A stretch of 64,000 nucleotides of DNA, taken from contig JBBRNX010000009.1 of the NCBI GenBank assembly GCA_038230035.1, positions 11,882 to 75,881 of the forward strand. Reading direction: 5' to 3'. The notes under the pieces are model-generated. The model saw only the letters and a list, made by a program, of their open reading frames with translations, was not told the origin of the DNA and searched no databases. This DNA comes from Gaiellales bacterium (GTDB taxonomy: Bacteria > Actinomycetota > Thermoleophilia > Gaiellales > Gaiellaceae). The translations under genes and the position numbers were made by a program. Positions 1 to 64,000 of the stretch are shown here, piece after piece. Within the stretch, counting starts at the first letter, position 1; every line of letters starts with the position of its first letter.

Positions 1-378
1 GCGCCCACCGAACCGCCAGGCGAACAATGTCGCCACAAAGCTCGTGCCTACCCACGTCAACTTCGTCAGCGCGTCGTAGATCCAGGTCACGAGCGTGTCG
101 AGCCCGCTGCTGATCCCCGTCACGACGCGGAAGAACAGGTTCGGGTGCGCCGCATTCGACTGATCCGAGAGCCAGATCTGGAAGCTGTCGAGATGGCCGG
201 TGAGCGAGTTCCACTCGAGCGCGGCCGGCCACGTGTATTTCCCCTTCGCCGCGTAGTAGCCGACGAGCATCCCCACCACGACGAGCGCAGACAGGACGGC
301 GCGGCTCCGCCACCACGGCCGGTGATCGATCACGACGGGCGCGGGTACGGCTCCGACGACTTCGTCGACGGTGGTCAT
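1..378 (-). CDS. ABC permease, ProW/OpuAB-like; only the 5' part lies in the window
   Basis: Hand translation from ATG 378: MTTVDEVVGAVPAPVVIDHRPWWRSRAVLSALVVVGMLVGYY...; hydrophobic, open to the window edge, starts 2 nt after the proV stop. Confidence 0.7.
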   Translation of the reverse strand, partial: MTTVDEVVGAVPAPVVIDHRPWWRSRAVLSALVVVGMLVGYYAAKGKYTWPAALEWNSLTGHLDSFQIWLSDQSNAAHPNLFFRVVTGISSGLDTLVTWIYDALTKLTWVGTSFVATLFAWRFGGR

Positions 379-380
379 GG

Positions 381-1454
381 TCAGTCCTCGCCCGCAATCG
401 CCTGCAGCACCGCGTCGCGATCGACGACGCCTACGATCCGTCCTTCTTCGACCGCGCAGACCGGCCGCTCGTTCGACGCGATCATCGGCACCGCGTTCTT
501 CACGGTGGTACGCACGTCCAACGTTGGGCCGCCTTCCTCTCCGGGGCGGGCAGGACGCATGATCCAGCGCAGCGTCAGCACGTGACTACGGGGAATGTCG
601 CGGACGAAATTCGCGACATACTCGTCGGCGGGCGAGCCGACGAGATCCTCCGGCGTGCCGAGTTGGACGATCGCGCCGTCGCGCATGATCGCGATCCGGT
701 CTCCCAGCCGAAGGGCTTCCGGCAGGTCATGCGTGATGAAGACCATCGTCTTGCCGGTCTCCTCCTGCAGGCGGCACACCTCGTCCTGCATGTCGCGCCG
801 GATCAGCGGGTCGAGTGCGCTGAACGGCTCGTCGTAGAGCATCACCTTCGGGTCGACGACGAACGCGCGCGCCACGCCGACGCGCTGCTGCATGCCGCCC
901 GAGAGTTGATCCGGGAACTGGTTGGCCGAGTCCTCGAGACCGACGAGCTTGAGCACCTCGGTGGCGCGCGCGAGGCGCTCCTCCTTCGCGACGCCTTGGA
1001 CCTCGAGCCCGAAGGCGACGTTGTCGACGACGCGCCTGTGCGCGAGCAGACCGAAGTGCTGGAAGACCATCGACACGGTGTGGCGCCGGAGCTGCCGCAG
1101 GTCGGTCGTGTTGGACGCAGTGACGTCCTGCCCGGCGATCTCGATGCGCCCGGCCGTCGGTTCGATCAGACGGATCAGCGTGCGCACAAGGGTCGACTTG
1201 CCCGAACCGGACAGACCCATGACGACGAACACCTCGCCCGGCCAGACGTCGAACGAGACGTCCCGCACGGCCGACACACAACCGGTCTTCGCGCGCAGCT
1301 CGGCGCGCGGCAGGTCGGCGTCAGGCGTGCCGAGAACACGGTCTGCATTCGGCCCGAAGATCTTCCAAATGCCCTCCGCGTGAATCAGCGGCGGACCGGT
1401 CCGGTCGACCCGGTCAGCGCGATCCAGTACCGCGGGCGCAGTCGCAGCAGTCAC
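381..1454 (-). CDS. proV: Glycine betaine/proline ABC transporter ATP-binding subunit
   Basis: Walker A GLSGSGKST, signature LSGGMQQRV, DEPFSALDPLIRRDMQDE typical of ProV/OpuAA. Confidence 0.9.
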   Translation of the reverse strand: MTAATAPAVLDRADRVDRTGPPLIHAEGIWKIFGPNADRVLGTPDADLPRAELRAKTGCVSAVRDVSFDVWPGEVFVVMGLSGSGKSTLVRTLIRLIEPTAGRIEIAGQDVTASNTTDLRQLRRHTVSMVFQHFGLLAHRRVVDNVAFGLEVQGVAKEERLARATEVLKLVGLEDSANQFPDQLSGGMQQRVGVARAFVVDPKVMLYDEPFSALDPLIRRDMQDEVCRLQEETGKTMVFITHDLPEALRLGDRIAIMRDGAIVQLGTPEDLVGSPADEYVANFVRDIPRSHVLTLRWIMRPARPGEEGGPTLDVRTTVKNAVPMIASNERPVCAVEEGRIVGVVDRDAVLQAIAGED

Positions 1455-1566
1455 GCAGCATTCCCCGGCGGCGGATTCAGCAGCACGAGCGCACGATCAT
1501 AGTCCGGTTCGCGTCGTTCGTCACGCGCGGAGGACACCTGTTTGACGCCCTCGCCGAGGACTCCTA

Positions 1567-1604
1567 GACTCATCATGTGGCCTAACCGTTTCACATGATG
1601 AGTC
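1567..1604. promoter_or_regulatory. 13-bp perfect inverted repeat, probable operator between divergent proV and iclR
   Basis: GACTCATCATGTG-N12-CACATGATGAGTC ends immediately before ATG 1605. Confidence 0.55.
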
Positions 1605-2402
1605 ATGAGTACAACTGATCACACCCAATCCGGCACCCCACCTGGAACGCAGGCGATCGATCGCGCGGCGCAGCTCCTCGTCCATGTGCTCGAGAGCGCG
1701 CTGCCACCTTCTGTTGGCGGATTGGCGATCGCTGCAGGCCTGCCGAAGAGCACGACCTCGCGCCTCGTGCGCGCTCTGGAACGCCAGGGGCTCGTCGAAC
1801 GCGACGGCGCCCGCGGGAGCGTTCTTCCCGGGCCCGTGCTGACCCGCTTCGCGCGCGGGACAGCGCGAGACGCAGATCTCGTTGCCGCCGCCGCCGACAC
1901 GCTCCGCCGCATTTCGGAAGAGTGCGGTGAGACGGTCAACCTCGCCGTTCCCGGCCGCCACGGGGTCGACCATCTCGCACAGCAGGACAGCCGGCACTTC
2001 ATCGGCGGCACGAACTGGGTCGGCCGCGCCGCCCCGCTCCATTGCACGGCGAACGGGAAGGTGCTGCTCGCTTTCGGGGCAGCAGAGCTCACGAACGGAC
2101 CGCTAGAGCGACTCACCCCGCAGACCGTCGTCGACCCCGGAACGCTGGCCGGCGAGCTCGCGACCGTGCGCAAGCGCGGCTACGCGACGACACTCGAGGA
2201 GCTCGAGCCCGGCCTCGTCGCGGTTGCCGCGCCTGTCTTCGACCCGGGAGGCGGCGACGCAATTGCCGCGCTCAGCATCTCCGGGCCTACGATTCGCCTC
2301 ACACCGGCCCGGTTGCACGAGCTCGGAGCGGTGCTGATCGACCACGCGGCCGGGCTCTCGGCACGGCTCGACCACCACGACGCGAAGCGAGGAGCCGCAT
2401 GA
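1605..2402 (+). CDS. IclR-family transcriptional regulator
   Basis: N-terminal QAIDRAAQLL..GLPKSTTSRLVRALERQGLV HTH; C-terminal CTANGKVLLA, RKRGYA, ELEPGLVAVAAPV. Confidence 0.92.
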   Translation: MSTTDHTQSGTPPGTQAIDRAAQLLVHVLESALPPSVGGLAIAAGLPKSTTSRLVRALERQGLVERDGARGSVLPGPVLTRFARGTARDADLVAAAADTLRRISEECGETVNLAVPGRHGVDHLAQQDSRHFIGGTNWVGRAAPLHCTANGKVLLAFGAAELTNGPLERLTPQTVVDPGTLAGELATVRKRGYATTLEELEPGLVAVAAPVFDPGGGDAIAALSISGPTIRLTPARLHELGAVLIDHAAGLSARLDHHDAKRGAA

Positions 2403-3067
2403 CGAACGAGGAGATCCTGCAAGGGCTGTTCGACGACACGCTCGTCGGGAACGCGCCGTCGGTGAAGGCGTTGACCGAGGAGGGCCTCGCGGCCGGTATG
2501 AACCCTGAGACCTTGCTCTACGACGCGTTGATCCCCTCGCTCGAGGAGGTCGGCGCCCGGTTCGAGCGCGGCGACTTCTTCGTCCCCGAGATGCTGATCG
2601 CCGCGCGGGCGATGCAGGGCGCACTCGACATCCTGCGCCCGCTGCTCGCCGAGACGGGCGCCAAGCCGATCGGCACCTTCGTCATGGGCACCGTCAAGGG
2701 CGACGTGCACGACATCGGCAAGAACCTCGTCAACATCATGCTCGAGGGAGCAGGCTTCACGGTCTACGACCTCGGAGTGAACGTGCCGCCGGAGCGCTTC
2801 GTCGAGCAGGTCGAGGAACACAAGCCCGACATCGTCGGCTTCTCGGCCTTCCTGACGACGACGATGCCGATGTTCAAGGCGAACATCAACGCGCTCGAAA
2901 AGGCCGGCCTGCGCGACAAGGTGATCGTGATGGTCGGCGGTGCGCCGGTGACGCAGGAGTACGCGGACGTTGTCGGCGCCGACGGCTATGCAGCGGACGC
3001 GTCGACGGCGGTGCGGCTGGCGAAGGACCTGATCCAGAAGGCGCGCGCGGCGGTCGCCGTCGGCTGA
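2399..3067 (+). CDS. Cobalamin-binding corrinoid protein (MttC/MtgC-like)
   Basis: B12 motif GDVHDIGKNLV..MLEGAGF, SAFLTTTM, VGGAP; 4-nt ATGA overlap with the iclR stop. Confidence 0.92.
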   Translation: MTNEEILQGLFDDTLVGNAPSVKALTEEGLAAGMNPETLLYDALIPSLEEVGARFERGDFFVPEMLIAARAMQGALDILRPLLAETGAKPIGTFVMGTVKGDVHDIGKNLVNIMLEGAGFTVYDLGVNVPPERFVEQVEEHKPDIVGFSAFLTTTMPMFKANINALEKAGLRDKVIVMVGGAPVTQEYADVVGADGYAADASTAVRLAKDLIQKARAAVAVG

Positions 3068-3426
3068 TGGGACTTCTGACCGGCATCGAGCGCATCACGA
3101 AGGGGCCGGTCTTCGGCTGCCACATGTGCGGGCAGTGCGTGCTCCACTCGACCGGCTTGACCTGCCCGATGAACTGCCCGAAGCAGCTCCGCAACGGCCC
3201 GTGCGGCGGCGTGCGCGCCGACGGCGGCTGCGAGGTGAAGCCCGAGATGCGCTGCGTCTGGCTGAAAGGATGGGAGCGCTCGCAGAAGCTGCCGTGGAAA
3301 GAGGAGTTCAACCAGCTCCGTCCCCCGGTCGACAATCGCCTTTGGGATACCTCGTCCTGGAAGAACTACATCACGAAGCGTGACCGTGAGACCCCGGACG
3401 GCTGGACTGGCGCTGGGGAGGCATAG
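3067..3426 (+). CDS. metV: MetV-like Cys-rich subunit (MTHFR C-terminal domain family)
   Basis: GCHMCGQC..TCPMNCPKQLRNGPCGG..GCEV..RCVW Cys pattern; directly upstream of metF. Confidence 0.8.
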   Translation: MGLLTGIERITKGPVFGCHMCGQCVLHSTGLTCPMNCPKQLRNGPCGGVRADGGCEVKPEMRCVWLKGWERSQKLPWKEEFNQLRPPVDNRLWDTSSWKNYITKRDRETPDGWTGAGEA

Positions 3427-4365
3427 GTGTCCCGCCTCGAGGAGCGACTGACCGCAGGTGAGTTCGTCGTCACGGCGGAGATGCCGACGATCGACGGCGG
3501 CGGCCTCGACGCAGTTGCCTTCCAGCTCGAGCCGATGGCGCCGTGCCTCGATGCCGCGAATGCGACCGACAACACGGCTGCACACGCCCACGCGTCGCCG
3601 CTCTCCGTCTCGATCGCGCTCCAGAAGCTGGGGATGGAGCCGATCATGCAGCTCGTCTGCCGCGACCGGAACCGGCTCGGCCTGGAGGCCGAGATCGTCG
3701 GCGCGGCACTGCACGGGATCGAGAACATCTGCTGCCTGACCGGGGACGACGTCTCCGCCGGCGACGAGCCCGAGTCGCGGCGCGTGTTCGACCTGGACAG
3801 CCCGCAGCTCCTCGCGGCGGCACGGGCGATTCGCGACGGCCGGTACCTCTCCGGGCGGGCGATCGAACCGGCTCCGCATCTCTTTCTCGGCGCGGTCGAG
3901 AACCCCGGTGCGCCACCGTTCGAGTACCGCGTCGAGCGCTCGCTGAAGAAGGCCGACGCCGGCGCGCAGTTCATGCAGCTACAGCTCTGCTTCGAGCGCG
4001 ACCATCTCGAACGGTTCATGACCGAGGCGGTGGCCGCCGGTCTCGCGAAGCGCGTCCACCTGATCCCGTCGATCTGCATCGTCCGTACCGCTTCAGCGCT
4101 CCGCTTCATCGACGACAAGGTGGCCGGCATCAACGTTCCGGCCGATCTCATCGCCCACGTCGAAGCTGCCGACGATCAGCTGGAAGCGTGCTTCGAGATC
4201 GCCTACGACCTCGCCCGGCACGCGCTCGGCCTGCCGGGAGTGGCGGGCCTGCACTTCATCAGCTTCCGCAAGGACGCCGGTATCGCCAAGCTGTGCGCCC
4301 GACTTGGGATTCCGCCACGCAGCGAAAGGGAGACGAGTGGATACCGTTCTGCGATCGCAGTCTAA
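3427..4365 (+). CDS. metF: Methylenetetrahydrofolate reductase
   Basis: EPIMQLVCRDRNR, ICCLTGDD, VFDLDSPQLL, KADAGAQFMQLQ motifs. Confidence 0.88.
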   Translation: MSRLEERLTAGEFVVTAEMPTIDGGGLDAVAFQLEPMAPCLDAANATDNTAAHAHASPLSVSIALQKLGMEPIMQLVCRDRNRLGLEAEIVGAALHGIENICCLTGDDVSAGDEPESRRVFDLDSPQLLAAARAIRDGRYLSGRAIEPAPHLFLGAVENPGAPPFEYRVERSLKKADAGAQFMQLQLCFERDHLERFMTEAVAAGLAKRVHLIPSICIVRTASALRFIDDKVAGINVPADLIAHVEAADDQLEACFEIAYDLARHALGLPGVAGLHFISFRKDAGIAKLCARLGIPPRSERETSGYRSAIAV

Positions 4366-5191
4366 GACCGTCACAATCGGCGCCGGCCAGCCGTTCTGCA
4401 TCATCGGCGAGCGCATCAACCCGACCGGCCGCAAGGCGTTCCAGGCGCAGCTGCAGAAGGGCGTCCTCTCGCAGATCGAGATCGACGTCGCCGAGCAGGT
4501 CGGTGGCGCCGACGTGCTCGACGTCAACGTGGGTGATCCGCTCGCCGACGAGGTCGGGCTGATGGGCCAAGCGATCCCGCTCGTCCAGGGTCTCACCGAT
4601 CTGCCTCTCTGCATCGACTCGTCCGTGATCGAGGCGCTCGAAGCCGGCCTCGCCGCGTACGAGGGCAAGGCGCTCGTCAACTCGGTCACGGGTGAGGATG
4701 AGCGGCTGGAGCTAATCCTGCCGATCGTCGCCCGGCATGGCGCCGCGGTGATCGGCCTGGCGAACGACGACGAGATCCGGATGGAGCCCAAGGATCGCGT
4801 CGCGATCGCGAAGAAGATCGTGTCGGCGGCGGGCGACTTCGGCATCCCGCCGGAGGACATCGTGATCGATCCGCTTGCGATGCCGATCGGCGCGGAGCCG
4901 CGCGCCGTCACGGCGTTCATCGCGACGCTGCATCTGCTGCGCGACGAGCTCGGCGTCAACACGACCTGTGGCGCCTCGAACACCTCGTTCGCGATGCCCG
5001 GTCGGCACGCGCTCGGCGCCACGTTTCTCGCCATCGCTCAGAGCCACGGCCTGACGAGCGCGATCATGGACGCCCGTACACCCCAGTGCGTCGACGCCGT
5101 CCGCGCGAGCGACCTCCTGCTCGGGCGCGACGAGTGGGGCGCGACGTGGATCAGGCGCTACCGCGAGGCGCAGGCGGCCGCATCGTCTTGA
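4337..5191 (+). CDS. Methyltetrahydrofolate:corrinoid methyltransferase (pterin-binding, AcsE/MtgA-like)
   Basis: IIGERINPTGRK, DVLDVNVG, PLCIDSS, LVNSVTGE, IVIDPL, GASNTSF; GTG start behind AAAGGGAG. Confidence 0.88.
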   Translation: MDTVLRSQSKTVTIGAGQPFCIIGERINPTGRKAFQAQLQKGVLSQIEIDVAEQVGGADVLDVNVGDPLADEVGLMGQAIPLVQGLTDLPLCIDSSVIEALEAGLAAYEGKALVNSVTGEDERLELILPIVARHGAAVIGLANDDEIRMEPKDRVAIAKKIVSAAGDFGIPPEDIVIDPLAMPIGAEPRAVTAFIATLHLLRDELGVNTTCGASNTSFAMPGRHALGATFLAIAQSHGLTSAIMDARTPQCVDAVRASDLLLGRDEWGATWIRRYREAQAAASS

Positions 5192-7095
5192 GCAGCGCTG
5201 CCGCACCCGAGGACGAGGCAACCGGGCAGGCGGGGCCGAGTCGCGTCCGGCTCCGCTTCGTCGAGGGAGTGGCCGAGGCGGCGAAGGAAACCGAGACGCG
5301 GGTGCCAGCGGGGACGACGCTCTTCGACGCGGCGAGCTGGAACGCGATCGCCATCGACTCGACCTGCGGCGGCCATGGCACCTGCAAGAAATGCAAGGTG
5401 CGGGTCATCAACGGCGGCGCCGCGATCTCCGAGCTGGATCCGCGTGCGTTCACCCCCGACGAGCTGCGCGACGGCTGGCGGCTCGCGTGCCGCGCGCTCG
5501 CGACGAACGACCTTGTCGTCCACGTACCGCCGCTCCAGACCCGGCCGAAAGCTGCGCTCGCCGGCGTCGGGCGTCACGTCATCCTCCGGCCGGCCGTGCA
5601 GAAGCGACATCTCGTTCTCGACGAGCCGTCGCTCGAGGATCAGGCGGGCGATCTCGAGCGCGTATTCGCGGCGATGGACGACCTCGAACTGCACGCGTCG
5701 CTCGACGTTCTGCGCGAGTTGCCAGGACTGCTGCGTCGCGCGAACTACGACGTGACGGCTGTGATCGTCGACGACGAGCTGATCGCGCTCGAGCCCGGTG
5801 ACACGACTGCCCGCGTGCATGCACTGGCGTTCGACCTCGGCACGACGACGGTGGTGGCGACGCTGCTCGATCTCTCCACCGGCCAGCCGCTTGCCGTACG
5901 CAGCATGTTGAACGCGCAGCACCGCTTCGGCGCCGATGTGATCGCGCGGATCTCCGCGACCATGATGGAGCCGGGCGCGCTCGGCGAGCTGCGGCGCCTT
6001 GCGCACGAGACGCTCGCGGAGCTGACGGCCGAGGTCTGTGCTGAGGCTGGCGTCGCACCGGAAGAGATCTACGAGATCGTGGTCGTCGGAAACGTGACGA
6101 TGATCTCGCTCGCGCTCGGGATCGATCCCGAACCGCTCGGAATGGCGCCGTTCATCGTCGCGACACGCCACCCGATTCCCGCCACCGCCTCAGACTTCGG
6201 TGTCGTCGTTCACCCGCGCGCGCCTGCCGTGACATTCCCCGCGATCGGCGCGTACGTCGGCCCGGACATCCTCGCCGGCATCGTCGCGACCGGCCTTGCA
6301 CGCGATAGGCGCGTGCGGCTGTTCGTCGATGTCGGCACAAACTGCGAGATCGTGCTCGGCTCCTCAGCCGAGGCGGTGGCGACGGCGGCGCCCGCGGGAC
6401 CGGCGTTCGAAGGCGCCACGATTCGCTGCGGCATGCGCGCCGCGGAGGGCGCAATCGAGGGCGTGAAGATCGCGGACGACGGCGTCGAGATCCAGGTGAT
6501 AGGCGACACCGACCCGGTCGGCATCTGCGGCTCTGGACTCGTCGACGTCGTCGCCGAACTGCTGCGCCTCGGCTTGCTCGCACCATCCGGGCTCATGCTC
6601 GGAGTCGAAGACGTCCGTGAGCAGATGCCCAGCTTGGCGGATCGCTTCGTTCGTGTGCCGAATGGAAAGGGCGGCGAGGAGCGTGTGTTCGTCCTGGCCT
6701 GGCGTGGAGACGATCCTGCGCTCGCCGTCTATCTCTCGCAGGTCGACGTCCGCCGGCTGCAAGAGGCGAAGGCGGCGATCGCAACCGGCTGGCGGATGCT
6801 CCTGCAGCGGCTCGGGATCGAAGAATCAGACGTCCAGCAGGTGCTCCTCGGCGGGTCCTTCGGCGCCTATCTCACCCCGGCGAGCGCCGTCCGTATCGGC
6901 CTCGTCCCGAAGCTGTCGGTGACGAGAATCGTCGCCGCCGGAAACGTCGCGGGAGAGGGTGCGAAGATCGCCGCGCTCTCGCTGCCCGAGCGCCACGCCG
7001 CGCTCGCGCTGCTCGACGAGGTCGAGTACGTCGAGGCGTCCGGCAACGCCGAATACAACGATCTCTTCCTCTCAGAATTGACGTTTCCGGCATGA
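5188..7095 (+). CDS. ATP-dependent corrinoid reductive activator (2Fe-2S + ASKHA; RACo/RamA/AcsV-like)
   Basis: [14 protein letters not shown] 2Fe-2S; [39 protein letters not shown]; TTG start overlaps the upstream TGA. Confidence 0.88.
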
Positions 7096-7700
7096 GCCGG
7101 GTCGCGATCATCGCCTGCGGCGTGCTGACGCTGCACCTCAACGAGATCGCGCGCCGCCGGGGCTGGGAGATCGACGTCCACCCGTTGCCGCCCGAGCTGC
7201 ACAACCGGCCGGAGAGGATCGCCGTCCGCGTGGAACGCGAGATCGATCGGCTCGCCGGGAGGTACGAACGGATAGCCGTCGCGTACGCCGATTGCGGGAC
7301 CTATGGTGCGTTGGACGAGGTTGTCGCGCGCCGCGGCGTCCGGCGACTGTCCGGCGACCACTGCTACGACGTCTTCGGCCGCGACGAGGTGCGCGAGGCG
7401 CTCGCCGAACAGCCCGGCACGTACTTCCTCACGGACTTCCTGGCCCGCAGTTTCGAGCGGACGATTCTGCGCTCGCTCGGGCTTGACCGCCATCCCGAGT
7501 TGCGGGACGCGTACTTCGGCAACTACACCCGCGTCGTCTGGCTCGCGCAGCGGCCGACACCCGTGCTGCGAGCCGCCGCCGAGCGTGCCGCCGCAGCACT
7601 CGGTCTCCCGCTCGAGGTGCGCGAGGTCGGCGATCCCGGCCTGGAACGCCAACTCGAACAACTCGTCAACAGTTCGTCCGCCCTCGAGGAGGTCGCATGA
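7092..7700 (+). CDS. DUF1638-family protein
   Basis: [37 protein letters not shown]; family usually adjacent to corrinoid methyltransferase genes. Confidence 0.8.
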
Positions 7701-9136
7701 TCGTCAACAAGATGCCGCGGTACGAGATCCTCTCCGAGGACGCGATGGCGGCTCTCGACCGGGGTTGGCGACGCATCGTCAGCGAGCTCGGGATCGAGTT
7801 CATCCTCCCCGAAGCGCTCGAATACTTCCGCGAGGCGGGCCAGACGATCGAGGGCCAGGCGGTGAAGCTCGACCCCGACTTCGTGCTGGAGCAGATCGCG
7901 AAGGCGCCGCGCAAGTTTGACCTCCAGGCGCGCAACCCCGAGCGGAACATCCACGTCGGCGGCCAGCACATGGCGTTTGCGTCGGTGTACGGCTGCCCGT
8001 TCGTGCGTAAGGGCGACGAGCGGCGCGAAGCGACGATGGACGATTTCGAGAACCTCGTCCGGCTGTCGCAGTCGTTCGATCAGCTCGACTCGCCCGGCGG
8101 CACGATCTGCGAGCCGAACGACCGCCCGCTCGACTCGCGCCACCTGGACATGGTCTTCGCGCTGCAGACGCTCTCGGACAAGCCCTACATGGGCTCGGTC
8201 ACCTCCGGCCCGAACGCCGCGGACACGATCCGCATGTCGGAGATCCTGTTCGGTGGCCGGGAGGCGATCGAGAAGACGCCTGCATCGATCTCGCTGATCA
8301 ACGTCAACTCGCCGCTGCGCTACGACGACCGGATGCTCGCCGCGCAACTCGAGTACAACCGCGCGAACCAAGCGGTGGTGATCACGCCGTTCATCCTGAT
8401 GGGAGCGATGTCGCCCGTGTCGATCCCGGCGGCGCTGACCCAGCAGATCGCCGAAGCGCTCGCCGGCATCGCCCTGTCACAACTTGTGCGTCCTGGCTGC
8501 CCGGTCGTGTTCGGCTCGTTCCTCTCGAACACCGACATGCAGTCAGGCTCACCGAGCTTCGGCACGCCAGAGTCCGCGATCGGGCTCCTCTGTACCGGCC
8601 AGATAGCGCGCCATTTCGGACTCCCGTGGCGCAGCGGGGGCGGACTCACAGCCAGCCAGACCGTCGATGCGCAGGCCGCCTACGAGGCGATGATGACGAT
8701 GCTGCCGACGTTCCTCGCCGGCGCGAACTTCGTCATGCATTCGGCCGGCTGGCTCGAGTCGGGGCTCGTGTCGTGCTTCGAGAAGTTCATCGTCGACGTC
8801 GAGATCCTGCGCATGCTGCAGGACGAGTTCAAGCCGCTCGAGGTGACCGACGAGACGATCGCCTTCTCGGCCCACGAGGAGGTCGGCCACGGCGGCCACT
8901 TCCTCGGCGCGACGCATACGCTGGAGCGCTTCCGCGACTGCTTCTACCGGCCGCTGCTCTCGTCGACCGAGAACTTCGAGCGCTGGAACCGCCTCGGGGC
9001 GCGCGACACAACCGTCCGCGCCGGCGAGATCTGGCGCAAGACGCTGGAGGAGTACGAGGAGCCGACGCTCGATTCGGTGATCCGCGAGGAGCTGGCGGAG
9101 TACGTGTCGACGCGGCGGACAGAGCTAGGCGACTAG
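7697..9136 (+). CDS. Trimethylamine methyltransferase (MttB) superfamily, pyrrolysine-free (MtgB-like quaternary amine methyltransferase)
   Basis: [72 protein letters not shown]; no in-frame TAG. Confidence 0.9.
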
Positions 9137-9172
9137 CTCGACGGCGACCGCGGCGCCGAGTACGGTCCGCGG

Positions 9173-10831
9173 ATGAAACGGCAGTGGTCAACGCTGGTCG
9201 TGCTCGCGGGCTCGCTGGTGTTTCTGGCGAGCCTCTACCTGCCGTGGCAGCAAGCGACGTGCAACACACAGAGCGGCAGCTCCAAAGGACCTGGTGATGT
9301 CGCGGGACTCCTCAACCTGTTCTCGTCGTCATGTCAGACGATCGACCCGCTTCCGTTCGGCGGAGGCTCGGCTGCCGCACTGACCGCGCTTGCCCTCGCG
9401 GCTCTCGCCGTGATCGCGCTCGTGCGGCCGCAACTCGAAGATCGCCTCCCGATCGGCACGAGCGCTCTTGCGATGGGTTACTTCGCAACCGCCCTGACGC
9501 AAACGACAGCCTCTTGGGCAACGCGATTTCAAGTCTTCGGCGAATTTCACACCGCGTCCGGCACATTTATCGGGGTCGCGGCGGCAGCGCTTGCCTTTCT
9601 ATCTGCTGCAGTCCCGCGGAGGCGTGAACTCTTCTGGGATCGTTCGGCGCTCAGTCTCGTGAGGCTGGGGCTCGTTGGGTGCTATCTCGCAACTCTTTTG
9701 CTGCCGTGGCATTCGTCTACGCGGAACGGGCATGCCGAGATCACGGTGCTCGGCATCGAGGGCCTTGCCGGCACCCTTGCCGCAGGTTGCGTGCTGGTCC
9801 TACCGCTCGTCTGGTGGAGAGCCGATGGACGCTCTCGGGTTGACGGGATTCCTCTAGCGGCGACAGCAGCACTGCTGACAGGGGCAGCCATCACGATCGG
9901 CATAGTCGGGCTGGGTCGCACCGTCGTGCCGTGGGTTGCCGCCGGGCTCGCTTTGGCCCTTCTTGCCTCAGCGGCCGCGGGTGGCCGTCCGGTGACACCG
10001 TGGCTTTCGTTTCGAACTGCGATCGGAGCGGCCTCGCTCTCGGCGTTCATCGTAGGCATGTTCCTGCCGTGGCAGCAGGCGTGCGGCACCGAGATCAACA
10101 AAGCATTGTCTCATCGCTGCATCTCGGAGAACGGCTGGACGACGGCGACGACCGGATCGACGGCTGCGGCGCTCGCAATCGCACTCTTCGTCGTCCTCTG
10201 GATTCCGGGACACCTGCACGTGTTGGCCGTCGAACTCGCCGCAGGATTCGGGCTGCTCGTGGCGACCGCCGGTTTCGGGCGAGAGAGCCTTAGAGGCCCT
10301 GGGGACTATCGGCTCGACGTTGCCTACGGATCGACGGTTGCCTTCGTCGGGGCGGCGGCGCTCGTCCTACTTGCGTTGGCGGGGGTCCGCCTTTCGCCGC
10401 TCGACCGGCTCCGGATCCTCGAGAGAGCCATCCCGATCGCCGCGGCCATTTCATACATCGGCGTGATCGTTGTGCCGTGGTGGGACATCCTCCCTGAGCG
10501 TGTTGAGTCGGCGCTCTACTTCCCACCGTTCTCGTGGCCAACGATGATCGCGGAAGCCCTGATCGGAGTTCACCTTCTGGGCTACTGGGTTCGACGCGCT
10601 GCCGATCCAGTAGCGAGAAGGGACTGGCTCGTGGCACTGCCGCTTTTCCTGCTCGCGCTTGCCGCGCTCGATGTGATCATGCAACGCGAAGCGGGGATCA
10701 CGTGGCGTGGCGGGATCGTCGTCGGCCTCTGTCTCCTGCTCGCGTTCTTCGGCTACGCCGAGCGGCGCGGTGGCCTGCGCAAGCTCCGGATCCCCGAGAT
10801 CCTGCGCGTGGATCGGATCAGCGAGCCGTGA
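9173..10831 (+). CDS. Polytopic membrane protein of unknown function with internal repeats
   Basis: 552-aa hydrophobic ORF; repeated LPWQQ/LPW/VPWW units; TACGGT -10 6 nt before ATG. Confidence 0.7.
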   Translation: MKRQWSTLVVLAGSLVFLASLYLPWQQATCNTQSGSSKGPGDVAGLLNLFSSSCQTIDPLPFGGGSAAALTALALAALAVIALVRPQLEDRLPIGTSALAMGYFATALTQTTASWATRFQVFGEFHTASGTFIGVAAAALAFLSAAVPRRRELFWDRSALSLVRLGLVGCYLATLLLPWHSSTRNGHAEITVLGIEGLAGTLAAGCVLVLPLVWWRADGRSRVDGIPLAATAALLTGAAITIGIVGLGRTVVPWVAAGLALALLASAAAGGRPVTPWLSFRTAIGAASLSAFIVGMFLPWQQACGTEINKALSHRCISENGWTTATTGSTAAALAIALFVVLWIPGHLHVLAVELAAGFGLLVATAGFGRESLRGPGDYRLDVAYGSTVAFVGAAALVLLALAGVRLSPLDRLRILERAIPIAAAISYIGVIVVPWWDILPERVESALYFPPFSWPTMIAEALIGVHLLGYWVRRAADPVARRDWLVALPLFLLALAALDVIMQREAGITWRGGIVVGLCLLLAFFGYAERRGGLRKLRIPEILRVDRISEP

Positions 10832-11249
10832 TGTAGTCGGTCAAGTACTTGATCTGGACGCTCTGTTGCGTCGAGGTGAACTTGACGAGGTCGCCGATCG
10901 AGATCATTCCGACCAGCGCGCCACCGTCGACCACCGGTACGTGGCGGATCCGGCGCTCGGTCATGAGCGCCATGCACTCGTCGATGCCGGTGTCGGGGGT
11001 AACGCAGATCACCGGAGCGGACATGATCTCGCGCACGGGCGTCCCCGCATCGTCACGTCCCTCGACAGCCGCCCGGCGCAGGTAGTCACGCTCCGTGACA
11101 ATGCCGGTTATCTCGTCGCCATCGGTGACGAGGAGCGATCCGACGTTGGCCCCGACCATCGCCTTGACAGCGTCTAGGACGGAGGCGTCGCCGCCGATCT
11201 GCAGAACCTCTCGCTGCTTCCCCTGCAGGATGTCGGCGACCGCGCTCAC
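10818..11249 (-). CDS. CBS-domain protein
   Basis: VGSLLV..GIVTERDY, RIRHVPVV..GMISIGDLVK; GTG 11249 preferred over TTG 11258. Confidence 0.9.
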   Translation of the reverse strand: MSAVADILQGKQREVLQIGGDASVLDAVKAMVGANVGSLLVTDGDEITGIVTERDYLRRAAVEGRDDAGTPVREIMSAPVICVTPDTGIDECMALMTERRIRHVPVVDGGALVGMISIGDLVKFTSTQQSVQIKYLTDYITAR

Positions 11250-11275
11250 TCGCGGCAAATGCTACATCGGCCGAG

Positions 11276-11737
11276 CTAGGCGGCGAAGGTGCCGCGGCCG
11301 CTGATCGTCGCGGCGTAGATCAGGCAGTTGCCGAGAATCGTGCGACGGTGATGCGTCAGCGTCCCGTCGAACGTGCCGCCGTTGAACGTCACGCTCACTC
11401 GGTAGGTCTGGTTCGTGCAGCGGCTGCCGCGGTTCACGACCGTGACGCTGCCTCCCGTCACGGCTCCGCCGAGCCTCACGCCGGTGCGGCCGAGAATCGA
11501 GAACGTTCCGCCGGTGACCGCGACCGTCGGACCGGTCGAGAGCGGCTCGTGGACGATATGGGTTCGCCAGACCGCCGGTAGCTGGCCACGTGCGACGCCG
11601 ACGAACGTCCCGCGAACCGAGCTGACCGGGATGATCTCGGTGCCGGTGAACGAGTCGGAGTACGTGAATGAAGCCGATGCCGTCGCCGCCAGGGGGAAGG
11701 CGACGAGCAGTACGACGGCGACGGCAAGCGACTTCAC
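11276..11737 (-). CDS. Hypothetical secreted beta-rich protein
   Basis: Signal peptide MKSLAVAVVLLVAFPLAATASA; TAGCGT -10 6 nt upstream of GTG. Confidence 0.7.
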   Translation of the reverse strand: MKSLAVAVVLLVAFPLAATASASFTYSDSFTGTEIIPVSSVRGTFVGVARGQLPAVWRTHIVHEPLSTGPTVAVTGGTFSILGRTGVRLGGAVTGGSVTVVNRGSRCTNQTYRVSVTFNGGTFDGTLTHHRRTILGNCLIYAATISGRGTFAA

Positions 11738-11795
11738 AGGGCCACGCTAATCCTGAGCTGTGAGCCCAGCGTTAGCGATCTGATTGGATTGCGGC

Positions 11796-14060
11796 ATGAC
11801 CGCCGTCGAGGAGCCACGCACAGCGCAGTTCGTCCGACCGGACGGCAAGGAGAAAGTCACCGGAGCGGGTCGCTACACCGCCGACCTCACGCTCACCGGC
11901 CAGCTCGTCGCGAAGTTCCGCTACGCCGACCACACCCACGCGCGCATCCTGCGCATCGACGCGACGAAAGCGCGCGCACTGCCAGGCGTGCTCGCAGTCC
12001 TCACCCACGAAGATGTCCCGGATGTCCTCTACGGCGGCATGGTCAAGGACCGGCGGCTGTTCGCGAAGGAGAAGGTGCGTTTCGAGGGGGACGTCGTCGC
12101 CGGCGTCGCCGCGACCACCGCCGAGATCGCCGAGCGCGCCGCTGCGCTGATCGAGATCGACTACGAGCCGCTGCCCGCGATCACCGACTTCGAAGCCGCA
12201 GAGCACAACAGCGCGCTGGTTCACGAGGACTGGGAGAGCTACGACGCCGACGATGTGCTCCTCCGCGCGGGTAACCGGATGGGCTACTCGACGATCGTCA
12301 AAGGCGACGCCGAAGCAGCCATGTCCGCGGCGGACGTCGTCGTCCAGAGCCGCTTCGTGACCGACCCCGTGCAGGGCGTCCCGATCGAGCCGCGCGCTGT
12401 CATCGCGCAGTGGCAGGGCGACAAGGTAACGGTCTGGACGTCGACGCAGGTTCCGTACGCAGCACGCGGCGGAATCGCGCACACGCTGCAGATCCCGGAA
12501 TCGAACGTGCGCGTGATCGTGCCTCTGCTCGGCGGCGGCTTCGGCGCGAAGTGCGACTTCCACTACGAAGGCCACATCGCGGCGCTCGCCAAAGCTGCCG
12601 GCCGTCCGGTGAAGCTCGTCTTCACGCGGCGCGAGGAGTTCTTCGCCGTCGGCCACCGCCGCGAAGGAATGGTGATCGAGCTCGAGACCGGCGCCCGCTC
12701 CGACGGCACGCTGCTCGCGCGGCGCGGCCGGCTCGTCCTCGACAGCGGCGCCTACTGCGGCGAGGGCGGCTTCTTCGCACAGATGGCCGCGATGCATGCG
12801 CTCGGCCCGTACAAGATCGAGACCGCGGACATCGAGTCCTCGCTCAACTACTCCACCAACCAACCGTCGTCGTCGATCCGCGCGCCCACGGCGCCGCAAG
12901 TGTGCTGGGCGCTCGAGCAGCACATGGACGAACTCGCCGAAGCGCTCGGGATGGATCCGGTCGATCTTCGCCGGCACACACTCGTCGAGGAAGGCTCGGT
13001 CACCGCGACCGGCCAGGTGCTGGAGCGCATCGCGATGAAGGAGACCCTCGAGAAAGCGGTCGAGCTGATCGGCTACGGGAAGGAGCTGCCCGACGACGAG
13101 GCGATTGGCATCGCGGTCGGCTGGTGGCCATGCTTCACGGCGAGCTCGGGCGCCTACGTGAAGCTGAACGGCGACGGCTCCGGGACGATCATCACCGGCG
13201 CGCAGGAGAACGGCACCGGCGCGGTGATGGCGATGCCCAAGTACGTCGCCGAGGAGCTCGGCATGCAGCCGGAGGACTTCTCGATGCTCTATCAGGACAC
13301 CGACGCCGCCCCGTCGGACATGGGCTCGTGCGGCTCGCAGACGACGTTCAACAGCGGGCGCGCGGTGATCGCAGCGGCCGTCGATCTGCGCGACCAGCTG
13401 CTGGATGCTGCGTCCGAGAAGCTGGAAGCGGCGCGCGACGACCTCGAGCTCGTGGGCGGCGCGGTTCGCGTGAAGGGCTCGCCGGAGAAATCGGTCACGA
13501 TCGCGGACCTCGCCGGCAGCGGGACGTTCCACGGTAAGGGCGCGGGCGTGATTCCCGACGGGCCGGAGGCGTCGCCGGCCGAGGGCTGCCTCGGACGTCT
13601 CGGACTCGAGTCGTTCCATGCACCGCAGCTGATCGCGCACGCAGCGCGGGTGCGGGTGGATCGCGCGACCGGCGTCGTCCGCGTACTCCAGATCGCTGCC
13701 GCGCACGACTGCGGGCGGATCCTGAACCGGATAGGAGCCGACGGCCAGGTCTACGGCGGCGTCGTGATGGGCATCGGTCAGGCGCTCTCCGAAGGAACGC
13801 AGCTCGACGAGGACGGCCGCCAACGCAACGCCCATCTCACCGACTACAAACTCGTTACCGCGTCGGACGCGCCGCAGATCGACGTCGCCTGGATCGAGAC
13901 GGACACGCCGAACGCCGGGCCGAAGGGCTCGAAGGGCGTCGGCGAGCCGCCCTGCGTACCGACAGCCGGGGCGATCGCGAATGCCGTGGCGAAGGTGATC
14001 GGGTCGCGGGTGCGCGCATTGCCGATGACGCCGGAACGGGTCTGGGAGGCTGGGTCATGA
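11796..14060 (+). CDS. Xanthine dehydrogenase-family molybdopterin-binding subunit
   Basis: KVTGAGRYTAD, HARILRID, GGGFGAK, GAQENGTG, GSCGSQTT, AHDCGRILN, GGVVMGIG, KGVGEPP. Confidence 0.92.
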   Translation: MTAVEEPRTAQFVRPDGKEKVTGAGRYTADLTLTGQLVAKFRYADHTHARILRIDATKARALPGVLAVLTHEDVPDVLYGGMVKDRRLFAKEKVRFEGDVVAGVAATTAEIAERAAALIEIDYEPLPAITDFEAAEHNSALVHEDWESYDADDVLLRAGNRMGYSTIVKGDAEAAMSAADVVVQSRFVTDPVQGVPIEPRAVIAQWQGDKVTVWTSTQVPYAARGGIAHTLQIPESNVRVIVPLLGGGFGAKCDFHYEGHIAALAKAAGRPVKLVFTRREEFFAVGHRREGMVIELETGARSDGTLLARRGRLVLDSGAYCGEGGFFAQMAAMHALGPYKIETADIESSLNYSTNQPSSSIRAPTAPQVCWALEQHMDELAEALGMDPVDLRRHTLVEEGSVTATGQVLERIAMKETLEKAVELIGYGKELPDDEAIGIAVGWWPCFTASSGAYVKLNGDGSGTIITGAQENGTGAVMAMPKYVAEELGMQPEDFSMLYQDTDAAPSDMGSCGSQTTFNSGRAVIAAAVDLRDQLLDAASEKLEAARDDLELVGGAVRVKGSPEKSVTIADLAGSGTFHGKGAGVIPDGPEASPAEGCLGRLGLESFHAPQLIAHAARVRVDRATGVVRVLQIAAAHDCGRILNRIGADGQVYGGVVMGIGQALSEGTQLDEDGRQRNAHLTDYKLVTASDAPQIDVAWIETDTPNAGPKGSKGVGEPPCVPTAGAIANAVAKVIGSRVRALPMTPERVWEAGS

Positions 14061-14910
14061 GCGTCGTCTCGTATGTGAGCGCCGCTTCGATCGACGACGC
14101 CCTCGCCGCACTGGCAGGCGGCGCGCGACCTGTCGCCGGCGGAACCGACCTCGTCGTCGGCGCACGCTCGGGCAAGTCGACGCTGCCCGGGAGCCTTGTT
14201 GCGATCCACCGTCTGGTGGAGTTGCGCGGCGTCACGGTGACCGCAGACGGACTTCGACTCGGCGCGCTCGCGAGCCACGAGGCGATCTGCGCGAACGCCG
14301 AGGTTCAGGCGCACTACTCCGCACTTGCGGACGCATGCGCGATCGTCGGCTCGCACGCGACGCGCGCGCAGGGAACGCTCGGCGGCAACCTGATGAACGC
14401 GTCACCTGCGATGGAGACGGGCGGGCCGCTGATCTGCCTCAGCGCCACGGCAACACTGCGATCGGCAACCGGCGAGCGGACGATCGACGTGGCCGACCTG
14501 TTCACTGGCCCCGGGAAGACGGTCGCCGAGCCGGGCGAGCTGCTGATCTCCGTCGACGTGCCGGCGCCTGCGGCTGGAAGCGGCAGCGCGTATCTGCGAC
14601 TCGAGTACCGGCGGCAGATGGAGATCGCCGTCGTCGGCGCGAGCGCGCTCGTCACGGTCGACGACGGCAAATTCACTGATGCACGGATCGCGATGACCGC
14701 GCTGTCCCCGACGATCCGCCGCGTGCCCGAGGCCGAGGCGGCTCTCGTCGGCAGCGACGGCGGCGCGGCGGCGATCGCGGCTGCCGCCGCGGCGGTCTCG
14801 GCGGCGTCGATGCCGATCTCGGACGTGCGCGGCTCGGCCGACTACCGGCGGGCGATGGCGGCCGTCATTGCGAGCCGCGCCATCGAGCATGCGCTTGCGA
14901 GGGCCAGGGC

Positions 14911-14914
<4 letters not shown>
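14057..14914 (+). CDS. XDH-family FAD-binding subunit (CoxM/CutM-like)
   Basis: PVAGGTDLVV, GTLGGNLMNASPA, DVRGSADYRR. Confidence 0.9.
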
Positions 14915-15373
<459 letters not shown>

Positions 15374-15375
<2 letters not shown>

Positions 15376-15401
15376 CGAGGGCCGCTTTCGCAGCCCTCGT
15401 C
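15374..15401. terminator. Hairpin between the convergent XDH operon and glnII
   Basis: GACGAGGGC-N10-GCCCTCGTC 9-bp stem; no U-tract. Confidence 0.4.
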
Positions 15402-15412
15402 GACGTTGTGAG

Positions 15413-16477
15413 CTAGGCGACTGCCAGTTCGGCTTCCGTGATCGTCCCGTTCGAGCTCGCCGCGCGGACCGTCGCGATCGTCTCGATGATCCGGCCGGCG
15501 ATCCGGTACGGGTCGCCCTGCGAGTTGGGCCGGCGATCCTCGAGGTAGCCGCGGTACCCGTTCTCGACGAAGCTGTGCGGCACGCGCACCGACGCGCCAC
15601 GGTCGGCGACGCCGTAGTTGAAGGTGTCGATCGACTGCGTCTCGTGCAGGCCTGTCAGTCGCAGGTGGTTGTCCGGCCCGTAGACCGCGATGTGCTCCGC
15701 CTTGTTGTCGTCGAACGCCTCCATCAGCGCCTCGAAGTACTCCCGACCACCGATCTCGCGCATGTACTTCGTGGAGAAGTTCGCATGCATGCCTGAGCCG
15801 TTCCAGTCGACTTCGACGCCGAGCGGCTTGCAATGGAACTCAACGTCGACCTGGTAGCGCTCGCACAGCCGCAGGAGCAGATAGCGCGCAATCCAGACCT
15901 CGTCGGCGGCCCGCTTCGAGCCCTTGCCGAAGATCTGGAACTCCCACTGGCCTTTCGCGACCTCGGCGTTGACCCCCTGATGGCCGAGCCCTGCCTCGAG
16001 GCAAAGGTCGATGTGAGCGTCGACGATCTCGCGCGCGACGTCGCCCACGTTCTTGTAGCCGACGCCTGTGTAGTACTCGCCCTGCGGCGGCGGGAAGCCG
16101 CCACCCGCGGGAAAGCCGAGCGGTGCGCCGTCGCGATAGAGGAAATACTCCTGCTCGAACCCGAACCACGTGCCCGGGTCGTCTGCGATCCCGGCGCGGC
16201 TGTTGCTCGGATGCGGTGATCCGTCCGGGAGCATGACCTCGCACATCACCAGCGCCCCGTTCGAGCGCGCCGGATCCGGAAAGACGCTGACCGGCTTCAG
16301 GATGCAGTCGGAGTCGCTTCCGTCCGCCTGCCGGGTGGAGCTCCCGTCGAATCCCCAATGCGGGATCTGGTCGACGGTCGGGAAGCTCGCGAACTCGGCG
16401 ATCTTCGTCTTCGAACGGAGGTTCGGCGCGGGCTCGTAGCCGTCGAGCCAGATGTATTCGAGCTTCATCTTCGTCAT
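15413..16477 (-). CDS. glnII: Glutamine synthetase type II
   Basis: MTKMKLEYIWLDG, WGFDGSST, FEQEY, NAEVAKGQWEFQ, DWNGSGMHANFS, EDRRPNSQGDPY; about 354 aa; SD GGGAG before ATG 16477. Confidence 0.9.
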   Translation of the reverse strand: MTKMKLEYIWLDGYEPAPNLRSKTKIAEFASFPTVDQIPHWGFDGSSTRQADGSDSDCILKPVSVFPDPARSNGALVMCEVMLPDGSPHPSNSRAGIADDPGTWFGFEQEYFLYRDGAPLGFPAGGGFPPPQGEYYTGVGYKNVGDVAREIVDAHIDLCLEAGLGHQGVNAEVAKGQWEFQIFGKGSKRAADEVWIARYLLLRLCERYQVDVEFHCKPLGVEVDWNGSGMHANFSTKYMREIGGREYFEALMEAFDDNKAEHIAVYGPDNHLRLTGLHETQSIDTFNYGVADRGASVRVPHSFVENGYRGYLEDRRPNSQGDPYRIAGRIIETIATVRAASSNGTITEAELAVA

Positions 16478-16501
16478 CGGATCTCCCGGTTGTCGTGGAC
16501 C

Positions 16502-16535
16502 AATAAAAAAGCCCCAGGACTCGAAGTCCTGAGGC
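16502..16535 (-). terminator. Intrinsic terminator in the glnII 5' leader (attenuator)
   Basis: Minus strand GCCTCAGGAC-TTCGA-GTCCTGGGGC (10 bp, one G-U) followed by TTTTTTATT, upstream of the start codon. Confidence 0.8.
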
Positions 16536-16569
16536 GACATTGCCTCCAGCGCGGCGTTCGTTGCCGCGC
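16531..16569 (-). promoter_or_regulatory. ANTAR-like tandem hairpin element
   Basis: GCGCGGC-AACGAAC-GCCGCGC TG GAGGC-AATGTC-GCCTC; both loops have A1 and G4; hairpin 2 overlaps the terminator's 5' arm. Confidence 0.65.
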
Positions 16570-16660
16570 GCACGCCTACTTTAGACCAAGCGCGCCGACC
16601 GACGCAACCCTCAATCAGCTCGATGCGGGCAGAGGCGCCTGACGGGACACGCCTGCTGTG

Positions 16661-17028
16661 TCACAGCCCGAACCGTTCGTTCGTCTGTGGGTCGTAGAGG
16701 GCACAGCCAAAGCTGTTGGCGATGTCAATCATCTGATTCGCGCGTTCGTGGTCGAGCGGCCTCAACGTGATCCAGACGTATTGGCTCGTCCATGCGACCT
16801 CGAAGCTCGACATTTCGTCCGCGCTCATCCAATGGATCCACTCATCCTCCGGACCGTTCGGCTCCCGAACAGCCTCAGGGAATGCGCTCAGTAGTGCACT
16901 CAGGAAGTCATCGATCGGAAGATCCGGCAGCCCTTCCACCCTGCGGCCCTCGCTGAACGCGTCGAGAATCGCATCGGGTGGTCGGTCTCCGACTCGCCCT
17001 GGCGCCAAAACAGAAGGTCGTGACCCAC
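16661..17028 (-). pseudogene. Conserved-type hypothetical protein split by an apparent 1-nt deletion
   Basis: GTG 17028 behind GAGAGGA gives MGHDLLFWRQGESETDHP, then the sense continues in another frame as DAILDAFSEG..ALYDPQTNERFGL; shift at about 16976-16978. Confidence 0.5.
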
Positions 17029-17058
17029 CCGAAGGGTCCTCTCGCTCGGTGGTGCTCG

Positions 17059-18711
17059 CTACTCACTGACTTGGTGGCGGTAGAACGGTACTGGCTCCGG
17101 GGGTAGGGGGGTGTTGCCGAGGATCAGGTCTGCTGACTTCTCGGCGGTCATCATCACGGGCGCGTAGATGTTGCCGTTCGTCACGTAGGGGAAGACAGAC
17201 GCGTCGACGACGCGCAGGCCATCGAGGCCGTGCACGCGCATCGTCAGTGGGTCGACGACCGACTGCTCGCCCACGCCCATCGCACACGTGCACGAGGGGT
17301 GCAGCGCGGTCTCCGCGTCGCGCGCGACCCAGTCGAGGATCTCCTCGTCCGTCCCCACGCTCGGGCCGGGTGAGATCTCGCCTTCGCTGAACGGCTCGAA
17401 CGCCGACTGCTCGAGGATCGAGCGCGAGACGCGCACCGCCTCCACCCACTCTCGCTTGTCCTGCTCGGTCGACAGGTAGTTGAAACGCATTGCCGGATGG
17501 ACGCGCGGGTCGGTCGACGTGATCTTGAGCGAGCCGCGCGCATCCGAGTACATCGGGCCCACATGCACCTGGTAGCCATGCCCGCCGGCCGGCTGCGAGC
17601 CGTCGTAGCGGATCGCGATCGGCAGGAAGTGGAACATCAGGTTCGGGTAGGCGACGTCGTCGTTCGAGCGGACGAAGCCGCCGCCTTCGAAATGGTTCGT
17701 CGCGCCCGAGCCAGAGCGGAAGAACAGCCACCGGAAACCGACCCACGGGCGGTTCCGCCACTTCATCGCAGGCGCCACCGAGACCGGCTGCTTCGAGCCG
17801 TGCTGGATGTAGACCTCGAGATGGTCCTGCAGGTTCTCCCCGACGCCGGGCAGGTCGTGGACGACACCAACGCCAAGCGCTTCCAGCTCGGCGAACCGCC
17901 CGACCCCGGAGAGCTGCAACACCTGCGGCGAGTTGATCGCGCCGCCGCACAGAATCACCTCGCTCGCGCGTGCAACGTGTGCATCACCGCGACCGGTCGA
18001 GTACTCGACCCCGACCGCCCGCGTGCCTTCGAACACAACGCGTGTCACGAACGCGCGCGTCCTCACCTCGAGATTCGGCCGCCCCATGACCGGATGGAGG
18101 TAGGCGCGCGCCGCGCTCAGCCGTCGGCCGCGCCGGATGTTGCGATCGAAGGCGGCGAACCCCTCCTGCCGGTAGCCGTTCACGTCGTCGGTCAGCGGAT
18201 AGCCGGCCTCCTGCACAGCCTCGAAGAAGGCGCCGAAGAGCGGGTTCGTGACCGGGCCGCGCTCCAGTACGAGTGGCCCGTTGTGGCCGCGGAACGGATC
18301 GTCGTCCGCTGCAGCCAGGCAGGTCTCCATGCGCTTGAAGTACGGCAGGCAGTGGGCGTGGTCCCAGGTTTCCATCCCGGCGTCGGCGCCCCACCGCTCG
18401 AAGTCGAGCGGGTTGCCGCGCTGGAAGATCATCCCGTTGATCGACGAGGAGCCGCCGAGCACCTTGCCGCGCGCGTGGTAGATCCGCCGGCCGCCCATGA
18501 ACGGCTCGGGCTCCGACTCGTACTTCCAGTCGTAGAACTTGCTGCCGATCGGGAACGCGAGCGCCGAGGGCATGTGGATGAAGACGTCCCAGGGATAGTC
18601 AGACCGACCGGCTTCCAGGACGAGAACGCGCGTGGACGGGTCGACGCTGAGCCGGTTAGCTAGCGCGCACCCCGCGGAGCCGCCGCCGACGATGACGAAG
18701 TCGTAGTCCAA
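17059..18711 (-). CDS. betA: Choline dehydrogenase (GMC oxidoreductase)
   Basis: [61 protein letters not shown]; TTG start chosen. Confidence 0.9.
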
Positions 18712-18724
18712 GGTAGGCGCGATG

Positions 18725-19546
18725 CTATCCCGCGAGTAACGCGACCCCCACGGCAACGACCACTGCGCCGGCCAGCCGGGCTCGGCCGACGTGCTCCTTC
18801 AGAAGCGGCGCGGCGAGGGCCGTCGCGATCACGATGCTCGTTTCACGCACCGCGGCGACCGACGCGGCCGACGCGCGCTCGAGCGCAGCCAGCACGAGCG
18901 CGTAGGCGCCGAACGATGCGAGGCCGGCGGCAATCGCGGGGAAACCGATCTCAGCGCGTAGCCGCGTCGACCCTCTGGCGATCAGCACGGCGCCCGCGTA
19001 GCCGATCGTCGCCGAGCCCATGCTCAGCTCGAGGTACGTGATTGGCGCCGCATACCGGATGCCATGCTTGTCGAGCAACGTGTACGCGGCGATCACCGCC
19101 GCGATCGCGAGCCCGAAGCGGACGCCGCCCGAGCCTGTGGGCCGCCGGAAGCCGCGAACCAAGATCACGCCCGCGGCGACGAGACACACGCCGACGACCT
19201 GTACGACCGACGTCGTCTGAGACAGCGCGGTCGCGCCGACGACCAGGACGAGCACCGGCGCGAGGCCACGCGCGAGTGGGTAGACGACCGATACCTCGGC
19301 GCGTCGATAGGCGGCCGTCAGCAGCGCGAAGTAGACGAGCTGGAGCACGGCTGTGACCGCAATGAAGGGCCACGCTCTGCTGTCCGCGCGCCACGTCACC
19401 GCGGTCACCGGTGCGAAGACGACGATCGCCGCGATGAGTGCGACTGCCGTTGCGCTCTCAATGTCTTTTGCACGCGCGAGGAGCAGGTTCCAGAAGGCGT
19501 GGAGCACGGCAGCCGCGAGCGCGAAGACGAGAGCGAGGAGCGGCAT
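18725..19546 (-). CDS. DMT/EamA-family transporter
   Basis: [28 protein letters not shown]; about 10 TM segments. Confidence 0.88.
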
Positions 19547-19551
19547 CGCTA

Positions 19552-19713
19552 GTGCTCCGTTTCGGGAGTCCGTTGCCTGTCTGACGAGTGGCCAGGTGTG
19601 ATCTGGTGGTGCACGGTGCCTGCGCGCGTGCTGGTAGCACGTGTGCAGGTGCCGGGCGCCGCCAGGCGCCGCTGGACGCCGTCAGAGTCCAACGGAATCC
19701 CGGAACGGAGCAC
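19552..19713 (+). ncRNA. Rod-shaped structured RNA candidate (6S RNA-like)
   Basis: 24-bp basal stem (19552-19575/19690-19713), 6-bp stem, internal bubble, 13-bp and 18-bp apical stems; 8 G-U pairs on the + strand become A-C mismatches on the - strand. Confidence 0.5.
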
Positions 19714-19739
19714 CCACGGACAGTACGCTTCCGGCGCGG

Positions 19740-20381
19740 ATGTCCCGGGCACGCGCTGTCATCTTCGACTTCAACGGGACGCTCTCCCACGACGAGCCCG
19801 TCCTCCTCCGGATCTACCAGGAGCTGTTCGCCGCGCACGGTCGCCCGCTGACCGCCGACGACTACTTCTCGCAGCTCGCAGGGAACACGGAGGAGGCGAT
19901 CATCCAGGGCTGGCTCGGCGTTGACGGTGCCGAGCTCGATGCGCTCGTCGCAGAGCGAATCTCGCGGTATCGCGCGACCGCGGACGGCTCGACCATCACC
20001 GCGGAGATGCACGCTGCCGTCCGGTTCGCAGCGGCGCGCGGCCCGGTTGCGATCGTGTCGGGTGCGTTCCGTGCCGAGATCGAGCCGGTGCTCGCGGCGG
20101 CGGGTCTGACCGAGTTGTTCACCGCCGTCGTGACGGCGGACGACGTCGTCAAAGGCAAGCCCGCTCCTGACGGTTACCTGCGCGCGCTCTCCCTCCTCGG
20201 CGACCTGCCGCCTAATGGCGTCGTCGCCTTCGAGGACACGGAGGCAGGCGTTGCGTCGGCGAAGGCTGCCGGGCTGCTCTGCGTCGCCGTCCTCGGCACG
20301 CTGCCTGCGTCGCGGCTCACCGAGGCTGACGAGATCGTCGAGCGCATCGACGTCGCATTACTCGAGCGCCTGCTCGCATGA
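19740..20381 (+). CDS. HAD-family hydrolase (beta-PGM-like)
   Basis: IFDFNGTL motif I, IVSGA, KGKPAPDGY, FEDTEAG. Confidence 0.88.
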   Translation: MSRARAVIFDFNGTLSHDEPVLLRIYQELFAAHGRPLTADDYFSQLAGNTEEAIIQGWLGVDGAELDALVAERISRYRATADGSTITAEMHAAVRFAAARGPVAIVSGAFRAEIEPVLAAAGLTELFTAVVTADDVVKGKPAPDGYLRALSLLGDLPPNGVVAFEDTEAGVASAKAAGLLCVAVLGTLPASRLTEADEIVERIDVALLERLLA

Positions 20382-21274
20382 AGATGCACGCCGACGAGGT
20401 CGACATCGACGAGGTGCTCGTCCGAAGGCTGCTCTCGGCTGAGTTCCCACAGTGGTCGGACCTTCCGATCGAGCGAGTCGAGCCGGGCGGGACTGACAAT
20501 GTGATCTACCGCCTTGGCGGCGGGATGGCCGTCCGGCTGCCTCGGCGGCAGCACAACGCCGCGCGGTTGGAGACGGAGCGCCACTGGCTGCCGATGCTCG
20601 CGCCTCGCCTCCCACTCGCGATTCCGACGCCGCTCGCGATCGGAGTACCCGCCGAGGGCTACCCATTCAGCTGGTCTGTCTACAGCTGGCTCGACGGGGA
20701 GCCCGCGACGCTCGAACGTCTGGTCGATCCGGAGCAAACAGCGGGCGATCTCGCCGGGTTTATCGTCGCCCTGCGGGCGATCGACGCGACGGGCGGTCCC
20801 ATCCCCGGCCCGGAGAACGCGTGGCGCGGAGCGCCGCTCGCGGTCCGCGACACTCCCATGCGCGCGGCAATCGAGACACTGCGCGACGAGATCGCTGCCG
20901 GAGCGGTGACCGCACGCTGGCAGGAGGCGCTCGATGCCCCCGCCTGGCTCGCTGCGCCGGTGTGGCTTCACGGCGATCTCGACTCGCGGAACCTGCTCGT
21001 GCGCGATGGGCGGCTCAGCGCAGTGATCGACTTCGGCTGCCTCGGAGTCGGCGACCCAGCATGCGACGTGATGGTTGCGTGGAAGCTCCTCCCCGCTGCT
21101 CAGCGCGGTGCGTTCCGGGCGGCTCTCTCGGTCGACGACGCGACGTGGACTCGCGCCCGCGGCTGGGTGCTATCGCAGGCTCTCATCGCGCTCGCCTACT
21201 ACACGCTGGAGACAAACGAGGTTCTCGTGCTCGAGGCGCGACGCTGGCTTGCCGAGGTGCTCGCCGACTCGTGA
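20378..21274 (+). CDS. Aminoglycoside phosphotransferase (APH)/choline kinase-like protein
   Basis: GGTDNVIYRLG, WLHGDLDSRNLL, VIDFGCLGVGDPACD. Confidence 0.88.
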   Translation: MKMHADEVDIDEVLVRRLLSAEFPQWSDLPIERVEPGGTDNVIYRLGGGMAVRLPRRQHNAARLETERHWLPMLAPRLPLAIPTPLAIGVPAEGYPFSWSVYSWLDGEPATLERLVDPEQTAGDLAGFIVALRAIDATGGPIPGPENAWRGAPLAVRDTPMRAAIETLRDEIAAGAVTARWQEALDAPAWLAAPVWLHGDLDSRNLLVRDGRLSAVIDFGCLGVGDPACDVMVAWKLLPAAQRGAFRAALSVDDATWTRARGWVLSQALIALAYYTLETNEVLVLEARRWLAEVLADS

Positions 21275-21945
21275 CGCTCGTTATCGCGCACCGCGGGGCG
21301 TCGTGGGACGAGCCCGAGAACACGCTCCAGGCCGTCGAGCGCGCGATCGCCGTCGGCGCTGACTTCGTCGAGTTCGACGTCCAGTGCGCGAGTGACGGCG
21401 CGCTCGTCGTCTTCCACGACTCCGTTCTCGACCGCCTGACACCACTCTCCGGCCCGCTCCGCCACAGGCCGCTCGCAGAGCTGCGCGAGGTCGGCATACC
21501 CACACTCGAGCAGGTTCTCGAGCTGACGAGAGACCGGATCGGGGTCATGGCCGAGCTGAAGAACCCACACCTCTACCGCCGCCACGACCTCGTCAACCGG
21601 ACTGTCGCGCTCCTCGACCGCGACGCCGTTGTGATCTCGTTCAGCCGGTCGGCGCTGCTCGAAGCGCGTCGCGCAAGGCCGGAATTGCGCCTGCTGCAGC
21701 ACGTCGGCTACGGCGTCTCGATCCGCGTCGCGGCCGCGTATGCCTGGGGCGTCGGCTTCGGCGACTCGCGCGTCACGCGACGAGGGCTCGCGAAAGCGCG
21801 CGCACTCGGACTTGCAACAACCGTCTACACCGTGAACGAGACGGCGCGCATATTGGAACTCGAAGCGCTCCGCGTCGACGGGCTGTTCACTGATCGTCCA
21901 GATCTTGCGCGAGCGATGCTGCGTCCACGTCGTCAGGGAGGCTGA
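21271..21945 (+). CDS. Glycerophosphodiester phosphodiesterase
   Basis: IAHRGAS..PENTL, VEFDVQ, VVFHD, YTVN, GLFTDRP; GTGA overlap with the APH stop. Confidence 0.88.
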   Translation: MTLVIAHRGASWDEPENTLQAVERAIAVGADFVEFDVQCASDGALVVFHDSVLDRLTPLSGPLRHRPLAELREVGIPTLEQVLELTRDRIGVMAELKNPHLYRRHDLVNRTVALLDRDAVVISFSRSALLEARRARPELRLLQHVGYGVSIRVAAAYAWGVGFGDSRVTRRGLAKARALGLATTVYTVNETARILELEALRVDGLFTDRPDLARAMLRPRRQGG

Positions 21946-22993
21946 GGAGACGAGGGCTGTCGGCCGGGAAGCGCGCGTGAACCCGAACACCGATGGCGAG
22001 AGCCCCGGACCGGGCCGTCGGAACATCCGCCGTCATCTCACCCGCCCCGGTGTCGAGCCTGACCCGCGTCACCGAGCCGAGGAACGTACGCGAGACGACC
22101 GAGCCGGCGAGGACGCCCTCCGGCACGGCACCGGCAGCGGCAGGCTCGACCTCGACTGTTTCCGGACGGACGAGCAGCATGACGCGCTCACCGCGAGGAT
22201 GCCCCTTCGCCGCATCGACGCGAACCTTCGCGCCGGCATACTCGACCGAAGCCTCGTCTGCGACGGTCGACGTGAGCCGGTTCATCGTGCCGATGAACTC
22301 CGCGACAAATGGCGTAGCCGGAGAACCGTACATCTCGCTCGGCGTCCCGACCTGCTCGATCCTCCCGCCGTACATCACCGCGACCCGGTCGGAGATAGAC
22401 AGCGCCTCCTCCTGGTCGTGTGTGACGTAGATCGTGGTGATCCCGAGCTCGAGCTGGATGCGCCGGATCTCCTCGCGCAGCTGCACGCGCACCTTCGCGT
22501 CGAGCGCCGAGAGCGGCTCGTCGAGAAGCAGCACCTTCGGCTCGATCGCGAGTGAGCGCGCGAGAGCGACCCGCTGTTGCATACCGCCCGAGAGCTGGTG
22601 CGGATAGCGCTTCACGGCGTGGCTCAAGCCGACGAGTTCGAGCAGCTCGGCCACACGCTTCTGCCTGTCGTCGCGTGACTGCTTCCGCACCTTGAGGCCG
22701 AACTCCACGTTCTTCTCGGCGGTCATGTTCGGGAACAGGCTGTAGGCCTGGAAGACCATCCCCATGTCGCGACGGTTGGGCGGGACGTTCGAGATGTCCT
22801 TCCCATCCACGACGACGCGCCCGGACGTCGGACGGTCGAAGCCTGCGACGAGCCGCAGCGCAGTCGTCTTCCCGCATCCGGACGGGCCGAGCAGCGAGAG
22901 GAACTCGCCCTTGTCCAGCGTGACATTGATGCCTTTGAGCGCCTCGAAGTCACCGAACGACCTGCGCAGCTCCTGCAGCTCGACGTGCGGCAT
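21887..22993 (-). CDS. ABC ATP-binding subunit (PotA/AfuC-like)
   Basis: GPSGCGKTT, LSGGMQQRVALAR, LLDEPLSALD, TOBE-like C-terminus; ATG overlaps the permease TGA. Confidence 0.92.
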   Translation of the reverse strand: MPHVELQELRRSFGDFEALKGINVTLDKGEFLSLLGPSGCGKTTALRLVAGFDRPTSGRVVVDGKDISNVPPNRRDMGMVFQAYSLFPNMTAEKNVEFGLKVRKQSRDDRQKRVAELLELVGLSHAVKRYPHQLSGGMQQRVALARSLAIEPKVLLLDEPLSALDAKVRVQLREEIRRIQLELGITTIYVTHDQEEALSISDRVAVMYGGRIEQVGTPSEMYGSPATPFVAEFIGTMNRLTSTVADEASVEYAGAKVRVDAAKGHPRGERVMLLVRPETVEVEPAAAGAVPEGVLAGSVVSRTFLGSVTRVRLDTGAGEMTADVPTARSGALAIGVRVHARFPADSPRLLSLPDDVDAASLAQDLDDQ

Positions 22994-23790
22994 CAGCGAC
23001 CACCTCCTCCTAGCTGGACACGGGTCGCGCCGCCCCTGCGACCGACGAGCAGGATCGAGCCCATCGCCGCCCACGTGATGCCGAAGCTCAGCAGCGTCAG
23101 GGCAGCCGCCGGGTACGCCTGCGTCTCGTTGACGTTCTCGATGTAGACGGGGAAGGTCTTGAACGCGGAGAGCGCCGCGATCGTGTACTCGCCCATCACG
23201 ATCGCCAGGGTCAGGAACGCGCCACTCAGCGCTGCGACCTTGATGTTCGGAAGGATGACGCGGGCGAGCGTCGTGCGCCAGCTCGCACCCAGGTTCAGCG
23301 AGGCCTCGGTCAACGTGTGCACGTCGATCGCCCGGAAGCCAGCGTCGAGCGAGAAGAAGACGTACGGAAAGGCGAGGATCACGTAGGCGGCAGCGAGGAA
23401 GCCAAACGGCTTCGCGTAGAACCACTGCGGCGAGCCGCGGTAGAAGTTGAGGAGCCCGCCGACGAGGATGATCGGCGGCACGACGAACGGGACGAGCGCG
23501 AGGAAGCTGATCACCGCCCGCAGGCGAGGCAGCCTCAGGTGCACCCAGTAGATCGTCGGTACGAGCAGCAGCAGAGTGATCACGATCGTCTCGAGCGCGA
23601 GCTCGAACGAAAGCCGGATCCGAGACCAGAAGACCGGGTCGTGCAGGATGAAGCCGTAGGCGGAGAGGCTGCAGCAGTTGCCCGTCTGCTTGTCCTTGAT
23701 GCTGAACAGGAGCGTGGCGAGCAGCGGAATCAGGAAGTAGACCGCGGCAAGCACGATCCAGATCCACGCCGAGAGCGAGAAGCGCCTCAC
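22993..23790 (-). CDS. ABC permease (PotC-like)
   Basis: EASLNLGAS EAA loop, multiple TM segments. Confidence 0.9.
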   Translation of the reverse strand: MRRFSLSAWIWIVLAAVYFLIPLLATLLFSIKDKQTGNCCSLSAYGFILHDPVFWSRIRLSFELALETIVITLLLLVPTIYWVHLRLPRLRAVISFLALVPFVVPPIILVGGLLNFYRGSPQWFYAKPFGFLAAAYVILAFPYVFFSLDAGFRAIDVHTLTEASLNLGASWRTTLARVILPNIKVAALSGAFLTLAIVMGEYTIAALSAFKTFPVYIENVNETQAYPAAALTLLSFGITWAAMGSILLVGRRGGATRVQLGGGGR

Positions 23791-23800
23791 GCGACCGCCG

Positions 23801-24709
23801 TCATTTCGCCCACCGCGAGGCGCGCCGCTGGACTGGGATGTAGATCAACATCATCACCGCGAGCACGACGAACATGCCGAACGCGAGCGCCTGGGCCTCG
23901 TGCGGGTTCGACACGACATTGCCGCTGATGTCGAAGCCGATCGTGATCGGGACGAGGTGCACGGACTGACCGGTGGTCAGCCCATAGGCCGTCGCGTACG
24001 CCGCGAAGGAGTTGCCGAAGAGCAGGATCAGCGTGCTGATGATCGACGGCAGCAGGACCGGCAGCCCGACGTAGCGCCAGTACTGGAACGAGCTCGCCCC
24101 GAGATTCGAGGTCGCCTCGCGCCACTCGCGACGCAGGCCGTCGATTGCCGGTGCGATGACGAGGATCATCAGCGGAATCTGGAAGTAGAGGTAGACGACC
24201 TCGACGCCGGTCTTGCCGTAGATCGTGAAACCGTGCTGGTACAGCGAATAGTGGAGCTGGTTCTGCAGGAACACGGTGACGATCCCGAGTACGCCGAGGG
24301 TGGAGATGAAAGCGAACGCCAGCGGGATGCCACCGAAGTTCGCCGCCACGCCGGAGAAGGTCGTGAGCGCCGAGCGGATCCAGCGCGGCGTTCCTTCCCT
24401 GATCGCCGCGTACGCGATCAGCACTCCAAAAAGAGCGCCGAGGCCTGCGGTGACGAGGCTGACCTCGATGCTGGTCTTGTAGTCATCGCGGAGGTTGGGA
24501 TTGTGAATCACGTCGGACAGGTTCGAGAGCGTGGCGCCGCCGTGCGCTCCCTTGAACGCTCCGACCAGCACCTCCCCGGCCGGCAGGAACAGGAAGAGCA
24601 GCGTGTACGCGAAGAATGGGACGACGACGAGCCAGGCGAGCGGCAGCCGCCTCCGGCCGGGCCTCGTGCCCGGCCGGAGCTCGCCGACTGCTGCAACGTC
24701 TGTTGCCAC
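23801..24709 (-). CDS. ABC permease (PotB-like)
   Basis: EATSNLGAS EAA loop, multiple TM segments. Confidence 0.9.
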   Translation of the reverse strand: MATDVAAVGELRPGTRPGRRRLPLAWLVVVPFFAYTLLFLFLPAGEVLVGAFKGAHGGATLSNLSDVIHNPNLRDDYKTSIEVSLVTAGLGALFGVLIAYAAIREGTPRWIRSALTTFSGVAANFGGIPLAFAFISTLGVLGIVTVFLQNQLHYSLYQHGFTIYGKTGVEVVYLYFQIPLMILVIAPAIDGLRREWREATSNLGASSFQYWRYVGLPVLLPSIISTLILLFGNSFAAYATAYGLTTGQSVHLVPITIGFDISGNVVSNPHEAQALAFGMFVVLAVMMLIYIPVQRRASRWAK

Positions 24710-24749
24710 CGGCCCTAGGTTTCGACCGGCGTCATGCGGTTGCCCAGAT

Positions 24750-25931
24750 TCAAATGTTGGGCCACTGGGCGAGGATCAATGCCTTCGAGTCCGCGTTCTG
24801 CTTGGCGGTCGCGAACTTCAACTTCGAGTACAGCGCTGGCGACGGCAACGCCTTCAGCAACGCTGCGGGAATGACCTTCCGCTTCACTAGGTCGGGGAAG
24901 CGCGTCGGATGCGCGAATCCCTTGAGGAACAGCAACTGTCCCTGGTCGGAGTAGAGGAACTCCTGCCACAGTCGAGCCGCCCACGGGTGCGGAGCCGTAG
25001 CGCTGATCGCCTGGCAGTAGTACGCGCCGTACACCCCGTCCGCCGGAATGGTCGCCGTCCACTTCGCCGCGGGGAACTCCCCGGTGTAGACGAGGTTCAG
25101 GTAGTCCCAGTCGATCACGATCGGCGTCTGCCCCGAGGCGACCGTCTGCGGCGAGCCACCAACCGGGATGAAGTTCCCGACCGACTTCAACTTCTTGAAG
25201 AAGTCGATCCCCGGCTGGACGTTGTTGAGCGAACCACCGTGCGCAAGCGCTGCCGCGAAGACGCCGGCGCGGGCCGAGCCCGACGTCAGCGGGCTGCCGT
25301 TCAAGGCAACCTGGTTCTTGTACTCCGGCTTGAGCAGGTCGGCGAACGTCTTCGGGGCGTTCTTGACGATGTTCCCGTTCGAGCCGATCGAGATCGCACC
25401 GTAGTAGTCGCCGAGCCAGAGGCCGCGGGTGTCCTTCTGCGAACGCGGCACGGTCCTGTAGTTGGTCGTGTAGTACCTCGCGTACAGCCCCTCGTTCGCA
25501 CCGTCGATCGCAAATGGCGGGCTGACGTCGACGACGTCCGGCTGACGCGAGTCGCCCTTGAGGTCGCGAAGAGCCTGGTTCTCCTGCGCCGAGCTGCCCT
25601 GGTCGTTCTGCTCGTCCATCGAGAGGCCGTACTTCTTCTTGAAGGTCGAGATCACCTCGCCGTAGTTCGACCAGTCGTGCGGCAGGGCAATGACGTTGAG
25701 CTTGCCCTCCTTCTTCGCCTCCTTGACGATCTCCGCCAGAGTCACCTTCCGGCCGATGAGCGGTGGAGCTGCGAGCACCTTCTGGCGTGCTGCGAGCGCG
25801 GCTGCCGGCGTCGACAGGATCGTCAGGCCGGCTCCGGCCGCAAGACCCCGCTTGAGCAGCTTCCGCCGGTCGAGCGTGTCTTCGTCGAGCCTGCGCAGGA
25901 ACTCGTACTCCTGCTCTTGAAAATCTTCCAT
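24750..25931 (-). CDS. ABC substrate-binding protein with Tat-type signal (PotD/AfuA-like)
   Basis: DRRKLLKRGLAAGAGL twin-arginine signal; AKKEGKLNV, WDYLN, APHPWAARLWQEFLYSD. Confidence 0.85.
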   Translation of the reverse strand: MEDFQEQEYEFLRRLDEDTLDRRKLLKRGLAAGAGLTILSTPAAALAARQKVLAAPPLIGRKVTLAEIVKEAKKEGKLNVIALPHDWSNYGEVISTFKKKYGLSMDEQNDQGSSAQENQALRDLKGDSRQPDVVDVSPPFAIDGANEGLYARYYTTNYRTVPRSQKDTRGLWLGDYYGAISIGSNGNIVKNAPKTFADLLKPEYKNQVALNGSPLTSGSARAGVFAAALAHGGSLNNVQPGIDFFKKLKSVGNFIPVGGSPQTVASGQTPIVIDWDYLNLVYTGEFPAAKWTATIPADGVYGAYYCQAISATAPHPWAARLWQEFLYSDQGQLLFLKGFAHPTRFPDLVKRKVIPAALLKALPSPALYSKLKFATAKQNADSKALILAQWPNI

Positions 25932-26061
25932 CTGCCTTCTGCCCTCCTGTTGGAGTCACCGATTGCGTCGATAGTACGCCCCTGCGGTCGGACGCAACGT
26001 ACTCCTCTCACACTCCCGAAATGTTTTCAAGGGGTGACAACCTTGTGAAAGGCTGCGGCGG

Positions 26062-26997
26062 ATGACCGATCCCTGGCAAGAACCCGGCGACTGGCTGCGT
26101 TGTGCGCTGCACGCGCACACCACAAACTCCGACGGCGAGCTCGCACCGCGCGGCCTCGTCGAGCACTACGCGCGCGCAGGCTACGACGTTCTCGCCATCA
26201 CCGATCACTGGGCGCGGACCGACGCCGAGCCGGTCGGCGACCTGCTCGTCATACCGAGCGTCGAGCTGAACTGCATCCTCCCCGATCCGATCGGCGGGGC
26301 GCGCGACGGCCATGTCCTCGGCTTTGGAATCTCGTGCGAGCCATCGGAGCTCGCCGCGCTGGGCGCCGAGTACGCCGATCTCGCCCGAACAGCCGACTGG
26401 ATCGTGGTGCACGGCGGTATCGCCTACCTCGCGCATCCGTACTGGACAGGCGCGGTCCCGGGCCGGCTCGACCTACCGCCGAACGTCGTCCGGATCGAGG
26501 TCTTCAACGCTGGCTGCGAGCTCGAGGTCGGGCGTGGGCTTTCGAGCGTCCACTGGGACGAACTTCTCGAAACCGGCCGCCTGTGCCCGGCGATTGCGAC
26601 CGACGACTCCCATCACCCCGGCTTCGACTCCGACCAGGCGTGGACGTGGGTGCGTTCAGCCGAGCGATCGGCTCCTGCCGTGCTCGCCGCCCTCAGCTTC
26701 GGCTCGTTCTACGGCTCGAACGGGCCTCTGCTCCACGACGTCCAGCGCGACGGCGACACGATCGAGGTGCATTGCAGCCCGTGCCGCGCGGTCACACTCG
26801 TATCAGGGAAGTCGACGGGTGCCGCGGTCAACGCCGGTCGGCTCGGTTACCGCCACGGCGGCAGTGTGCTGACGACGGACGACGCCGGGCTTGTGACGGC
26901 GGCGCGACTCTCGATCCCGCAGGGCGCCAGGCACCTGCGCGTCGAGGTCACAGATGCGATCGGACGAAAGGCGTGGGCGAATCCGATCGCGGTATGA
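26062..26997 (+). CDS. PHP-domain (CehA/McbA-like) metallohydrolase
   Basis: LHAHTTNSDG, AITDH, LAHPYW, TDDSHH. Confidence 0.85.
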   Translation: MTDPWQEPGDWLRCALHAHTTNSDGELAPRGLVEHYARAGYDVLAITDHWARTDAEPVGDLLVIPSVELNCILPDPIGGARDGHVLGFGISCEPSELAALGAEYADLARTADWIVVHGGIAYLAHPYWTGAVPGRLDLPPNVVRIEVFNAGCELEVGRGLSSVHWDELLETGRLCPAIATDDSHHPGFDSDQAWTWVRSAERSAPAVLAALSFGSFYGSNGPLLHDVQRDGDTIEVHCSPCRAVTLVSGKSTGAAVNAGRLGYRHGGSVLTTDDAGLVTAARLSIPQGARHLRVEVTDAIGRKAWANPIAV

Positions 26998-27008
26998 CGG
27001 TGTCCGCC

Positions 27009-28313
27009 TCAGCCGCCCGAGCCCGAGCCTGAGCCCGAGCCCGAGCCCGAGCCTGATCCACTACCGTCGCTTGACCCGTCCGAGCCTGACCCGTCCGAGC
27101 CGGACCCGTCCGAGCCTGACCCGTCCGAGCCGGCGCTTCCGCGCCCGGATGAATCCCCGGCTACTGAGTCCCCGGCTACCTCGGTCGGCGCCACATCGTT
27201 CGGTTCTGGTTCGGTCGGAGCAGCAGCGGGTGCGTCCGTCGGCGTGGGATCAGGGGCGGCCTCCGGCGGAGGCGCACCGCCGGCGAACGTCGTAACGCCG
27301 CCTCCGTCGCCTGCCGTCGGCGGGTCAGCGGTAGGAACCTCGCCTGGATCAGCCGGAGGTGGATTGCCGGTCTTCGGGCTGGGCGAAACTGACGGAACGG
27401 CAGTGGGTACGTCGCTTGACGGGACTGCCGGAGTAACTGACCGTGATACGCGAACCTCCGGGCGTTCCGACGCTCTCGCCTCCAAGGGCCTTACGGCGCG
27501 TGGCCGCACCGCCAAAGACCGCAGCGGCTGGGCGGCGACGCGCTGCGGCGTCGTGCGAGAGACGGTGGTCGGAGCAGCATCATTTCCGGCCGGCGGCGCG
27601 TCGCGATCAAGCCCTGCCGACCCGGCGACGACGAGCACCGCACCGGCGCCGGCAGCCGCGAGCTTCGCCGCGATCGGAAGCGACGCGAGTCTGGCCAGCG
27701 TCCCTGCCGCCGGCTGATCGAATCCCGGAATCAGGCGGGCGAGTTGCTCGCGCAGCGCAACCGGAACGAGAAGGCCGTTGACTGCCTGCAACGCCCGACG
27801 GAGGCCCGTTCGCGCGCGAAACAAGAGCGAGTCGACAGCCGGCTCGGTCACGCCGAGCGTCAGGGCCAACTCACCGTAAGAGAGGCCCGCAGACTCGCGC
27901 AGCATGAACGCCTCCCGCTGCGGACGTGAGAGCGACTCGAGACCAGCGCGGAGAGCGGCGAAGTCTGCGTTCCGGGCGGCTGCCTCGAGCGGATCAGCGT
28001 CGGTAGACGGCACCTCCTGCACCGCGAGCTCCAATGCGAGCGGCTCGCGCATCCGGCGTTTGATCCTCAGCCAGCACTCGTTGCGCGCAATCGCGGCGAG
28101 CCACGCCGCCGGCTCGCGCGGTACCGCCCCGCCGAGCAAGCTGCGATACGCCGAGAGGAACGACTGCTGAGCGGCGTCCTCCGCCTCGGTCACGTCTCGG
28201 AGCAGGAAGCGGCAGAGACCGAGGATCGTCCGACCATGGGCCTCATACAGCGCAGCGACCCGGACGCCTGCGTCCGGGTCGCTCGCCGCAGATGTCTCGG
28301 GGCTAGTCGTCAC
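27009..28313 (-). CDS. ECF sigma factor with hydrophobic segment and long Pro-rich/Gly-Ser-Asp C-terminal extension
   Basis: Sigma2 EAEDAAQQSFLSAY..AWLAAIARN; sigma4 LSRPQREAFMLRE..LSYGELA..AVDSLLFRAR; start set at GTG 28313 overlapping the upstream stop (exact start uncertain). Confidence 0.82.
   Translation of the reverse strand: MTTSPETSAASDPDAGVRVAALYEAHGRTILGLCRFLLRDVTEAEDAAQQSFLSAYRSLLGGAVPREPAAWLAAIARNECWLRIKRRMREPLALELAVQEVPSTDADPLEAAARNADFAALRAGLESLSRPQREAFMLRESAGLSYGELALTLGVTEPAVDSLLFRARTGLRRALQAVNGLLVPVALREQLARLIPGFDQPAAGTLARLASLPIAAKLAAAGAGAVLVVAGSAGLDRDAPPAGNDAAPTTVSRTTPQRVAAQPLRSLAVRPRAVRPLEARASERPEVRVSRSVTPAVPSSDVPTAVPSVSPSPKTGNPPPADPGEVPTADPPTAGDGGGVTTFAGGAPPPEAAPDPTPTDAPAAAPTEPEPNDVAPTEVAGDSVAGDSSGRGSAGSDGSGSDGSGSDGSGSDGSSDGSGSGSGSGSGSGSGSGG
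27017..27131. repeat. Coding tandem repeats (GS)n and (GSDGS)x4
   Basis: 6-bp GAGCC(C/T) runs and four 15-bp GACCCGTCCGAGCC(T/G) units. Confidence 0.85.
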
Positions 28314-29400
28314 CGCCACCTCTGCCGCCGCCATCGTCGCCCCCGCCGCCCGAGCCGGATCCGGAGCCGCCGGAGTCGCCGCCCGAGCCGCTGCCGCCCC
28401 CGTCGTCGCCACCGGAGGAGCCAGAGCCGGAGCCATCGTCGCCCTGCTCCTGTCCCTTGACGTCGAGCTTGACGAGCGTCACCACGCCGTTCGCGCTGAT
28501 TCCTTTGGCTTCGACGCGAGTCCCCGCAGTGAGGATCGGCAGCGTCATGCCAGGACCGGCGACGAACGTGGTCTGGTTACCGGCGTTGTCGGCCACTACC
28601 ACCTGGGTCGCGGTCGAGCTCACGACCGTCCCCTCGACCTCGACCTCCTGACCCTGACCGGCCTGGCCGTTGTCGTCGCCTTGGTCGTCGCCGCCCTGGT
28701 TGTCGCCAGGCTCCACGGCCGGCTCCGACTGGAACTCGTCGACCGACACGAGCGTGAAGGCGTTGTTTGCATCGACGGAGACCGTGAGCTCGACCTCATC
28801 GCCCACTGCGAGCGCCGGCGGCAGCGTGACTGCCCCGAGCCCGATCGTCACGGGGAGCCCTTCGACGTTCACGACGAAGGGGGAGAGCGTGACGACCTTG
28901 CCTTCGACCTCGACGGTGCCGGTCGTGCTGAGTGCCGATGCCGAGGTCTCGCGGACTTTGCCGCCGGCGAACGAGACGCCGAACCTGGCGACAGTCCCAG
29001 GTGCAAGACCTCGTGCAGAAAGGGAGCGCTTCGCCGCGCGACGCTGGATCGCGATCACGCTTCGGCCCGTCGAGACGAGCGTCCGAGTGGCCAGCCGCCG
29101 AACGATGACGCCCCGCACGGTCGCGACTCGTGCGTGGCCGACGACGCGGAGCTTCGAGGAGCGGATGGTCCCGTCCCTCAGGAGCGTTCCACCGACCGAC
29201 ACTCGGTCGCCGAGTCGCGCTGCTGACAGTCGAGCGTGGACGGTGCGCGCCAGGCCGGAGCGGCCGGCGACGACGAGCGTCCCTCGACCCGCCTCCTTCG
29301 CGACGACAACGCCCGTCACTGTCATTCCTGCGGCATGCGCTGCGGTCGGTACGGCGGCTGCGGCCAAAGCGGCCATCGACAGGATGAGTCTCTTTCGCAC
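28303..29400 (-). CDS. Secreted protein with repeated beta units (DUF5666-like) and Gly/Asp/Ser tail
   Basis: Signal MRKRLILSMAALAAAAVPTAAHA; repeated VEVEGKV/EVEVEGTV..GDEVEL/GTRVEAKG; GDD/GSG tail. Confidence 0.7.
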   Translation of the reverse strand: MRKRLILSMAALAAAAVPTAAHAAGMTVTGVVVAKEAGRGTLVVAGRSGLARTVHARLSAARLGDRVSVGGTLLRDGTIRSSKLRVVGHARVATVRGVIVRRLATRTLVSTGRSVIAIQRRAAKRSLSARGLAPGTVARFGVSFAGGKVRETSASALSTTGTVEVEGKVVTLSPFVVNVEGLPVTIGLGAVTLPPALAVGDEVELTVSVDANNAFTLVSVDEFQSEPAVEPGDNQGGDDQGDDNGQAGQGQEVEVEGTVVSSTATQVVVADNAGNQTTFVAGPGMTLPILTAGTRVEAKGISANGVVTLVKLDVKGQEQGDDGSGSGSSGGDDGGGSGSGGDSGGSGSGSGGGGDDGGGRGGGDD

Positions 29401-29522
29401 GGAAGCTCCTCTGGGAGTAGTACCGGCCGACGGCTCGGTCGGTTCACTAGACAAGAGCGGCTGTGGCCGGAAAACCTGCGCACCCGGACGGGGGATCCGC
29501 CAGAACGGATGTCTCGGCGAGC

Positions 29523-30584
29523 TCAGCCGAGGGTGCGGCGCAGACGTACGAACAGCGCCTCGAGCGCGAGTGACGCGTTCACATTGAACTCCTCCGCGGC
29601 CCGCCACGCCTCCCGTACGATCTCCGCGGCACGCTCTGCCGCCGCGCCGCGGTCTGCATCGGCACGGAGATCTGCGAGACGGTCTGCATAGGTCGCAGCA
29701 GACTCGGCACCGGCGGAAACGACCACGAGATCGCGATACCAGGCAGCGAGCGCCTCCAACGAGGCGAGCAGCTCGTCCCTTTCGGCGCCGCGCTGGGCAC
29801 GCCGCACCCGCTGCTCCGCATCGCGGCCCGCGAGCTCTCTCCGGTCGACCTCGGCCTCTTCGAGCTCCTTCGCGCGCTTACCGGCGTTCGCCATCGCGTC
29901 GAGCACGACCGAAGCAGCCCCTGCAGGATCGAACCCCTCGTCGAGGTACACCGAGCGCGCCGTGTCGACGAGTCGGCTGCGCGCCTCCGCCTGCTCCGGA
30001 TCGAGAAGTCGCTCGGCTCGGTCGAGCCGGCCGCCCGAGCTACGGGCGATTGCGCTCCCAGCTGCCTCGTCGAGCGCCGGCTCTCTCTCCGCGAGCCATG
30101 CCCGAACAGCCGCCTCCGAGAGCCGGTGGAACGGCACGAGCTGGCAGCGCGAGCGGATCGTCTCGGGCAGCGGCCCGAGCTCGTCGGCGACGAGGACCAT
30201 CGTCGCGTAAGCGGGCGGCTCCTCGAGATCCTTGAGCAACGCGTCCGCGGCGTCCGCGTTCAACCGATCCGCTTCGAGCACCAGGTACACCCGCCGGTCC
30301 GCCTCGAACGGCCGCATGTGGAGATCGCGGCGCATCGCGCGAATCTCGCCGATCCGGATCATCTCGCCGAGCGGCTCCAGGATGTACAGGTCGGGATGCA
30401 CGGAGCGTCGCCCCCCGGAGAGCTCGGCGTCACCGATGAGGGCCGCCGCGAACGCCCTCGCGGCCGCGGTCTTCCCGACGCCCGGCGGCCCGTGCAGGAG
30501 ATACGCGTTCGCCGGCCCCTCGGCCAGCGCGGCCGACAAGAGCCGCTTGGCGCCCTCCTGCTCAGGAATGGCCGAGAAAGGCAC
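29523..30584 (-). CDS. holB: DNA polymerase III delta' subunit
   Basis: AYLLHGPPGVGK, HPDLYIL, ADALLKDLEEPP, TIRSRCQ; follows tmk. Confidence 0.88.
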   Translation of the reverse strand: MPFSAIPEQEGAKRLLSAALAEGPANAYLLHGPPGVGKTAAARAFAAALIGDAELSGGRRSVHPDLYILEPLGEMIRIGEIRAMRRDLHMRPFEADRRVYLVLEADRLNADAADALLKDLEEPPAYATMVLVADELGPLPETIRSRCQLVPFHRLSEAAVRAWLAEREPALDEAAGSAIARSSGGRLDRAERLLDPEQAEARSRLVDTARSVYLDEGFDPAGAASVVLDAMANAGKRAKELEEAEVDRRELAGRDAEQRVRRAQRGAERDELLASLEALAAWYRDLVVVSAGAESAATYADRLADLRADADRGAAAERAAEIVREAWRAAEEFNVNASLALEALFVRLRRTLG

Positions 30585-31158
30585 CGTGGATCCTCTCCGC
30601 GAGCTCGTCCGGTGGGAGCGCGGCGTCGAGAACGACGACCCGCTCGGGAAAGCGGGTGGCCAGCTCGCGATACCCGTCGGCCGCGCGGGCGTGGAAGCTG
30701 CCATCTTCCCGCTCGAGCCGGTCGCGCTCCTCCGTCATGCGCGTTTCGGCGAGTGTCGAGTCGACCTCGAGAAGCAGCGTGAGGTCGGGCAGCAGCCCGC
30801 CGACTGCGGCGAGATTCAGCTCGAGCACGCGGTCGAGCCCGAGTCCGCGCGCCACCCCTTGGTAGGCGACGGACGAGTCGATGTAGCGGTCGCAGAGAAC
30901 GACGGCACCCCGTTCGAGCGACGGCCGGATCACCTCTTCGACGTGCTGCGCGCGCGAGGCCGCGTAGAGCGCCGCCTCGGCCCAGGGGGCGACGTTGCCG
31001 CCGTGGAGGACGAGATCGCGGATCGCCTCGCCAAGCTCGGTCCCGCCAGGCTCACGCGTCGTCACGACGTCGCAGCCGTCCGCGGTCAACCGGTCGGCGA
31101 GCCGGCGCAGCTGCGTGGTCTTGCCAGAGCCGTCGAGCCCCTCGAAGGTGACGAACAT
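30562..31158 (-). CDS. tmk: Thymidylate kinase
   Basis: FVTFEGLDGSGKTTQ, TREPGGT, LCDRYIDSSVAYQG. Confidence 0.95.
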   Translation of the reverse strand: MFVTFEGLDGSGKTTQLRRLADRLTADGCDVVTTREPGGTELGEAIRDLVLHGGNVAPWAEAALYAASRAQHVEEVIRPSLERGAVVLCDRYIDSSVAYQGVARGLGLDRVLELNLAAVGGLLPDLTLLLEVDSTLAETRMTEERDRLEREDGSFHARAADGYRELATRFPERVVVLDAALPPDELAERIHGAFLGHS

Positions 31159-31219
31159 CGCACGCCAAGAATACGAGGACGCGCGCGAAGGCGAGCCAAA
31201 GACGTACGCAAGCCGTTCG

Positions 31220-31243
31220 CGTGCCTGTCACGTGACAGGCACG
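31220..31243. repeat. 24-bp perfect palindrome (REP-like or operator)
   Basis: CGTGCCTGTCACGTGACAGGCACG in the tmk/epimerase divergent spacer. Confidence 0.75.
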
Positions 31244-31305
31244 GGCACAGAGCGCGCACGAGTTCGTCACGGGATCGTCGCAGCGCCTCCGGCTAGGGTT
31301 GGGCG

Positions 31306-32208
31306 ATGCGCGTGATCGTCACCGGCGGGGCCGGATTCATCGGCTCACACGTCGTCGATGCTTTGGTCGCCCGGGGCGACGAGGTGCACGTCCTGGACAA
31401 CCTCGCCACGGGCTCACGCGAGAACGTCAACGCGGCGGCAGCGTTCCACGAGGCCGACATCCGAACCGACGCCCCACGACTCTTCGACAACGTCCGACCC
31501 GAGATCTGCGTCCACCTGGCGGCGCAGGCCGACGTCAACACATCGGTGCACCGGCCCGACTACGACGCCGAGGTCAACGTGCTCGGGACAGTCCGCATCC
31601 TCGAGGCGGCGCGCGCACACGGCACGCAGATCGTCTTCAGCTCGACCGGCGGTGCGATCTACGGCGAGTGCGACGCACCGGCCACAGAGCTCGCGCCGCG
31701 CCGGCCGCTGTCGCCGTACGGCGTCGCAAAGCTCGCGGCAGAGGAGTACCTCGCGGGCTGGAACCGCCTCCACGGAACGAGGCACGTCGCTCTTCGCTTC
31801 GCGAATGTCTACGGGCCGCGGCAGTCGGCGAGCCTCGAAGGCGGCGTCATCGCGATCTTCCTGGAACGTATGGCAGCGGGCGAGGCGACCGCGATCTACG
31901 GCGACGGCAGCCAGACGCGAGACTTCGTCTACGTCGGCGATGTCGCCGCCGCCGTGCTCGCGGCAATCGGCAATCCAGGCGGAGTGTTCAACGTCGGCAC
32001 CGGCGTCGAGACCTCGGTTACCGATCTCCACGCGGCGTGCCGCCGCGCCTCCGGATCGTCGGAGCTACCGGCCTACGAGCCCGCACGCGAGGGAGACGTC
32101 ATCCGCAGCGTGATCGATCCAACGCTTGCCGCCACCGCTCTCGGCTGGCGAGCGCAGGCATCCCTCGAAGCGGGGCTCGCGCTCACCTGGGCGGCGACGC
32201 AGGTCTAA
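31306..32208 (+). CDS. NAD-dependent epimerase/dehydratase (GalE-like)
   Basis: TGGAGFIGS, HLAAQ, SSTGGAIYG, YGVAK, NVYGPRQ, RDFVYVGD. Confidence 0.92.
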   Translation: MRVIVTGGAGFIGSHVVDALVARGDEVHVLDNLATGSRENVNAAAAFHEADIRTDAPRLFDNVRPEICVHLAAQADVNTSVHRPDYDAEVNVLGTVRILEAARAHGTQIVFSSTGGAIYGECDAPATELAPRRPLSPYGVAKLAAEEYLAGWNRLHGTRHVALRFANVYGPRQSASLEGGVIAIFLERMAAGEATAIYGDGSQTRDFVYVGDVAAAVLAAIGNPGGVFNVGTGVETSVTDLHAACRRASGSSELPAYEPAREGDVIRSVIDPTLAATALGWRAQASLEAGLALTWAATQV

Positions 32209-32263
32209 CGCTCCGCCGACGGCAGGAGGACTGGAGCAGGCGCAAGCGAACTCACGTCTCGCT

Positions 32264-32770
32264 GTGGATCATCCGCTGACAGCGTTCGACACCGTCCGCC
32301 CTTGGCGCACCGCGACGATTGTCGCCATCGCGGTCGCCGCAATCGAGCTAGTGCTGCTCGTCATCGTGGGCGGAACGCTGTTCGCGCGCCACGCGACGAC
32401 ACGCACGCTCCCCGCTCGCACCCACACCGTGCGCACCGCCGCGGCAAAGACAGCGCATGCGAAGCCGCGGCGGCACGCGACGCTCCACCTCGCACGACGC
32501 CAGGTCGGCGTCCTCGTCCTGAACGGCAACAGCCAGCACGGCGCCGCATCGGTTGCAGCCGCGAGAGTCCGCAGCCACGGCTACCGCATTCGCGCGGTCG
32601 GTAATGCGCAGCGAATGGACTACACGCGCAGCATCGTGATGTACCGCCCCGGCTTCGAGGCCGAGGGCCAACGCCTTGGTCGCGATCTCGGTGTCGCGAT
32701 CGTCGGGCCGCTCGACGGCCTGCGCGCAGCCCAACTGCACGGCGCGAAAGCCGTTCTCGTCGTCGGCTAG
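32264..32770 (+). CDS. Membrane-anchored LytR C-terminal-domain protein
   Basis: One TM helix then VLVLNGN..GAA..VGNA..YRPGFEAEG..VLVVG. Confidence 0.8.
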   Translation: MDHPLTAFDTVRPWRTATIVAIAVAAIELVLLVIVGGTLFARHATTRTLPARTHTVRTAAAKTAHAKPRRHATLHLARRQVGVLVLNGNSQHGAASVAAARVRSHGYRIRAVGNAQRMDYTRSIVMYRPGFEAEGQRLGRDLGVAIVGPLDGLRAAQLHGAKAVLVVG

Positions 32771-32779
32771 AGCCAGGCG

Positions 32780-34714
32780 CTACCCGCAGGCGTGGTCGTT
32801 GTTGACCGCATCCTTCGCCTGATCGAAGACGCCGCCCTTGATCCACTCGCTGCCGTTCGGGTCGAGCGTGTACGCGTGGTTGAAGGCGGTGTACGCCCGG
32901 CACATGTCCTGTGGCCCGTAGAACTCGAACTGACCGAGACGGAACCAGGTGCTCGTGTTCTCGGGCTGCAGCCGGGTCGCCTGCTCGAAGTGCGCCCGCG
33001 CGGTCGCGACATCACCGGCCCGAGCTGCCGCAAGACCCAGCGTGTAGAGCGGATCCGGCAGGAGAGGGTTCAGGCTGCGCGCACGGGTCGCGTCGTTCAC
33101 GGCCCCGGCCAGATCGCCGGAGCCGAGCGCACGGGTGGCGGCTTCGACCTTCTTCCCCGCAAGCCACGGCGAGCCGAGCGAGACGACGGCCGCCAACGCA
33201 ACGAAGGCGACAACGAGCACGGGAACGAGGCCCCCGCGACCACGTCGCAGTGGCCTTCCTGCGCCGAGTAGGACGCCGGTCGCCAGCAGGGCCGGTCCCG
33301 TAAGCGCGAGGAAATCCAGGTCGAAGTCGACGAGTGCGTGCCCGACGTACACCGCCGGGAGCGCGGTCAGCGCAACGGCCGCTGCACGCTCCTCGCCTTC
33401 GAGCCGGCGCAATGAGCGCACGACGCCGAGCCCGGCCGCTCCCGCGAAGACCACCAGCAAGCCGGCGCCGACGATCCCCGTCCCAGCCAGAAGCTGGAGG
33501 GGGACCGAGTGCGGTTCTGTCACGAAGTCGGCGTTCCGCCGTACTTGCGTCCGCGCAATCTCGAAGGTTCCCGCACCCGAGCCACCAACCGGATGATCGG
33601 CGAAGATCCGCATCGCCTCACGCCACCATTGGAGCCGGTTGTTCGCACAGAGCGAACCGACGCGGCCCGGATCGTTCACGCACTCGCCTCCCGAGAACCG
33701 GTGCGACCCTGCGGCTACGCCGATGCCGGCCAGCAGGGCGACGATCGCGACCCCGGCGAGCAAGCGTCCCACGCGTCGCTCCCGACCGGCTGCGAGCAGC
33801 GGCAGTCGAGATGCAGCCGTGACCGCGACGCCGGCGCCGATGAGCGTGAGGAGACCGAAGATTGCTCCGTCGCGAGCGCGTCCGCTGTGCGCGACGCCCG
33901 TGTCCACGAGTGCGGGACGGCTGAACGCCCAGCCGGCGACCAGCGCGGCCGGTACGCCGGCGCCGACCGCGACGAGCGCACTCGTCAGCCTTTCACGGCC
34001 GATCCAGAGCCACAGCCCGAGCGCAAGCAACGCGCCGATCACACCCGCCCGCGACGAGGTCAACAATACGACGAGAACGGCCAGGAACACCAGCAGAGCA
34101 CCGCCTGCACGCAGTAGCGCCAGTCGCGCGAGCGCGAGCCAGAGACCGAGCGCGATCGCCGCATCAGCAAGCAGCGCGAGCCCGTTCGCGTACCCGATGG
34201 GGCTCTGCAAGCGACCGATCCCGAGCAGGTCGGAGGGGCCGAGCGAGGGGATCGCCTTGCCGAGAAGCCCCCACACGAGAGCTGCGCCGAGGATCGCCGC
34301 GAGCAGGCTTGCAACCGTTGGCGTCGTACGAGTCCCGAGCGAGCAAAGCGCGAGCCCGACGACGAAGAACCCCGTATACGCGATGCCCTTGTTCAACGCC
34401 GACCACGAATGGTCGCCTGCGACTGACCAGGCGATCGTGATCCCCGTCCAGGCGACGAGGACCGCGAAGCTTGCAGTCGCAACCCGCCCAGCGCCGTCGA
34501 TCGCAGGCAGCTCGATCAGGCCGAGGCTCCGCAAGACGAGAGAGAGCGCTACGAGCAGGACTGCAGCACCGCCGACCCAGAGGACGCTCGAGTCACCGGA
34601 GCCGTCGCCGAAGAAGACCGCCCCGGTCACGAGACCCGCAGCGAGAAGCGCCAGCGCCAGCGGCACGCTCGCGGAGCCGCCCGCCGGCCCAGTCGTCCGC
34701 GCGGCGCTGTCCAT
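32780..34714 (-). CDS. O-antigen ligase-family membrane protein with TPR tail
   Basis: RLQSPIGYANG, TSSRAG, NRLQWW..GSGAGTF, EPHS; C-terminal TPR-like helices; ATG 34714 lies 8 nt behind TAGCGT. Confidence 0.82.
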   Translation of the reverse strand: MDSAARTTGPAGGSASVPLALALLAAGLVTGAVFFGDGSGDSSVLWVGGAAVLLVALSLVLRSLGLIELPAIDGAGRVATASFAVLVAWTGITIAWSVAGDHSWSALNKGIAYTGFFVVGLALCSLGTRTTPTVASLLAAILGAALVWGLLGKAIPSLGPSDLLGIGRLQSPIGYANGLALLADAAIALGLWLALARLALLRAGGALLVFLAVLVVLLTSSRAGVIGALLALGLWLWIGRERLTSALVAVGAGVPAALVAGWAFSRPALVDTGVAHSGRARDGAIFGLLTLIGAGVAVTAASRLPLLAAGRERRVGRLLAGVAIVALLAGIGVAAGSHRFSGGECVNDPGRVGSLCANNRLQWWREAMRIFADHPVGGSGAGTFEIARTQVRRNADFVTEPHSVPLQLLAGTGIVGAGLLVVFAGAAGLGVVRSLRRLEGEERAAAVALTALPAVYVGHALVDFDLDFLALTGPALLATGVLLGAGRPLRRGRGGLVPVLVVAFVALAAVVSLGSPWLAGKKVEAATRALGSGDLAGAVNDATRARSLNPLLPDPLYTLGLAAARAGDVATARAHFEQATRLQPENTSTWFRLGQFEFYGPQDMCRAYTAFNHAYTLDPNGSEWIKGGVFDQAKDAVNNDHACG

Positions 34715-34894
34715 CCAAAGCCACGCTACCACTGCCTCCGGCAGGCCCGTTCCAGGCAGGCACGGCAGCCGCAGTCAGGCCGGTTCGGCCGACCGCCTCC
34801 CATACAATTCGTTTACCCTCCTCTCACCGTCGGCTCAAGGCCAGCCGGGAGACTCCCTCTACCGCCGCGTTTGTCTCCTGCACCGCAACCGCCT

Positions 34895-35488
34895 ATGAAC
34901 CTGTCTTTACCCGCCAATAGCCGCCGCGTGGCGATCGCCGCGTTTGTCGCCCTCCTCACGCTGGTCGTCCTGGTCACCGCCATGCCCGCGTCGGCGTCGT
35001 CAGCCGCGTCAACCAAGGCGAAGGGTTGCGCGAAGCAGGTCATAGACGACTGGTATGCCCACAAGACCAAGGTCGTAGGGCACTACCCGTTGCACTGCTA
35101 CCAGGACGCGATCCACAGCATCGGCAGTGACGTCGGCGAGTACACGAACGCCAAGGAAGTGATCGCCGCGGCGGCCATCGCCGAAGGATTGCGCTGCAAG
35201 ACCGACTGCGGCCCGACGAGCGGTGGAACGGGCAGCGGCAAGACGCCGAAGCGCGGGGAGAAATGGATCGAGTACCGCAACACGTACGACTTCGGCGGCA
35301 AACCACCGTCACAAGGCCCAGTCGAGGTCGTCCCGGTCAGCAACTCGAGCGCGTCGTCGGTTCCGCTCCCGCTGATCGTCCTCGCCAGCCTCGCCGGGAT
35401 CCTCCTCCTCGCCGGAGCCGGCAGCTACCTCGCGCGACGGCTCAAAGCGAACCGGGCCGCACCACCGGCGACGGACACGTCCGCCTAG
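34895..35488 (+). CDS. Hypothetical exported protein with C-terminal TM anchor
   Basis: Signal-like N-terminus, CAKQVIDDW..YPLHCYQDAI core, C-terminal PLPLIVLASLAGILLL + RRLK. Confidence 0.65.
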   Translation: MNLSLPANSRRVAIAAFVALLTLVVLVTAMPASASSAASTKAKGCAKQVIDDWYAHKTKVVGHYPLHCYQDAIHSIGSDVGEYTNAKEVIAAAAIAEGLRCKTDCGPTSGGTGSGKTPKRGEKWIEYRNTYDFGGKPPSQGPVEVVPVSNSSASSVPLPLIVLASLAGILLLAGAGSYLARRLKANRAAPPATDTSA

Positions 35489-35534
35489 AGCGGCGCTCGC
35501 GTCGGCCGCTGATGCCGCCCCGGTAGAATTGGCC

Positions 35535-35660
35535 GTGCAGAAAGAAATGGCCGGTTTAGCAGGGACTTCCGTACCGTCCGATCCACTTCCTAGCATGGCC
35601 GGTCCGCTCGCACGACGCCCCAGGGTTCGCCCGAGCGTAATTTCATACCCTGTGATGTGA
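35535..35660 (+). CDS. Putative 41-aa uORF in the nrdJ leader
   Basis: TAGAAT 35524-29, GTG 35535, MQKEMAGLAGTSVPSDPLPSMAGPLARRPRVRPSVISYPVM, TGA 35658-60. Confidence 0.35.
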   Translation: MQKEMAGLAGTSVPSDPLPSMAGPLARRPRVRPSVISYPVM

Positions 35661-35681
35661 CGCACCGCTCGGGAGGACGAG

Positions 35682-38468
35682 ATGGCGACCGCAAAGACCA
35701 AGGACCCACTTTCCAGCACCCCCGCTGCACCGGCTGCAGAGGAGTACGTCAACACCGTCGTCGACGCGGAGGCGCAGGTCGCCCCACGCCGCTTCTTCAC
35801 GATCCCGGGCCGCGACCCGTTCGACGAGATCGAATGGGAGCTTCGTGACGCGCTGATCCCGGGCAAGGACGGCCCGGCGTTCGAGCAGCGAAACGTCGAG
35901 TTCCCCAAGTTCTGGTCGCAGACGGCCACCAACATCGTCGCGCAGAAGTACTTCCGCGGCCGGCTCTCCTCCCCCGAGCGCGAGCGCTCCGTGAAGCAGA
36001 TGGTCGGCCGCGTGGTCGACACGATCGGTGGCTGGGGCCGGGCGGGCGGCTACTTCGCGACCGACGACGAGGCCGAGACCTTCGAGGCCGAGCTGAAGGC
36101 GATCCTCGTCAACCAGTACGCCTCGTTCAACTCGCCGGTGTGGTTCAACGTCGGCTTCGAGGAGAAGCCTCAGTGCTCGGCGTGCTTCATCCTCTCGATC
36201 GAGGACTCGATGGACTCGATCCTCGACTGGATCCGGCGCGAGGGTGTCATCTTCCGCGGCGGCTCGGGTTCCGGTGTAAACCTTTCCCGTCTCCGTTCGT
36301 CGAAAGAGCAGCTCTCGAAGGGCGGTCACGCGTCAGGCCCGGTGAGCTTCATGCGCGGCGCCGATGCGTCGGCGGGCACGATCAAGTCGGGCGGCAAGAC
36401 GCGTCGCGCGGCGAAGATGGTCGTCCTCGACATCGACCATCCGGACGTCGAGGAGTTCATCTGGTGCAAGGCCAAGGAGGAGCGCAAGGCGCGCGTCCTC
36501 GAGCAGGCGGGCTACGACATGTCGCTCGACTCGCCCGACTGGTCGTCGATCCAGTACCAGAACGCGAACAACTCGGTGCGCGTGACGGACGCCTTCATGG
36601 AGGCCGTGGTCGAAGGCAAGGACTGGAACCTCACTGCCCGCACCGACGGCTCGGTCGTCGACACGGTCGACGCGCGCGCGTTGCTGCGCGGCATCGCAGA
36701 GGCGTCCTGGCAATGCGCCGACCCGGGTGTGCAGTACGACACGACGATCAACGCGTGGCACACCCTGCCGAACACGTCGCGCATCAACGCGTCGAACCCG
36801 TGCAGCGAGTACATGTCGATCGACGACAGCGCCTGCAACCTTGCCTCGCTCAACCTGATGAAGTTCCGCAAGGAGGACGGCGAGCTCGACGTCGAGATGC
36901 TCGAGCACGCGGTCGACGTGATGTTCCTCGCGCAGGAGATCGCGGTTGGCTACTCCTCATACCCGACGCCCGAGATCGGCCGCAACGCGGTCCGGTTCCG
37001 CCAGCTCGGCCTGGGCTACGCGAACCTCGGCGCGCTGCTGATGGCGCGGAGCTTCCCGTACGACTCAGACGGTGGCCGCGCGTACGCCGCGGCGATCACC
37101 GCTCTGATGACGGGTCGCGCCTACCGCAAGTCGGCAGAAGTCGCGAAGCGGATGGGTGCGTTCGACGGGTACCGCGAGAATGCGGCGGCGATGATCGGCG
37201 TGATCTCGAAGCACCGCGCAGCCGTCGGGAACATCGACCATGCGAACTCGGTGCCGGAGGATCTGCTCGGCGCTGCGCGGAGGTCGTGGGACGACGCGCT
37301 CAACCTCGGCGAGGTCGCCGGCTTCCGCAACGCGCAGGCGACCGTGCTCGCGCCGACCGGGACGATCAGCTTCATGATGGATTGCGACACGACCGGCGTG
37401 GAGCCCGACTTCTCGCTGGTGAAGTCGAAGAAGCTCGTCGGCGGCGGCGAGATCACGATCGTCAACAAGACGGTGCCGATGGCGCTCGAGAAGCTCGGGT
37501 ACGCGCCGGGCGAGGTCGACGACGTCGTCGCGTTCATCGACGAGCGGAACACGGTCGTCGGCGCCCCGCACCTGAAGACCGACCACTACCCGGTCTTCGA
37601 TTGCGCGATCGGCGAGCGGGCGATCCACTACATGGGTCACGTCAGGATGATGGGCGCCGTCCAGCCGTTCATCTCGGGCGCGATCTCGAAGACGGTGAAC
37701 CTGCCCGAGACATCGACGATCGACGAGGTCGGCCAGCTGCTGATCGAGGCATGGCAGCTCGGCGTCAAGGCGATCGCCATCTACCGGGACAACTGCAAGG
37801 TCGCGCAACCGCTCTCGGGCTCGAAGGACAAGAGCGAGGCTGGGCTTCTCGCCGTGGCGCTGATCCCGACCGGCGTGCTGCCGCACCCGAAGCGACGACG
37901 CGTGCCGGAGGATCGCACCGAGGTTGGCCGCAAGTTCAAGGTCGGCGAGTACGAGGGCTACATCCACGTCGGCCTGTTCGAGGACGGTACGCCCGGCGAC
38001 ATCTTCGTGGACATCGCGAAGGAGGGCACGACCCTTGCCGGCCTGATGAACTCGTTCATGATCTCCGTCTCGCTCGGCCTCCAGTACGGCGTGCCGCTAG
38101 AGGTGTACGTCTCGAAGTTCAGCCACATGCGCTTCGAGCCGTCGGGGATGACGAACGACGCCGACATCCGCGTCGCGAAGTCGATCGTCGACTACATCTT
38201 CCGCTGGATGGGCAAGAGGTTCCTGACCACCGACCAGCAGGAGGAGGCGGGCATTCTGACCGCCGAGGTGAAGGCGCGTCTCGCAGCCGCCTATGCGACG
38301 GGCGAGGCAGCCCCACCGGCAGCCGTCGAGGCGGCGCCTCCCGGCCAGACCGCGCTCTTCAACGCGTGGGAAGACGCAGTCGAGTGCGCGAAGTGCGGCG
38401 GCAGCATGGTGCGAACCGGCAGCTGCTACACCTGCCGCGACTGCGGCACCAACACCGGCTGCTCGTAG
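35682..38468 (+). CDS. nrdJ: Vitamin B12-dependent class II ribonucleotide reductase with TSCPD domain and Zn ribbon
   Basis: FNSPVWFN, QCSACFI, NPCSEY, ACNLASLNL, APTGTIS, ISKTVN, C-terminal CAKC..CYTCRDCG. Confidence 0.95.
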   Translation: MATAKTKDPLSSTPAAPAAEEYVNTVVDAEAQVAPRRFFTIPGRDPFDEIEWELRDALIPGKDGPAFEQRNVEFPKFWSQTATNIVAQKYFRGRLSSPERERSVKQMVGRVVDTIGGWGRAGGYFATDDEAETFEAELKAILVNQYASFNSPVWFNVGFEEKPQCSACFILSIEDSMDSILDWIRREGVIFRGGSGSGVNLSRLRSSKEQLSKGGHASGPVSFMRGADASAGTIKSGGKTRRAAKMVVLDIDHPDVEEFIWCKAKEERKARVLEQAGYDMSLDSPDWSSIQYQNANNSVRVTDAFMEAVVEGKDWNLTARTDGSVVDTVDARALLRGIAEASWQCADPGVQYDTTINAWHTLPNTSRINASNPCSEYMSIDDSACNLASLNLMKFRKEDGELDVEMLEHAVDVMFLAQEIAVGYSSYPTPEIGRNAVRFRQLGLGYANLGALLMARSFPYDSDGGRAYAAAITALMTGRAYRKSAEVAKRMGAFDGYRENAAAMIGVISKHRAAVGNIDHANSVPEDLLGAARRSWDDALNLGEVAGFRNAQATVLAPTGTISFMMDCDTTGVEPDFSLVKSKKLVGGGEITIVNKTVPMALEKLGYAPGEVDDVVAFIDERNTVVGAPHLKTDHYPVFDCAIGERAIHYMGHVRMMGAVQPFISGAISKTVNLPETSTIDEVGQLLIEAWQLGVKAIAIYRDNCKVAQPLSGSKDKSEAGLLAVALIPTGVLPHPKRRRVPEDRTEVGRKFKVGEYEGYIHVGLFEDGTPGDIFVDIAKEGTTLAGLMNSFMISVSLGLQYGVPLEVYVSKFSHMRFEPSGMTNDADIRVAKSIVDYIFRWMGKRFLTTDQQEEAGILTAEVKARLAAAYATGEAAPPAAVEAAPPGQTALFNAWEDAVECAKCGGSMVRTGSCYTCRDCGTNTGCS

Positions 38469-38534
38469 CAACGCATATCCGGCGGCTCCCTCGCCCTTGC
38501 GTCAGGCGTGGGAGCCGCCAGCTTCTTCGCGCCG

Positions 38535-39050
38535 TTACATCGGTGGCGCGAGCACGCGGACCGGGAGGTCTACTCCTCGAGGCGCGCCGGCCGCTATGAA
38601 CTCGACGCCGCGCGAGTCAACGTCGCTAAAGGGAACCCAGACGCTCGCCCCGTCCGTGAGAACCAGGGTGACGCTCCGCGGACGGCGTGTACCGCGAAGG
38701 AAAGGCTTGCCACCTGGATCCCGAACGAGCTCACGCACGTCGCCCCACTCGAGCGTGCGAGTCGTGAAGAATCCGACGAGCGAGATGCCATTGGCGTCGA
38801 CTCCCACAGCCCGACGCCAGTAACCAACCACCGCCACAGCGCAACCGGCGACGATCGCTGGGATCAGGATCCACTTCAGCGTGAGTTCGGGGACCCAAAA
38901 CTGGATGAAGAACAACACCCCCATCAGACCGATGTACGGCAGAAACGCATCACTCGTTGCCGCAAAGAGTCGTGGCAGGCCAACAGGGAAGCGGGCCAAG
39001 GGCTGAGAGCTCCGACCAGCAGGATCCGACCGACTCGTCAACAACCACAT
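38535..39050 (-). CDS. Small membrane protein with bacterial PH-like domain
   Basis: Two TM helices then VGVDANGISLVGFFTTRTLEWGDV; the longer ORF call is antisense to the HNH gene. Confidence 0.55.
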   Translation of the reverse strand: MWLLTSRSDPAGRSSQPLARFPVGLPRLFAATSDAFLPYIGLMGVLFFIQFWVPELTLKWILIPAIVAGCAVAVVGYWRRAVGVDANGISLVGFFTTRTLEWGDVRELVRDPGGKPFLRGTRRPRSVTLVLTDGASVWVPFSDVDSRGVEFIAAGAPRGVDLPVRVLAPPM

Positions 39051-39086
39051 ATCGTCGGCAGCGACATAGAGTCGTAGTATCGACGA

Positions 39087-39986
39087 GTGCGCGATGAGGA
39101 CATCCGCAGCTCGTGTTTCCACTCGCTCGCAGTCCTCTGCGCGCAGTTCGGTGAGGATGTGCCGTACAAGGGCGGTCTCGATCGCGGGTTCGCCTTTCGC
39201 GGCGCTCGCGTTCCGTTTCTGAACTATCAGAAGGGCATCTACCGCGCCGCCGCGCAGCGCGGGCCGGCGGCGCTCTCGATCAACACGTCGTACGTCTCGC
39301 CGTACGACGACGAGCAGACAGACGCGGGCTTCCTCTACGCCTATCGAACTGGCGCCATCGATCAGCCCGACAACCGTGCGCTCCGCGCGGCCTGTGAACT
39401 TCAGGTGCCGCTCGTCTACTTCATCGGCACCCGGCCAGGATGGTATCGGCCAGTCTTTCCGTCGTACGTCATTACCGACGATCCAGTCTCGCGACGCGTG
39501 ACGGTAGGCATCGGGCACATGGCCGGCCCGCTCGACGACCAAGAGGCGATCATCGCCGAAGACCCGATCGAGCGACGCTATGCAGTCCGTGAGACGCGCA
39601 CACGGTTGCATCAGGCTCGGTTCCGCGGACGCGTACTCCCTGCATACAAGGGCCAGTGCGCGATCTGTCGCCTGAAGGAGACGCGGCTACTCGATGCCGC
39701 CCACATCATCGGCGACTTCGAGGAGCACGGCGCCGCCGAAGTTAACAACGGCCTGAGCCTGTGCTCCATCCACCATCGCGCCTTCGACCAGGATCTGGTC
39801 GGCGTCTCGCCCGACTACGAGGTTCGGGTTGCGAGGCGACTCCTCGAAGACGCGGACGGACCAATGCTGGACCTGCTCAAGGGCTTCCATCGGCAGAGGA
39901 TCCACCTACCTGAGCGACGCAGTCACAGGCCGGATCCGATGCGGCTCGCTGCACGATTCGAGCGCTTCAGGTCGGCGTCTTCATGA
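39087..39986 (+). CDS. HNH endonuclease with SRA-like N-terminal domain (putative modification-dependent restriction enzyme)
   Basis: CAICRL..LDAAHII..NGLSLCSIHHRAFD HNH; N-terminal GIY..ALSI..SPYDD..YAY..DNRAL..PLVYF. Confidence 0.82.
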   Translation: MRDEDIRSSCFHSLAVLCAQFGEDVPYKGGLDRGFAFRGARVPFLNYQKGIYRAAAQRGPAALSINTSYVSPYDDEQTDAGFLYAYRTGAIDQPDNRALRAACELQVPLVYFIGTRPGWYRPVFPSYVITDDPVSRRVTVGIGHMAGPLDDQEAIIAEDPIERRYAVRETRTRLHQARFRGRVLPAYKGQCAICRLKETRLLDAAHIIGDFEEHGAAEVNNGLSLCSIHHRAFDQDLVGVSPDYEVRVARRLLEDADGPMLDLLKGFHRQRIHLPERRSHRPDPMRLAARFERFRSASS

Positions 39987-40002
39987 ACGAAAGGAGCCTC
40001 TC

Positions 40003-40224
40003 ATGACCGAAACACGGACTATCGAGCTGACCGACGCGGAGATTCACCTCCTGTGCGAAGCACTGGACTCTCACGAGTACTGGCAACTCTCCGAGCCGCA
40101 TGAACGGAACGACGGGTACTCGACTGTCGAAGATGGCGCGAACGAAGAGATCGATGACGTTCGGGCTCGCTCTGAAGCTCTCAGGGAGAGCCGGGACGGT
40201 GGCGGCGAGCTAGGAACACGCTGA
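40003..40224 (+). CDS. Small acidic hypothetical protein
   Basis: AAAGGAG SD before ATG 40003; MTETRTIELTDAEIHLLCEALDSHEYWQLS... Confidence 0.6.
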   Translation: MTETRTIELTDAEIHLLCEALDSHEYWQLSEPHERNDGYSTVEDGANEEIDDVRARSEALRESRDGGGELGTR

Positions 40225-40256
40225 GGCGGCTAGAGCGCCGCCCCAGCCTGTGAGTC

Positions 40257-40547
40257 CTACATCTGGCGTTCGAGGGCGACCTCGTAGATGTCGACCGCTG
40301 TGCGGCGGATGTTCCCGCCTCCGGACGGGCTCATCCCTTCGAGGGTCTCGGAGCCCTTCCGCAGGTCCTCCTCGGACGCGAAGCGAATTGCGACGACGAC
40401 CTTCCCGGCGGCGCGATCGGCCAGGACGGCGATCCGCGTCGCCGGCACGTCGGGCGGCGGGCCATCCGACGAGCTGATCTCGCTGACGAGGGCGTTCAGC
40501 GCCTCCTCGTCAGCCTCGAACGTCACAGCGCGCACGTACTCAGCCAT
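40257..40547 (-). CDS. Hypothetical protein (ABM/dimeric alpha-beta barrel-like)
   Basis: GGAGGA SD; 96 aa; DRAAGKVVVAIRFASEEDL pattern. Confidence 0.65.
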   Translation of the reverse strand: MAEYVRAVTFEADEEALNALVSEISSSDGPPPDVPATRIAVLADRAAGKVVVAIRFASEEDLRKGSETLEGMSPSGGGNIRRTAVDIYEVALERQM

Positions 40548-40657
40548 CTATTCCTCCTTCGACGGTGGTCCGGCCGAGTCTACGCCCGAAGTCCGCAAAG
40601 AGAAGGTCAGCAAGCGCGATCAAGTGCTCGCTTCGCCACCATGCCACGATCCGAGGC

Positions 40658-41575
40658 ATGAGCGCTACGACCGATACGTTCACGCGCTTCGTCGACGCCC
40701 TTGCGGACACGCTCGACGACCATGACGCAGCCGGTGACGCGCTCGCGTCGCGCTTGCACCTGTCTCGGTTCCACCTCGACCGGCTCGTCTCGGCCGCCGC
40801 GGGCGAGGCACCCGCAACGTTCCGCCGGCGTGTCCTGCTCGAACGGGCTGCGTACCGTCTCATCACGACAGACGACGACCTGCTGCGAGTCGCCTTGGAG
40901 GCCGGCTACTCCTCGCACGAGGCGTTCACCCGTGCGTTCGGGCGCGCCTACGGGCAGGCACCCTCGCGATGGCGTCAGCGGCCAAGCCGATTCCAGATCG
41001 ACGCACCGAGCCAGGTGCATTTCAACCCGCCCGGGGGCCTGCGTGTTCCCGCTCAGAGAAAGGTCACCGCCATGGATCTGCTCACACGCATGACCGAGCA
41101 CCACGTCTGCCTGATCGGCGAGATGATCACCCGGGCCGAAGGCCTGCCCGACGCCGTGCTCGATGCGCCCGTCGAACTCTCCGTCGACGGCATCGACCAC
41201 AATCCGACGCTGCGTTCCCTCCTGTCGCGGCTCGTCGGCCAGCTCGCGATGTGGGATGCCGTCACCCACGATCGGTCCTACGACTTCGATGTCGAGTTGA
41301 ACGAGAACATCCCGAGCATGCGCGCCCGGTTGGCCGAGGTCGGGCCTGCGTTTCTGACGCAGGTGCGCTCGATCGTCGACCAGGGGCGCCTCGACGAGAC
41401 GCTCGTCAACGCGCTTTGCGATCCGCCCGAGGTCTTCACCTACGGCGGGATGATCGCCCACGTGCTGACATTCGCCGCCCATCGCCGCACGCTGGTCTGT
41501 GGCGCCCTGTCCACCGCGGGAGTCCCCGACCTCGTCAACGGCGATCCGATGCGCTGGGTGGCGGAACACGCATAA
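40658..41575 (+). CDS. AraC-family regulator fused to a DinB-like C-terminal domain
   Basis: HLSRFHLDR, RRVLLERAA, AGYSSHEAFTRAFGRAYGQAPS; C-terminal IAHVLTFAAHRR. Confidence 0.82.
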   Translation: MSATTDTFTRFVDALADTLDDHDAAGDALASRLHLSRFHLDRLVSAAAGEAPATFRRRVLLERAAYRLITTDDDLLRVALEAGYSSHEAFTRAFGRAYGQAPSRWRQRPSRFQIDAPSQVHFNPPGGLRVPAQRKVTAMDLLTRMTEHHVCLIGEMITRAEGLPDAVLDAPVELSVDGIDHNPTLRSLLSRLVGQLAMWDAVTHDRSYDFDVELNENIPSMRARLAEVGPAFLTQVRSIVDQGRLDETLVNALCDPPEVFTYGGMIAHVLTFAAHRRTLVCGALSTAGVPDLVNGDPMRWVAEHA

Positions 41576-41683
41576 ACACCCGTCTCCATCGCGCTCTCGA
41601 ATGGCCGGTATCAGGAGCCGCTGTGGTGTAGCGCGCGCCGCGCAGCGACCATTCAGGTGTCATCAAGAGCCGAGGAGGCGCAC

Positions 41684-41875
41684 ATGCATCCCTACTTTTT
41701 CTCTCTGCTCTACCGCGAGCAGCTGGCCGAGTACGAGCGTCAGGCCGAGTACCGCAGACACATTCCGAGGCAGAAGGGTCACCTGGTGAAGCGGTTCGTG
41801 TCGATGGTCACGCGGTCGCGCAGGTCTGCTGCAACCGTGCCACCCGTTGCAGCCGAGGCGCGCCCGTGCCACTGA
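41684..41875 (+). CDS. Small hypothetical protein (63 aa)
   Basis: GAGGAGG SD before ATG; MHPYFFSLLYREQLAEYERQAEYRR... Confidence 0.55.
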   Translation: MHPYFFSLLYREQLAEYERQAEYRRHIPRQKGHLVKRFVSMVTRSRRSAATVPPVAAEARPCH

Positions 41876-41883
41876 CCGCCACA

Positions 41884-42846
41884 ATGCGGCAGATGAGCCC
41901 GGCGACCGACACTGAGAGGGCAGGCCAAGACCGCTGGCTCGGCGTCGAAGTGCGGCACCTCGCCGCACTTCGCGCTGTGGCTGACGAGGGGACGTTCGGG
42001 GCAGCTGCGCTCAGGCTCGGTTACGCGCAGTCGGCGATCAGCCAGCAGATCGCCGCACTCGAACGGCACGTTGGCCGCCGCCTCTTCGACCGGCCCGGCG
42101 GCTCCCGCCCCGTCTCGTTGACGCGCGCCGGCGAGCTGCTGCTCGGTCACGCGGAATCGATCATGACGCGCCTGTCGGCAGCCCGGATCGACCTCGACTC
42201 GATCGCAGACGAGGATCTCGGCACGACCATCCGCGTCGGCGCATATCAGAGTGTCGCGGCCACGATCCTGCCGCTGATCCTGCAGGAGCTCGGCGCCGAC
42301 CCGGAAGAAGTCCAGTTCGACCTCACCGAGTCGAACGACGACCGCGTGCTCCTCGAAATGCTCGAGCGCGGCGAGCTGGACGTCGCGTTCACCGAGCTTC
42401 CGCTACCCGACGGGCCGCTCGAAGCGGCTCGACTGCTCGACGATCCGTACCTCCTCGTCGTCCACGAAGACCACCCGTACGCGTCGCTCGACCGTGAGCT
42501 CACCCTGGAGGAGGTCGCCGGCGTACCGCTGATCACGTGCAAGCAGAACTCGGGCGGGAGCCGACTCGACGAGGCGTTCTCGCTGCATGGGCTCCGCCCG
42601 CGGTTCGTCCAGAAGGTGGAGGACACGGGCACGCTCCACGCTTTCGTGGTCGCCGGTCTCGGCGGCGGCCTCATCCCACGGCTCGCAGCAGACGTCGAAG
42701 GGAAGCCGCTCGTCGCGCTGCCGATCGAGTCGAAGCTGCCGCACCGCGTCGTCGCGATCGCCTGGCACCGCGACCGCCTCCACACCTGCACGGCCGGGAT
42801 GTTCGTCGACCTCGCGGTCGAGGTCTCTGCTCAACACTCGCGCTAG
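41884..42846 (+). CDS. LysR-family transcriptional regulator
   Basis: LRAVADEGTFGAAALRLGYAQSAISQQIAALE, LTRAGE, ERGELDVAF. Confidence 0.92.
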   Translation: MRQMSPATDTERAGQDRWLGVEVRHLAALRAVADEGTFGAAALRLGYAQSAISQQIAALERHVGRRLFDRPGGSRPVSLTRAGELLLGHAESIMTRLSAARIDLDSIADEDLGTTIRVGAYQSVAATILPLILQELGADPEEVQFDLTESNDDRVLLEMLERGELDVAFTELPLPDGPLEAARLLDDPYLLVVHEDHPYASLDRELTLEEVAGVPLITCKQNSGGSRLDEAFSLHGLRPRFVQKVEDTGTLHAFVVAGLGGGLIPRLAADVEGKPLVALPIESKLPHRVVAIAWHRDRLHTCTAGMFVDLAVEVSAQHSR

Positions 42847-42872
42847 CAGCAGCTTTCGGCATGCTGTAGACC

Positions 42873-43424
42873 ATGGAACACCTCGACCTTGCGACGCTCA
42901 ACGCCTCGCGCGACCGGATCCTTGCGTCGCCGAAAGACGACGGACGCGTCGAGTTGATCGTGCGCCGGCCTGCGGTCGAGGAGCGCGAAACCGTCACTGA
43001 GGCGACGCTCGACACAGTCGAAGGACTCGTTGGCGACTGCTGGCGCGCCCGCGGGTCGAGCAGCGCGCCCGACGGCTCGGCGAATCCGAAGGCGCAGCTC
43101 ACGCTGATGAACGCCCGGGTCGCCGCCCTCGTCGCCGTGAACCCGGAGCGCATCCCGCTCGCCGGCGACCAGTTTTTCGTCGACTTCGACCTGACCGCCG
43201 CGAACGTTCCGCCTGGCACGCGCCTGGCGCTCGGCTCGGCAGTCATCGAGGTCAGCGACGACCCTCATATGGGCTGCCGCAAGTTCTTCGACCGATTCGG
43301 CAACGATGCGCACCGCTTCGTGAACTCCAAAGAGGATCGCGCGCTCAACCTCCGCGGCATCAACGCGTTCGTCGTCACCGGCGGCACGGTCCGCGCCGGC
43401 GACACCATCCGCAAGACCAGCTAG
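42873..43424 (+). CDS. MOSC-domain protein
   Basis: GLVGD, QLTLMN, AGDQFFVDFDL, PHMGCRKF, LRGINA, GTVRAGD. Confidence 0.85.
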   Translation: MEHLDLATLNASRDRILASPKDDGRVELIVRRPAVEERETVTEATLDTVEGLVGDCWRARGSSSAPDGSANPKAQLTLMNARVAALVAVNPERIPLAGDQFFVDFDLTAANVPPGTRLALGSAVIEVSDDPHMGCRKFFDRFGNDAHRFVNSKEDRALNLRGINAFVVTGGTVRAGDTIRKTS

Positions 43425-44443
43425 CGGCGGCGGAGCGAGGCGTCTTCGAGCGACGGCGGCGTGTAGCCGGCATCGGCGGCGTTGAAGATCGTCCCGGGTG
43501 GGACGATCTCGTCGATCCGGTCGAGGATCTCGGTGCTCAGGACGACGCCCTGCGCACCGAGGTGGCTCTCGAGCTGCTCCATCGTGCGGGGGCCGACGAT
43601 CGCCGCGGTCACGGCTGGGTGGTTCATGACGAACGCAAGCGCGAGATGTACGAGCGGGATCCCCGACTCGTCGGCGAGCGCGCCCAGCGCGTCGGAAGCC
43701 TCGAACTTGCGCTGGTTGTCGGCCAGCGACATGTCGAAACGCTCCGGGATGCGCGTCGCACGACTCGACTCCGGCAGATCGCGCCCCTTCCGGTAGCCGC
43801 CGCTGAGCCAGCCGCCTGCCAGCGGGCTCCAGGGGATGACGCCCATCCCATACTGCTCGCACACGGGCAGCACGTTACGCTCGATCCCGCGCACGAGCAG
43901 CGAGTATGGCGGCTGCTCGCAGACGAACCGCTCGCGGCCACGCCGTTCGGCGACCCACTGCGCCTCGACGATCTCGTGGGCCGGGAACGTCGACGAGCCG
44001 ATGTAGCGCACCTTGCCCGAGCGGACGAGATCGGTGAGCGCGCCGAGCGTCTCGTCGATGTCCGTTCCCGGCTCGGGCCGGTGGATCTGGTAGAGGTCGA
44101 TCCAGTCGGTGCCGAGTCGGCGCAGGCTCGCCTCGACCTCCTTGACGATCCAGCGGCGGGAGTTGCCCCGCTCGTTGAGGCTGTCGCCCATCGTGCCGTG
44201 CACCTTCGTCGCAAGGATCACGTCGTCGCGCCGACCGAGGAGCGCTTTGCCCACGATCTCCTCCGACTCGCCGCGCGCGTAGACATCCGCCGTGTCGATG
44301 AAGTTGATCCCCGCGTCGAGCGCGCGGTGGATGATGCGGATCGAATCGTCGTGATCCGTGTTACCCCACGCGCCGAACATCATCGCGCCGAGACAGAGCG
44401 GCGAGACCATGACGCCGGTGCGACCGAGCGGGCGAAGCTCCAC
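43421..44443 (-). CDS. Aldo/keto reductase
   Basis: LCLGAMMFG, GINFIDTADVY, LRRLGTDWIDLYQIH, PWSPLAGG. Confidence 0.92.
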   Translation of the reverse strand: MELRPLGRTGVMVSPLCLGAMMFGAWGNTDHDDSIRIIHRALDAGINFIDTADVYARGESEEIVGKALLGRRDDVILATKVHGTMGDSLNERGNSRRWIVKEVEASLRRLGTDWIDLYQIHRPEPGTDIDETLGALTDLVRSGKVRYIGSSTFPAHEIVEAQWVAERRGRERFVCEQPPYSLLVRGIERNVLPVCEQYGMGVIPWSPLAGGWLSGGYRKGRDLPESSRATRIPERFDMSLADNQRKFEASDALGALADESGIPLVHLALAFVMNHPAVTAAIVGPRTMEQLESHLGAQGVVLSTEILDRIDEIVPPGTIFNAADAGYTPPSLEDASLRRR

Positions 44444-44494
44444 GACGCCAGCCTACCGTCGCGGAGCGCGCACCTCACCACGTAGTCTCTGAGC

Positions 44495-44908
44495 ATGAGC
44501 GAGCCGCTGACAGGAGGCTGTCTCTGCGGCGGGGTGCGCTTCGAGATCAGCGAACCCCCGGTCGTTGCGAGCTACTGCCACTGCACTCGCTGCCAGCGGC
44601 GAACGGGGACCGCAGCGGCCGTGTCGGCGCGGATTGCGCCTGGATCGTTGCGGATCACGTCCGGGGACGAACTCGTCCGAGCCTACGACCCGGGCGGCGG
44701 GTTCCTGAAGGCCTTCTGCCCGGATTGTGGCTCGGCTCTGTGGAGCCAGAGCCCGGACGACCCCGAGCTGAAGAGCGTCCGGCTCGGCGCCTTCGACTCC
44801 GACCCGGGGATCCGCCCCAGCTACCGCCAGTTCGTCGCGTACGCCGCGCCGTGGGAGCCGATCCCGGACGACGGCCTGACGCGCTACCCCGAGCGAATCC
44901 CCTCCTAA
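44495..44908 (+). CDS. GFA (glutathione-dependent formaldehyde-activating) family protein
   Basis: GGCLCGGVRF, CHCTRCQR, FCPDCGS. Confidence 0.9.
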   Translation: MSEPLTGGCLCGGVRFEISEPPVVASYCHCTRCQRRTGTAAAVSARIAPGSLRITSGDELVRAYDPGGGFLKAFCPDCGSALWSQSPDDPELKSVRLGAFDSDPGIRPSYRQFVAYAAPWEPIPDDGLTRYPERIPS

Positions 44909-44914
44909 CCGGGT

Positions 44915-46372
44915 ATGACCGCGCGCCACATCAATCCCTGGTTGGTGCTCGTCCTCGTGTGCCTCGCACAGTTCATGGTCGTGCTCGACGCGACCGTCGT
45001 GAACGTCGCGCTGCCGTCGATCCAGACCGATCTGCACATGAGCGAGAGCGACTTGCAGTGGGTCGTGAATGCCTACACGCTCGTGTTCGGCGGCTTCCTG
45101 CTCCTCGGCGGGCGGGCCGGCGACCTGATCGGGCGCAAGCGTGTCTTCCTCGCCGGCGTCGTGGTCTTCACGGCCGCATCGCTCCTCGACGGGCTGGCGC
45201 AATCGTCGACCTGGCTGATCGTCGCGCGCGGCGCGCAGGGCCTCGGCGGCGCCCTCGTCTCGCCGGCGGCGCTCTCGATCGTGAACACGACGTTCAACAC
45301 CGAAGCCGACCGCACGAAGGCGCTCGGCGTGTGGAGCGCGATTGCAGCTGGTGGCGGCGCTGTCGGGCTTGTCATCGGCGGCGTGCTCACGCAGGCGTTC
45401 TCCTGGCCGTGGGTCTTCTTCGTGAACGTGCCCGTCGGCATCGTGGCGTTCATCCTCGCTGCGCGGTTCGTTCCCGAGTCGAAGGCCGAAGACGAGCGCC
45501 GCAGCTTCGACGTCGCGGGTGCGGTGACGGTGACAGCCGGCCTGATCGCACTCGTCTACGCGATCGTCCGGACGAACTCGACCGGCTGGACGTCACCCGA
45601 GACACTCGGCACCGGCGCGGCCGCGATCGCGCTCCTCGTCGCCTTCGTGCTGATCGAGCAGCGTTCCCCGGCGCCGCTCGTCCGTCTCGACATCTTCGAA
45701 GTGCCGACACTCCGCGCCGCGAACCTGACCCTCCTGCTCGTGATGTCAGGCCTCTTCGCGATGTTCTTCTTCAACTCGCTGTACGTGCAGCGCGTGCTTG
45801 GCTACACACCGCTCCAAGCCGGACTGGCGTTCCTGCCGTTCACCGCCGGCATCGTGATCGGGGCCGGCGCCGCGCAGCAGCTCGGGGTGAAGCTCGGCCT
45901 CAAGCAGACGGCCATGATCGGGATGGCGATCGCGACGGCAGGAGTCCTCTGGCTGCTCCGTCTCGGCCCGGACGGGCACTACCTGCCGGATCTGCTGCCG
46001 AGCATCCTGCCGGTCTCGATCGGCATGGGACTCGCATTTGTCCCGCTCACGCTCCTCGCGACCGGAGGCCTGCCGAATCGCGACGCCGGGCTTGCCTCCG
46101 GCCTCTTCAACACCTCGCAGCAAGTCGGTGGCGCACTCGGGCTCGCCATCCTCTCTACCGTCGCGACAAGCAGAACGAACCACGCCTTCGCGGCGGCAGG
46201 GCCGCACCCGACCGGTTTGCAGAAGGCCGAAGCCCTCGTCCACGGCTTCGTCGGGGCCTTCGCAGGGGCAGCACTGTTCCTCGCCGTCGGAGCCGTCTTG
46301 TTGATGCTGCTCCTCCGTAAAGGTCACGTGGACGCAGTCACCTCGGCCGAGCCCGCTGGTGCGGGCGCCTGA
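44915..46372 (+). CDS. MFS DHA2 (EmrB/QacA) efflux transporter
   Basis: FMVVLDATVVNVALPSI, WVVNAYTL, GRAGDLIGRK, WVFFVNVPVG. Confidence 0.93.
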   Translation: MTARHINPWLVLVLVCLAQFMVVLDATVVNVALPSIQTDLHMSESDLQWVVNAYTLVFGGFLLLGGRAGDLIGRKRVFLAGVVVFTAASLLDGLAQSSTWLIVARGAQGLGGALVSPAALSIVNTTFNTEADRTKALGVWSAIAAGGGAVGLVIGGVLTQAFSWPWVFFVNVPVGIVAFILAARFVPESKAEDERRSFDVAGAVTVTAGLIALVYAIVRTNSTGWTSPETLGTGAAAIALLVAFVLIEQRSPAPLVRLDIFEVPTLRAANLTLLLVMSGLFAMFFFNSLYVQRVLGYTPLQAGLAFLPFTAGIVIGAGAAQQLGVKLGLKQTAMIGMAIATAGVLWLLRLGPDGHYLPDLLPSILPVSIGMGLAFVPLTLLATGGLPNRDAGLASGLFNTSQQVGGALGLAILSTVATSRTNHAFAAAGPHPTGLQKAEALVHGFVGAFAGAALFLAVGAVLLMLLLRKGHVDAVTSAEPAGAGA

Positions 46373-46382
46373 AATCGCAAGG

Positions 46383-46623
46383 GGGGTGCCAAACCTCCTC
46401 TTGCCGTGCGGCGCCGATCAGTTCGAGAACGCCGACGCCTGCCGGGCCGCCGGCGCAGCACGCGTCCTCATGCCCGACGAGCTCACCCGTCGACGCCGTT
46501 CGGGCGGAGATGACCGTGCTCCTCGACGACCCTTCGTACCGCGAACGAGCACGAGCGATCGCCGATGAGATAGCGGCGATGCCGTTGCCGGCCGAGGTCG
46601 CGTCGTTGCTCGTCGCCGTCTGA
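46383..46623 (+). pseudogene. C-terminal remnant of a GT1/UGT-type glycosyltransferase with a frameshift
   Basis: GVPNLLLPCGADQFENA..ELT, then with one extra C at 46486-88 removed VDAVRAEMTVLLDDPSYRERARAIADEIAAMPLPAEV..*; no start codon or N-terminus. Confidence 0.7.
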
Positions 46624-46639
46624 GCTCGCCGTCGAAGAC

Positions 46640-47453
46640 CTACGCCGACTTCACCGCCAGGTAGGCAAACCGCGACAGCCGCCGTTCGGCTGCGAGCGTC
46701 GCGGCGGTCTCGAAGAACCGCTGACGGCCTTCGAACGTCTCATTCCCCTCCGTCTCTCGAAGCTCGTGCTCGTGCATTGCCCGCGCGTCGAAGCGTCGAC
46801 GTGCAACCTCGGCTTTGCTCGCGGTCGTGTCGTCCGCTCCGAGGACTGTCAGACCCACGTCGGTCAGCAGCTGCTCGTTCTCACCCAGCGGGACGAACAG
46901 CCCATACCCGATCGACGTCCGGCTCGCGATCTCGTCACTGCCGAGAACGCCGGTCACCGTCAGCGGATCGGTGAAGAGGAGCCGCCCGCCCGTTGCGAGC
47001 AACCGGGCCCAGTCGGCGAGAACGCCCCGTCGGTCGGGGAGATGGTTGATCGCATCGATGCACAGAATCGTCGAACGAGCCGTCGTCGAACGGCAGCGGG
47101 AGGCTCGCATCAGCCTGCCGGAACCTTGCCCGCCCCATGAGCCCCGCGTCCGCGGCCAGACGGTTCCCGCTCTCGACCGCCTCTTCGTAGAGCTCGACGC
47201 CGACGACCTCGCAGCCCGTCCGTTGCGCGAGGTGCAACGCAGGCCCACCTGAACCGCAGGCGACGTCGAGCAGCCGGCTCGTCGGTCCGAGCTCGAGCGA
47301 GCGGCCAAACCCTTCGAGCTCGTCGACTGTGAGCCAGCTGTTCTGGCCAATGTCCTCCCCGAACGCTGCTCGGCGAACCTTCTCGTGAACCCCGTCGGCG
47401 AACTGGCCGTACTGGGCGCTGTAGTGATCCGCGACCTCGGGCTTCTCGGGCAC
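46640..47453 (-). pseudogene. Class I SAM-dependent methyltransferase split by a frameshift
   Basis: LLDVACGSGG..ADASLPLPFDDGSFD in one frame; ILCIDAINHLPDR..LATGGRLLFTD in another; break at about 47070. Confidence 0.78.
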
Positions 47454-47479
47454 GGGCGCCAGTCTACGACCCGCTCCGA

Positions 47480-48421
47480 TCAGCTGAAGATCGCGAGCGG
47501 CAGCAGCGCGCTCACGACGTACTGACCGGCATCGACGATCTCCGAGATCTTCAGGTCGACGCAGAGGCTCGACAGCACGTACGCATCCTCCGGCGTGAGG
47601 TCGTAGCGGTCACCGAGCTGCACGATCATCGCCCGTACGGCGTCCTGCGCGGCCACGTAGAGATCGGGGCCGACACCTGTCGTGCCGTAGAAACCCGCGC
47701 CGTCGACCCGTCGCGTCAGCGCGCCGGACGTCTGGAACTGCGGTGCTGGAATCGTCTTCCCCTTCTGGAGCGTGAAGCGCAGGGTCGCGCCCATCGGGGT
47801 CTCGATCCCGGTGACGCAGACCTCGCCGTCGCCCTGCGCTGCGTGGGCATCACCGCAGCTGAATAGCGCACCCTCGACTTGCACCGGCAGGCACAGCGTC
47901 GTCCCGCGAACGAGCTGGCGCGTGTCCATGTTGCCGCCGAACGTTCCGGGCGGCATGACGGGCTGCTCGCTCGCGCCTGCCGGGCAGACACCCATCGTGC
48001 CGAGGAACGGCTCGATCGGGATCGCGATGTCGTCGCGCAGGTACGTCACGTCGCCGCGGGTGAGGTCGAAGATACGGAGATGCGGATCCGTAAAGTCATC
48101 GGGAAGCAACCCGAGGCCGGGGATGATGGCGGCCCAACCCCAGTCTCGGGTTCTCAAGTCGAGTATCTCCACGGCGAGCGTGTCCCCCGGTGCCGCGCCT
48201 TCGACGTAGATCGGCCCGGCGAGTGGGTAGTAGCGGGCCGCGTCGACAGTCGCAAGAGCAGCTGCGTTCGATTCCGGCGTGATCTGGTTGTCGCTGACTT
48301 CACGCGTCTCGAGCGTGACCGTGTCGCCGCTCTCGATCATCAGAGCCGGCTCGTGGCCGACGTCCCAGGTGAAATGCACGAGCTCCGGCGCGAGCTCGTG
48401 CGTCGCGTCAGACAGCGTCAC
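47480..48421 (-). CDS. Acetamidase/formamidase family protein
   Basis: LAGPIYVEGAAPGDTLAVEI, PFLGTMGV, FGGNMD, GDAHAAQGDGEV, VDLKISEIVD. Confidence 0.9.
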   Translation of the reverse strand: MTLSDATHELAPELVHFTWDVGHEPALMIESGDTVTLETREVSDNQITPESNAAALATVDAARYYPLAGPIYVEGAAPGDTLAVEILDLRTRDWGWAAIIPGLGLLPDDFTDPHLRIFDLTRGDVTYLRDDIAIPIEPFLGTMGVCPAGASEQPVMPPGTFGGNMDTRQLVRGTTLCLPVQVEGALFSCGDAHAAQGDGEVCVTGIETPMGATLRFTLQKGKTIPAPQFQTSGALTRRVDGAGFYGTTGVGPDLYVAAQDAVRAMIVQLGDRYDLTPEDAYVLSSLCVDLKISEIVDAGQYVVSALLPLAIFS

Positions 48422-49436
48422 TCGATTTCTTCCAAAGGTTCAGCGCCCCATCGGTGGCGTAGCGGTCGATCTCGTCGAGCTCGTCCGATGTGAAGTTGAG
48501 GCGCGAAAGCGCGCCGACGTTCGCCTCCAGCTGGGCGACGCTGGAAGCACCGGCGAGCGTCGAGGTCATCCGCGAGTCCCGCAGCGTCCACGCGAGCGCG
48601 AGCTGCGCGAGGCTTTGGCCGCGTCCTTGCGCGATCTCGTTCAGCGCGCGGATCTTCGCGAGCGTCTCGTCCGTGAGTAGCTCCGGCGAGAGCGACCCTG
48701 GCCTGCTGGCGCGCGATCCCTCCGGGATCCCGTCGAGGTAGCGATCGGTCAGCATCCCCTGCGCGAGCGGTGAGAAGCCGATGCAGCCGACACCGAGCTC
48801 ACCGAGCGCGTCGAGCAGCTCCGGCTCGATCCAGCGGTTCAGCATCGAGTACGACGGCTGGTGGATGACGAGCGGCGTGCCGAGCCCGCGCAGGATCGCA
48901 GCAGCCTCGCGGGTCATCTCCGCGGAGTACGACGAGATCCCGACGTACAGCGCCTTCCCCTGCCGCACGACGGTGTCGAGCGCGCCCATCGTCTCCTCGA
49001 GCGGCGTGTCCGGGTCGAAACGGTGCGAGTAGAAGATGTCGACGTAGTCGAGCCCCATCCGCGCGAGGCTTTGGTCGAGGCTCGCGATCAGGTACTTACG
49101 CGACCCCCACTCGCCATACGGACCTGGCCACATGTCGTACCCGGCCTTCGTCGAGACGATCAGCTCGTCCCGGTACGGCCCAAGGTCTTCACGCAGCAGG
49201 CGGCCGAAGTTCTCCTCTGCCGAGCCGTACGGCGGGCCGTAGTTGTTCGCGAGATCGAAATGCGTGATGCCGAGATCGAATGCCCGCCGGACGATCGCGC
49301 GGCACGTCTCGAACTCGACCTCGTTCCCGAAGTTCTGCCACAGACCAAGCGTCAGCGCGGGCAGCTGGAGGCCGCTCCGCCCGCTGCGCCGGTAGGGCAT
49401 GCTGGCGTAGCGGTCGTCGGCTGCGACGTAGCTCAT
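48408..49436 (-). CDS. L-glyceraldehyde 3-phosphate reductase-like AKR (Gpr/YghZ family)
   Basis: LGLWQNFG, ITHFDLANNYGPPYGSAEE, KAGYDMWPGPYGEWGSRKY. Confidence 0.92.
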   Translation of the reverse strand: MSYVAADDRYASMPYRRSGRSGLQLPALTLGLWQNFGNEVEFETCRAIVRRAFDLGITHFDLANNYGPPYGSAEENFGRLLREDLGPYRDELIVSTKAGYDMWPGPYGEWGSRKYLIASLDQSLARMGLDYVDIFYSHRFDPDTPLEETMGALDTVVRQGKALYVGISSYSAEMTREAAAILRGLGTPLVIHQPSYSMLNRWIEPELLDALGELGVGCIGFSPLAQGMLTDRYLDGIPEGSRASRPGSLSPELLTDETLAKIRALNEIAQGRGQSLAQLALAWTLRDSRMTSTLAGASSVAQLEANVGALSRLNFTSDELDEIDRYATDGALNLWKKSSDAV

Positions 49437-49513
49437 GCAGGCGAGACTAGCGCGAGCCGGCTTCCGTACGAGTTCCTAACGGTCTGCTCACGGTCACGAA
49501 CTAGCGTGGCGGC

Positions 49514-51307
49514 GTGATTCGCACGCTTGCCGTTCTGGCCGTCGTCGCAGCTGGGTTGACCGCCGCCGTCACCGCCTCGTCTGCGCCCCAGCGACGCACC
49601 GACGCGTGCGGCGTGGCCGACGCGGCGCCGCTCTGGGTCGACTACGGCGAAGGCCCAGTCAAGCCCGATACGCGCAAGGTGCTGGCCCGCCCGGGTGTCG
49701 TCGTCGCGACGAGCGGAACGGCGATCCCCGCCTACTTCCGCAAGCAGGGCGCTACGACGACGTACATGGTGCTCGGCCTGCCGAAGCTCGTCGGGCAGCC
49801 ATCGGCTCCCGCCGACCCCACGACTATGCCGGCCGTCGCCGACGCGCTCTATACGAAGGCAGCAGCCTCGAGCGCGTGTGCGACACCTTGGATCACGCTC
49901 AACGAGCTGTTCGGATCGTCGCTCCCGACACCGTGGTCGACCACGAACGCGACATACCGCGCCAACATCCTCGCCCTGATGCAGGGTCTTGCAGCGCACG
50001 GCGCACATCCGTTGCTCTTCGTCAACGGCAGCCCGAGCTTTGCCGGCGACGCCGCGTCGTGGTGGCAGCAGATCGGCCAGGCCGGCTCGATCGCATACGA
50101 GGCGTACTTCGACGCGCGCAAGATCTCGACGCTCGGCTCTCTCCTCGGGAACCGCCGCGTTCGCCTCGGGATGCGCAAGGCGCTCGCGCCCTTCCTTGCG
50201 GTCGGCATCCCGCCGGCACGACTCGGGCTCGTGCTCGGCTTCCATTCGGGACTGATCGCGGGCGCCGGCGGACGCCAGGGTCTGCAGCCGCGCGAGGCGT
50301 GGCTCCGTGTCGTCAAGTGGCAGACGCTTGCCGCCCGCCAGGTCGCGGCGGACCTGCACCTCGGCTCGGTCTGGGCCTGGGGTTGGGGCACGTTCGGTGC
50401 GGGAAGCGTCGACGCAGACAAGCCCGCAGCCGCCTGCGTCTCTCTGTGGGCGCGCAACCAGACATTGTGCGACGCGCCGGCCGTCGGAGGCGCCGGGTTC
50501 AACGTCTCCCTGACCGAGGGGCAGATCGTGCTGCCACGCGGTGTTGCCTGCAATCTCTACCACTCGCGCCGGATCCTCTCGACCGACATCACCCGGCTCG
50601 CAGCGTTCACCGGCGATCGAGGCTCGGCCCTCGACACGCTGTTCGGACGCATCGTCTTTCGCTCGCGGCTGCAGGTCGGCAACGACCAGGTGCTCGCGGT
50701 CGAGCAGCAGTCGATCGATCGCGATTTCGGTGGTGACCGCAACGCCTATCTGGCTGCTCTCACCCAAGTCCATGCGACGCTCGCGTCCGCACGCAACCTC
50801 ATCCGTGACGAGCTGAAGCGACGTTCGATCCCGGCGATCCTCGCCGCGGCCGGCAGCATTCAAACCCCGTATGACTGGCAGGCCGGCATCCTGACCGGGG
50901 AGGCGCGCACGATGATCTGCCTCCGCGACGAGCTTCCCGGTGGCGGCGACATCCGAGTCGACGACAACCGCTATGTCCCGATCGTCCCCCTTCTCGCAAA
51001 GCTGCCGTTCTTGTTCGACGACACCACTCCGCCGGCTGCGCCGTTGGCAAGCGCAGCCCCCGCCGGCAAGACCGTCCAACTCATGTGGCGCGCCCCGATC
51101 GACGCAGACGTCGCCGGCTTCGAGGTCTTCCGCGCGAAGGCACCGGGCGGGCCGTACACCATGCTCAACGCGAGACTCGTCATCCTCGAGAGCTTCACCG
51201 ACGCAACCGCCCCGCCCGGCATTCCGTCGTATTACGTCATCCGCGCGGTGGACACCTCGGGCAACGAGAGCGGCCCCTCACCCGAGCTGTCCGCGACGCC
51301 GAGCTAG
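49514..51307 (+). CDS. Large secreted hypothetical protein with C-terminal FN3-like domain
   Basis: Signal peptide; C-terminal LMW..DVAGFEVFR..FTD..YYVIRAVDTSGNES; TAGCGT -10 6 nt upstream. Confidence 0.72.
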   Translation: MIRTLAVLAVVAAGLTAAVTASSAPQRRTDACGVADAAPLWVDYGEGPVKPDTRKVLARPGVVVATSGTAIPAYFRKQGATTTYMVLGLPKLVGQPSAPADPTTMPAVADALYTKAAASSACATPWITLNELFGSSLPTPWSTTNATYRANILALMQGLAAHGAHPLLFVNGSPSFAGDAASWWQQIGQAGSIAYEAYFDARKISTLGSLLGNRRVRLGMRKALAPFLAVGIPPARLGLVLGFHSGLIAGAGGRQGLQPREAWLRVVKWQTLAARQVAADLHLGSVWAWGWGTFGAGSVDADKPAAACVSLWARNQTLCDAPAVGGAGFNVSLTEGQIVLPRGVACNLYHSRRILSTDITRLAAFTGDRGSALDTLFGRIVFRSRLQVGNDQVLAVEQQSIDRDFGGDRNAYLAALTQVHATLASARNLIRDELKRRSIPAILAAAGSIQTPYDWQAGILTGEARTMICLRDELPGGGDIRVDDNRYVPIVPLLAKLPFLFDDTTPPAAPLASAAPAGKTVQLMWRAPIDADVAGFEVFRAKAPGGPYTMLNARLVILESFTDATAPPGIPSYYVIRAVDTSGNESGPSPELSATPS

Positions 51308-51651
51308 CCGCGCAGGTAGGCGTCGTCGCCGCGCACCCAGTCCTCGCGCACCGGCGAGAAGACGTCGAGCGCGATCGAATCCTCGAGGGCCTCGATCTCG
51401 TGCGGCACGTTTCCTGGAATCAGCACCGTCGAACCGGCCGAGACGATCTGCTCCTCGTCACCGATGACGAAGCGAAGGCGCCCTTCGAGCACATTCGTGA
51501 CCTGTTCGTTCGGATGCTCGTGGCGCGGTACGAAAGCGCCCTGCGCGAGGATGATCCGCGCAACCGTCATCGTCGCCGTGTGGGCCATCTGCCGCCCGAC
51601 GAGCGGATTGAGCTGCTCGACCGGCCAATCGCTCCAAGCGTGGACATCCAT
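51304..51651 (-). CDS. Cupin-domain protein
   Basis: PRHEHPNEQ..EGRLRF, IPGNVPHE, DVFSPVREDW. Confidence 0.9.
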   Translation of the reverse strand: MDVHAWSDWPVEQLNPLVGRQMAHTATMTVARIILAQGAFVPRHEHPNEQVTNVLEGRLRFVIGDEEQIVSAGSTVLIPGNVPHEIEALEDSIALDVFSPVREDWVRGDDAYLRG

Positions 51652-52421
51652 ACGCTGATCCTAAACCTCGCCGGGATCGACTCCAGCGGGTCGGGACGAA
51701 AACGCGCGAGAACGCGAGCGGCAACGCAACCGACCAGCACGACTGACCCGTCGATGACCGCGTAGCCGGCCGCGATAGCCGACGGTGGGTTACCGGACGA
51801 AATATGCGTCCATGGCGCGTGCGCCGCCCAAGCCCAATCCCCGGCCCAGGTTCCCACCACCTCGATCGTCATCGTGGCGACCCAGATCGCCGCGAACAGG
51901 TCGCCGCGCCCAGAGAACAGAATGCACCACGCGAAGAGCGGCAGCAGAAGCAGCCCTTGGACATCGAGCCGCCCCGTCAGCGGCTGGAGCACCGTGACGC
52001 CCGCGACCGTCCACATCGTGCAGACCGCAAGCACCGTATGGCGCACACGCCGGCCGTGTCGCTGCACCACGGGCAGCGTTGCGGCGGTGATCCCGAAGAG
52101 ATAGACGAGTGCGTGCCCGGGAGGGACGTAGAGAGGGATGTTGTGGAGTCGATAGGTGTAGCCGCCCCAGACGAGCGAGCCGATCGCCTCGAACCCGGTT
52201 GCGATCGGGACGCACAGCCATAGCTGCAGCCGCTGGAGTCCCTCGACGCGATGCGAGAGAGCGAACAGCACGCCGGATGCAACGACGCCGAGGGCAAGCT
52301 GCGGCCCGAGCCCGCCGAGCATCCCGTCCGCTACGAGCATCACCACCGTGAACGCGAGCAGGAACACGTGCATCCGGTACGGCCTCATCGCCTGCATGAC
52401 GCCCTCAGTCCACTCGCGCAC
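51567..52421 (-). CDS. Hypothetical polytopic membrane protein (3' end overlaps the cupin gene)
   Basis: Several TM segments; YRLHNIPLYVPPGH, EVVGT..GDWAW, GNPPS; the true 3' end is uncertain. Confidence 0.65.
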   Translation of the reverse strand: MREWTEGVMQAMRPYRMHVFLLAFTVVMLVADGMLGGLGPQLALGVVASGVLFALSHRVEGLQRLQLWLCVPIATGFEAIGSLVWGGYTYRLHNIPLYVPPGHALVYLFGITAATLPVVQRHGRRVRHTVLAVCTMWTVAGVTVLQPLTGRLDVQGLLLLPLFAWCILFSGRGDLFAAIWVATMTIEVVGTWAGDWAWAAHAPWTHISSGNPPSAIAAGYAVIDGSVVLVGCVAARVLARFRPDPLESIPARFRISVWMSTLGAIGRSSSSIRSSGGRWPTRRR

Positions 52422-52430
52422 GCCTAGCGC

Positions 52431-52646
52431 CTAGACCCGCGGTTTGCGCGCGAGCCAGAAGCGGAGGAAGTAGAACGGCACGATTATGCCGGCGGCGAGA
52501 AACGCGCCAACCCCCCACGCCGTTGCATGCTGGCTCCCGTGCTTGTTCGCGTGGTTGAAGACCCCAATTGAGATGCACGCGGCGATCGCCACAGCGATGA
52601 CGAAGGTGACAGGATTCGGCAGGGCGGCGGCCACGCCGTCCAGCAT
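52431..52646 (-). CDS. Small membrane protein
   Basis: 71 aa, two TM helices, basic C-terminus. Confidence 0.55.
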   Translation of the reverse strand: MLDGVAAALPNPVTFVIAVAIAACISIGVFNHANKHGSQHATAWGVGAFLAAGIIVPFYFLRFWLARKPRV

Positions 52647-52651
52647 CGCAG

Positions 52652-52999
52652 CTAGCCGTCGTTGTCGTCGCGCGTCAGAGAGCCGAAGCCGATATGAATC
52701 GCTGCGACGTACGCTCCGCCCGGTCTCTCGAGGAGTTGCTGCTTAACCTGCGGGCCTGGCGGAGGACCGGCGGTTCCCACCTGGCTCCGCAGCGCGTCAA
52801 TGCGGTCATGCAGCTCACGGCGCCGCTGCGACACCTCCTTCTCCTCCGCTTCGAGCTTGGCGAGGCGGTCGAGGCTGTCCTCGTCCTGCGCGCCGGTACC
52901 ACGGATGAAGTCGATCCGCTCGTGCACGCGTCGACGACGCTGCGACACCGCGCGCTCCTCCTGTTCGAGACGGGCCAGATCGCGGACCGTATCCGCCAT
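52652..52999 (-). CDS. RsiG-like coiled-coil protein with two c-di-GMP-type motifs
   Basis: E15-x3-S19-x2-R22-x3-H26-x3-D30 and E53-x3-S57-x2-R60-x3-H64-x3-D68. Confidence 0.65.
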   Translation of the reverse strand: MADTVRDLARLEQEERAVSQRRRRVHERIDFIRGTGAQDEDSLDRLAKLEAEEKEVSQRRRELHDRIDALRSQVGTAGPPPGPQVKQQLLERPGGAYVAAIHIGFGSLTRDDNDG

Positions 53000-53043
53000 G
53001 GTCTGGCTATCGACAGTCCGCCGTCACAGTTGACCCGCACGCA

Positions 53044-54594
53044 TTAGCCCGCGGCCGGGTGCTCTTCTGCGAGCCAGCCGAGCCGGATCGCAGATGCCAC
53101 GGCCTGAGTACGCGAGCGCGCGTCGAGCTTCGCCATCGAGCGGCGAACGTGGGTTTGAACCGTTTCCTCCGCAACGCCGAGCTCGACGCCGACCTCGGCG
53201 CTGGTCTTCCCGTGTGCCAGCAGACCGAGAACCTCACGCTCGCGTGGACTCAGAGAGCCGGCGAGCGGATGCCGCGAGCGAAACTCCTCCGCCTCGAGCT
53301 CACGCCGCTTGCGCTCGTCGATGTCGAGGATCTGCGCGACGGAGTACGCAGGCGTCCCGTCGTCGTCCCTGACGAGAGAGACACTGAGATGGATCCACAC
53401 CACACTCCGGTCCTTGCGGACGTAGCGCTTCTCCATCTGGTACGAACTGAACTCGCCTGCACGAAGCCGCACGCCGAGCGCCAGATCGGGAGCGAGATCG
53501 TCAGGGTGGGTGACGTCGTGAAACCGCATGGTCAGAAGCTCGCCGGCCGTGTAGCCGACGAGTTCGCAGAGAGCATCGTTGACCTTTAGCCAGCGTCCCT
53601 CGGGCGACGCGAGAGCCATGCCGATCGGCGCCGCCTCGAAGGCGCCGCGGAAGCGCTCCTCGCTCTCGCGCAGCGCCCGTTCCGACCGCCGGTGCTCGCG
53701 GAGGTCGCGGATCAGCGCATGAATGCCGACCACCTCGTCACCGTCGCGCAAGACGGTCGCCGTCACCTCGACCGGTATGCGGTTACCGGCAAAGTCGACC
53801 ACGACGTACTCGTAATGGCTCGTCACCTGTTCTCCTCGGAGCTTCGCCTCCACGCTGTTCTTGATCACGTCCGCCCACTCGGGCGCTGCGAAGTCGTTGG
53901 GGCTCAGGCCAATCAGCTCGTCGACCGTGCAACCGAGCAGACGGCAGGCAGCAGCGTTGGCGTCGGTGATGTGCGCCATCGCGTCAACAATGAAAACCGC
54001 ATCGCTCGACGCCTCGAAGAACAAACGCTGACGGGCGTGCGCAGCTTGGATGAGCTCGTTCGCCCGTGCGCGCTCGATCATCCTGACCAGTTGGACGCCG
54101 ACGGTCTGCAGCACCTCGAGAAGGTCGGGATCGGAGCCAATTGGAGTCGTTGAGTAGAACCCCATAACCGCGACGACCTGTTTCCCGACCCGTACAGGAA
54201 CGGCAATCGCACTCTGTAGACCTGCGGCGACAGCATCAGCGGCGGTCGTCAGCGTCGGATCGGCGCCGAGATCTTCGACGATTGACGGCTCGCCGGTCGA
54301 GAGCACGCGATCTATAAGGACATCGGTACTCACCGCTTCCTCCAACCCCGCTCGCAGCCTTGCTAGCCGACGCGCGTCGTCGACATGCCACGCGTGGTGC
54401 GAGGTGATGCCATCAGCAGAGACGAGGCACGCCTGTCCGACAGGCCACCCAGTGAAGTGGCAGATCTCTACCAGGGCGCGCGGGAGCGGCGCGTCGTCGA
54501 CATCGGTTGCGTCGTTCGTGATCGCGGCGATGACGGCGAGAAGGTGGAGCAGGCGGGCTGGCGACTGTGTCGCAGCGCTCCGTTGTTCGTGCAT
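53044..54594 (-). CDS. GAF-PAS-PAS-LuxR one-component regulator
   Basis: GAF (SAIAVPV..VAVMGFYS), two PAS (FFEASSDAVF; FEAAPIGMA..EKRYVRKD), LuxR LSPREREVL..TVQTHVRRSMAKL; GAAGGAG SD before ATG 54594. Confidence 0.87.
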   Translation of the reverse strand: MHEQRSAATQSPARLLHLLAVIAAITNDATDVDDAPLPRALVEICHFTGWPVGQACLVSADGITSHHAWHVDDARRLARLRAGLEEAVSTDVLIDRVLSTGEPSIVEDLGADPTLTTAADAVAAGLQSAIAVPVRVGKQVVAVMGFYSTTPIGSDPDLLEVLQTVGVQLVRMIERARANELIQAAHARQRLFFEASSDAVFIVDAMAHITDANAAACRLLGCTVDELIGLSPNDFAAPEWADVIKNSVEAKLRGEQVTSHYEYVVVDFAGNRIPVEVTATVLRDGDEVVGIHALIRDLREHRRSERALRESEERFRGAFEAAPIGMALASPEGRWLKVNDALCELVGYTAGELLTMRFHDVTHPDDLAPDLALGVRLRAGEFSSYQMEKRYVRKDRSVVWIHLSVSLVRDDDGTPAYSVAQILDIDERKRRELEAEEFRSRHPLAGSLSPREREVLGLLAHGKTSAEVGVELGVAEETVQTHVRRSMAKLDARSRTQAVASAIRLGWLAEEHPAAG

Positions 54595-54671
54595 GTCGTG
54601 CTCCTTCGGCTGGGATGTCCCCTGTTCCGGTGACAAGTGAGGGGATCGGCGGCCCCGGGTGTAACGGGAAT

Positions 54672-54685
54672 CCCCCTTAAGGGGG
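54672..54685. promoter_or_regulatory. Palindrome in the luxR/secreted-operon divergent spacer
   Basis: CCCCCTTAAGGGGG perfect 14-bp palindrome. Confidence 0.35.
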
Positions 54686-54771
54686 GTGCTGTCTACCCGC
54701 CCAACACCGATCGTGGAGCTTGGCCCGAACGATGTCCGACCTGAAACCGGGACAGACCCCAAGGAGACTCG

Positions 54772-55143
54772 ATGACCCTTGTACGCAGACCCAGCCGCAC
54801 GCTGATCGTCGCACTGATCGCAGTCGCGATCGGTGCCGGCGTGTACGCCTACGCGGCGACGAACACGGTGCCGGGCAGCACGGCCGGCTCCGGCTCCGGC
54901 ACGATCAGCGGTTACACGGTGAGCAGCATCGCGTACACGCTGAACTCCACCACGCCGACGAACCTCGACTCGGTGGCGTTCACGATCGCTCCGGCTGCAG
55001 CGAGCACAGTGAAGGTTCAGCTCGCAGCCGCCGGCTCCTGGTACAGCTGCACCAACACGACGGGCAGCGTCACCTGCGCCACGACGTCGCCCCAGGCGAC
55101 GGCAGTTGCCGCGACACAGCTCACGGTCGTCGCAGCGCAGTAG
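54772..55143 (+). CDS. Small secreted Thr/Ser/Ala-rich protein (TasA/pilin-like SipW substrate candidate)
   Basis: AAGGAG SD; hydrophobic leader ending GVYAYAATNTVPGS; two Cys near the C-terminus. Confidence 0.72.
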   Translation: MTLVRRPSRTLIVALIAVAIGAGVYAYAATNTVPGSTAGSGSGTISGYTVSSIAYTLNSTTPTNLDSVAFTIAPAAASTVKVQLAAAGSWYSCTNTTGSVTCATTSPQATAVAATQLTVVAAQ

Positions 55144-55145
55144 GC

Positions 55146-55706
55146 ATGTCCACGGTCGTCGCACCGGCCACGTTCGACGAATCGGCGGCGCGCTCATTGA
55201 GCGCGCCGCCGAACTCGTCTGCTCGCCGACGGTTCGCCCGGACGCGGATGGCTCTCTCGATCGCTCTCGCTGCGGCGGCCTTCGCGGCTACCTGGTGGTA
55301 CGTTGCGCCGCCGCCGCTCGGCGGTTCGACCACCGTTGTCACGGTCGATGGCACCAGCATGCTCCCGAAGCTCCGGCTGTCCGATCTGGTCGCTCTTCGC
55401 CCGCAACACACGTATCGCGTAGGCGACGTCGTCGGCTACCGAAGCGGGCTAATCCATCGCGTCGTCCTGCACCGGATCGTCGCAATCCATGGTGGTCGCT
55501 ACGTGTTCAAGGGCGACAACAACTCCTTTGTCGACCCTGACCGGCCGACGCGATCGCAGCTCGTCGGGCGCCTCTGGATTCACATCCCGTCCGCCGGTCG
55601 GCTCGTCCTGCAGCTCCACCGACCGCCTGTCGCGGCGACGCTCGCCGTACTGCTCGTACTCGTGGCCGGCCTGGGCGGCGGCACGAAGCGACGCCGCTCG
55701 AGCTAG
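55146..55706 (+). CDS. Signal peptidase I, SipW/ER-type (S26B)
   Basis: GTSMLP (Ser), VLHRIV (His), FKGDNN..D; TM segments on both sides. Confidence 0.85.
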   Translation: MSTVVAPATFDESAARSLSAPPNSSARRRFARTRMALSIALAAAAFAATWWYVAPPPLGGSTTVVTVDGTSMLPKLRLSDLVALRPQHTYRVGDVVGYRSGLIHRVVLHRIVAIHGGRYVFKGDNNSFVDPDRPTRSQLVGRLWIHIPSAGRLVLQLHRPPVAATLAVLLVLVAGLGGGTKRRRSS

Positions 55707-55715
55707 GCCATAACG

Positions 55716-56099
55716 ATGGCCAGATGTCTCTTTCGGCTCGTACTCGGGATCAGCGCGCTGGTGTTCTGCTTCGCAGGCCCGGCCCTGAGCGCGAGCAATG
55801 CGGTGCCTGGCACCACGGTCACCCGCTTCGTGACGACGATCACCGCGGACAAGCTGAAGCCGTCCAGCTGCTCTGCCATCACGCTGGCAACGGTAGTAGC
55901 CGGCAGCACGGGAACGGCAGGCAACGACCTCCTGCTCGGGTCCGCCGCTGCAAACACGATGAGCGGCGCCGGGGGCAACGACTGCATCCTCGGCGGCGGC
56001 GGCAACGACGCGATCAGCTGCGGCGCCGGCACGGACGTCGCAATCGGCGGCCCTGGCACCGACACGTTCAACGCCGACTGCGAGACGCAGATCCAGTAG
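55716..56099 (+). CDS. Secreted protein with RTX-like Ca-binding GGxGxD repeats
   Basis: Leader ending ALSASNAVPGT; GTAGND, GAGGND, GGGGND, GAGTD, GGPGTD repeats. Confidence 0.75.
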   Translation: MARCLFRLVLGISALVFCFAGPALSASNAVPGTTVTRFVTTITADKLKPSSCSAITLATVVAGSTGTAGNDLLLGSAAANTMSGAGGNDCILGGGGNDAISCGAGTDVAIGGPGTDTFNADCETQIQ

Positions 56100-56105
56100 C
56101 GGAAG

Positions 56106-57059
56106 CTAGCGCTCGTACCTGACGACGTCTTGAACCGCGTCGTCGATCGCTGCGAGCGTCCTCGCGTCGAGATGCAGCCCTGACGCAACCGCGTTCTCGT
56201 CGAGCTGCTCGGGCCGGCTGACACCGACGATTGCCGAGGCGACGTTCGGCTCCCGCAGCACCCAGGCGAGCGCAAGCTGTGACAGCCGGATGCCGAGATC
56301 GTCCGCGATCGGCCTCAGCCGGTCGACCGCAGCCAGCACGTCGTCGGAGAGGTAGCGCCCGATCGCCCAGCCCATCTTCTCCGAGCTCGCCCGCGTACCC
56401 GCCGGCGGGGCATCACCGGCGCGGTACTTGCCGGTAAGCACGCCTTGAGCGAGCGGCGACCAGACGATCTGCGAGATGCCGTTTGCGGCGCAGACGTCGA
56501 TTACGCCGCGCTCGGGTGCGCGGTGGAGGATCGAGTACTCGGGTTGGCTCGAGACGAACTTCTCGCTTCCCGGCACGTCGAGCGACGCCTGGATCTGCGA
56601 CGGCGTCCATTCGCTGAAGCCGACGTAGCGCACCTTCCCGACGCGGACTGCAGCGGTGAGCGCTTCCATCGTCTCCTTGAGCGGCGTGTCCGAGTCGTAC
56701 CGATGGCATTGGTAGAGATCGACATGGTCGGTGCGGAGTCGGGCGAGCGACGCGTCGAGCTGCTTTTCGACCTGTTTCCGGGACAGCCCGCGGTCGGTGT
56801 CGGACATCGGGAAGTAGAGCTTCGTCGCGAGGACGTACGAGTCGCGCGGCCTCGTGGCAAGGAGCTCTCCGAGGAGCTCCTCCGCCGCACCGCGGTTGTA
56901 GACGTTCGCCGTGTCGATGAAGTTGATGCCGAGGTCGAACGCGCGGTCGACGATCGCCCGCGCCGTGCCGCCGTCGATCCCGCCGCCGAGGGTGAGCCAC
57001 GAGCCGAGGGCGATCTCCGAAACGACGAGATCACTCGAACCGAGGCGGCGATACTGCAT
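56106..57059 (-). CDS. Aldo/keto reductase (K-channel beta-subunit-like)
   Basis: IALGSWLT, GINFIDTANVY, WSPLAQGVLTGKY. Confidence 0.92.
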   Translation of the reverse strand: MQYRRLGSSDLVVSEIALGSWLTLGGGIDGGTARAIVDRAFDLGINFIDTANVYNRGAAEELLGELLATRPRDSYVLATKLYFPMSDTDRGLSRKQVEKQLDASLARLRTDHVDLYQCHRYDSDTPLKETMEALTAAVRVGKVRYVGFSEWTPSQIQASLDVPGSEKFVSSQPEYSILHRAPERGVIDVCAANGISQIVWSPLAQGVLTGKYRAGDAPPAGTRASSEKMGWAIGRYLSDDVLAAVDRLRPIADDLGIRLSQLALAWVLREPNVASAIVGVSRPEQLDENAVASGLHLDARTLAAIDDAVQDVVRYER

Positions 57060-57105
57060 GTCTCCTGTCTATCACGCGACCGCCGACGCCAAGTAGTCTC
57101 GCGGC

Positions 57106-58080
57106 GTGGAGAGGCGAGGACTCGGCGGCAGCGGGATCGAGGTTACGCGGATCGTCCTCGGTTGCGGCAACTTCGGCGGCGTCGGCTCCTCGCCGACGTT
57201 CTTCGGGCAGGGAATCGCGAAGGACGAGGCGTTCCGGATCATGGATGCGGCCTGGGATCTCGGCGTTCGCGCGTTCGACACCGCCGACGCCTACGGAGGC
57301 GGCCACAGCGAGACCTGGATCGGCGAGTGGCTCCAGACGAAGAGCAACGCCGTCCGGGACGAGCTCGCAATCGAGACGAAGACCTTCAACCCCATGGACG
57401 CCGGACACGATCGCGGCCTCTCACGCTCTCGGATCCTGAGGCAGATCGACACGAGCCTCGCCCGACTCGGGGTCGAGCGGGTCGCGCTCTATATGACGCA
57501 CGCCTTCGACTCCGATGTGCGGCAGGAGGAGACGCTGCGCGCCTTCGACTCGCTCGTGCGCGCGGGCAAGGTCGGCGCGATCGGCGCCTCGAACTTCACT
57601 GCTGAGCAGCTCGCCGAGGCGCTCGAGATCTCGCAGCTCGAGGGACTCGCGCGCTACGAGTGGGTGCAGAACTCGTACTCGCTGCTCGACCAGGACGATC
57701 GGCAGACCGTTTTCCCGGTGTTGCGAGCGCATGGGCTCGGCTACGTCCCGTTCGGCCCGCTGGCGGGTGGCTGGCTGACAGGCAAGTACCGGCGCGGCGA
57801 GGCGTTCCCAGCGGGTTCGCGGATGACCCAGCGGCCGGAAGGCTATGCGGAGTACGTGAACGAGCAGGTCTTCGGCGCACTCGAGAGCCTGGAGGCGGAG
57901 GCGGCCGACCGGGGAGTGTCCATGGCCGGACTCGCGCTCGCCTGGCTCCTCGCCCAGCCAGAGGTCACAGGCATCGTGGTCGGCCCGGGCCGCGCCGAGC
58001 ATCTCGCGCCCGCCGTCGAGGCGCTCGGGCTGAATCTGACGAGTGCAGACGTGTCCCGACTGATGGAGGTATTTGCGTGA
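57106..58080 (+). CDS. Aldo/keto reductase
   Basis: LGCGNFGG, FDTADAYGGG, PFGPLAGGWLTGKY. Confidence 0.9.
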   Translation: MERRGLGGSGIEVTRIVLGCGNFGGVGSSPTFFGQGIAKDEAFRIMDAAWDLGVRAFDTADAYGGGHSETWIGEWLQTKSNAVRDELAIETKTFNPMDAGHDRGLSRSRILRQIDTSLARLGVERVALYMTHAFDSDVRQEETLRAFDSLVRAGKVGAIGASNFTAEQLAEALEISQLEGLARYEWVQNSYSLLDQDDRQTVFPVLRAHGLGYVPFGPLAGGWLTGKYRRGEAFPAGSRMTQRPEGYAEYVNEQVFGALESLEAEAADRGVSMAGLALAWLLAQPEVTGIVVGPGRAEHLAPAVEALGLNLTSADVSRLMEVFA

Positions 58081-59045
58081 GCGTCCTGATCCTGACCGAC
58101 GCAGAGGTGCGCGAGCTGTTGGACATGGAGTCGTGCATCGACGCGATGGCGGACGTGCTCGCAGCGCTCCAGCGGGAGGAGCTCTCGATGCCGTTGCGAT
58201 TCATCTTCCGGCCGGCGAACGCGTCTTCGCTGATGGGCTTCATGCCCGCCTATCGCGGTGGCGACGCACCGGTGTTCTCACTCAAGGAGATTGTGATCTC
58301 GCCTGGCAACTCGGCTCGCGGCAAGGATCCGCACCAGGGTGCGGTGATGCTCCACGACGGCGACACCGGTGAGCTACGGGCGCTTCTGAATGCCTCTGCC
58401 GTGACGGAGATCAGGACAGCCGCCGTGTCGGGTGTCGCAACGCGGCTTCTAGCGCGCCCCGACTCGCGCGTGGTTGCGGTGATCGGCGCAGGCGTCCAGG
58501 GACGCTCGCACATCGAGGCGATGCGGTGCGTCCTTCCCGGTGCGGAGATTCGATTGTGGAGCCGTGGCGCAGAACGGGCTGCAGCGCTCGCCACCGAAAC
58601 TGGTGTCGTGCTCGCCGAGACGATCAGGGCGGCACTCGACGGCGCGGACGTCGTCTGCACGACGACGTCGGCGCGCGAGCCGATCATCCAGCACGATCTT
58701 CTCGCGGCCGGAACCCACCTGAACGCCGTCGGCTCCTCGATCGCCTCGGCCCGCGAGCTCGACTCGGAGACCGTCGCCGCAGCGTCGCTGTTCGTCGACC
58801 GGCGTGAGTCGACGGTGAACGAGGCCGGCGACTACCTGATGGCCGCAGAGGAAACAGGGATCGGCTCCGATCACATCAAGGCGGAGCTCGGCGAGTTGCT
58901 CGAAGGCCTCCATCCCGGGCGGACCTCGGCCGACGAGCTGACGCTGTTCAAGTCTCTCGGGCTCGCGGTTGAGGATCTTGCGGCAGCCGAGCTCGTCGTC
59001 GCCCGAGCGAGAGAGCGCGGCATCGGCACGGAGGTCGAGTTCTGA
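58077..59045 (+). CDS. Ornithine cyclodeaminase/mu-crystallin family
   Basis: TEIRTAAVS, VIGAGVQG, HLNAVGS, FKSLGLAVEDL. Confidence 0.9.
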   Translation: MSVLILTDAEVRELLDMESCIDAMADVLAALQREELSMPLRFIFRPANASSLMGFMPAYRGGDAPVFSLKEIVISPGNSARGKDPHQGAVMLHDGDTGELRALLNASAVTEIRTAAVSGVATRLLARPDSRVVAVIGAGVQGRSHIEAMRCVLPGAEIRLWSRGAERAAALATETGVVLAETIRAALDGADVVCTTTSAREPIIQHDLLAAGTHLNAVGSSIASARELDSETVAAASLFVDRRESTVNEAGDYLMAAEETGIGSDHIKAELGELLEGLHPGRTSADELTLFKSLGLAVEDLAAAELVVARARERGIGTEVEF

Positions 59046-59995
59046 TCCCGCTCGCCGAGATCGAGCGCGCGCGGGAGGTGATCGCGAACGACGCGATTCG
59101 GACGCCGCTGGTCAGGCTCCAGGTCGATCTGCCCGACACCGAGATCTGGCTGAAGCTCGAGTGCCTCCAGCCAATCGGCTCCTTCAAGATCCGCGGCGCC
59201 GCGAACGCGATCCGGCAGGCATCGTCCCAAGCCATAGCCCACGGAGTGCTCACGACGAGCGCCGGCAACATGGCGCAAGGCGTCGCCTGGGTGGCACGCG
59301 ATCTCGGGATCCCGGCGACGATCGTCGCGCCCGACCATGCGCCCGAAACGAAGATCGCAGCGATTGAGCGTCTCGGCGGGCGTGTGATCAAAGTCTCGTA
59401 CGCGCGCTGGTGGCAGGCGATGGAGGAAGGGACCTATCCCGGCGTCGAAGGGTTGTTCGTGCACCCGGTGATGGATGACAAGGTGATGGCCGGGAACGGC
59501 ACGATCGGACTGGAGCTCGTCGAGCAACTCGAGGCAATCGACACAGTCCTGATCCCTTGGGGCGGCGGCGGCCTGACGACGGGCATCGCGAGCGCTCTCG
59601 CAGCACGCTCTCCCACGACACGAGTGTTCGCCTGCGAGCCCGAGACAGGCGCGCCCGTGGCAGCCACGCTCGCCAACGGCGGCGATCCCGTGGCGGTCGA
59701 CTACCGCGCCTCGTTCGTCGACGGTTCTGGCTCGAAGGCATTGCTGCCGCCGATGTGGGAACGGGCGCGTGCGCTGCTCTCCGGCTCGTACGTCGTCTCG
59801 CTCGACGAGACGGCTGCAGCGGTCCGGCTCCTGGCCGAACGCTCCCGGGTCGTCGCAGAGGGCGCGGGAGCTCTCGCTGTCGCTGCCGCAATCTCCGGTC
59901 GGGCCGGCAGCGGCAGAATCGTCTGCATCGTCTCCGGAGGGAACATCGACTCGTCGCGGCTGGCCGCGATCCTCGGCGGCTCGACGCCCGAATGA
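59042..59995 (+). CDS. PLP-dependent threonine/serine dehydratase family
   Basis: LKLECLQPIGSFKIRGA, SAGNMAQ, PWGGGGL, VAEGAGAL, VSGGNID; a CTG start at 59042 is proposed (GTG 59078 is the alternative). Confidence 0.88.
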   Translation: MIPLAEIERAREVIANDAIRTPLVRLQVDLPDTEIWLKLECLQPIGSFKIRGAANAIRQASSQAIAHGVLTTSAGNMAQGVAWVARDLGIPATIVAPDHAPETKIAAIERLGGRVIKVSYARWWQAMEEGTYPGVEGLFVHPVMDDKVMAGNGTIGLELVEQLEAIDTVLIPWGGGGLTTGIASALAARSPTTRVFACEPETGAPVAATLANGGDPVAVDYRASFVDGSGSKALLPPMWERARALLSGSYVVSLDETAAAVRLLAERSRVVAEGAGALAVAAAISGRAGSGRIVCIVSGGNIDSSRLAAILGGSTPE

Positions 59996-60035
59996 GGGGG
60001 GCGAGGCAAGCCTCGCCCTATTTCACATCAAGCCT

Positions 60036-60584
60036 CTAGCAGCCGCGCTGGAACGTGACCGAGCGCGCGAGCTTGGCCCACTCCAAGGGAATCGAAACTG
60101 CCTTGCGGATCCACGTGTCGGCGCTCGTTCCCCGCATGACGAGCTTCGCCGATGTGCAGCGCCCGAAGAGCCGTTCGGCCCGGTAGAGGTGGTAGCGCGA
60201 GCTGACGACGATGAGCGAGAGCCAGTGGTTTCGCGTCGCAAGCGCCGCCGCCAGCTGCGCCTCACCGCGCGTCGAGAACGGCTCGGCGTGCTGACAGATC
60301 AGCTGGTAGCCGCTGGGCTTGGGGCCGTGGCACAGCCGGAAGCGCGCCGGGTCGTCGGAGGCGCTTGTCTCCGAGACGACGAGCGTCTTCGCGGCGTGCC
60401 GTCGCATGAGGACGAGGGCGACCGGCAACCTCTTCTGGCTGCCGGCGAGAACAACGACCGCGTCAGCTTTGTGCCCGGGAAGCGGATCGTCCTTGTGCAG
60501 GAGAAACAGCCAGATGCCCAACCCGTAGAGAACTGCCACGGCGATGACCAGAAATGAGATGACGGATCGCATCGGATAGAACAT
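60036..60584 (-). CDS. YdcF/DUF218 (ElyC/SanA-like) protein
   Basis: N-terminal TM, ADAVVVLAG, STRGEA, VVSSRYHLYRA, EWAKL. Confidence 0.82.
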   Translation of the reverse strand: MFYPMRSVISFLVIAVAVLYGLGIWLFLLHKDDPLPGHKADAVVVLAGSQKRLPVALVLMRRHAAKTLVVSETSASDDPARFRLCHGPKPSGYQLICQHAEPFSTRGEAQLAAALATRNHWLSLIVVSSRYHLYRAERLFGRCTSAKLVMRGTSADTWIRKAVSIPLEWAKLARSVTFQRGC

Positions 60585-60589
60585 TCGGC

Positions 60590-61723
60590 GTGCGCACGAT
60601 CACAACGACCGCGCTTCGACGCCTCGTTGTCGATGCCCAAGGGTACGCGGGGCGTCGGAGGACAGCGTCGGCGCGCGAGGTTGCGGAGTTGATCCGCCGC
60701 CTGTCGTGCGTCCAGCTCGACTCGATCTCTACCGTCGACCGCAGCCACCGGATCGCCATCTCTTCTCGGGTCGGGGCGTACAAGCCCGACACCGTCTCGA
60801 AGCTGCTGCGCGGCGGCCGCGTCTTCGAATACTGGGCGCACGAGGCATGTCTCCTCCCGGCTGAGGACTGGCCGTTGTTCGCGGCGGCGATGCGTAACGG
60901 CGGCCGGCGCTGGTATGGCGACGTCGACAAGACGCATCCGCATCTCGCGGACGAGATTCTGGACGAGATCCGCACTCGCGGACCGCTCGGTTCCCGTCAT
61001 TTCGAAGGCTCGACCGAGGGCGGGATGTGGAACTGGAAGCCGGCCAAGGCGATGCTGGAACGGCTGTGGAACACCGGCGCGCTGGTAACGGCCGATCGGC
61101 AGGGCTTCCAACGCCTCTACGACCTCCCCGAACGTGTGCTGCCACGAGCTGTTCTCGACGCGCCCCCTCCGAGCGACGCCGAACGCCTGCGCGCGCTCGC
61201 CTTGAAGGCTGTCTCCGCGCGGGGGGCACTCACCGAGGCCGGCATCGTCGAGCACTGGCGGCTCAAGGGTGGGGTCGCGCGCGTGCGCCCGTCACTCGAC
61301 GGCCTGGTCGCCGACGGCCTGCTCGAACGCGTGCAGGTCGACGACGGTGGCGCGCCCGTGGTCGTCTGCGCCGGCCAAGAGCTCGATCGGCCTGCGCCGT
61401 CGGCGGCGGTCCTGCTCTCCCCGTTCGACAACCTGTTGTGGGATCGGCCGTTCGCGCGTCGCGTCCTCGGCTTCGACCACCTGATCGAGGTCTACAAGCC
61501 AGAGCCGCAGCGTGTGTACGGCTACTACGTGCTACCGCTGCTCTGGCGGGATCGCATCGTGGGACGAGCCGACCTCAAGTCGGATCGCGCCGCTGGGACG
61601 CTCCTTGTCAAGGCATTTCATCGCGAGCCGGGCGTCCGCGCGTCCGGCGCGCTCGACGAGGCATTCGATCGGGCGCTCGACCGCCTGCGTGTGTCGATCG
61701 GGTTAGAGCGGGTCCAGCGATGA
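60590..61723 (+). CDS. YcaQ/AlkZ-like winged-helix DNA glycosylase, copy 1
   Basis: VQLDSISTVDRSH, FEYWAHEAC, LLSPFDNLLWDR, GYYVLPLL..GRADLK. Confidence 0.88.
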   Translation: MRTITTTALRRLVVDAQGYAGRRRTASAREVAELIRRLSCVQLDSISTVDRSHRIAISSRVGAYKPDTVSKLLRGGRVFEYWAHEACLLPAEDWPLFAAAMRNGGRRWYGDVDKTHPHLADEILDEIRTRGPLGSRHFEGSTEGGMWNWKPAKAMLERLWNTGALVTADRQGFQRLYDLPERVLPRAVLDAPPPSDAERLRALALKAVSARGALTEAGIVEHWRLKGGVARVRPSLDGLVADGLLERVQVDDGGAPVVVCAGQELDRPAPSAAVLLSPFDNLLWDRPFARRVLGFDHLIEVYKPEPQRVYGYYVLPLLWRDRIVGRADLKSDRAAGTLLVKAFHREPGVRASGALDEAFDRALDRLRVSIGLERVQR

Positions 61724-62784
61724 GGCTCGTTTCCGCGGAGGAGGCACGACGCATCGCGGTGCGCTCCCAGCTCCTCGACGGCTCGGCAACAACCGTGCTC
61801 GACACCGTGCGACGGCTCGGGTTCCTCCAGCTCGACCCGATCGCGTCGGTCGCGACACCGCAGCACCTCGTCCTCTGGAGCCGCCTCGGCACCTACGACA
61901 CCGCGGAGCTCGATCGGCTGCTCTGGGACACGAGGCAGCTCTTCGAGTGGAACGCGTTCGTGAGGCCGATCGAGGAGCTCCCGCTCGTCCTCGCGTTCCA
62001 GCGCCGCTGGCGGCAGTCGACGCGCTACAAACACGAGCGCTGGGTGCGTGGCTTCGTCGCCGAGAACCGCGCGTTCCGCCGCTACGTCCTCCGCGAGATC
62101 GCCGAGCGCGGCCCGCTGCTCTCCCGGACGCTGGACGATCGCGCCAAAGGCGAGCCGCGTGACCACCGATGGTGGGGCTCGCGCCGCGTTGGTCTGATGT
62201 TGGAGGCTCTCCACGTTCACGGCGAGATCGCCGTCGTCGGGCGCCTCGAAGGGCAGCGGCTGTGGGACCTCGCCGAGCGCTGGTATCCGGAGACAAAGGC
62301 ACTGACGATCAAGGCCGCGGAGGCGCACAACGCTGAGCAGCGGTTCCGCACCCTCGGGGTGCGCCGCGTCCGTGAGGGCTGGGAGGCGCATCCGGACGCC
62401 GTCGAGGCCCCCGTCTTGCCTCGGACGACGTTCCTCTCGCCGTTCGACCGCCTGATCCACGACCGCGACCGTGCCGAAGCGCTCTTCGGCTTTCGCTACC
62501 GGCTCGAGATGTACGTGCCGAAGGCGAAGCGCGAGTTCGGCTACTACGTGTTGCCGATCCTCCGCAACGAGGAGCTGATCGGCCGGATCGAGCCTGTCTT
62601 CGACCGAAGGGCCGGCGCCCTGCGAGTCGACGGGCTCTGGGCGCAGCCCGACGCACCTGCCGACGCCGGCGCGGATATCGGTGGCGCGCTTCGCGAGCTC
62701 GCCGGCTGGCTCGGCGCGGGCGAGATCAAGCTTGCGTCGAAGCTCCCGCGCGCCTGGTCGAAGGCGCTTCGAGCGTCGGTGTAG
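61720..62784 (+). CDS. YcaQ/AlkZ-like winged-helix DNA glycosylase, copy 2
   Basis: LQLDPIASVATPQH, LFEWNA, FLSPFDRLIHDR, GYYVLPIL..GRIE; ATGA overlap with copy 1. Confidence 0.88.
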   Translation: MRLVSAEEARRIAVRSQLLDGSATTVLDTVRRLGFLQLDPIASVATPQHLVLWSRLGTYDTAELDRLLWDTRQLFEWNAFVRPIEELPLVLAFQRRWRQSTRYKHERWVRGFVAENRAFRRYVLREIAERGPLLSRTLDDRAKGEPRDHRWWGSRRVGLMLEALHVHGEIAVVGRLEGQRLWDLAERWYPETKALTIKAAEAHNAEQRFRTLGVRRVREGWEAHPDAVEAPVLPRTTFLSPFDRLIHDRDRAEALFGFRYRLEMYVPKAKREFGYYVLPILRNEELIGRIEPVFDRRAGALRVDGLWAQPDAPADAGADIGGALRELAGWLGAGEIKLASKLPRAWSKALRASV

Positions 62785-62825
62785 CCGACCGACCTGCGGA
62801 GGAGTCTTCCGACTACGATCGCGCG

Positions 62826-63983
62826 ATGGACTTCGAGACGCGAGCGATCCACGCCGGCCAAGAGCCCGATTCCGCGACGGGCGCGGTGACGACGCCGATC
62901 TACCAGACCTCGACGTTCGCCCAGGAGGCGGTCGGCGTCCACAAGGGCTACGACTACGCGCGCGTCCAGAACCCGACCCGCAAGGCGCTCGAGGAGTGCC
63001 TCGCCTCCCTGGAGAGCGCCGATTCCGGCCACGCCTTCTCGTCGGGCCTCGGCGCGACGACGACGATCATGCACCTCGTCGACCCGGGCCAGCGCGTCGT
63101 CTGCGTGAACGACGTCTACGGCGGCACGTACCGCATGTTCTCGCAGGTCTACGAGCCGAAGGGATACCGCTTCACGTACCTGACGCCCGCGGAGCTGTCG
63201 GATCCCGCCGCTGTGACCGCGCGCCTCGGTGACGACGTCGCGCTCGTCTGGATCGAGTCGCCGACCAACCCGTTGCTGAACATCGTGGACATCGGTGCCG
63301 TGTCGGACGCCGCGCATCGTGTCGGCGCGAAGGTCGTCGTCGACAACACGTTCGCGACGCCGTACTTGCAGCGTCCGCTCGAGCTCGGTGCCGACGTCGT
63401 GGTCCACTCTACGACGAAGTACATCGGCGGCCACTCCGACGTGATCGGCGGCTTCGCCGCGACGAGCGACGCCGAGATCGCCGAGCGTCTGAAGTTCCTG
63501 CAGAAGTCGCTCGGCGCGGTGCCCGGCCCGTTCGACGCGTGGCTCGTGCTGCGCGGCGTGAAGACGCTTGCCGTGCGGATGCGCCAGCACTGCGCGAACG
63601 CGCGCGCCGTGGTCGAGTTCCTGAGCGGGCACCCGGCAGTCGAGCGTGTGCTGTACCCGGGGCTGACCGACCATCCTGGCCACAAAATCGCGGCGCGTCA
63701 GATGAGCGATTTCGGCGGCATGGTCTCGTTCCTGGCCACGAGCGAGGAGGAAGCGGTCGCGCTGGTCGCGCGGACGAAGGTGTGGACACTAGCCGAGAGC
63801 CTGGGCGGAGTCGAAAGCCTGATCGAGCACCCGTTCCGCATGACCCATGGCGCGACAGCAGAGTCGGAGTTCGCAGCGCCGCGCAACCTGGTCCGCCTGT
63901 CGGCCGGAATCGAATCTGCCGACGACCTGATCGCCGATCTCCAGTACGCGCTGGCTTCCCAATCCGCCCGCAGTTCCGCTTAG
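62826..63983 (+). CDS. metB: Cystathionine gamma-synthase/gamma-lyase
   Basis: PIYQTSTF, YARVQNPT, DVYGGTYR, ESPTNP, DNTFATP, HSTTKYIGGHSD, AESLGGVESL. Confidence 0.9.
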   Translation: MDFETRAIHAGQEPDSATGAVTTPIYQTSTFAQEAVGVHKGYDYARVQNPTRKALEECLASLESADSGHAFSSGLGATTTIMHLVDPGQRVVCVNDVYGGTYRMFSQVYEPKGYRFTYLTPAELSDPAAVTARLGDDVALVWIESPTNPLLNIVDIGAVSDAAHRVGAKVVVDNTFATPYLQRPLELGADVVVHSTTKYIGGHSDVIGGFAATSDAEIAERLKFLQKSLGAVPGPFDAWLVLRGVKTLAVRMRQHCANARAVVEFLSGHPAVERVLYPGLTDHPGHKIAARQMSDFGGMVSFLATSEEEAVALVARTKVWTLAESLGGVESLIEHPFRMTHGATAESEFAAPRNLVRLSAGIESADDLIADLQYALASQSARSSA

Positions 63984-64000
63984 CCCCAGCACGCACCAAC

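Follow-up and report, generated by a model that had tools for sequence, protein, structure and literature searches.

A cobalamin- and tetrahydrofolate-dependent methyl-transfer operon in a Gaiellales-like Thermoleophilia bacterium, with glycine betaine as the likely substrate

Does a set of genes for cobalamin-dependent demethylation of quaternary amines tell us that its owner lives without oxygen? The question was raised by a stretch of 64,000 nucleotides (the window), in which the initial annotation had described an acetogen-style module of a "probable aerobic soil actinobacterium" and had read it as an oxygen-independent route for anoxic phases, and thus as a sign of facultatively anaerobic C1 metabolism. 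The host turned out to be a Gaiellales-like bacterium of the Thermoleophilia, and the window stems from a sediment metagenome. Since the 64 kb contain neither a terminal oxidase nor another oxygen marker, the relation of the host to oxygen was inferred from taxonomy: cultured Gaiellales are aerobic chemoheterotrophs (PMC8248818).

Gene content, coupling and conservation of the operon

ORF analysis together with Pfam and NCBIfam profile searches revealed a single translationally coupled operon of eight genes at 1605-9136 on the forward strand (Table 1). All parts that had been listed before (MT1, corrinoid protein, MT2, RACo, DUF1638, MetVF) were recovered, in the order IclR regulator, corrinoid protein, short MetV, MetF, pterin-binding methyltransferase (MT2), RACo-type activase, DUF1638 protein and non-pyrrolysine MttB (MT1). 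The tight coupling was also confirmed, as stop and start codons overlapped or abutted at all seven junctions (ATGA between iclR and the corrinoid gene, followed by TGATG, TAG/GTG abutting, a 29-nt overlap, TTGA, ATGA and ATGA). For three genes the corrected starts were located downstream of the longest-ORF starts: the corrinoid protein (2399), MT2 (4337, a GTG preceded by the Shine-Dalgarno sequence GGGAG) and RACo (probably 5188). In all 80 related Thermoleophilia loci that were fetched, MttB adjoined the corrinoid/MT2/RACo/DUF1638 set, and iclR adjoined the corrinoid gene in 78 of them. This gene arrangement is far beyond chance.

Table 1. Features of the locus, with positions in the window.
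Position	Strand	Feature	Basis
1..378	-	ABC permease gene, N-terminal part, downstream of proV, cut by window edge	similarity to relatives
381..1454	-	ProV-family betaine/proline/choline ABC transporter ATPase, divergent from operon	TIGR01186 proV, Pfam ABC_tran
1496..1570	both	divergent promoter-like sites (predicted, consensus match only)	sigma-70-like
1567..1604		candidate IclR operator	perfect 13-nt inverted repeat GACTCATCATGTG-N12-CACATGATGAGTC
1605..2402	+	IclR-family transcriptional regulator, first gene of the operon	HTH_IclR + IclR_C
2399..3067	+	corrinoid (cobalamin-binding) protein, MtgC-like, 222 aa	B12-binding_2 + B12-binding
3067..3426	+	short MetV-like protein, 119 aa, 8 Cys	PF12225 DUF5981 ("MTHFR C-terminal"), E 1e-25
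3427..4365	+	MetF-type methylenetetrahydrofolate reductase, divergent, MetV-associated	PF02219, E 4e-25
4337..5191	+	MT2, methyl-corrinoid:THF methyltransferase, pterin-binding type (AcsE/MeTr/MetH-folate, MtgD-like)	Pterin_bind
5188..7095 (TTG start inferred)	+	RACo-type ATP-dependent reductive activator of corrinoid proteins	Fer2 + RACo_linker + Raco_middle + RACo_C_ter
7092..7700	+	DUF1638 protein, putative accessory to corrinoid reactivation	PF07796, E 5e-26
7697..9136	+	MT1, non-pyrrolysine MttB-superfamily methyltransferase, MtgB-like, 479 aa	PF06253, 639 bits
17059..18756	-	BetA choline dehydrogenase, 8 kb downstream	TIGR01810 betA

The corrinoid protein carries the DxHxxG motif as DVHDIG. 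Its top NCBIfam match was MtgC_2 (214 bits, below the cutoff of 370), its top PDB matches were 1y80 and MttC (7xcn_M), and it is 48% identical to its counterparts in gene clusters of S. meliloti and Paracoccus. MT2 matched PRK07535 with 285 bits (cutoff 259) and, among PDB entries, MeTr/AcsE best (1f6y, 137 bits), followed by MetH folate domains. MtgA of Desulfitobacterium hafniense (6SJ8) was not matched in the PDB search even at E≤10, and the proposed match to the MtgB/MtgC/MtgA system of that genus failed at this point. RACo aligned over its full length to 3zyy (324 bits) and has all four domains, the N-terminal [2Fe-2S] ferredoxin, linker, middle and C-terminal ASKHA ATPase domains; the Cys motif is present. 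DUF1638 was genetically linked to a RamA-like protein in Phaeobacter inhibens (PMC5764234).

The top NCBIfam match of MetF was the MTHFR half of PRK08645, and PDB entry 3apt was matched with E 1e-12. The metV and metF genes abut, and MetF is preceded by a DUF5981 subunit as in the MetVF-type (type II) reductase of acetogens. The acetogen MetV has about 23-26 kDa and two [4Fe-4S] clusters, and the enzyme is ferredoxin-dependent (PMC8760232), whereas the MetV-like protein of the window has only about 13 kDa. The PDB search gave no relative for it, but it is 56-57% identical to "MTHFR C-terminal domain" proteins of the S. meliloti and Paracoccus clusters.

Between proV and the operon we found two predicted promoters, GTGACG-17-TATGAT for proV (minus strand, 1524-1496) and TTGACG-17-TAGACT for the operon (plus strand, 1542-1570), which were the only sigma-70-like matches within 1400-11300 (mean of shuffles, 0.5). 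The candidate operator lies partly over the predicted -10 hexamer, and its last base directly precedes the iclR ATG. The motif GTGGAAC-N4-GTTCCA(C/A) occurred with up to two mismatches at the same position in 72 of 79 related loci (locus L002 has an intermediate form), and only 80 matches in total were found across 1.44 Mb of loci. The conserved palindrome over the promoter suggests that the IclR protein may control the operon from this site. This regulator, the first gene of the interval, had been missing from the initial parts list.

The MT1 active site and the likely substrate

MT1 aligned to the PF06253 profile over its full length (residues 2-478 to profile positions 24-500). Its ORF is uninterrupted, and the pyrrolysine (X) of M. 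barkeri MttB (7xcl) aligns to Leu317. MT1 is 45% identical to S. meliloti 4yyc and 41% identical to D. hafniense MtgB, for which the betaine-binding residues Y97, R312, H348 and F356 were defined experimentally (PMC13080624). Three of these four are retained in MT1 (Y98, R312 and H348). The carboxylate-binding residues R312 and H348 were also present in all 120 closest homologues, as was the equivalent of Y97. The cation-pi pair of Y97 and F356 is incomplete, with F356 replaced by Gly in MT1, in 4yyc and in all 120 closest homologues; in addition, MT1 and its homologues have an invariant Trp at position 352, where MtgB has Ile. The W352/G356 pattern is common to MT1 and the S. meliloti cluster protein, which was assigned to betaine demethylation by Mausz et al. 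(PMC12478193).

The genomic surroundings point in the same direction. ProV scored 344.7 bits against TIGR01186 (cutoff 326.6). The permease fragment next to it had no Pfam match of its own, but its product is 84% identical to the product of the gene after proV in L002 and 41% identical to the N-terminus of a 663-aa protein in another related locus (L023), which has two BPD_transp_1 matches and is also encoded after proV. BetA scored 826 bits against TIGR01810 (cutoff 732), and about 35 of the 80 loci have an orthologue (about 75% identity) no more than 10 kb away from mttB; in L012 and L017 it follows mttB directly. A BetB-like aldehyde dehydrogenase flanks the module in L054, and dimethylglycine-dehydrogenase-like genes (DAO-FAO_M-GCV_T) do so in L003 and L023; no dimethylglycine or sarcosine genes were found in the 64-kb window. 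The recurrence of these three gene types beside the module argues for betaine as the node, and glycine betaine is the likely substrate. The module was indeed first described as a cobalamin- and THF-dependent methyl-transfer module around a non-pyrrolysine MttB, and a quaternary amine such as glycine betaine is still its most plausible methyl donor.

The same machinery could use another donor, such as proline betaine, carnitine, gamma-butyrobetaine or a methylated sulfonium compound. Identities of 41-45% do not fix the substrate, since MtyB and MtcB are 53% identical and yet differ in substrate. Proline betaine and choline are also carried by ProV-family transporters, and a carnitine dehydrogenase gene is located near the Paracoccus cluster. 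MtpB, MtcB, MtyB and MthB of Eubacterium limosum are MttB-superfamily members that act on proline betaine, carnitine, gamma-butyrobetaine and phosphocholine; they have R312 and often H348, depend on the same logic of ATP-dependent reductive activation, have one corrinoid protein in common and feed acetogenesis. The aromatic pair is not conserved in these enzymes, and the Gly at 356 and the Trp at 352 of MT1 could be seen in the same light. However, MT1 retains Y97 of the pair, the 352/356 pattern recurs in the S. meliloti protein, and the recurring neighbours belong to choline and betaine catabolism. We consider another donor rather unlikely.

Related systems and the relation to oxygen

The closest match to the module was the system of MtgB, MtgC and MtgD with a RamA-like protein, DUF1638 and MetF2, and not the MtgBCA system of Desulfitobacterium or that of acetogens. 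These proteins operate in aerobically grown Ruegeria pomeroyi and P. inhibens (PMC12478193, PMC5764234). Knockouts of mtgC and mtgD abolished growth on betaine in aerobically grown R. pomeroyi DSS-3 (Mausz et al., PNAS 2025, PMC12478193). MtgB1/2, RamA, DUF1638 and MetF2 were induced in R. pomeroyi, with MtgB itself supported by proteomics only (PMC12478193). The seven operon genes other than iclR, metV among them, also form a cluster in two aerobes, S. meliloti (whose MT1 is PDB entry 4yyc) and Paracoccus methylovorus (p1). All seven protein families are shared with these two clusters at 33-57% identity. As in the aerobic MtgBCD system, MtgB (PF06253), MtgC (DxHxxG) and the pterin-binding MtgD are encoded separately in the window, with 45-49% identity to the cluster proteins. 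Also shared with the aerobic MtgBCD system are the RACo/RamA-like activase and DUF1638, a MetV-like gene and MetF adjoining MT2, an MT1 gene divergent from or collinear with the corrinoid operon, and associated choline/betaine catabolic genes. In contrast to the proteobacterial systems, the module of the window belongs to the phylum Actinomycetota, its operon is opened by an IclR regulator with its own conserved candidate operator, DUF1638 is encoded near the operon end, ahead of mttB, and not directly after the corrinoid gene, and MetV has 119 aa instead of about 195 aa. In the R. pomeroyi-type system, MtgC and MtgD have a second role in methionine synthesis together with a homocysteine-binding MtgE; no MtgE is encoded near the module.

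With MtgB/MtgC/MtgA of the strict anaerobe D. hafniense (Ticak et al. 2014) the module has in common the MT1-corrinoid-MT2 logic, a non-pyrrolysine MttB-family MT1 and THF as methyl acceptor, but MT2 comes from a different sequence family than MtgA (PMC7154762). MT1 itself shares Y97, R312 and H348 with MtgB and differs at F356.

A more distant parallel is the aerobic chloromethane (cmu) pathway of Methylobacterium extorquens CM4, which reportedly consists of CmuA and CmuB with MetF2, FolD and PurU. As proposed for the module, an aerobe transfers a methyl group via a corrinoid to THF and oxidizes methyl-THF by a dedicated MetF paralogue; the substrate is a methyl halide, however, and CmuA, a protein unrelated to MttB, combines MT1 and the corrinoid domain in one polypeptide.

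The likeness to Phaeobacter and Ruegeria also allows a different function: the corrinoid protein, MT2, RACo and DUF1638 could act, also or mainly, as a split cobalamin-dependent methionine synthase, with a reductive MetVF supplying methyl-THF and a homocysteine-binding MtgE encoded elsewhere. The window parts are homologous to those of both genera; mtgC and mtgD mutants of R. pomeroyi are methionine auxotrophs (PMC12478193), and methionine rescues P. inhibens mutants in the RamA-like and DUF1638 genes (PMC5764234). We nevertheless regard this function as quite improbable here. The scanned ORFs of the window gave no match to a homocysteine S-methyltransferase domain, and about 20 of the 80 loci have MT1 but no MetVF. 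An operon centred on MT1, next to a compatible-solute transporter and with a dedicated regulator, fits catabolism.

For the anoxic reading, one can point to the sediment origin of the window, to the anaerobes Moorella, Carboxydothermus and Methanosarcina as the sources of the nearest solved structures related to MT2, RACo and the corrinoid protein, and to MetVF, best studied in acetogens (PMC8760232). Against it, the gene set works in aerobically grown bacteria and forms clusters in soil bacteria with an obligately respiratory metabolism, Acinetobacter plasmids carry MetV-like genes as well, MT2 is not of the MtgA type, and the BetA and dimethylglycine-dehydrogenase-like neighbours are flavoenzymes linked to the respiratory chain. 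CODH/ACS, as noted before, and CoFeSP domains were absent from the approximately 60 ORFs scanned in the window. Furthermore, metatranscriptomes from soil, root and rhizosphere contain transcripts of the clade, with 225-416 contigs per run matching mttB at ≥85% identity. Since the gene set was already known from oxygen-respiring bacteria, the module is uninformative on life without oxygen; it is no evidence for anoxic metabolism, and an oxygen-independent route of the acetogen or Desulfitobacterium style is very unlikely. With the same parts in aerobes, the type of MT2 and the host lineage, the novelty claimed for the locus is largely gone.

Proposed pathway and its meaning

We conclude that the module is probably the Thermoleophilia version of the MtgBCD-type cobalamin-dependent glycine betaine demethylase of aerobic Proteobacteria. 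Betaine would enter through the ProV-type ABC system encoded nearby or be formed from choline by BetA. MT1 would bind a quaternary amine that bears a carboxylate (most likely glycine betaine) and move one N-methyl group to the Co(I) of the small corrinoid protein, leaving dimethylglycine, and the pterin-binding MT2 would pass the methyl group to tetrahydrofolate. The MetV-MetF pair may then oxidize methyl-THF to methylene-THF, which would enter C1 oxidation or assimilation; this flow had been proposed before and is supported as probable. Corrinoid in the Co(II) state, which arises readily in oxic cells, would be re-reduced by the [2Fe-2S]/ASKHA protein RACo in an ATP-driven reaction, together with DUF1638.

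The mechanism is not new, and the supposed tie to anaerobic C1 metabolism is removed. Cobalamin-dependent betaine demethylation in aerobes was recognized only in 2025, however, and only in marine Proteobacteria. From this locus and the 80 related ones it is clear that the module, with MetV-MetF and DUF1638, is near-constant in Thermoleophilia of soils and sediments. A known pathway is thereby extended to a class of actinobacteria that is abundant and poorly cultured, and a demand for B12 is indicated there; small additions are the F356G/I352W pattern in the active site and the conserved candidate operator of IclR.

Thermoleophilia are among the commonest Actinomycetota in soils and sediments. 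Tentatively, and at less than even odds in our judgement, they may demethylate glycine betaine mainly by the B12-dependent route under oxic conditions, using an MtgB variant with a rebuilt cage, in which Trp352 would replace Phe356, and a 13-kDa MetV-MetF pair that would deliver the electrons of methyl-THF to a high-potential acceptor. If this is true, the Thermoleophilia would be a large unrecognized sink for soil betaine and cobalamin, and the redox partner of MetVF would become a tractable question in this class.

Organization of the operon and its candidate operator

Genes were named by Pfam and NCBIfam profile matches and are listed in the table together with further features of the window. 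The G+C content was 64–70% across the entire window, and mttB showed the highest GC3 among the operon genes (0.92). Inspection of the seven gene junctions showed that in each case the stop codon of one gene overlaps or directly adjoins the start codon of the next (in order ATGA, TGATG, abutting TAG/GTG, a 29-nt overlap, TTGA, ATGA and ATGA), and a GGGAG Shine-Dalgarno sequence precedes the start at the 29-nt overlap (MetF/MT2). The tightly coupled operon proposed in the initial annotation is therefore real. Its parts were also recognized correctly as a cobalamin/THF methyl-transfer module; only the first cistron, iclR, had been left out.

Features of the window (positions in nt)
Feature	Position	Strand	Basis
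ProV-family betaine/proline/choline ABC ATPase	381-1454	-	TIGR01186, 344.7 bits (cutoff 326.6); divergent from operon
Palindrome	1567-1604		perfect, 13-nt arms
IclR-family regulator	1605-2402	+	HTH_IclR + IclR_C
Corrinoid protein, 222 aa	2399-3067	+	B12-binding_2 + B12-binding; DVHDIG His-on motif
MetV-like, 119 aa, 8 Cys	3067-3426	+	DUF5981, "MTHFR C-terminal"
MetF	3427-4365	+	MTHFR
MT2, pterin-binding methyltransferase	4337-5191	+	PRK07535, 285 bits (cutoff 259)
RACo-type activase	probably 5188-7095	+	[2Fe-2S] ferredoxin, linker, middle and ASKHA domains
DUF1638 protein	7092-7700	+	PF07796
MttB-family methyltransferase (MT1), 479 aa	7697-9136	+	PF06253, 639 bits
552-aa ORF	9173-10831	+	very hydrophobic; start 37 nt past mttB
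Molybdenum hydroxylase, three genes	11784-15375	+	large, FAD and 2Fe-2S subunits
GlnII-like (eukaryote-type) glutamine synthetase homologue	15413-16573	-	373 bits (GlnII cutoff 500)
BetA choline dehydrogenase	8 kb downstream of operon	-	TIGR01810, 826 bits (cutoff 732)
Class II, B12-dependent ribonucleotide reductase	35682-38468	+	with TSCPD domain
Aldo/keto reductase	43421-44443
GFA (glutathione-dependent formaldehyde-activating) domain protein	44495-44908
Formamidase/acetamidase	47480-48421
Aldo/keto reductase	48408-49436
Aldo/keto reductase	56106-57059	-
Aldo/keto reductase	57106-58080	+

The divergent 150 bp spacer between proV, which is followed by the start of its permease gene, and the operon harbors the only two matches to a sigma-70-like promoter consensus within 10 kb. 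The palindrome in this spacer covers part of the -10 hexamer predicted for the operon promoter and ends 1 base upstream of the iclR ATG. Among the related loci, this exact palindrome was present only in L013. A broader consensus, GTGGAAC-N4-GTTCCAC, then emerged from the relatives: 72 of 79 loci carry GTGGAAC-N4-GTTCCA(C/A) with at most 2 mismatches where iclR begins, and the entire 1.44 Mb of loci yielded just 80 matches at this threshold. A shifted and extended form of it occurs in the window and in L002, the relative closest to the window. Judged from its position and recurrence, the palindrome is a strong candidate for the operator of the IclR protein. An Rfam scan of the whole window revealed no cobalamin riboswitch and no other RNA family, so regulation here is not riboswitch-based.

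Conservation in Thermoleophilia and neighboring genes

We fetched 80 related loci, every one from a different species-level genome. The MttB gene adjoined the IclR-corrinoid-(MetV-MetF)-MT2-RACo-DUF1638 block in all of them; it was collinear with the block, as in the window, in nine loci and divergent in the remaining ones. MetV and MetF were missing from about 20 of the 80 loci, and MttB was the best-conserved part (75–98% identity). The module is real and well conserved. In L028, one of the loci lacking MetV-MetF, an 834-aa HdrD/GlcF-like protein is encoded at 2601-5105 (+), flanking the module on its DUF1638 side and following a DMG-dehydrogenase-like gene. This protein combines two CCG domains with a 4Fe-4S dicluster domain and may be an alternative redox partner.

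The other scanned ORFs of the window encode a three-subunit molybdenum enzyme of the xanthine-dehydrogenase family, a GlnII-like glutamine synthetase, transporters, a class II ribonucleotide reductase, housekeeping proteins and regulators. Domains of CODH/ACS, CoFeSP, formyl-THF synthetase or terminal oxidases did not occur in the scanned ORFs, which bears out the earlier statement that CODH/ACS is absent from the window. A search of the 64 kb for terminal oxidases, folD, fhs, purU, gbcAB, metH, metE and mtgE was also negative.

The 552-aa ORF that follows mttB had no Pfam or NCBIfam match, and its GC3 (0.73) is below that of its neighbors. The 80 related loci contained no homologue of it. In L001, a CBS gene takes its place about 1 kb after mttB. 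The ORF may be an insertion, or it may encode a membrane protein specific to this lineage. The molybdenum hydroxylase belongs to the xanthine-dehydrogenase/aerobic CODH family, and its genes also adjoin the module in L001 (84–92%) and L017 (63–77%). An aerobic CO dehydrogenase was rejected, as the large subunit scored far under the CODH model cutoffs and the AYxCSFR and AYRGAGR motifs are absent. Every specific NCBIfam model was far below its cutoff, and the enzyme was classed in the xanthine-dehydrogenase family. The GlnII-like protein, encoded between the molybdenum enzyme and betA, could be a gamma-glutamyl-amine ligase and not a true glutamine synthetase. The ribonucleotide reductase is the second cobalamin-dependent enzyme of the window, and the reliance of the organism on B12 therefore extends beyond the operon. 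Four aldo/keto reductase paralogues lie within 15 kb, accompanied by the GFA domain protein and the formamidase/acetamidase.

Substrate of the MttB-family methyltransferase

MT1 shares 45% identity with PDB 4yyc and 41% with MtgB of Desulfitobacterium hafniense (9yce/2qne). Its match to pyrrolysine-containing MttB was weak (E ~1e-35), and Leu317 aligned with the pyrrolysine position. Identity alone is not decisive for the substrate, because MtyB and MtcB are 53% identical and act on different substrates. A 2026 study of the MtgB active site described four residues, Y97 and F356 as a cation-pi cage and R312 and H348 as carboxylate ligands (PMC13080624). Since MT1 retains the Y97 equivalent (Y98), R312 and H348, its substrate very probably combines a quaternary nitrogen with a carboxylate group. 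MT1 is not strictly of the MtgB type, as one of the four defining residues differs: position 356 is Gly. At position 352, Trp is present versus Ile in MtgB. This residue pattern was invariant across the 120 nearest homologues and is common to 4yyc.

In L012 and L017, betA immediately follows mttB, and in about 35 of the 80 loci it lies at a distance of ≤10 kb; in L054, BetA is followed by a BetB-like aldehyde dehydrogenase. Proteins of the dimethylglycine/sarcosine dehydrogenase type with DAO-FAO_M-GCV_T domains are encoded in 10 loci, and in L003 and L023 their genes directly adjoin the module. The neighborhood of ProV, BetA, BetB-like and dimethylglycine/sarcosine-dehydrogenase-like genes argues for betaine as the substrate.

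Host and comparison with anaerobic and aerobic systems

The nearest MttB proteins and loci were all from metagenome-assembled Thermoleophilia (Gaiellales, Gaiellaceae, Solirubrobacterales, Thermoleophilaceae and Conexibacteraceae), the two closest (MttB identity 97–98%) being MAGs labeled Gaiellales and "Actinomycetes". The habitat label "soil" was inaccurate for the window, because 96% of the sampled operon words were present in one sediment metagenome run; more distant matches came from soil, rhizosphere and freshwater-sediment runs. In soil, root and rhizosphere metatranscriptomes, 225–416 contigs per run matched mttB at ≥85% identity; these contigs derive from relatives, with DNA carry-over possible, and suggest that mttB of the clade is transcribed in these habitats. 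Cultured Gaiellales are aerobic chemoheterotrophs (PMC8248818), and by its taxonomy the host would be aerobic as well.

The initial annotation equated the module with MtgBCA of Desulfitobacterium. This did not hold for MT2: D. hafniense MtgA (6SJ8) was not matched from the window MT2 even at E≤10. While MtgA serves as MT2 in D. hafniense, the relatives of the window MT2 are MeTr/AcsE and MetH folate domains. The activase aligned along its full length with RACo of Carboxydothermus. The window MetV is about half the size of MetV in the acetogen type II enzymes, which do not use NAD(P)H (PMC8760232).

Aerobically grown Ruegeria pomeroyi cannot grow on betaine unless it has MtgC and MtgD, a pterin-binding protein, and it also requires both to make methionine. 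Betaine, choline and carnitine induce MetF2, one RamA-like and one DUF1638 protein, and two members of PF06253; S. meliloti and many marine bacteria carry these genes as a cluster (Mausz et al., PNAS 2025, PMC12478193). RamA-like and DUF1638 genes were tied to B12 reactivation in aerobic Phaeobacter (Price et al., PMC5764234). The initial annotation had suggested facultatively anoxic C1 metabolism, but a Co(I) reactivator and MetVF are no sign of it: the same set works in oxygen-respiring bacteria. There the activase is more, not less, necessary, because the cobalt is often oxidized to Co(II).

By tblastn, homologues of the window MetV were found in Paracoccus, Sinorhizobium and Shinella (up to 62% identity) and, more weakly, on Acinetobacter plasmids; a plasmid search for actinobacterial carriers returned matches from Proteobacteria only. 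In S. meliloti and on Paracoccus methylovorus p1, an MttB-family gene is divergent from genes for a corrinoid protein, DUF1638, MetV-like, MTHFR, a methyl-THF:cobalamin methyltransferase and an ASKHA protein, and each window protein has a counterpart there (33–57% identity). MT1 of the S. meliloti cluster (L081, CP090106.1, 5424-6998) is 100% identical to 4yyc, an unannotated structural-genomics entry ("putative trimethylamine methyltransferase"), and the cluster thus provides a probable physiological context for this structure. We concluded that the module is probably a new member of an already known kind, the aerobic MtgBCD-type cobalamin-dependent betaine demethylase, and that its phylum-level setting is new.

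What the first reader, a model, noticed from the sequence alone, without database searches (positions are those of the whole stretch)
16502..16583. ANTAR-type dual-hairpin antiterminator controlling glutamine synthetase II
On the minus strand a TAAAGT -10 (16578-83) is followed by hairpin 1 (loop AACGAAC), hairpin 2 (hexaloop AAUGUC) and a strong terminator with a U-tract. Both loops have the A1/G4 signature of ANTAR (NasR/AmiR/EutV) targets. The 3' arm of hairpin 2 (GCCUC) is also the 5' arm of the terminator, so the two are mutually exclusive. This is the classical antitermination layout. Actinobacterial gln genes are usually GlnR-controlled, so RNA-level control of glnII would be a distinct nitrogen-regulation logic. 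Caveats: loop 1 is 7 nt, and no ANTAR protein is in the window.
Basis: partly seen in the sequence, partly recalled or inferred. Interest (0 to 1): 0.75.

Follow-up and report, generated by a model that had tools for sequence, protein, structure and literature searches.

The report
ANTAR-type antiterminator leader of glnII
The glutamine synthetase II gene in this window is preceded by a conserved RNA leader that stops transcription early by default, and it most likely needs an ANTAR-type RNA-binding regulator to read through; this is a known kind of nitrogen control, found here in a bacterial group where it had not been described.

Summary
On the minus strand a promoter (-35 16602-16607, -10 16578-16583) is followed by hairpin P1, hairpin P2 (GAGGC-AAUGUC-GCCUC) and the only strict intrinsic terminator in the 64 kb. 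P2 and the terminator share the arm GCCUC. None of 100 shuffles of the window gave such a layout.

The leader is a family. I found 23 further copies in Thermoleophilia/Gaiellales-like contigs: 19 before glnII, 3 before type I glutamine synthetase, 1 before a phosphinothricin-acetyltransferase-like GNAT gene. Covariation supports P1, P2 and the terminator.

Only P2 is conserved in sequence (closing C-G, loop RAYGNN, G4 invariant). Its core GGC-AAnGnn-GCC equals the site that the Geobacter ANTAR regulator GnfR binds in nitrogen-gene leaders. P1 is a generic GC-rich hairpin, usually a tetraloop, and is absent from the GSI leaders. The "both loops A1/G4" signature is therefore particular to this window.

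The window has no ANTAR gene. In relatives, a PdtaS/PdtaR-like kinase and REC-ANTAR pair lies within 10 kb of glnII (5 of 17 glnII-anchored loci; 3 of 3 PdtaR-anchored loci).

ANTAR leaders before glutamine synthetase genes were already predicted in 2012. Verdict: a real ANTAR-type antiterminator and a new member of a known kind. The regulator is inferred, not shown.

The parts
16602..16607 (-). -35-like hexamer TTGCGT, 18 nt upstream of the -10
   Evidence: Read. TTGACG/TTGCGN hexamers stand at the same distance in related leaders. The strict sigma-70 scan did not report it, so this is an inferred promoter.
16578..16583 (-). -10-like hexamer TAAAGT. The predicted transcription start is near 16571.
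   Evidence: TAnnnT hexamers lie 7-12 nt before P1 in the 15 related glnII leaders where I marked one. A 212-nt contig from an RNA-Seq-labelled soil run ends at 16571; this is only suggestive.
16549..16569 (-). P1: 7-bp GC hairpin with 7-nt loop AACGAAC, at the 5' end of the transcript
   Evidence: -15.2 kcal/mol alone. The homologous helix in relatives has double changes at 4 of 6 pairs, and 0 of 500 shuffles reach its covariation score. Loop sequence and size are not conserved.
16531..16546 (-). P2, the antiterminator hairpin GAGGC-AAUGUC-GCCUC and the likely protein recognition element
   Evidence: 95% of cells paired over 20 leaders. There is a compensatory G-C to A-U change at one pair, a closing C-G in 20 of 20 and loop G4 in 20 of 20. 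The core GGC-AAnGnn-GCC is the same as the GnfR-bound site CAGGCAANGGCGCC.
16502..16535 (-). Intrinsic terminator: 11-bp stem (16535-16511), U6 (16510-16505), then AUU. Its 5' arm contains the 3' arm of P2.
   Evidence: Covariation: 91.7% paired, 7 of 11 pairs with double changes, and 0 of 500 shuffles reach its covariation score. It is the only strict terminator in the window. P1+terminator is -35.2 kcal/mol against -30.4 for P1+P2+upper stem.
16497..16503 (-). Conserved UUGGUCC directly after the U-tract, role unknown
   Evidence: Present at the same place in 9 of 18 glnII leaders (window, L004, L008, L046, L087, L088, L141, L153). It does not covary with the terminator stem.
16483..16487 (-). 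Ribosome-binding site GGGAG, 5 nt before the ATG
   Evidence: Read.
15413..16477 (-). glnII, glutamine synthetase type II, 354 aa: the regulated gene
   Evidence: Pfam Gln-synt_N and Gln-synt_C. NCBIfam GlnII is the best model at 373 bits, below its equivalog cut-off of 500. It is 80-82% identical to Gaiellales/Thermoleophilia GSII.

Best explanation
This is a transcription-attenuation leader of the ANTAR-target type.

Transcription starts about 7 nt after the TAAAGT box. P1 forms first at the 5' end. By default the GCCUC segment then pairs downstream into an 11-bp terminator followed by U6, and most transcripts stop before glnII.

When nitrogen is limiting, an activated ANTAR-domain protein binds the P2 hairpin (GAGGC-AAUGUC-GCCUC). 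In this lineage that protein is most likely the REC-ANTAR response regulator of a PdtaS/PdtaR-like two-component system. It would recognise the closing C-G pair and the loop RAYGNN, with G4 essential. Binding holds GCCUC in P2. That leaves only a 6-bp upper stem that is no longer next to the U-tract, so RNA polymerase reads into glnII.

In relatives the same switch controls type I glutamine synthetase, a phosphinothricin-acetyltransferase-like GNAT and, through operon structure, PII and AmtB.

Shown here: the structures, their mutual exclusivity, their conservation and covariation, the regulon, and the synteny with REC-ANTAR genes.

Inferred: the identity of the binding protein, the signal, the direction of regulation, and that the window's own genome has the protein.
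For: 1. Architecture and energetics. The terminator conformer is about 4.8 kcal/mol more stable than the antiterminator conformer, so the default state is off and an activator is needed.

2. Family. There are 23 further copies, all in high-GC Thermoleophilia/Gaiellales-like contigs. Every one of the 8 genome loci labelled Thermoleophilia, Gaiellales or Actinobacteria has it. No Verrucomicrobia or Proteobacteria locus with an equally similar GSII has it.

3. Covariation supports P1, P2 and the terminator. In L008, L087 and L141 a C-to-U change in the shared arm is matched by a G-to-A change in the P2 5' arm, which lies outside the terminator.

4. The most conserved bases are the P2 5' arm and loop, which the terminator does not need.

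5. The P2 core equals CAGGCAANGGCGCC, the sequence overlapping the terminators of Geobacter nif/glnK/amtB leaders. Phosphorylated GnfR (REC-ANTAR) binds it in vitro (PMC2995071).

6. The hexaloop with G4 and the overlap of the P2 3' arm with a terminator are the defining ANTAR-target features (PMC3369931).

7. Synteny. A REC+ANTAR protein (PF03861, 68 bits) next to a GAF-HisKA_2 kinase lies within 10 kb of glnII in 5 of 17 leader loci and in 0 of 144 other loci. Starting instead from three PdtaR homologues on long contigs, all three have glnII with the leader, GSI and the kinase within 10 kb.

8. The regulon is thematically coherent: glnII, GSI, the GNAT, PII and amtB.

9. ANTAR regulons are known to centre on nitrogen genes, including glutamine synthetases (PMC3369931).
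Against: - No ANTAR gene lies in the 64-kb window, and the rest of this genome could not be searched.
- The canonical target has two hexaloops, each with A1 and G4. Here loop 1 is 7 nt in the window, mostly a tetraloop of variable sequence in relatives, and P1 is absent from the GSI leaders.
- Loop 2 position 1 is G in 9 of 20 leaders, although mutating A1 weakened EutV binding.
- The P1-P2 linker is 0-3 nt in most glnII leaders. That is shorter than the 5-12 nt of the eut leaders, and shortening the eut linker to 3 nt impaired induction.
- Synteny among related genomes may partly reflect shared ancestry rather than function.
- There are no transcript-end data. The RNA-derived contigs only show that read-through transcripts exist in relatives.
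- Rfam has no ANTAR-target model, so no curated model could be applied.
Confidence: 0.7

Rival explanations
1. The P2/terminator switch is the same, but the factor that stabilises P2 is not an ANTAR protein. It could be an uncharacterised RNA-binding protein, or a small molecule such as glutamine or 2-oxoglutarate acting on the RNA directly as a riboswitch.
For: There is no ANTAR gene in the window. Loop 1 lacks the ANTAR signature in relatives, and single-hairpin versions exist. Loop 2 has G1 in 9 of 20 leaders.
Against: The conserved part is one 5-bp hairpin with a 6-nt loop. It has no junction, internal loop or pseudoknot partner that could form a ligand pocket. There is no match to the glutamine riboswitch or any other Rfam family even at E <= 10. 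The P2 sequence equals a site bound by an ANTAR protein. REC-ANTAR genes are syntenic with the leader.
Confidence: 0.15
2. It is a constitutive attenuator or 5'-UTR structure with no switching. The terminator merely damps expression, or P1 and the stems stabilise the mRNA, and P2 is a by-product of constraints on the terminator sequence.
For: The terminator conformer is the minimum-energy fold. P2 has only one covarying pair. A 5'-terminal hairpin such as P1 is a common mRNA stabiliser (general knowledge).
Against: The 5' arm and loop of P2 lie outside the terminator, yet they are the most conserved positions of the leader: G4 and the closing pair in 20 of 20. The G-to-A change in that arm compensates the C-to-U change in the shared arm. 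The same P2 is kept before three different kinds of gene while the terminator stems differ.
Confidence: 0.07
3. The inverted repeat GAGGC-N6-GCCTC is a DNA operator for a dimeric transcription factor, for example a GlnR-like regulator acting as a roadblock. The RNA hairpin is incidental.
For: P2 is a near-perfect DNA palindrome about 25-40 bp downstream of the predicted start. Actinobacterial gln genes are classically under DNA-binding GlnR or AmtR (general knowledge).
Against: Two leaders keep the pair as G-U (GGGC/GCCU), which is compatible with RNA pairing but breaks the DNA symmetry. The loop is asymmetric and strand-specific (RAYGNN). The repeat always overlaps a terminator stem with a U-tract on the coding strand. 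The terminator stem covaries in the way RNA helices do.
Confidence: 0.05
4. The terminator is simply the 3' terminator of the upstream 115-aa ORF (16661-17008), and the hairpins upstream of it are unrelated to glnII.
For: The upstream ORF is co-directional, and the terminator lies about 150 nt after its stop codon.
Against: The element travels with glnII, GSI and GNAT genes whatever lies upstream: cation-efflux, MFS and ABC genes, some of them divergent as in L046. A conserved -35/-10 lies between the upstream gene and P1.
Confidence: 0.03

Closest known systems
GnfK/GnfR antitermination of nitrogen-fixation leaders in Geobacter sulfurreducens (Ueki & Lovley 2010, PMC2995071)
   Same: A REC-ANTAR response regulator is involved. 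The conserved RNA sequence CAGGCAANGGCGCC lies upstream of and overlaps an intrinsic terminator in the leaders of nitrogen genes (nifH, nifEN, nifX, glnK, amtB). The core GGC-AAnGnn-GCC is the same as P2 here. The default state is termination, relieved under nitrogen limitation.
   Different: The phylum differs (Deltaproteobacteria against deep-branching Actinomycetota). The Geobacter promoters are RpoN-dependent, whereas these look sigma-70-like. The targets here are glutamine synthetase genes (glnII, GSI), and GS was not among the terminator-bearing genes named in that paper. The partner kinase here carries a GAF domain (PdtaS-like), whereas GnfK has no sensor domain. Nothing here is tested experimentally.
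Canonical ANTAR target RNA (EutV/eut, NasR/nasF, AmiR/amiE; Ramesh et al. 2012, PMC3369931), including the predicted ANTAR leaders before glutamine synthetase genes in its Table S2
   Same: Two adjacent stem-loops are followed by a terminator whose 5' arm is the 3' arm of P2. Loop 2 is a hexaloop with G at position 4 and, in this window, A at position 1. The association is with nitrogen metabolism and specifically with glutamine synthetase genes.
   Different: Loop 1 is not a conserved A1/G4 hexaloop: it is 7 nt here and mostly a tetraloop in relatives. P1 is missing from the GSI leaders. Loop 2 position 1 is A or G. The linker is only 0-3 nt in most leaders. In the supplementary tables that paper lists no Conexibacter, Rubrobacter, Solirubrobacter or other Thermoleophilia.
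Actinobacterial ANTAR-target RNAs and PdtaS/PdtaR (Mehta & Ramesh 2021, PMC8164766; M. tuberculosis Rv1626, PDB 1s8n)
   Same: The phylum is the same. The syntenic regulator is a PdtaR-type REC-ANTAR protein, about 40% identical to Rv1626 in the ANTAR domain, with a GAF-HisKA_2 kinase like PdtaS. Relaxed loop rules (one deviation allowed) would admit this window's leader.
   Different: Most actinobacterial targets described there overlap the RBS or start codon and are thought to act on translation, and only a few have terminators. This one is a clear transcription attenuator. That survey lists a single Conexibacter hit (a hypothetical protein) and one glutamine synthetase hit (Actinomyces, RBS-sequestering), not these leaders. 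In the papers I searched, PdtaS/PdtaR is not linked to gln genes.

Membership tests
ANTAR-target RNA (Ramesh 2012; Mehta 2021) | Two adjacent stem-loops of at least 3 bp each, separated by a short linker | tested here: met
   Window: P1 has 7 bp, P2 has 5 bp, the linker is 2 nt. Both helices are supported by covariation in the glnII leaders. This is not met in the GSI leaders L046b, L087b and L162b, where no convincing P1 fits between the promoter and P2.
ANTAR-target RNA (Ramesh 2012; Mehta 2021) | Both terminal loops are hexanucleotide loops | tested here: inconclusive
   Loop 2 is a hexaloop in every leader of A2. Loop 1 is 7 nt in the window. By MFE in relatives it is a tetraloop in most, a hexaloop in 4 and 8 nt in one. 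The window alone would pass the relaxed rule of one deviation.
ANTAR-target RNA (Ramesh 2012; Mehta 2021) | A at position 1 and G at position 4 of each loop | tested here: inconclusive
   Loop 2: G4 in 20 of 20; position 1 is A in 11 and G in 9. Loop 1: the window has A1 and G4 (AACGAAC), but no relative has A1 and the loop sequence is not conserved.
ANTAR-target RNA (Ramesh 2012; Mehta 2021) | The 3' arm of P2 is shared with the 5' arm of an intrinsic terminator | tested here: met
   Bases 16535-16531 are in both helices. The overlap is kept in all 20 aligned leaders, with covariation in both helices.
ANTAR-target RNA (Ramesh 2012; Mehta 2021) | An ANTAR-domain (PF03861) protein is encoded in the same genome | not testable with these tools
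   There is none in the 64-kb window (tblastn; Pfam on 60 called genes). The rest of the genome is not available; the source is a sediment metagenome. In relatives, REC-ANTAR lies within 10 kb of glnII in 5 of 17 and 3 of 3 loci.
ANTAR-target RNA (Ramesh 2012; Mehta 2021) | Sequence agreement with an experimentally bound ANTAR site | tested here: met
   The GnfR-bound consensus is CAGGCAANGGCGCC (nifH: CAGGCAAGGGCGCC). The window has GAGGCAAUGUCGCC, and L008 and L087 have GAAGCAAYGGCGCU. This is a direct comparison by eye, not a model score.
ANTAR-target RNA (Ramesh 2012; Mehta 2021) | Protein-dependent antitermination and binding that depends on loop A1/G4 | not testable with these tools
   This needs EMSA, in vitro transcription or genetics.
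Intrinsic (Rho-independent) terminator | A GC-rich stem-loop immediately followed by a U-tract | tested here: met
   11 pairs, 7 of them G-C, then TTTTTTATT. It is the only one in the window under a strict descriptor.
Glutamine riboswitch (glnA RNA) and other Rfam cis-regulators | Match to the family covariance model | tested here: not met
   No relevant hit in 15000-18000 at E <= 10. No family reaches its gathering score anywhere in the window.
Glutamine synthetase type II (GlnII) | Gln-synt_N and Gln-synt_C domains, about 340 aa, best match to the GlnII model | tested here: met
   Pfam finds both domains. NF041605 scores 373 bits over residues 4-336, which is the best model but below the equivalog cut-off of 500.

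The most novel reading that the evidence does not exclude
In Thermoleophilia the PdtaS/PdtaR two-component system is the nitrogen-status regulator of ammonium assimilation. In mycobacteria the physiological role of this system is still debated. Here its GAF-domain kinase would sense a nitrogen metabolite, and its REC-ANTAR regulator would antiterminate glnII, glnA, PII-amtB and a GS-inhibitor acetyltransferase. It would do so through a single recognition hairpin (GGC-RAYGNN-GCC) rather than the canonical pair of A1/G4 hexaloops. That would give PdtaS/PdtaR an ancestral function and define a one-hairpin variant of ANTAR recognition.
Probability: 0.45. Interest if true: 0.6.

Novelty: new member of a known kind. 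Interest (0 to 1): 0.45.

Why it matters
It extends ANTAR antitermination of nitrogen assimilation genes to a deep-branching, poorly cultured actinobacterial class. Actinobacterial gln genes are otherwise thought to be controlled at the DNA level, by GlnR or AmtR, and most predicted actinobacterial ANTAR RNAs are thought to act on translation.

It gives a clean, testable target set (glnII, GSI, a GNAT, PII-amtB) and a candidate signal pathway for PdtaS/PdtaR-type systems.

It also shows, by comparison, which part of the dual hairpin is really constrained: P2, its closing pair and G4. That is useful for improving search models for ANTAR targets in high-GC genomes.

It is not a new mechanism.

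Tried and rejected
- Rfam found nothing relevant around the site at E <= 10. The three weak hits (Burkholderia ncS037, two snoRNAs) are chance. No family reaches its gathering score in the whole window.
- The exact-sequence look-up of the GSII protein found no record. The best relatives are only 80-82% identical, so the source genome is not in the collections.
- I searched the window and 39 loci with two covariance models for more copies. The window has only this one. In particular there is none before the formamidase gene at 47480-48421, an AmiR-type candidate.
- The type I GS of L027 has no leader.
- I looked by eye for loop-loop or loop-to-downstream complementarity that could make a pseudoknot or ligand pocket and found none. 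The conserved UUGGUCC does not covary with the terminator.
- Sequencing runs: the window comes from a sediment metagenome with no RNA run. Contigs from RNA-labelled soil runs of relatives cover the leader and the ORF and end near the predicted start. Contigs have no direction or reliable depth, so termination could not be assessed.
- My first regex screen missed L153 (loop AUUGGG); the model search recovered it.
- The automatic P2 finder mis-set P2 in several rows. I used only the P1 loops from that call.

Full report
**1. What is in the sequence**

Read on the minus strand, the 183-nt gap between a 115-aa ORF (16661-17008) and the glutamine synthetase gene holds these elements in order:

| Element | Sequence | Coordinates |
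|---|---|---|
| -35 | TTGCGT | 16607-16602 |
| spacer | 18 nt | |
| -10 | TAAAGT | 16583-16578 |
| P1 | GCGCGGC / AACGAAC / GCCGCGC | 16569-16549 |
| linker | UG | |
| P2 | GAGGC / AAUGUC / GCCUC | 16546-16531 |
| terminator | GCCUCAGGACU / UCG / AGUCCUGGGGC | 16535-16511 |
| U-tract | U6 | 16510-16505 |
| conserved motif | UUGGUCC | 16503-16497 |
| RBS | GGGAG | 16487-16483 |
| start codon | ATG | 16477 |

- The terminator scan reports this site: 11 pairs, 7 of them G-C.
- The 123-nt region folds at -61.1 kcal/mol against -45.4 +/- 4 for shuffles (z = -3.9).
- The gene is a GlnII-type glutamine synthetase.

**2. Is it more than chance?**

- A strict descriptor (perfect stem of at least 7 bp, loop 3-8, T5) finds exactly one intrinsic terminator on both strands of the 64-kb window, and it is this one.
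- It is also the only case of an ANNGNN hexaloop hairpin overlapping a terminator. None of 100 dinucleotide-preserving shuffles gave any.
- A sequence profile built from 19 related leaders, leaving the window out, hits only this site at E = 5e-10.

**3. The leader is a conserved family**

- GSII of the window is at most 82% identical to anything in the genome and metagenome collections. The best hits are Gaiellales/Thermoleophilia MAGs and, at the same identity, Verrucomicrobia.
- All eight genome loci labelled Thermoleophilia, Gaiellales or Actinobacteria carry the same promoter-P1-P2-terminator layout before glnII. No Verrucomicrobia or Proteobacteria locus does.
- Metagenome contigs add eight more (L083, L084, L087, L088, L094, L098, L141, L153).
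- Model R1 also found copies that are not before glnII:
  - L083 11786-11876, before a GNAT of the arsinothricin/phosphinothricin-acetyltransferase family.
  - L046 6305-6383 and L087 2291-2390, before type I glutamine synthetase (TIGR00653, 536 bits).
- Three further glnII leaders and one GSI leader came from loci reached through the regulator gene.
- In L046 the leader heads glnII-GNAT-PII-amtB. In L006 it heads glnII-GSI.
- The window holds a single copy.
- From its GC content (67.7%), its nearest GSII and this lineage-restricted leader, I infer that the window comes from a Thermoleophilia-like actinobacterium in a sediment metagenome. This is an inference, not a placement.

**4. Structure support**

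- P1: 4 of 6 pairs show changes on both sides. 88.5% of cells are paired, against 36-64% when partners are slid. Most unpaired cells are the window's own row, which is misaligned because of its 7-nt loop. No shuffle of 500 reaches the covariation score.
- Terminator: 91.7% paired, 7 of 11 pairs with double changes, and 0 of 500 shuffles reach its covariation score.
- P2: 95% paired, but it is mostly invariant. One pair changes G-C to A-U in three leaders. In those leaders the C-to-U change in the shared arm leaves a U-G pair in the terminator, and the P2 5' arm, which is outside the terminator, changes G to A. That is what selection for P2 pairing predicts.
- The 5' arm and loop of P2 are the best conserved bases of the leader, although the terminator does not need them.
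- For the window, P1+terminator is -35.2 kcal/mol and P1+P2+upper terminator stem is -30.4. The default state is termination, and something must stabilise P2.

**5. What is and is not ANTAR-like**

The published definition is two stem-loops, hexaloops with A1 and G4, a linker, and P2 overlapping a terminator (PMC3369931; PMC8164766).

- Loop 2 over 20 leaders:

| Position | Bases |
|---|---|
| 1 | A 11, G 9 |
| 2 | A 19, U 1 |
| 3 | U 11, C 9 |
| 4 | G 20 |
| closing pair | C-G 20 |

- Loop 1 is different. It is 7 nt (AACGAAC) in the window. By MFE in relatives it is a tetraloop in most (ACGA, GAGA, CGGA, AGGU, UCGA, CCAU and others), a hexaloop in four and 8 nt in one. No relative has A at position 1.
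- In the GSI leaders the -10 box sits so close to P2 that no P1 fits.
P2 is the constrained element.
- P1 may be a low-specificity site for the second ANTAR monomer, or a 5'-end stabiliser. I cannot tell which.

**6. Link to a characterised ANTAR site**

[quoted passage not shown] GnfR (REC-ANTAR) binds an RNA with CAGGCAAGGGCGCC only when phosphorylated by GnfK. gnfK and gnfR mutants terminate nifH transcripts prematurely (PMC2995071). The window has GAGGCAAUGUCGCC, and L008 and L087 have GAAGCAAYGGCGCU. The stem GGC/GCC, the loop AAnGnn and the position relative to the terminator are all the same.

**7. Link to an ANTAR protein**

- I recalled the Rv1626 (PdtaR) sequence from memory and verified it as PDB 1s8n. 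With its ANTAR domain, tblastn finds no ANTAR in the window. Pfam on 60 called genes of the window also finds none.
- Among 160 glnII-anchored loci, hits occur only in five, and all five bear the leader (L002, L006, L027, L046, L084).
- Each hit is a 189-aa REC+ANTAR protein (PF03861, 68 bits) beside a GAF-HisKA_2-HATPase kinase, which is a PdtaS/PdtaR-type pair.
- As a second sample I started from the regulator. Three close homologues on contigs of 0.5-0.8 Mb all have the kinase, GSI and glnII within 10 kb. glnII carries the leader in all three, and GSI carries it in one.
- Order and orientation differ between loci, so this is more than one inherited arrangement. The genomes are related, however, and the window itself lacks the pair within 15 kb on the downstream side of glnII (lower coordinates) and 47 kb on the upstream side.

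**8. Comparison with what is known, and novelty**

- Ramesh et al. 2012 already reported that ANTAR targets lie before nitrogen genes, including synthases for glutamine. Their Table S2 mentions glutamine synthetase 25 times, for example in Alkaliphilus and Caldicellulosiruptor. The supplementary tables contain no Conexibacter, Rubrobacter, Solirubrobacter or other Thermoleophilia entry.
- Mehta & Ramesh 2021 found few terminator-linked ANTAR RNAs in Actinobacteria, one Conexibacter hit before a hypothetical protein, and one RBS-sequestering hit before an Actinomyces GS gene.
- I found no paper linking PdtaS/PdtaR to gln genes.
- The mechanism is therefore known. Its occurrence in Thermoleophilia, its GS-centred regulon, the degenerate P1 and the synteny with PdtaS/PdtaR are new observations.

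**9. Limits**

- No experiment and no directional transcript data exist for this organism.
- Contigs from RNA-labelled soil runs of relatives span P2 and the terminator into the ORF. One ends at 16571, 7 nt after the -10. This fits the predicted start and shows that read-through transcripts exist. It says nothing about termination.
- The binding protein, the signal and the sign of regulation are inferred.

Noticed in passing
window 16497-16503 (-), and 16584-16589 (-): UUGGUCC directly follows the terminator U-tract in the window and in 8 related glnII leaders, without covarying with any stem. The window also has TTGGTC just upstream of the -10 box, making a direct repeat. Several relatives instead have GGACCGCTA at the -10, which is the inverted form. 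Its function is unknown; it could be a DNA operator or a UTR element.
   Followed up: partly
window 381-9136 (both strands): A cluster for corrinoid-dependent methyl transfer. It holds an ABC ATPase (381-1454), a B12-binding corrinoid protein (2042-3067), a DUF5981/MTHFR pair (3067-4365), the RACo corrinoid activator (5086-7095), DUF1638 (7092-7700) and an MttB-family methyltransferase (7697-9136; PF06253, 634 bits). With the GMC (choline-dehydrogenase-like) oxidoreductase at 17059-18756, this suggests quaternary-amine (glycine betaine or choline) demethylation near glnII.
   Followed up: no
window 11784-15375 (+): A three-subunit molybdenum hydroxylase of the xanthine/CO-dehydrogenase family (large 11784-14060, FAD 14057-14914, 2Fe-2S 14911-15375) converges on the 3' end of glnII.
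   Followed up: no
window, whole: Under a strict descriptor the 64-kb window has only one canonical intrinsic terminator, and it sits in a 5' leader rather than at a gene end. The window has no tRNA gene and no Rfam family at gathering score.
   Followed up: yes
window 16661-17008 (-): The 115-aa ORF directly upstream of the leader has lower GC3 (0.73) than its neighbours. It has no Pfam or NCBIfam match.
   Followed up: partly
window 47480-48421 (-) and 53044-55197 (-): A formamidase/acetamidase (FmdA_AmdA) gene, the kind of gene AmiR controls in Pseudomonas, has no copy of the leader. A large GAF-PAS-PAS-LuxR regulator lies at 53044-55197.
   Followed up: partly
L046 9892-13337; L083 11786-12405; L006 9884-12454: In relatives the leader heads the operons glnII-GNAT-PII-amtB (L046) and glnII-GSI (L006). 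A second full copy of the leader stands before the GNAT alone (L083). The GNAT best matches arsinothricin/phosphinothricin N-acetyltransferases, enzymes that inactivate glutamine synthetase inhibitors, so GS and a GS-inhibitor defence appear to be co-regulated.
   Followed up: partly
L027 678-2090 (-): The GAF domain of the PdtaS-like kinase gives weak NCBIfam matches to PtsP (EI-Ntr) and NifA. From my own knowledge, the GAF domains of those two proteins sense glutamine or 2-oxoglutarate. This is a lead for the signal, not a finding.
   Followed up: no
L002 2202-2301; L162 about 347-448 (-): Two glnII leaders carry an extra small hairpin (GGAGAUC-UG-AUCUC and GGAUC-UCUU-GAUCU) inserted between P1 and P2. 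The P1-P2 distance is therefore not fixed.
   Followed up: no
window 35682-38468 (+): A class II (B12-dependent) ribonucleotide reductase with a TSCPD domain. Together with the corrinoid proteins in the same window, it suggests heavy cobalamin use.
   Followed up: no

Follow-up and report, generated by a model that had tools for sequence, protein, structure and literature searches.

The 115-aa protein encoded on the minus strand at 52652..52999 of the window (the whole 64-kb stretch of DNA analysed here) stems from an uncultured actinobacterium, probably one of the Gaiellales, and is a member of a large, undescribed short-linker branch of the known RsiG family, and not a one-off. It carries two RsiG-type motifs, one on each of two helices that are predicted to fold into a hairpin, and its gene is preceded by a conserved promoter-like element of the sigma-28/WhiG type.

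The RsiG-like gene, its family and its predicted fold

The gene starts with ATG and comprises 115 codons plus a stop. When five orthologues are compared over their first 75 codons, the substitutions are distributed 116:119:319 on codon positions 1, 2 and 3 of the minus-strand frame, and because of this third-position excess we regard the minus-strand gene as real. The same excess rules out the antisense ORF at 52694..53047 (+), a GC-rich artefact of 117 aa that, with a GC3 of 0.80, is picked by a naive GC3 caller. Given also the conserved family, the Pfam match and the promoter-like element conserved at the minus-strand start, the probability that the ORF arose by chance in a GC-rich sequence, or that the antisense frame is the true gene, is negligible. 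Among public sequencing runs, a sediment metagenome contains the locus, and the matches include no RNA run.

The protein matches the RsiG-like Pfam family PF22802 over two stretches (44.2 bits against a cutoff of 27, E 1.6e-11), and this family is precomputed in all 45 of its close homologues (106–132 aa). Its best single-sequence match in the PDB, found for the stretch with motif 2, is the single-motif RsiG of Rubrobacter radiotolerans (RsiG-Rr; 7lq2/7lq3/7lq4, E 0.008). A profile of 103 hairpin relatives matches both the Streptomyces venezuelae protein (RsiG-Sv; 6pfj, E 4.7e-7, two stretches) and RsiG-Rr (7lq2, E 5e-6). Together with the AlphaFold2 model described below, these matches bear out the sequence-only reading of a minimal, twin-motif RsiG-like protein, the fold being a short helical hairpin. 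Comparable small proteins form 413 clusters at 50% identity in a profile search, with the two motifs spaced 38–39 residues apart in most of the best 149 of these 413, and bare hairpins of 71–78 aa exist among the family members. A restriction to the phylum Actinomycetota is taken as a mark of the RsiG family; the only named relatives are metagenome-assembled genomes that go under Gaiellales, Gaiellaceae, Gaiella sp. or "Actinomycetes bacterium", few relatives carrying Gaiellales-type names. Scanning genome contigs with the family alignment gave at least two loci, and scanning metagenome contigs with a trimmed alignment gave seven. Tandem or multiple paralogues of the hairpin gene occur at loci L021 and L024. 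Some hairpin relatives lie within a D5-type primase region, which may be a mobile element.

Motif 1 (E15-x3-S19-x2-R22-x3-H26-x3-D30, 52910..52957) is located in helix 1 and motif 2 (E53-x3-S57-x2-R60-x3-H64-x3-D68, 52796..52843) in helix 2, both on the minus strand. In a six-frame translation of the 64-kb window, the strict pattern E...S..R...[QH]...D has exactly two matches, both in this ORF, where a mean of 0.07 per window is expected by chance (30 mononucleotide shuffles). The motif residues are the most conserved alignment columns of the hairpin family: among 103 diverse hairpin representatives, E15, S19 and R22 are invariant and the H26 position is His in 88% and Gln in 12%, part of this conservation arising by construction because the representatives were chosen for having two motifs. 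Across the family, the stacking position is occupied by Gln or His and nothing else. A Q-to-H change had been singled out in the earlier reading; it is indeed present in both motifs, but it does not set the protein apart, being a published variant that is found in both motifs of 89 of the 107 two-motif representatives of the short-hairpin family.

An AlphaFold2 model, built with 29 homologues, predicts two helices with pLDDT >90, helix 1 at residues 2–35 (52895..52996; 76–96 per 10-residue block) and helix 2 at residues 40–75 (52775..52882), and between them a turn at residues 36–39 (GAQD, 52883..52894) inside the acidic linker GTGAQDEDS, in agreement with the two motif copies on two helices with a short acidic linker that had been read from the sequence. 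The core of helix 1 is made up of L8, L11, V18, V25, I29 and I32, the V25 position being Leu in 88% of the family, and is mirrored with a 38-residue offset by L46, L49, V56, L63, I67 and L70 in helix 2. The predicted hairpin and its mirrored core would correspond to the antiparallel coiled coil of RsiG, and since the core is mirrored around V18/V56, the hairpin resembles the antiparallel homodimer of single-motif RsiGs with its two chains covalently joined. A Foldseek search of the model against the PDB gave generic helical hairpins only and no RsiG, and is uninformative for a two-helix fold; the matches included designed proteins, Kif21A and the arm of seryl-tRNA synthetase.

Residues 76–115 (52655..52774) form a Gly/Pro-rich connector and a C-terminal tail, the latter modelled at low confidence with a single short helix at residues 95–102. 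Alignment of the homologues revealed a clade-conserved tail segment, K-E-R-L-L-E-x-P-G-x-A-Y-V-A-A-M-Q-x-G-F-G-S-L, and this conservation is absent across the wider hairpin family. RsiG-Rr has a flexible C-terminal extension (PMC8325347), and by analogy the tail may have a role in sigma binding.

Gene neighbourhood and the upstream promoter-like element

Three minus-strand genes follow in a probable operon. The first, 5 nt after the RsiG-like stop (52431..52646), encodes a 71-aa protein with two transmembrane segments that matches no Pfam or NCBIfam family, is 69–72% identical to ORFs downstream of the L004 and L008 orthologues, and is probably co-transcribed with the RsiG-like gene. It is followed by a gene for a membrane protein of ~276–284 aa, again of no Pfam or NCBIfam family (51567..52421), whose position is kept in L003, L004, L006 and L008, and finally by a Cupin_2 gene (51304..51651; Pfam E 1.9e-14), likewise kept in place in the orthologous loci.

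Directly upstream, and also on the minus strand, Pfam and NCBIfam models identify a GAF-PAS-PAS-LuxR (GerE) regulator (53044..54597) whose stop lies 44 nt before the RsiG-like ATG; its helix-turn-helix also scores on Sigma70_r4 models. The LuxR gene faces a plus-strand operon that includes an archaeal/SipW-type signal peptidase I, just as the earlier reading had placed it. The further suggestion that the RsiG-like protein is linked to the SipW operon is not supported: no sigma-28-type promoter precedes that operon, the only well-placed one in the window standing before the RsiG-like gene, and the LuxR and RsiG-like genes are not always neighbours. The two adjoin in the window, L001 and L002; in L004 and L008 they are separated by a DUF421 gene, in L006 a hybrid kinase replaces the LuxR gene, and in L011, L021 and L022 the LuxR gene is missing. 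More broadly, the neighbourhoods of hairpin family members are very varied. Enzymes of c-di-GMP metabolism adjoin some relatives (GAF-HD-GGDEF in L008, PAS-GGDEF-EAL in L021). In the window, a scan of ~50 ORFs turned up no GGDEF, EAL or HD-GYP gene. Rfam and tRNA scans of the window likewise found nothing, including no c-di-GMP riboswitch.

The sigma-28/WhiG-type promoter-like element, TCAA-N15-GTCGATAG, is located at 53007..53033 on the minus strand and ends 7 nt before the ATG, from which we predict a leaderless or near-leaderless mRNA. In five orthologous loci (L001, L002, L004/5 and L008) the whole element is preserved amid otherwise diverging intergenic DNA, and the pattern has no further occurrence in the window or in 12 loci. 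With its central CGA intact, the element fits the published WhiG2 consensus T(A/C)AA-N16-GCCGATAA (PMC12871210). The strict published sigma-28 consensus has no match with two or fewer mismatches in the window; the element differs from TAAA/GCCGATAA at three positions, yet fits the newer T(A/C)AA consensus, and is the only intergenic, correctly placed sigma-28-type site in the window. A CGAT[AC] -10 core lies 7–8 nt before the start codon in six of ten independent hairpin-gene lineages, against an expectation of ~1.5% per site (rough binomial tail 2e-9, for a pattern and a window that were defined post hoc). Comparable promoter-like elements are present upstream of distant paralogues, and the element is absent upstream in the P0040 clade, L009, L016 and L017. 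Its conservation suggests, at the sequence level, that the RsiG-like gene belongs to a WhiG-type regulon and is subject to negative feedback. A sigma-28-type promoter before an RsiG-like gene is new here, and the limited part of the RsiG/WhiG literature that we consulted holds no description of a WhiG-type-promoter feedback loop for RsiG.

Proposed mechanism and rival explanations

We consider it somewhat probable that the protein is a monomeric minimal RsiG which, when loaded with c-di-GMP, holds a WhiG-family sigma factor inactive under feedback from a WhiG-type promoter. An antiparallel helical hairpin of ~75 residues, with one motif per helix and a flexible tail of ~40 residues, would act as a monomer and bind a c-di-GMP dimer: the two arginines would read its central guanines, the two histidines would stack on its bases, and the two aspartates would read the splayed-out guanines. 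The loaded hairpin would then bind and inactivate a sigma-28 (WhiG-family) factor encoded elsewhere in the genome. Because a conserved sigma-28/WhiG-type promoter precedes the hairpin gene, this sigma would switch on the gene for its own antagonist, which would depend on c-di-GMP, along with the three downstream genes, resulting in negative feedback.

The absence of an adjacent sigma gene, which the earlier reading had put forward as a peculiarity, was confirmed insofar as no sigma-70-family gene was found among the ~50 window ORFs or in ~15 distinct homologue neighbourhoods. Such an absence is nevertheless normal, since the rsiG and whiG genes of S. venezuelae are ~1.5 Mb apart (PMC7005675). 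A search for a Gaiellales WhiG took as query residues 47–274 of the S. venezuelae protein, as read from a PDB alignment for which E. coli FliA had served as query; it gave at least 120 matches, and the 120 listed were all from Streptomyces or close relatives. WhiG homologues are present in three other Thermoleophilia species, where they bind the single-motif RsiGs (PMC8325347). Two observations fit an anti-sigma role less well: the protein is without the N-terminal helix and the long alpha2–alpha4 loop, which in the solved complexes make contact with WhiG and shield c-di-GMP, and the tandem or multiple paralogues at L021 and L024 are hard to square with a single anti-sigma for each sigma.

The hairpin might instead bind c-di-GMP and serve as a small receptor or adaptor of a general kind, with a partner other than a WhiG2-type sigma, an explanation that we regard as possible, though not probable. 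Candidate partners would be the GAF-PAS-PAS-LuxR regulator, the co-transcribed membrane proteins or the flagellar-type WhiG1 sigma, whose partner in Actinomycetota is stated to be unidentified (PMC12871210). Several copies per genome, some in tandem, in very varied surroundings would suit such a role, as would bare hairpins of 71–78 aa without sigma-contact extensions and the conserved downstream two-transmembrane gene. The LuxR regulator is an attractive partner in the window, L001 and L002, where it is adjacent, and the GerE helix-turn-helix, here scoring on Sigma70_r4, is related to sigma region 4; this adjacency is, however, not kept in the other loci named above. To our knowledge, WhiG sigmas are the only experimentally known partners of the RsiG fold, and RsiG–WhiG is the only known sigma/anti-sigma pair under c-di-GMP control. 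The sigma-28-type promoter also links the gene with a regulon of the WhiG family, without telling which WhiG is involved.

It is less likely still, and in our view improbable, that the protein is a structural coiled-coil hairpin which retains the RsiG-like pattern and has lost c-di-GMP binding; the pocket may, for example, have been altered by the two Q-to-H replacements or by the short linker. Both of its stacking residues are His, whereas in the published logo of twin-motif RsiGs His is frequent only in motif 1; the same authors judged His to be compatible with the guanine-stacking contact (PMC8325347). The shielding loop is absent and the fold search gave only generic hairpins, but single-motif RsiGs without the loop do bind c-di-GMP (PMC8325347). 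Furthermore, the ten motif positions are strongly conserved over hundreds of clusters, with the stacking position restricted to Gln or His, which argues against a loss of binding.

Evolutionary implications and comparison with known systems

Comparison of the repeat units indicates that the duplication is old and common to the whole hairpin family; neither this comparison nor a DNA-level repeat search found a recent duplication or gene conversion. The hairpin repeat units, too short to separate a shared from an independent duplication, show no positional correspondence to alpha1 and alpha5 of long-linker RsiGs. In the published account, for which 135 homologues were drawn from reference genomes of cultured strains, the twin-motif monomer arose elsewhere from the single-motif homodimer of the basal classes, and only single-motif forms are reported from Thermoleophilia. 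Judged by sequence and model, the bare twin-motif hairpin with a four-residue turn would represent a third RsiG architecture, abundant in uncultured relatives of Gaiellales (Thermoleophilia). It is rather doubtful, though worth raising, whether the short hairpins make up an overlooked class of minimal c-di-GMP receptors in uncultured Thermoleophilia, some of whose partners may differ from WhiG2. Its members would be multi-copy, sometimes tandem, and commonly read from leaderless promoters of the sigma-28 type, with WhiG1 or LuxR-type regulators as conceivable partners. Their occurrence in a class from which only single-motif forms are reported would also imply that the twin-motif duplication is older than proposed, or happened more than once. 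As the simplest possible fusion of the ancestral dimer, the hairpin would be a handy minimal system in which to examine the binding of a c-di-GMP dimer by two helices; the known basic mechanism of RsiG is unchanged, and the value of the finding is evolutionary and practical rather than conceptual.

The logic proposed for the hairpin resembles that of FlgM, a small, partly disordered sigma-28 antagonist whose gene is read from a sigma-28-type promoter in enteric flagellar regulation. FlgM has no sequence or fold relationship to the hairpin protein. Its control is by secretion rather than by c-di-GMP (PMC12871210). A long-linker RsiG-like protein from Gaiella sp. (P0049 cluster, 156 aa, HEY7344172.1) shares with the hairpin the Gaiellales origin, PF22802 and His in both motifs, but its motifs are spaced 85 residues apart and it keeps a full single-motif unit in each repeat; FHA and MerR genes lie downstream of its gene, and no clear sigma-28-type promoter precedes it.

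RsiG-Sv (AmfC; 6pfj/6pfv), of the same Pfam family, likewise carries two motifs on a single-chain antiparallel coiled coil (PMC7005675; PMC8325347), and its alpha1 and alpha5 are the parts matched by the hairpin profile. As seen in the window, the hairpin gene is unlinked to a sigma gene, as is that of RsiG-Sv. RsiG-Sv is a 24-kDa protein (PMC7005675) with motifs ~85–100 residues apart (~98 in 6pfj chain numbering), compared with 115 aa and a spacing of 38 in the hairpin protein, which is without the alpha2–alpha4 helices, the c-di-GMP-shielding loop and the N-terminal tail. Where canonical twin-motif RsiGs have a long linker and separate N- and C-terminal parts for sigma regions 2 and 4, it has a four-residue turn, a first helix that begins at residue 2, and a C-terminal tail only. 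It further differs from RsiG-Sv in having His/His rather than Gln at the stacking positions, a sigma-28-type promoter before its gene, and Thermoleophilia-like uncultured bacteria as hosts.

The closest solved sequence is RsiG-Rr (7lq2/7lq3/7lq4; PMC8325347). Both proteins are small, without the shielding loop and from a basal actinobacterial lineage, and in both a Gly-rich connector leads into a flexible C-terminal extension containing Leu and Glu. The N-terminal helix with which RsiG-Rr wraps sigma region 2 is absent from the hairpin protein, which has His where RsiG-Rr has Gln. Finally, RsiG-Rr carries one motif per chain and homodimerises, whereas the hairpin protein carries two and joins both helices by a short turn; with its helices fused in this way, dimerisation would not be needed.

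The RsiG-like gene and its predicted hairpin

The RsiG-like assignment of the gene at 52652..52999 on the minus strand is real and correct. The gene starts with ATG and encodes a protein of 115 aa (MADTVRDLARLEQEERAVSQRRRRVHERIDFIRGTGAQDEDSLDRLAKLEAEEKEVSQRRRELHDRIDALRSQVGTAGPPPGPQVKQQLLERPGGAYVAAIHIGFGSLTRDDNDG) with two exact copies of the motif E-x3-S-x2-R-x3-H-x3-D, at E15/S19/R22/H26/D30 and E53/S57/R60/H64/D68. In a six-frame translation of the 64 kb window, this strict pattern occurs twice, both times in this ORF, compared with 0.07 occurrences per window in shuffled sequences. Naive GC3-based gene calling prefers an overlapping plus-strand ORF (52694..53047; 117 aa; GC3 0.80) to the real gene. 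Over the first 75 codons of five orthologues, substitutions at codon positions 1:2:3 of the minus-strand frame number 116:119:319; this third-position excess shows that the minus-strand gene is real, and the plus-strand ORF was thus rejected as an antisense artefact.

The protein matches the Pfam family PF22802 ('RsiG-like') in two stretches at 44.2 bits (cutoff 27); no NCBIfam model fits it. In a single-sequence search of the PDB, helix 2 aligned with the best solved relative, the single-motif homodimeric RsiG of Rubrobacter radiotolerans (RsiG-Rr; 7lq2/7lq3/7lq4; E 0.008). A profile built from 103 diverse hairpin relatives matched the twin-motif RsiG (AmfC) of Streptomyces venezuelae (RsiG-Sv; 6pfj/6pfv; E 4.7e-7) in two stretches corresponding to alpha1 and alpha5, and also RsiG-Rr (E about 5e-6). 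Foldseek with the AlphaFold2 model found only generic helical hairpins, which is expected of a two-helix fold and carries no weight for or against. We consider membership of the RsiG family highly probable.

AlphaFold2 (29 homologues) predicts helices at 2-35 and 40-75 with pLDDT above 90; the turn between them takes up four residues of the acidic segment GTGAQDEDS, which bears out the sequence-only reading of twin motifs on two helices with a short acidic linker. The tail after helix 2 has low confidence, with a short helix at 95-102. Among the 103 representatives, the most conserved columns are the motif positions, although this set was picked for two loose motifs and the conservation is partly by construction. 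The hydrophobic positions of helix 1 (L8, L11, V18, 25, I29 and I32; position 25 is Val here and Leu in 88% of the family) recur in helix 2 at a 38-residue offset (L46, L49, V56, L63, I67 and L70). With the turn at 36-39, core layers would pair 8/67, 11/63, 18/56, 25/49 and 29/46 around a pseudo-twofold centred on V18/V56, adjoining S19/S57, as expected if the two single-motif helices of an antiparallel dimer were joined covalently. In published RsiG contacts, two Arg read the central guanines and two Asp the splayed outer guanines, a scheme that the predicted geometry fits qualitatively.

The hairpin family and the origin of its duplication

A word-indexed search retrieved 45 close homologues (106-132 aa; 53-88% identity), all of which come from metagenomes or MAGs and carry PF22802; the window locus itself comes from a sediment metagenome. 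Organism-named relatives are exclusively MAGs labelled Gaiellales (an order of the class Thermoleophilia), Gaiellaceae, Gaiella sp. or 'Actinomycetes bacterium'. When 1.84 billion cluster representatives were searched exhaustively with a profile, 413 clusters reached E <= 1e-3, of which 103 reached E <= 1e-10. Among the best 149 of the 413 clusters, the median length is 100 aa and two motifs are present in 107; 52 show a motif spacing of 38 residues and 27 a spacing of 39. At the stacking positions, 89 of the 107 two-motif representatives have His/His, 11 have Gln/His, 5 have His/Gln and 2 have Gln/Gln. Given these lengths, spacings and His/His counts, the short-linker twin-motif His/His hairpin is the standard form of a large family and no peculiarity of this gene.

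Three of the four features stressed by the sequence-only reading, namely His for Gln, the lack of an adjacent sigma and minimal size, are ordinary for the family. The motif 1 Gln is known to be 'frequently replaced by a histidine', which is able to make the same stacking contact (PMC8325347). A scan of about 50 ORFs across the window indeed found no gene for a sigma-70-family, GGDEF, EAL or HD-GYP protein, but rsiG and whiG lie about 1.5 Mb apart in S. venezuelae (PMC7005675), so that neither the Q-to-H change nor the missing adjacent sigma is an anomaly. Minimal size is ordinary solely within the short-hairpin branch found here.

Reference genomes yielded 135 RsiG homologues, of which 130 have twin motifs and five a single motif, the latter confined to Rubrobacteria and Thermoleophilia; the single-motif homodimer was proposed to be ancestral, with the twin-motif monomer arising via intragenic duplication and 'inherited elsewhere' (PMC8325347). 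Long linkers are also found within this order: a Gaiella sp. locus (L009, 10001-10471) encodes a long-linker twin-motif RsiG-like protein (P0049; 156 aa, motif spacing 85, His in both motifs). Since this protein occurs besides the hairpins, Thermoleophilia, reported with only single-motif RsiGs, holds both twin-motif forms. In L009, the gene is directly followed by genes for an FHA-domain protein (10468-10923) and a MerR/Rv1828-type regulator (10946-11638).

Repeat-unit identities, computed without the motif residues, are 0.39 between first helices and 0.36 between second helices of different hairpin proteins, 0.31-0.32 between helix 1 and helix 2, and 0.29-0.33 between either hairpin helix and alpha1 or alpha5 of long-linker forms; in these short units, neither helix is preferentially nearer alpha1 or alpha5. 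Because same-position helices resemble each other more closely than helix 1 resembles helix 2, a single old duplication preceded the radiation of the family. Between the two units of the RsiG-like gene, protein identity is 59% and DNA identity 61%, with only 41% agreement at third codon positions, and a DNA repeat search of the gene detected no repeat, which together rule out a recent duplication or gene conversion.

The tandem hairpin genes at 9670-9957 and 10001-10363 of L021 (Gaiellales MAG contig JAXLSV010000002.1, 1.07 Mb) make the family multi-copy within one genome. A second, divergent pair, at 1370-1645 (-) and 1751-2053 (+) of L024, lies amid many small unannotated ORFs in a region with a D5_N/DUF5906 primase-helicase gene (11191-12053); these c-di-GMP-receptor-like hairpins may thus reside on a mobile element or prophage.

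Such proteins already bear the Pfam family tag, and JGI calls two of them 'anti-sigma-K factor RsiG'. Our literature search found nothing on 'RsiG-like', on RsiG in connection with Thermoleophilia apart from the 2021 study, or on Gaiellales with c-di-GMP; within the searchable literature, the short-hairpin architecture is undescribed.

Genomic neighbourhood and a sigma-28-type promoter-like element

A GAF-PAS-PAS-LuxR gene (53044..54597, -) lies upstream of the RsiG-like gene across a 44-nt gap; downstream on the same strand follow, after 5 nt, genes for a 71-aa two-TM protein, a membrane protein of about 280 aa and a cupin. This order is kept in orthologous loci, with exceptions at the LuxR position: in L004 and L008, a DUF421 gene separates LuxR from the RsiG-like gene, and in L006 a hybrid kinase replaces LuxR. 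In L006/L007, the neighbours are a PAS-HisKA-receiver hybrid kinase and a prepilin-type N_methyl protein. None of roughly 15 distinct neighbourhoods of homologues contains a sigma gene; the L008 orthologue has a GAF-HD-GGDEF gene 1 kb away, and the L021 pair a PAS-GGDEF-EAL gene (11901-14249) 1.5 kb away.

Divergent from the LuxR gene, a three-gene operon (54772-56099, +), whose gene trio is also kept in L004/L005, encodes a 123-aa secreted-looking protein of no family, an archaeal/SipW-type signal peptidase I (TIGR02228, 53.8 bits; cutoff 51.85) and a 127-aa protein with RTX calcium-binding repeats. The 15 kb around the locus also contain four paralogous aldo/keto reductases (43421-44443, 48408-49436, 56106-57059 and 57106-58080), an enrichment also seen in L004 and L008. 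Elsewhere, the window contains a corrinoid-dependent methyl transfer cluster (2042-9136, +) with a B12-binding protein, MTHFR, a pterin-binding enzyme, a RACo-type corrinoid activator with a 2Fe-2S domain and an MttB-family methyltransferase (639 bits), as well as a class II (B12-dependent) ribonucleotide reductase with a TSCPD domain (35682-38468, +). The 90%-identity cluster of the latter includes a copy on the 86.8 kb contig that bears the orthologue P0014, which supports synteny between the two MAGs. No Rfam element was found in the window.

Directly before the RsiG-like gene stands a sigma-28/WhiG-type promoter-like element (53007..53033, -), TCAA-N15-GTCGATAG, separated from the ATG by 7 nt. 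L001, L002, L004/5 and L008 share the block GTCAACTGTG...GTCGATAA together with the next 7 nt and the ATG, while the intergenic DNA around it is not alignable; elements lie at 3785-3811 (L001), 9967-9993 (L002 and L004), 4399-4425 (L008), 9967-9992 (L011) and 9635-9661 (L021). Before RsiG-like genes the general form is TCAA-N15/16-[GT][CT]CGATA[ACG], ending 7-8 nt before the start codon, as in the L011/12 hairpin gene (TCAA-N15-TCCGATAC, 7 nt to GTG), both L021 genes, each with its own element (TCAA-N16-GCCGATAC, 7 nt, and TCAA-N15-TCCGATCT, 8 nt, to GTG), and L024 gene 2 (TCAA-N16-TCCGATAA, 8 nt to ATG). The hairpin genes of L015 (GCCGATAA) and L022/23 (GACGATAG) have a poor -35, each with 7 nt to ATG. 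Elsewhere in the window and in 12 loci, the pattern T[CA]AA-N14-16-G[CT]CGATA[AG] does not occur. A CGAT[AC] core at 7-8 nt was found in 6/10 independent lineages against about 1.5% expected (rough binomial tail 2e-9, with the test window set post hoc). The element is missing in L009, L016, L017 and the P0040 clade; the P0040/P0050 clade of homologues (L006/L007 10001-10393; L013, L014, L018, L019) has GT(C/T)CACAC where the CGATA -10 would stand, and its longer annotated N-terminus is probably a miscalled start.

Housekeeping promoters in actinobacteria usually have a -10 of the form TANNNT, which the -10 upstream of the RsiG-like gene does not fit. In the published WhiG2 consensus, T(A/C)AA-N16-GCCGATAA, conservation is highest at the central CGA (PMC12871210); an older consensus is TAAA/GCCGATAA. 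The element would thus tie the RsiG-like gene to a sigma-28, and such elements before RsiG-like genes predict autoregulation by the sigma. Because of the short distance to the start codon, the mRNA is predicted to be leaderless. The hinted link to the SipW operon fared less well: the element is the sole intergenic, correctly placed sigma-28-type site in the window, and none precedes that operon.

Proposed mechanism and comparison with known RsiG proteins

We propose that the gene encodes a monomeric RsiG-family receptor for c-di-GMP, whose hairpin, loaded with a c-di-GMP dimer, would sequester a WhiG-family sigma-28 encoded elsewhere; the same sigma would transcribe the RsiG-like gene, closing a negative feedback loop. 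In our judgement, rather than by computation, c-di-GMP binding by the hairpin is likely, and the full anti-sigma feedback model is slightly favoured. The many paralogues and the bare members of 71-78 aa favour the main alternative, in which the hairpins are general c-di-GMP adaptors with other partners, e.g. LuxR, the membrane proteins or WhiG1; overall, we rate this alternative as rather less probable. Conservation of all ten motif residues makes a non-binding structural hairpin quite unlikely.

New with respect to the literature are the short-hairpin twin-motif architecture, the abundance and multiplicity of hairpins in uncultured Thermoleophilia-like bacteria, and the conserved WhiG-type promoter-like element, predicted to give a leaderless mRNA. 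The RsiG-like protein differs from RsiG-Sv in lacking both the alpha2-alpha4 insert and the shielding loop, and from RsiG-Rr in lacking the N-terminal helix. It keeps a Gly/Pro-rich connector and a Leu/Glu-containing tail, conserved only within the close clade, that resemble the flexible extensions that fold on WhiG.
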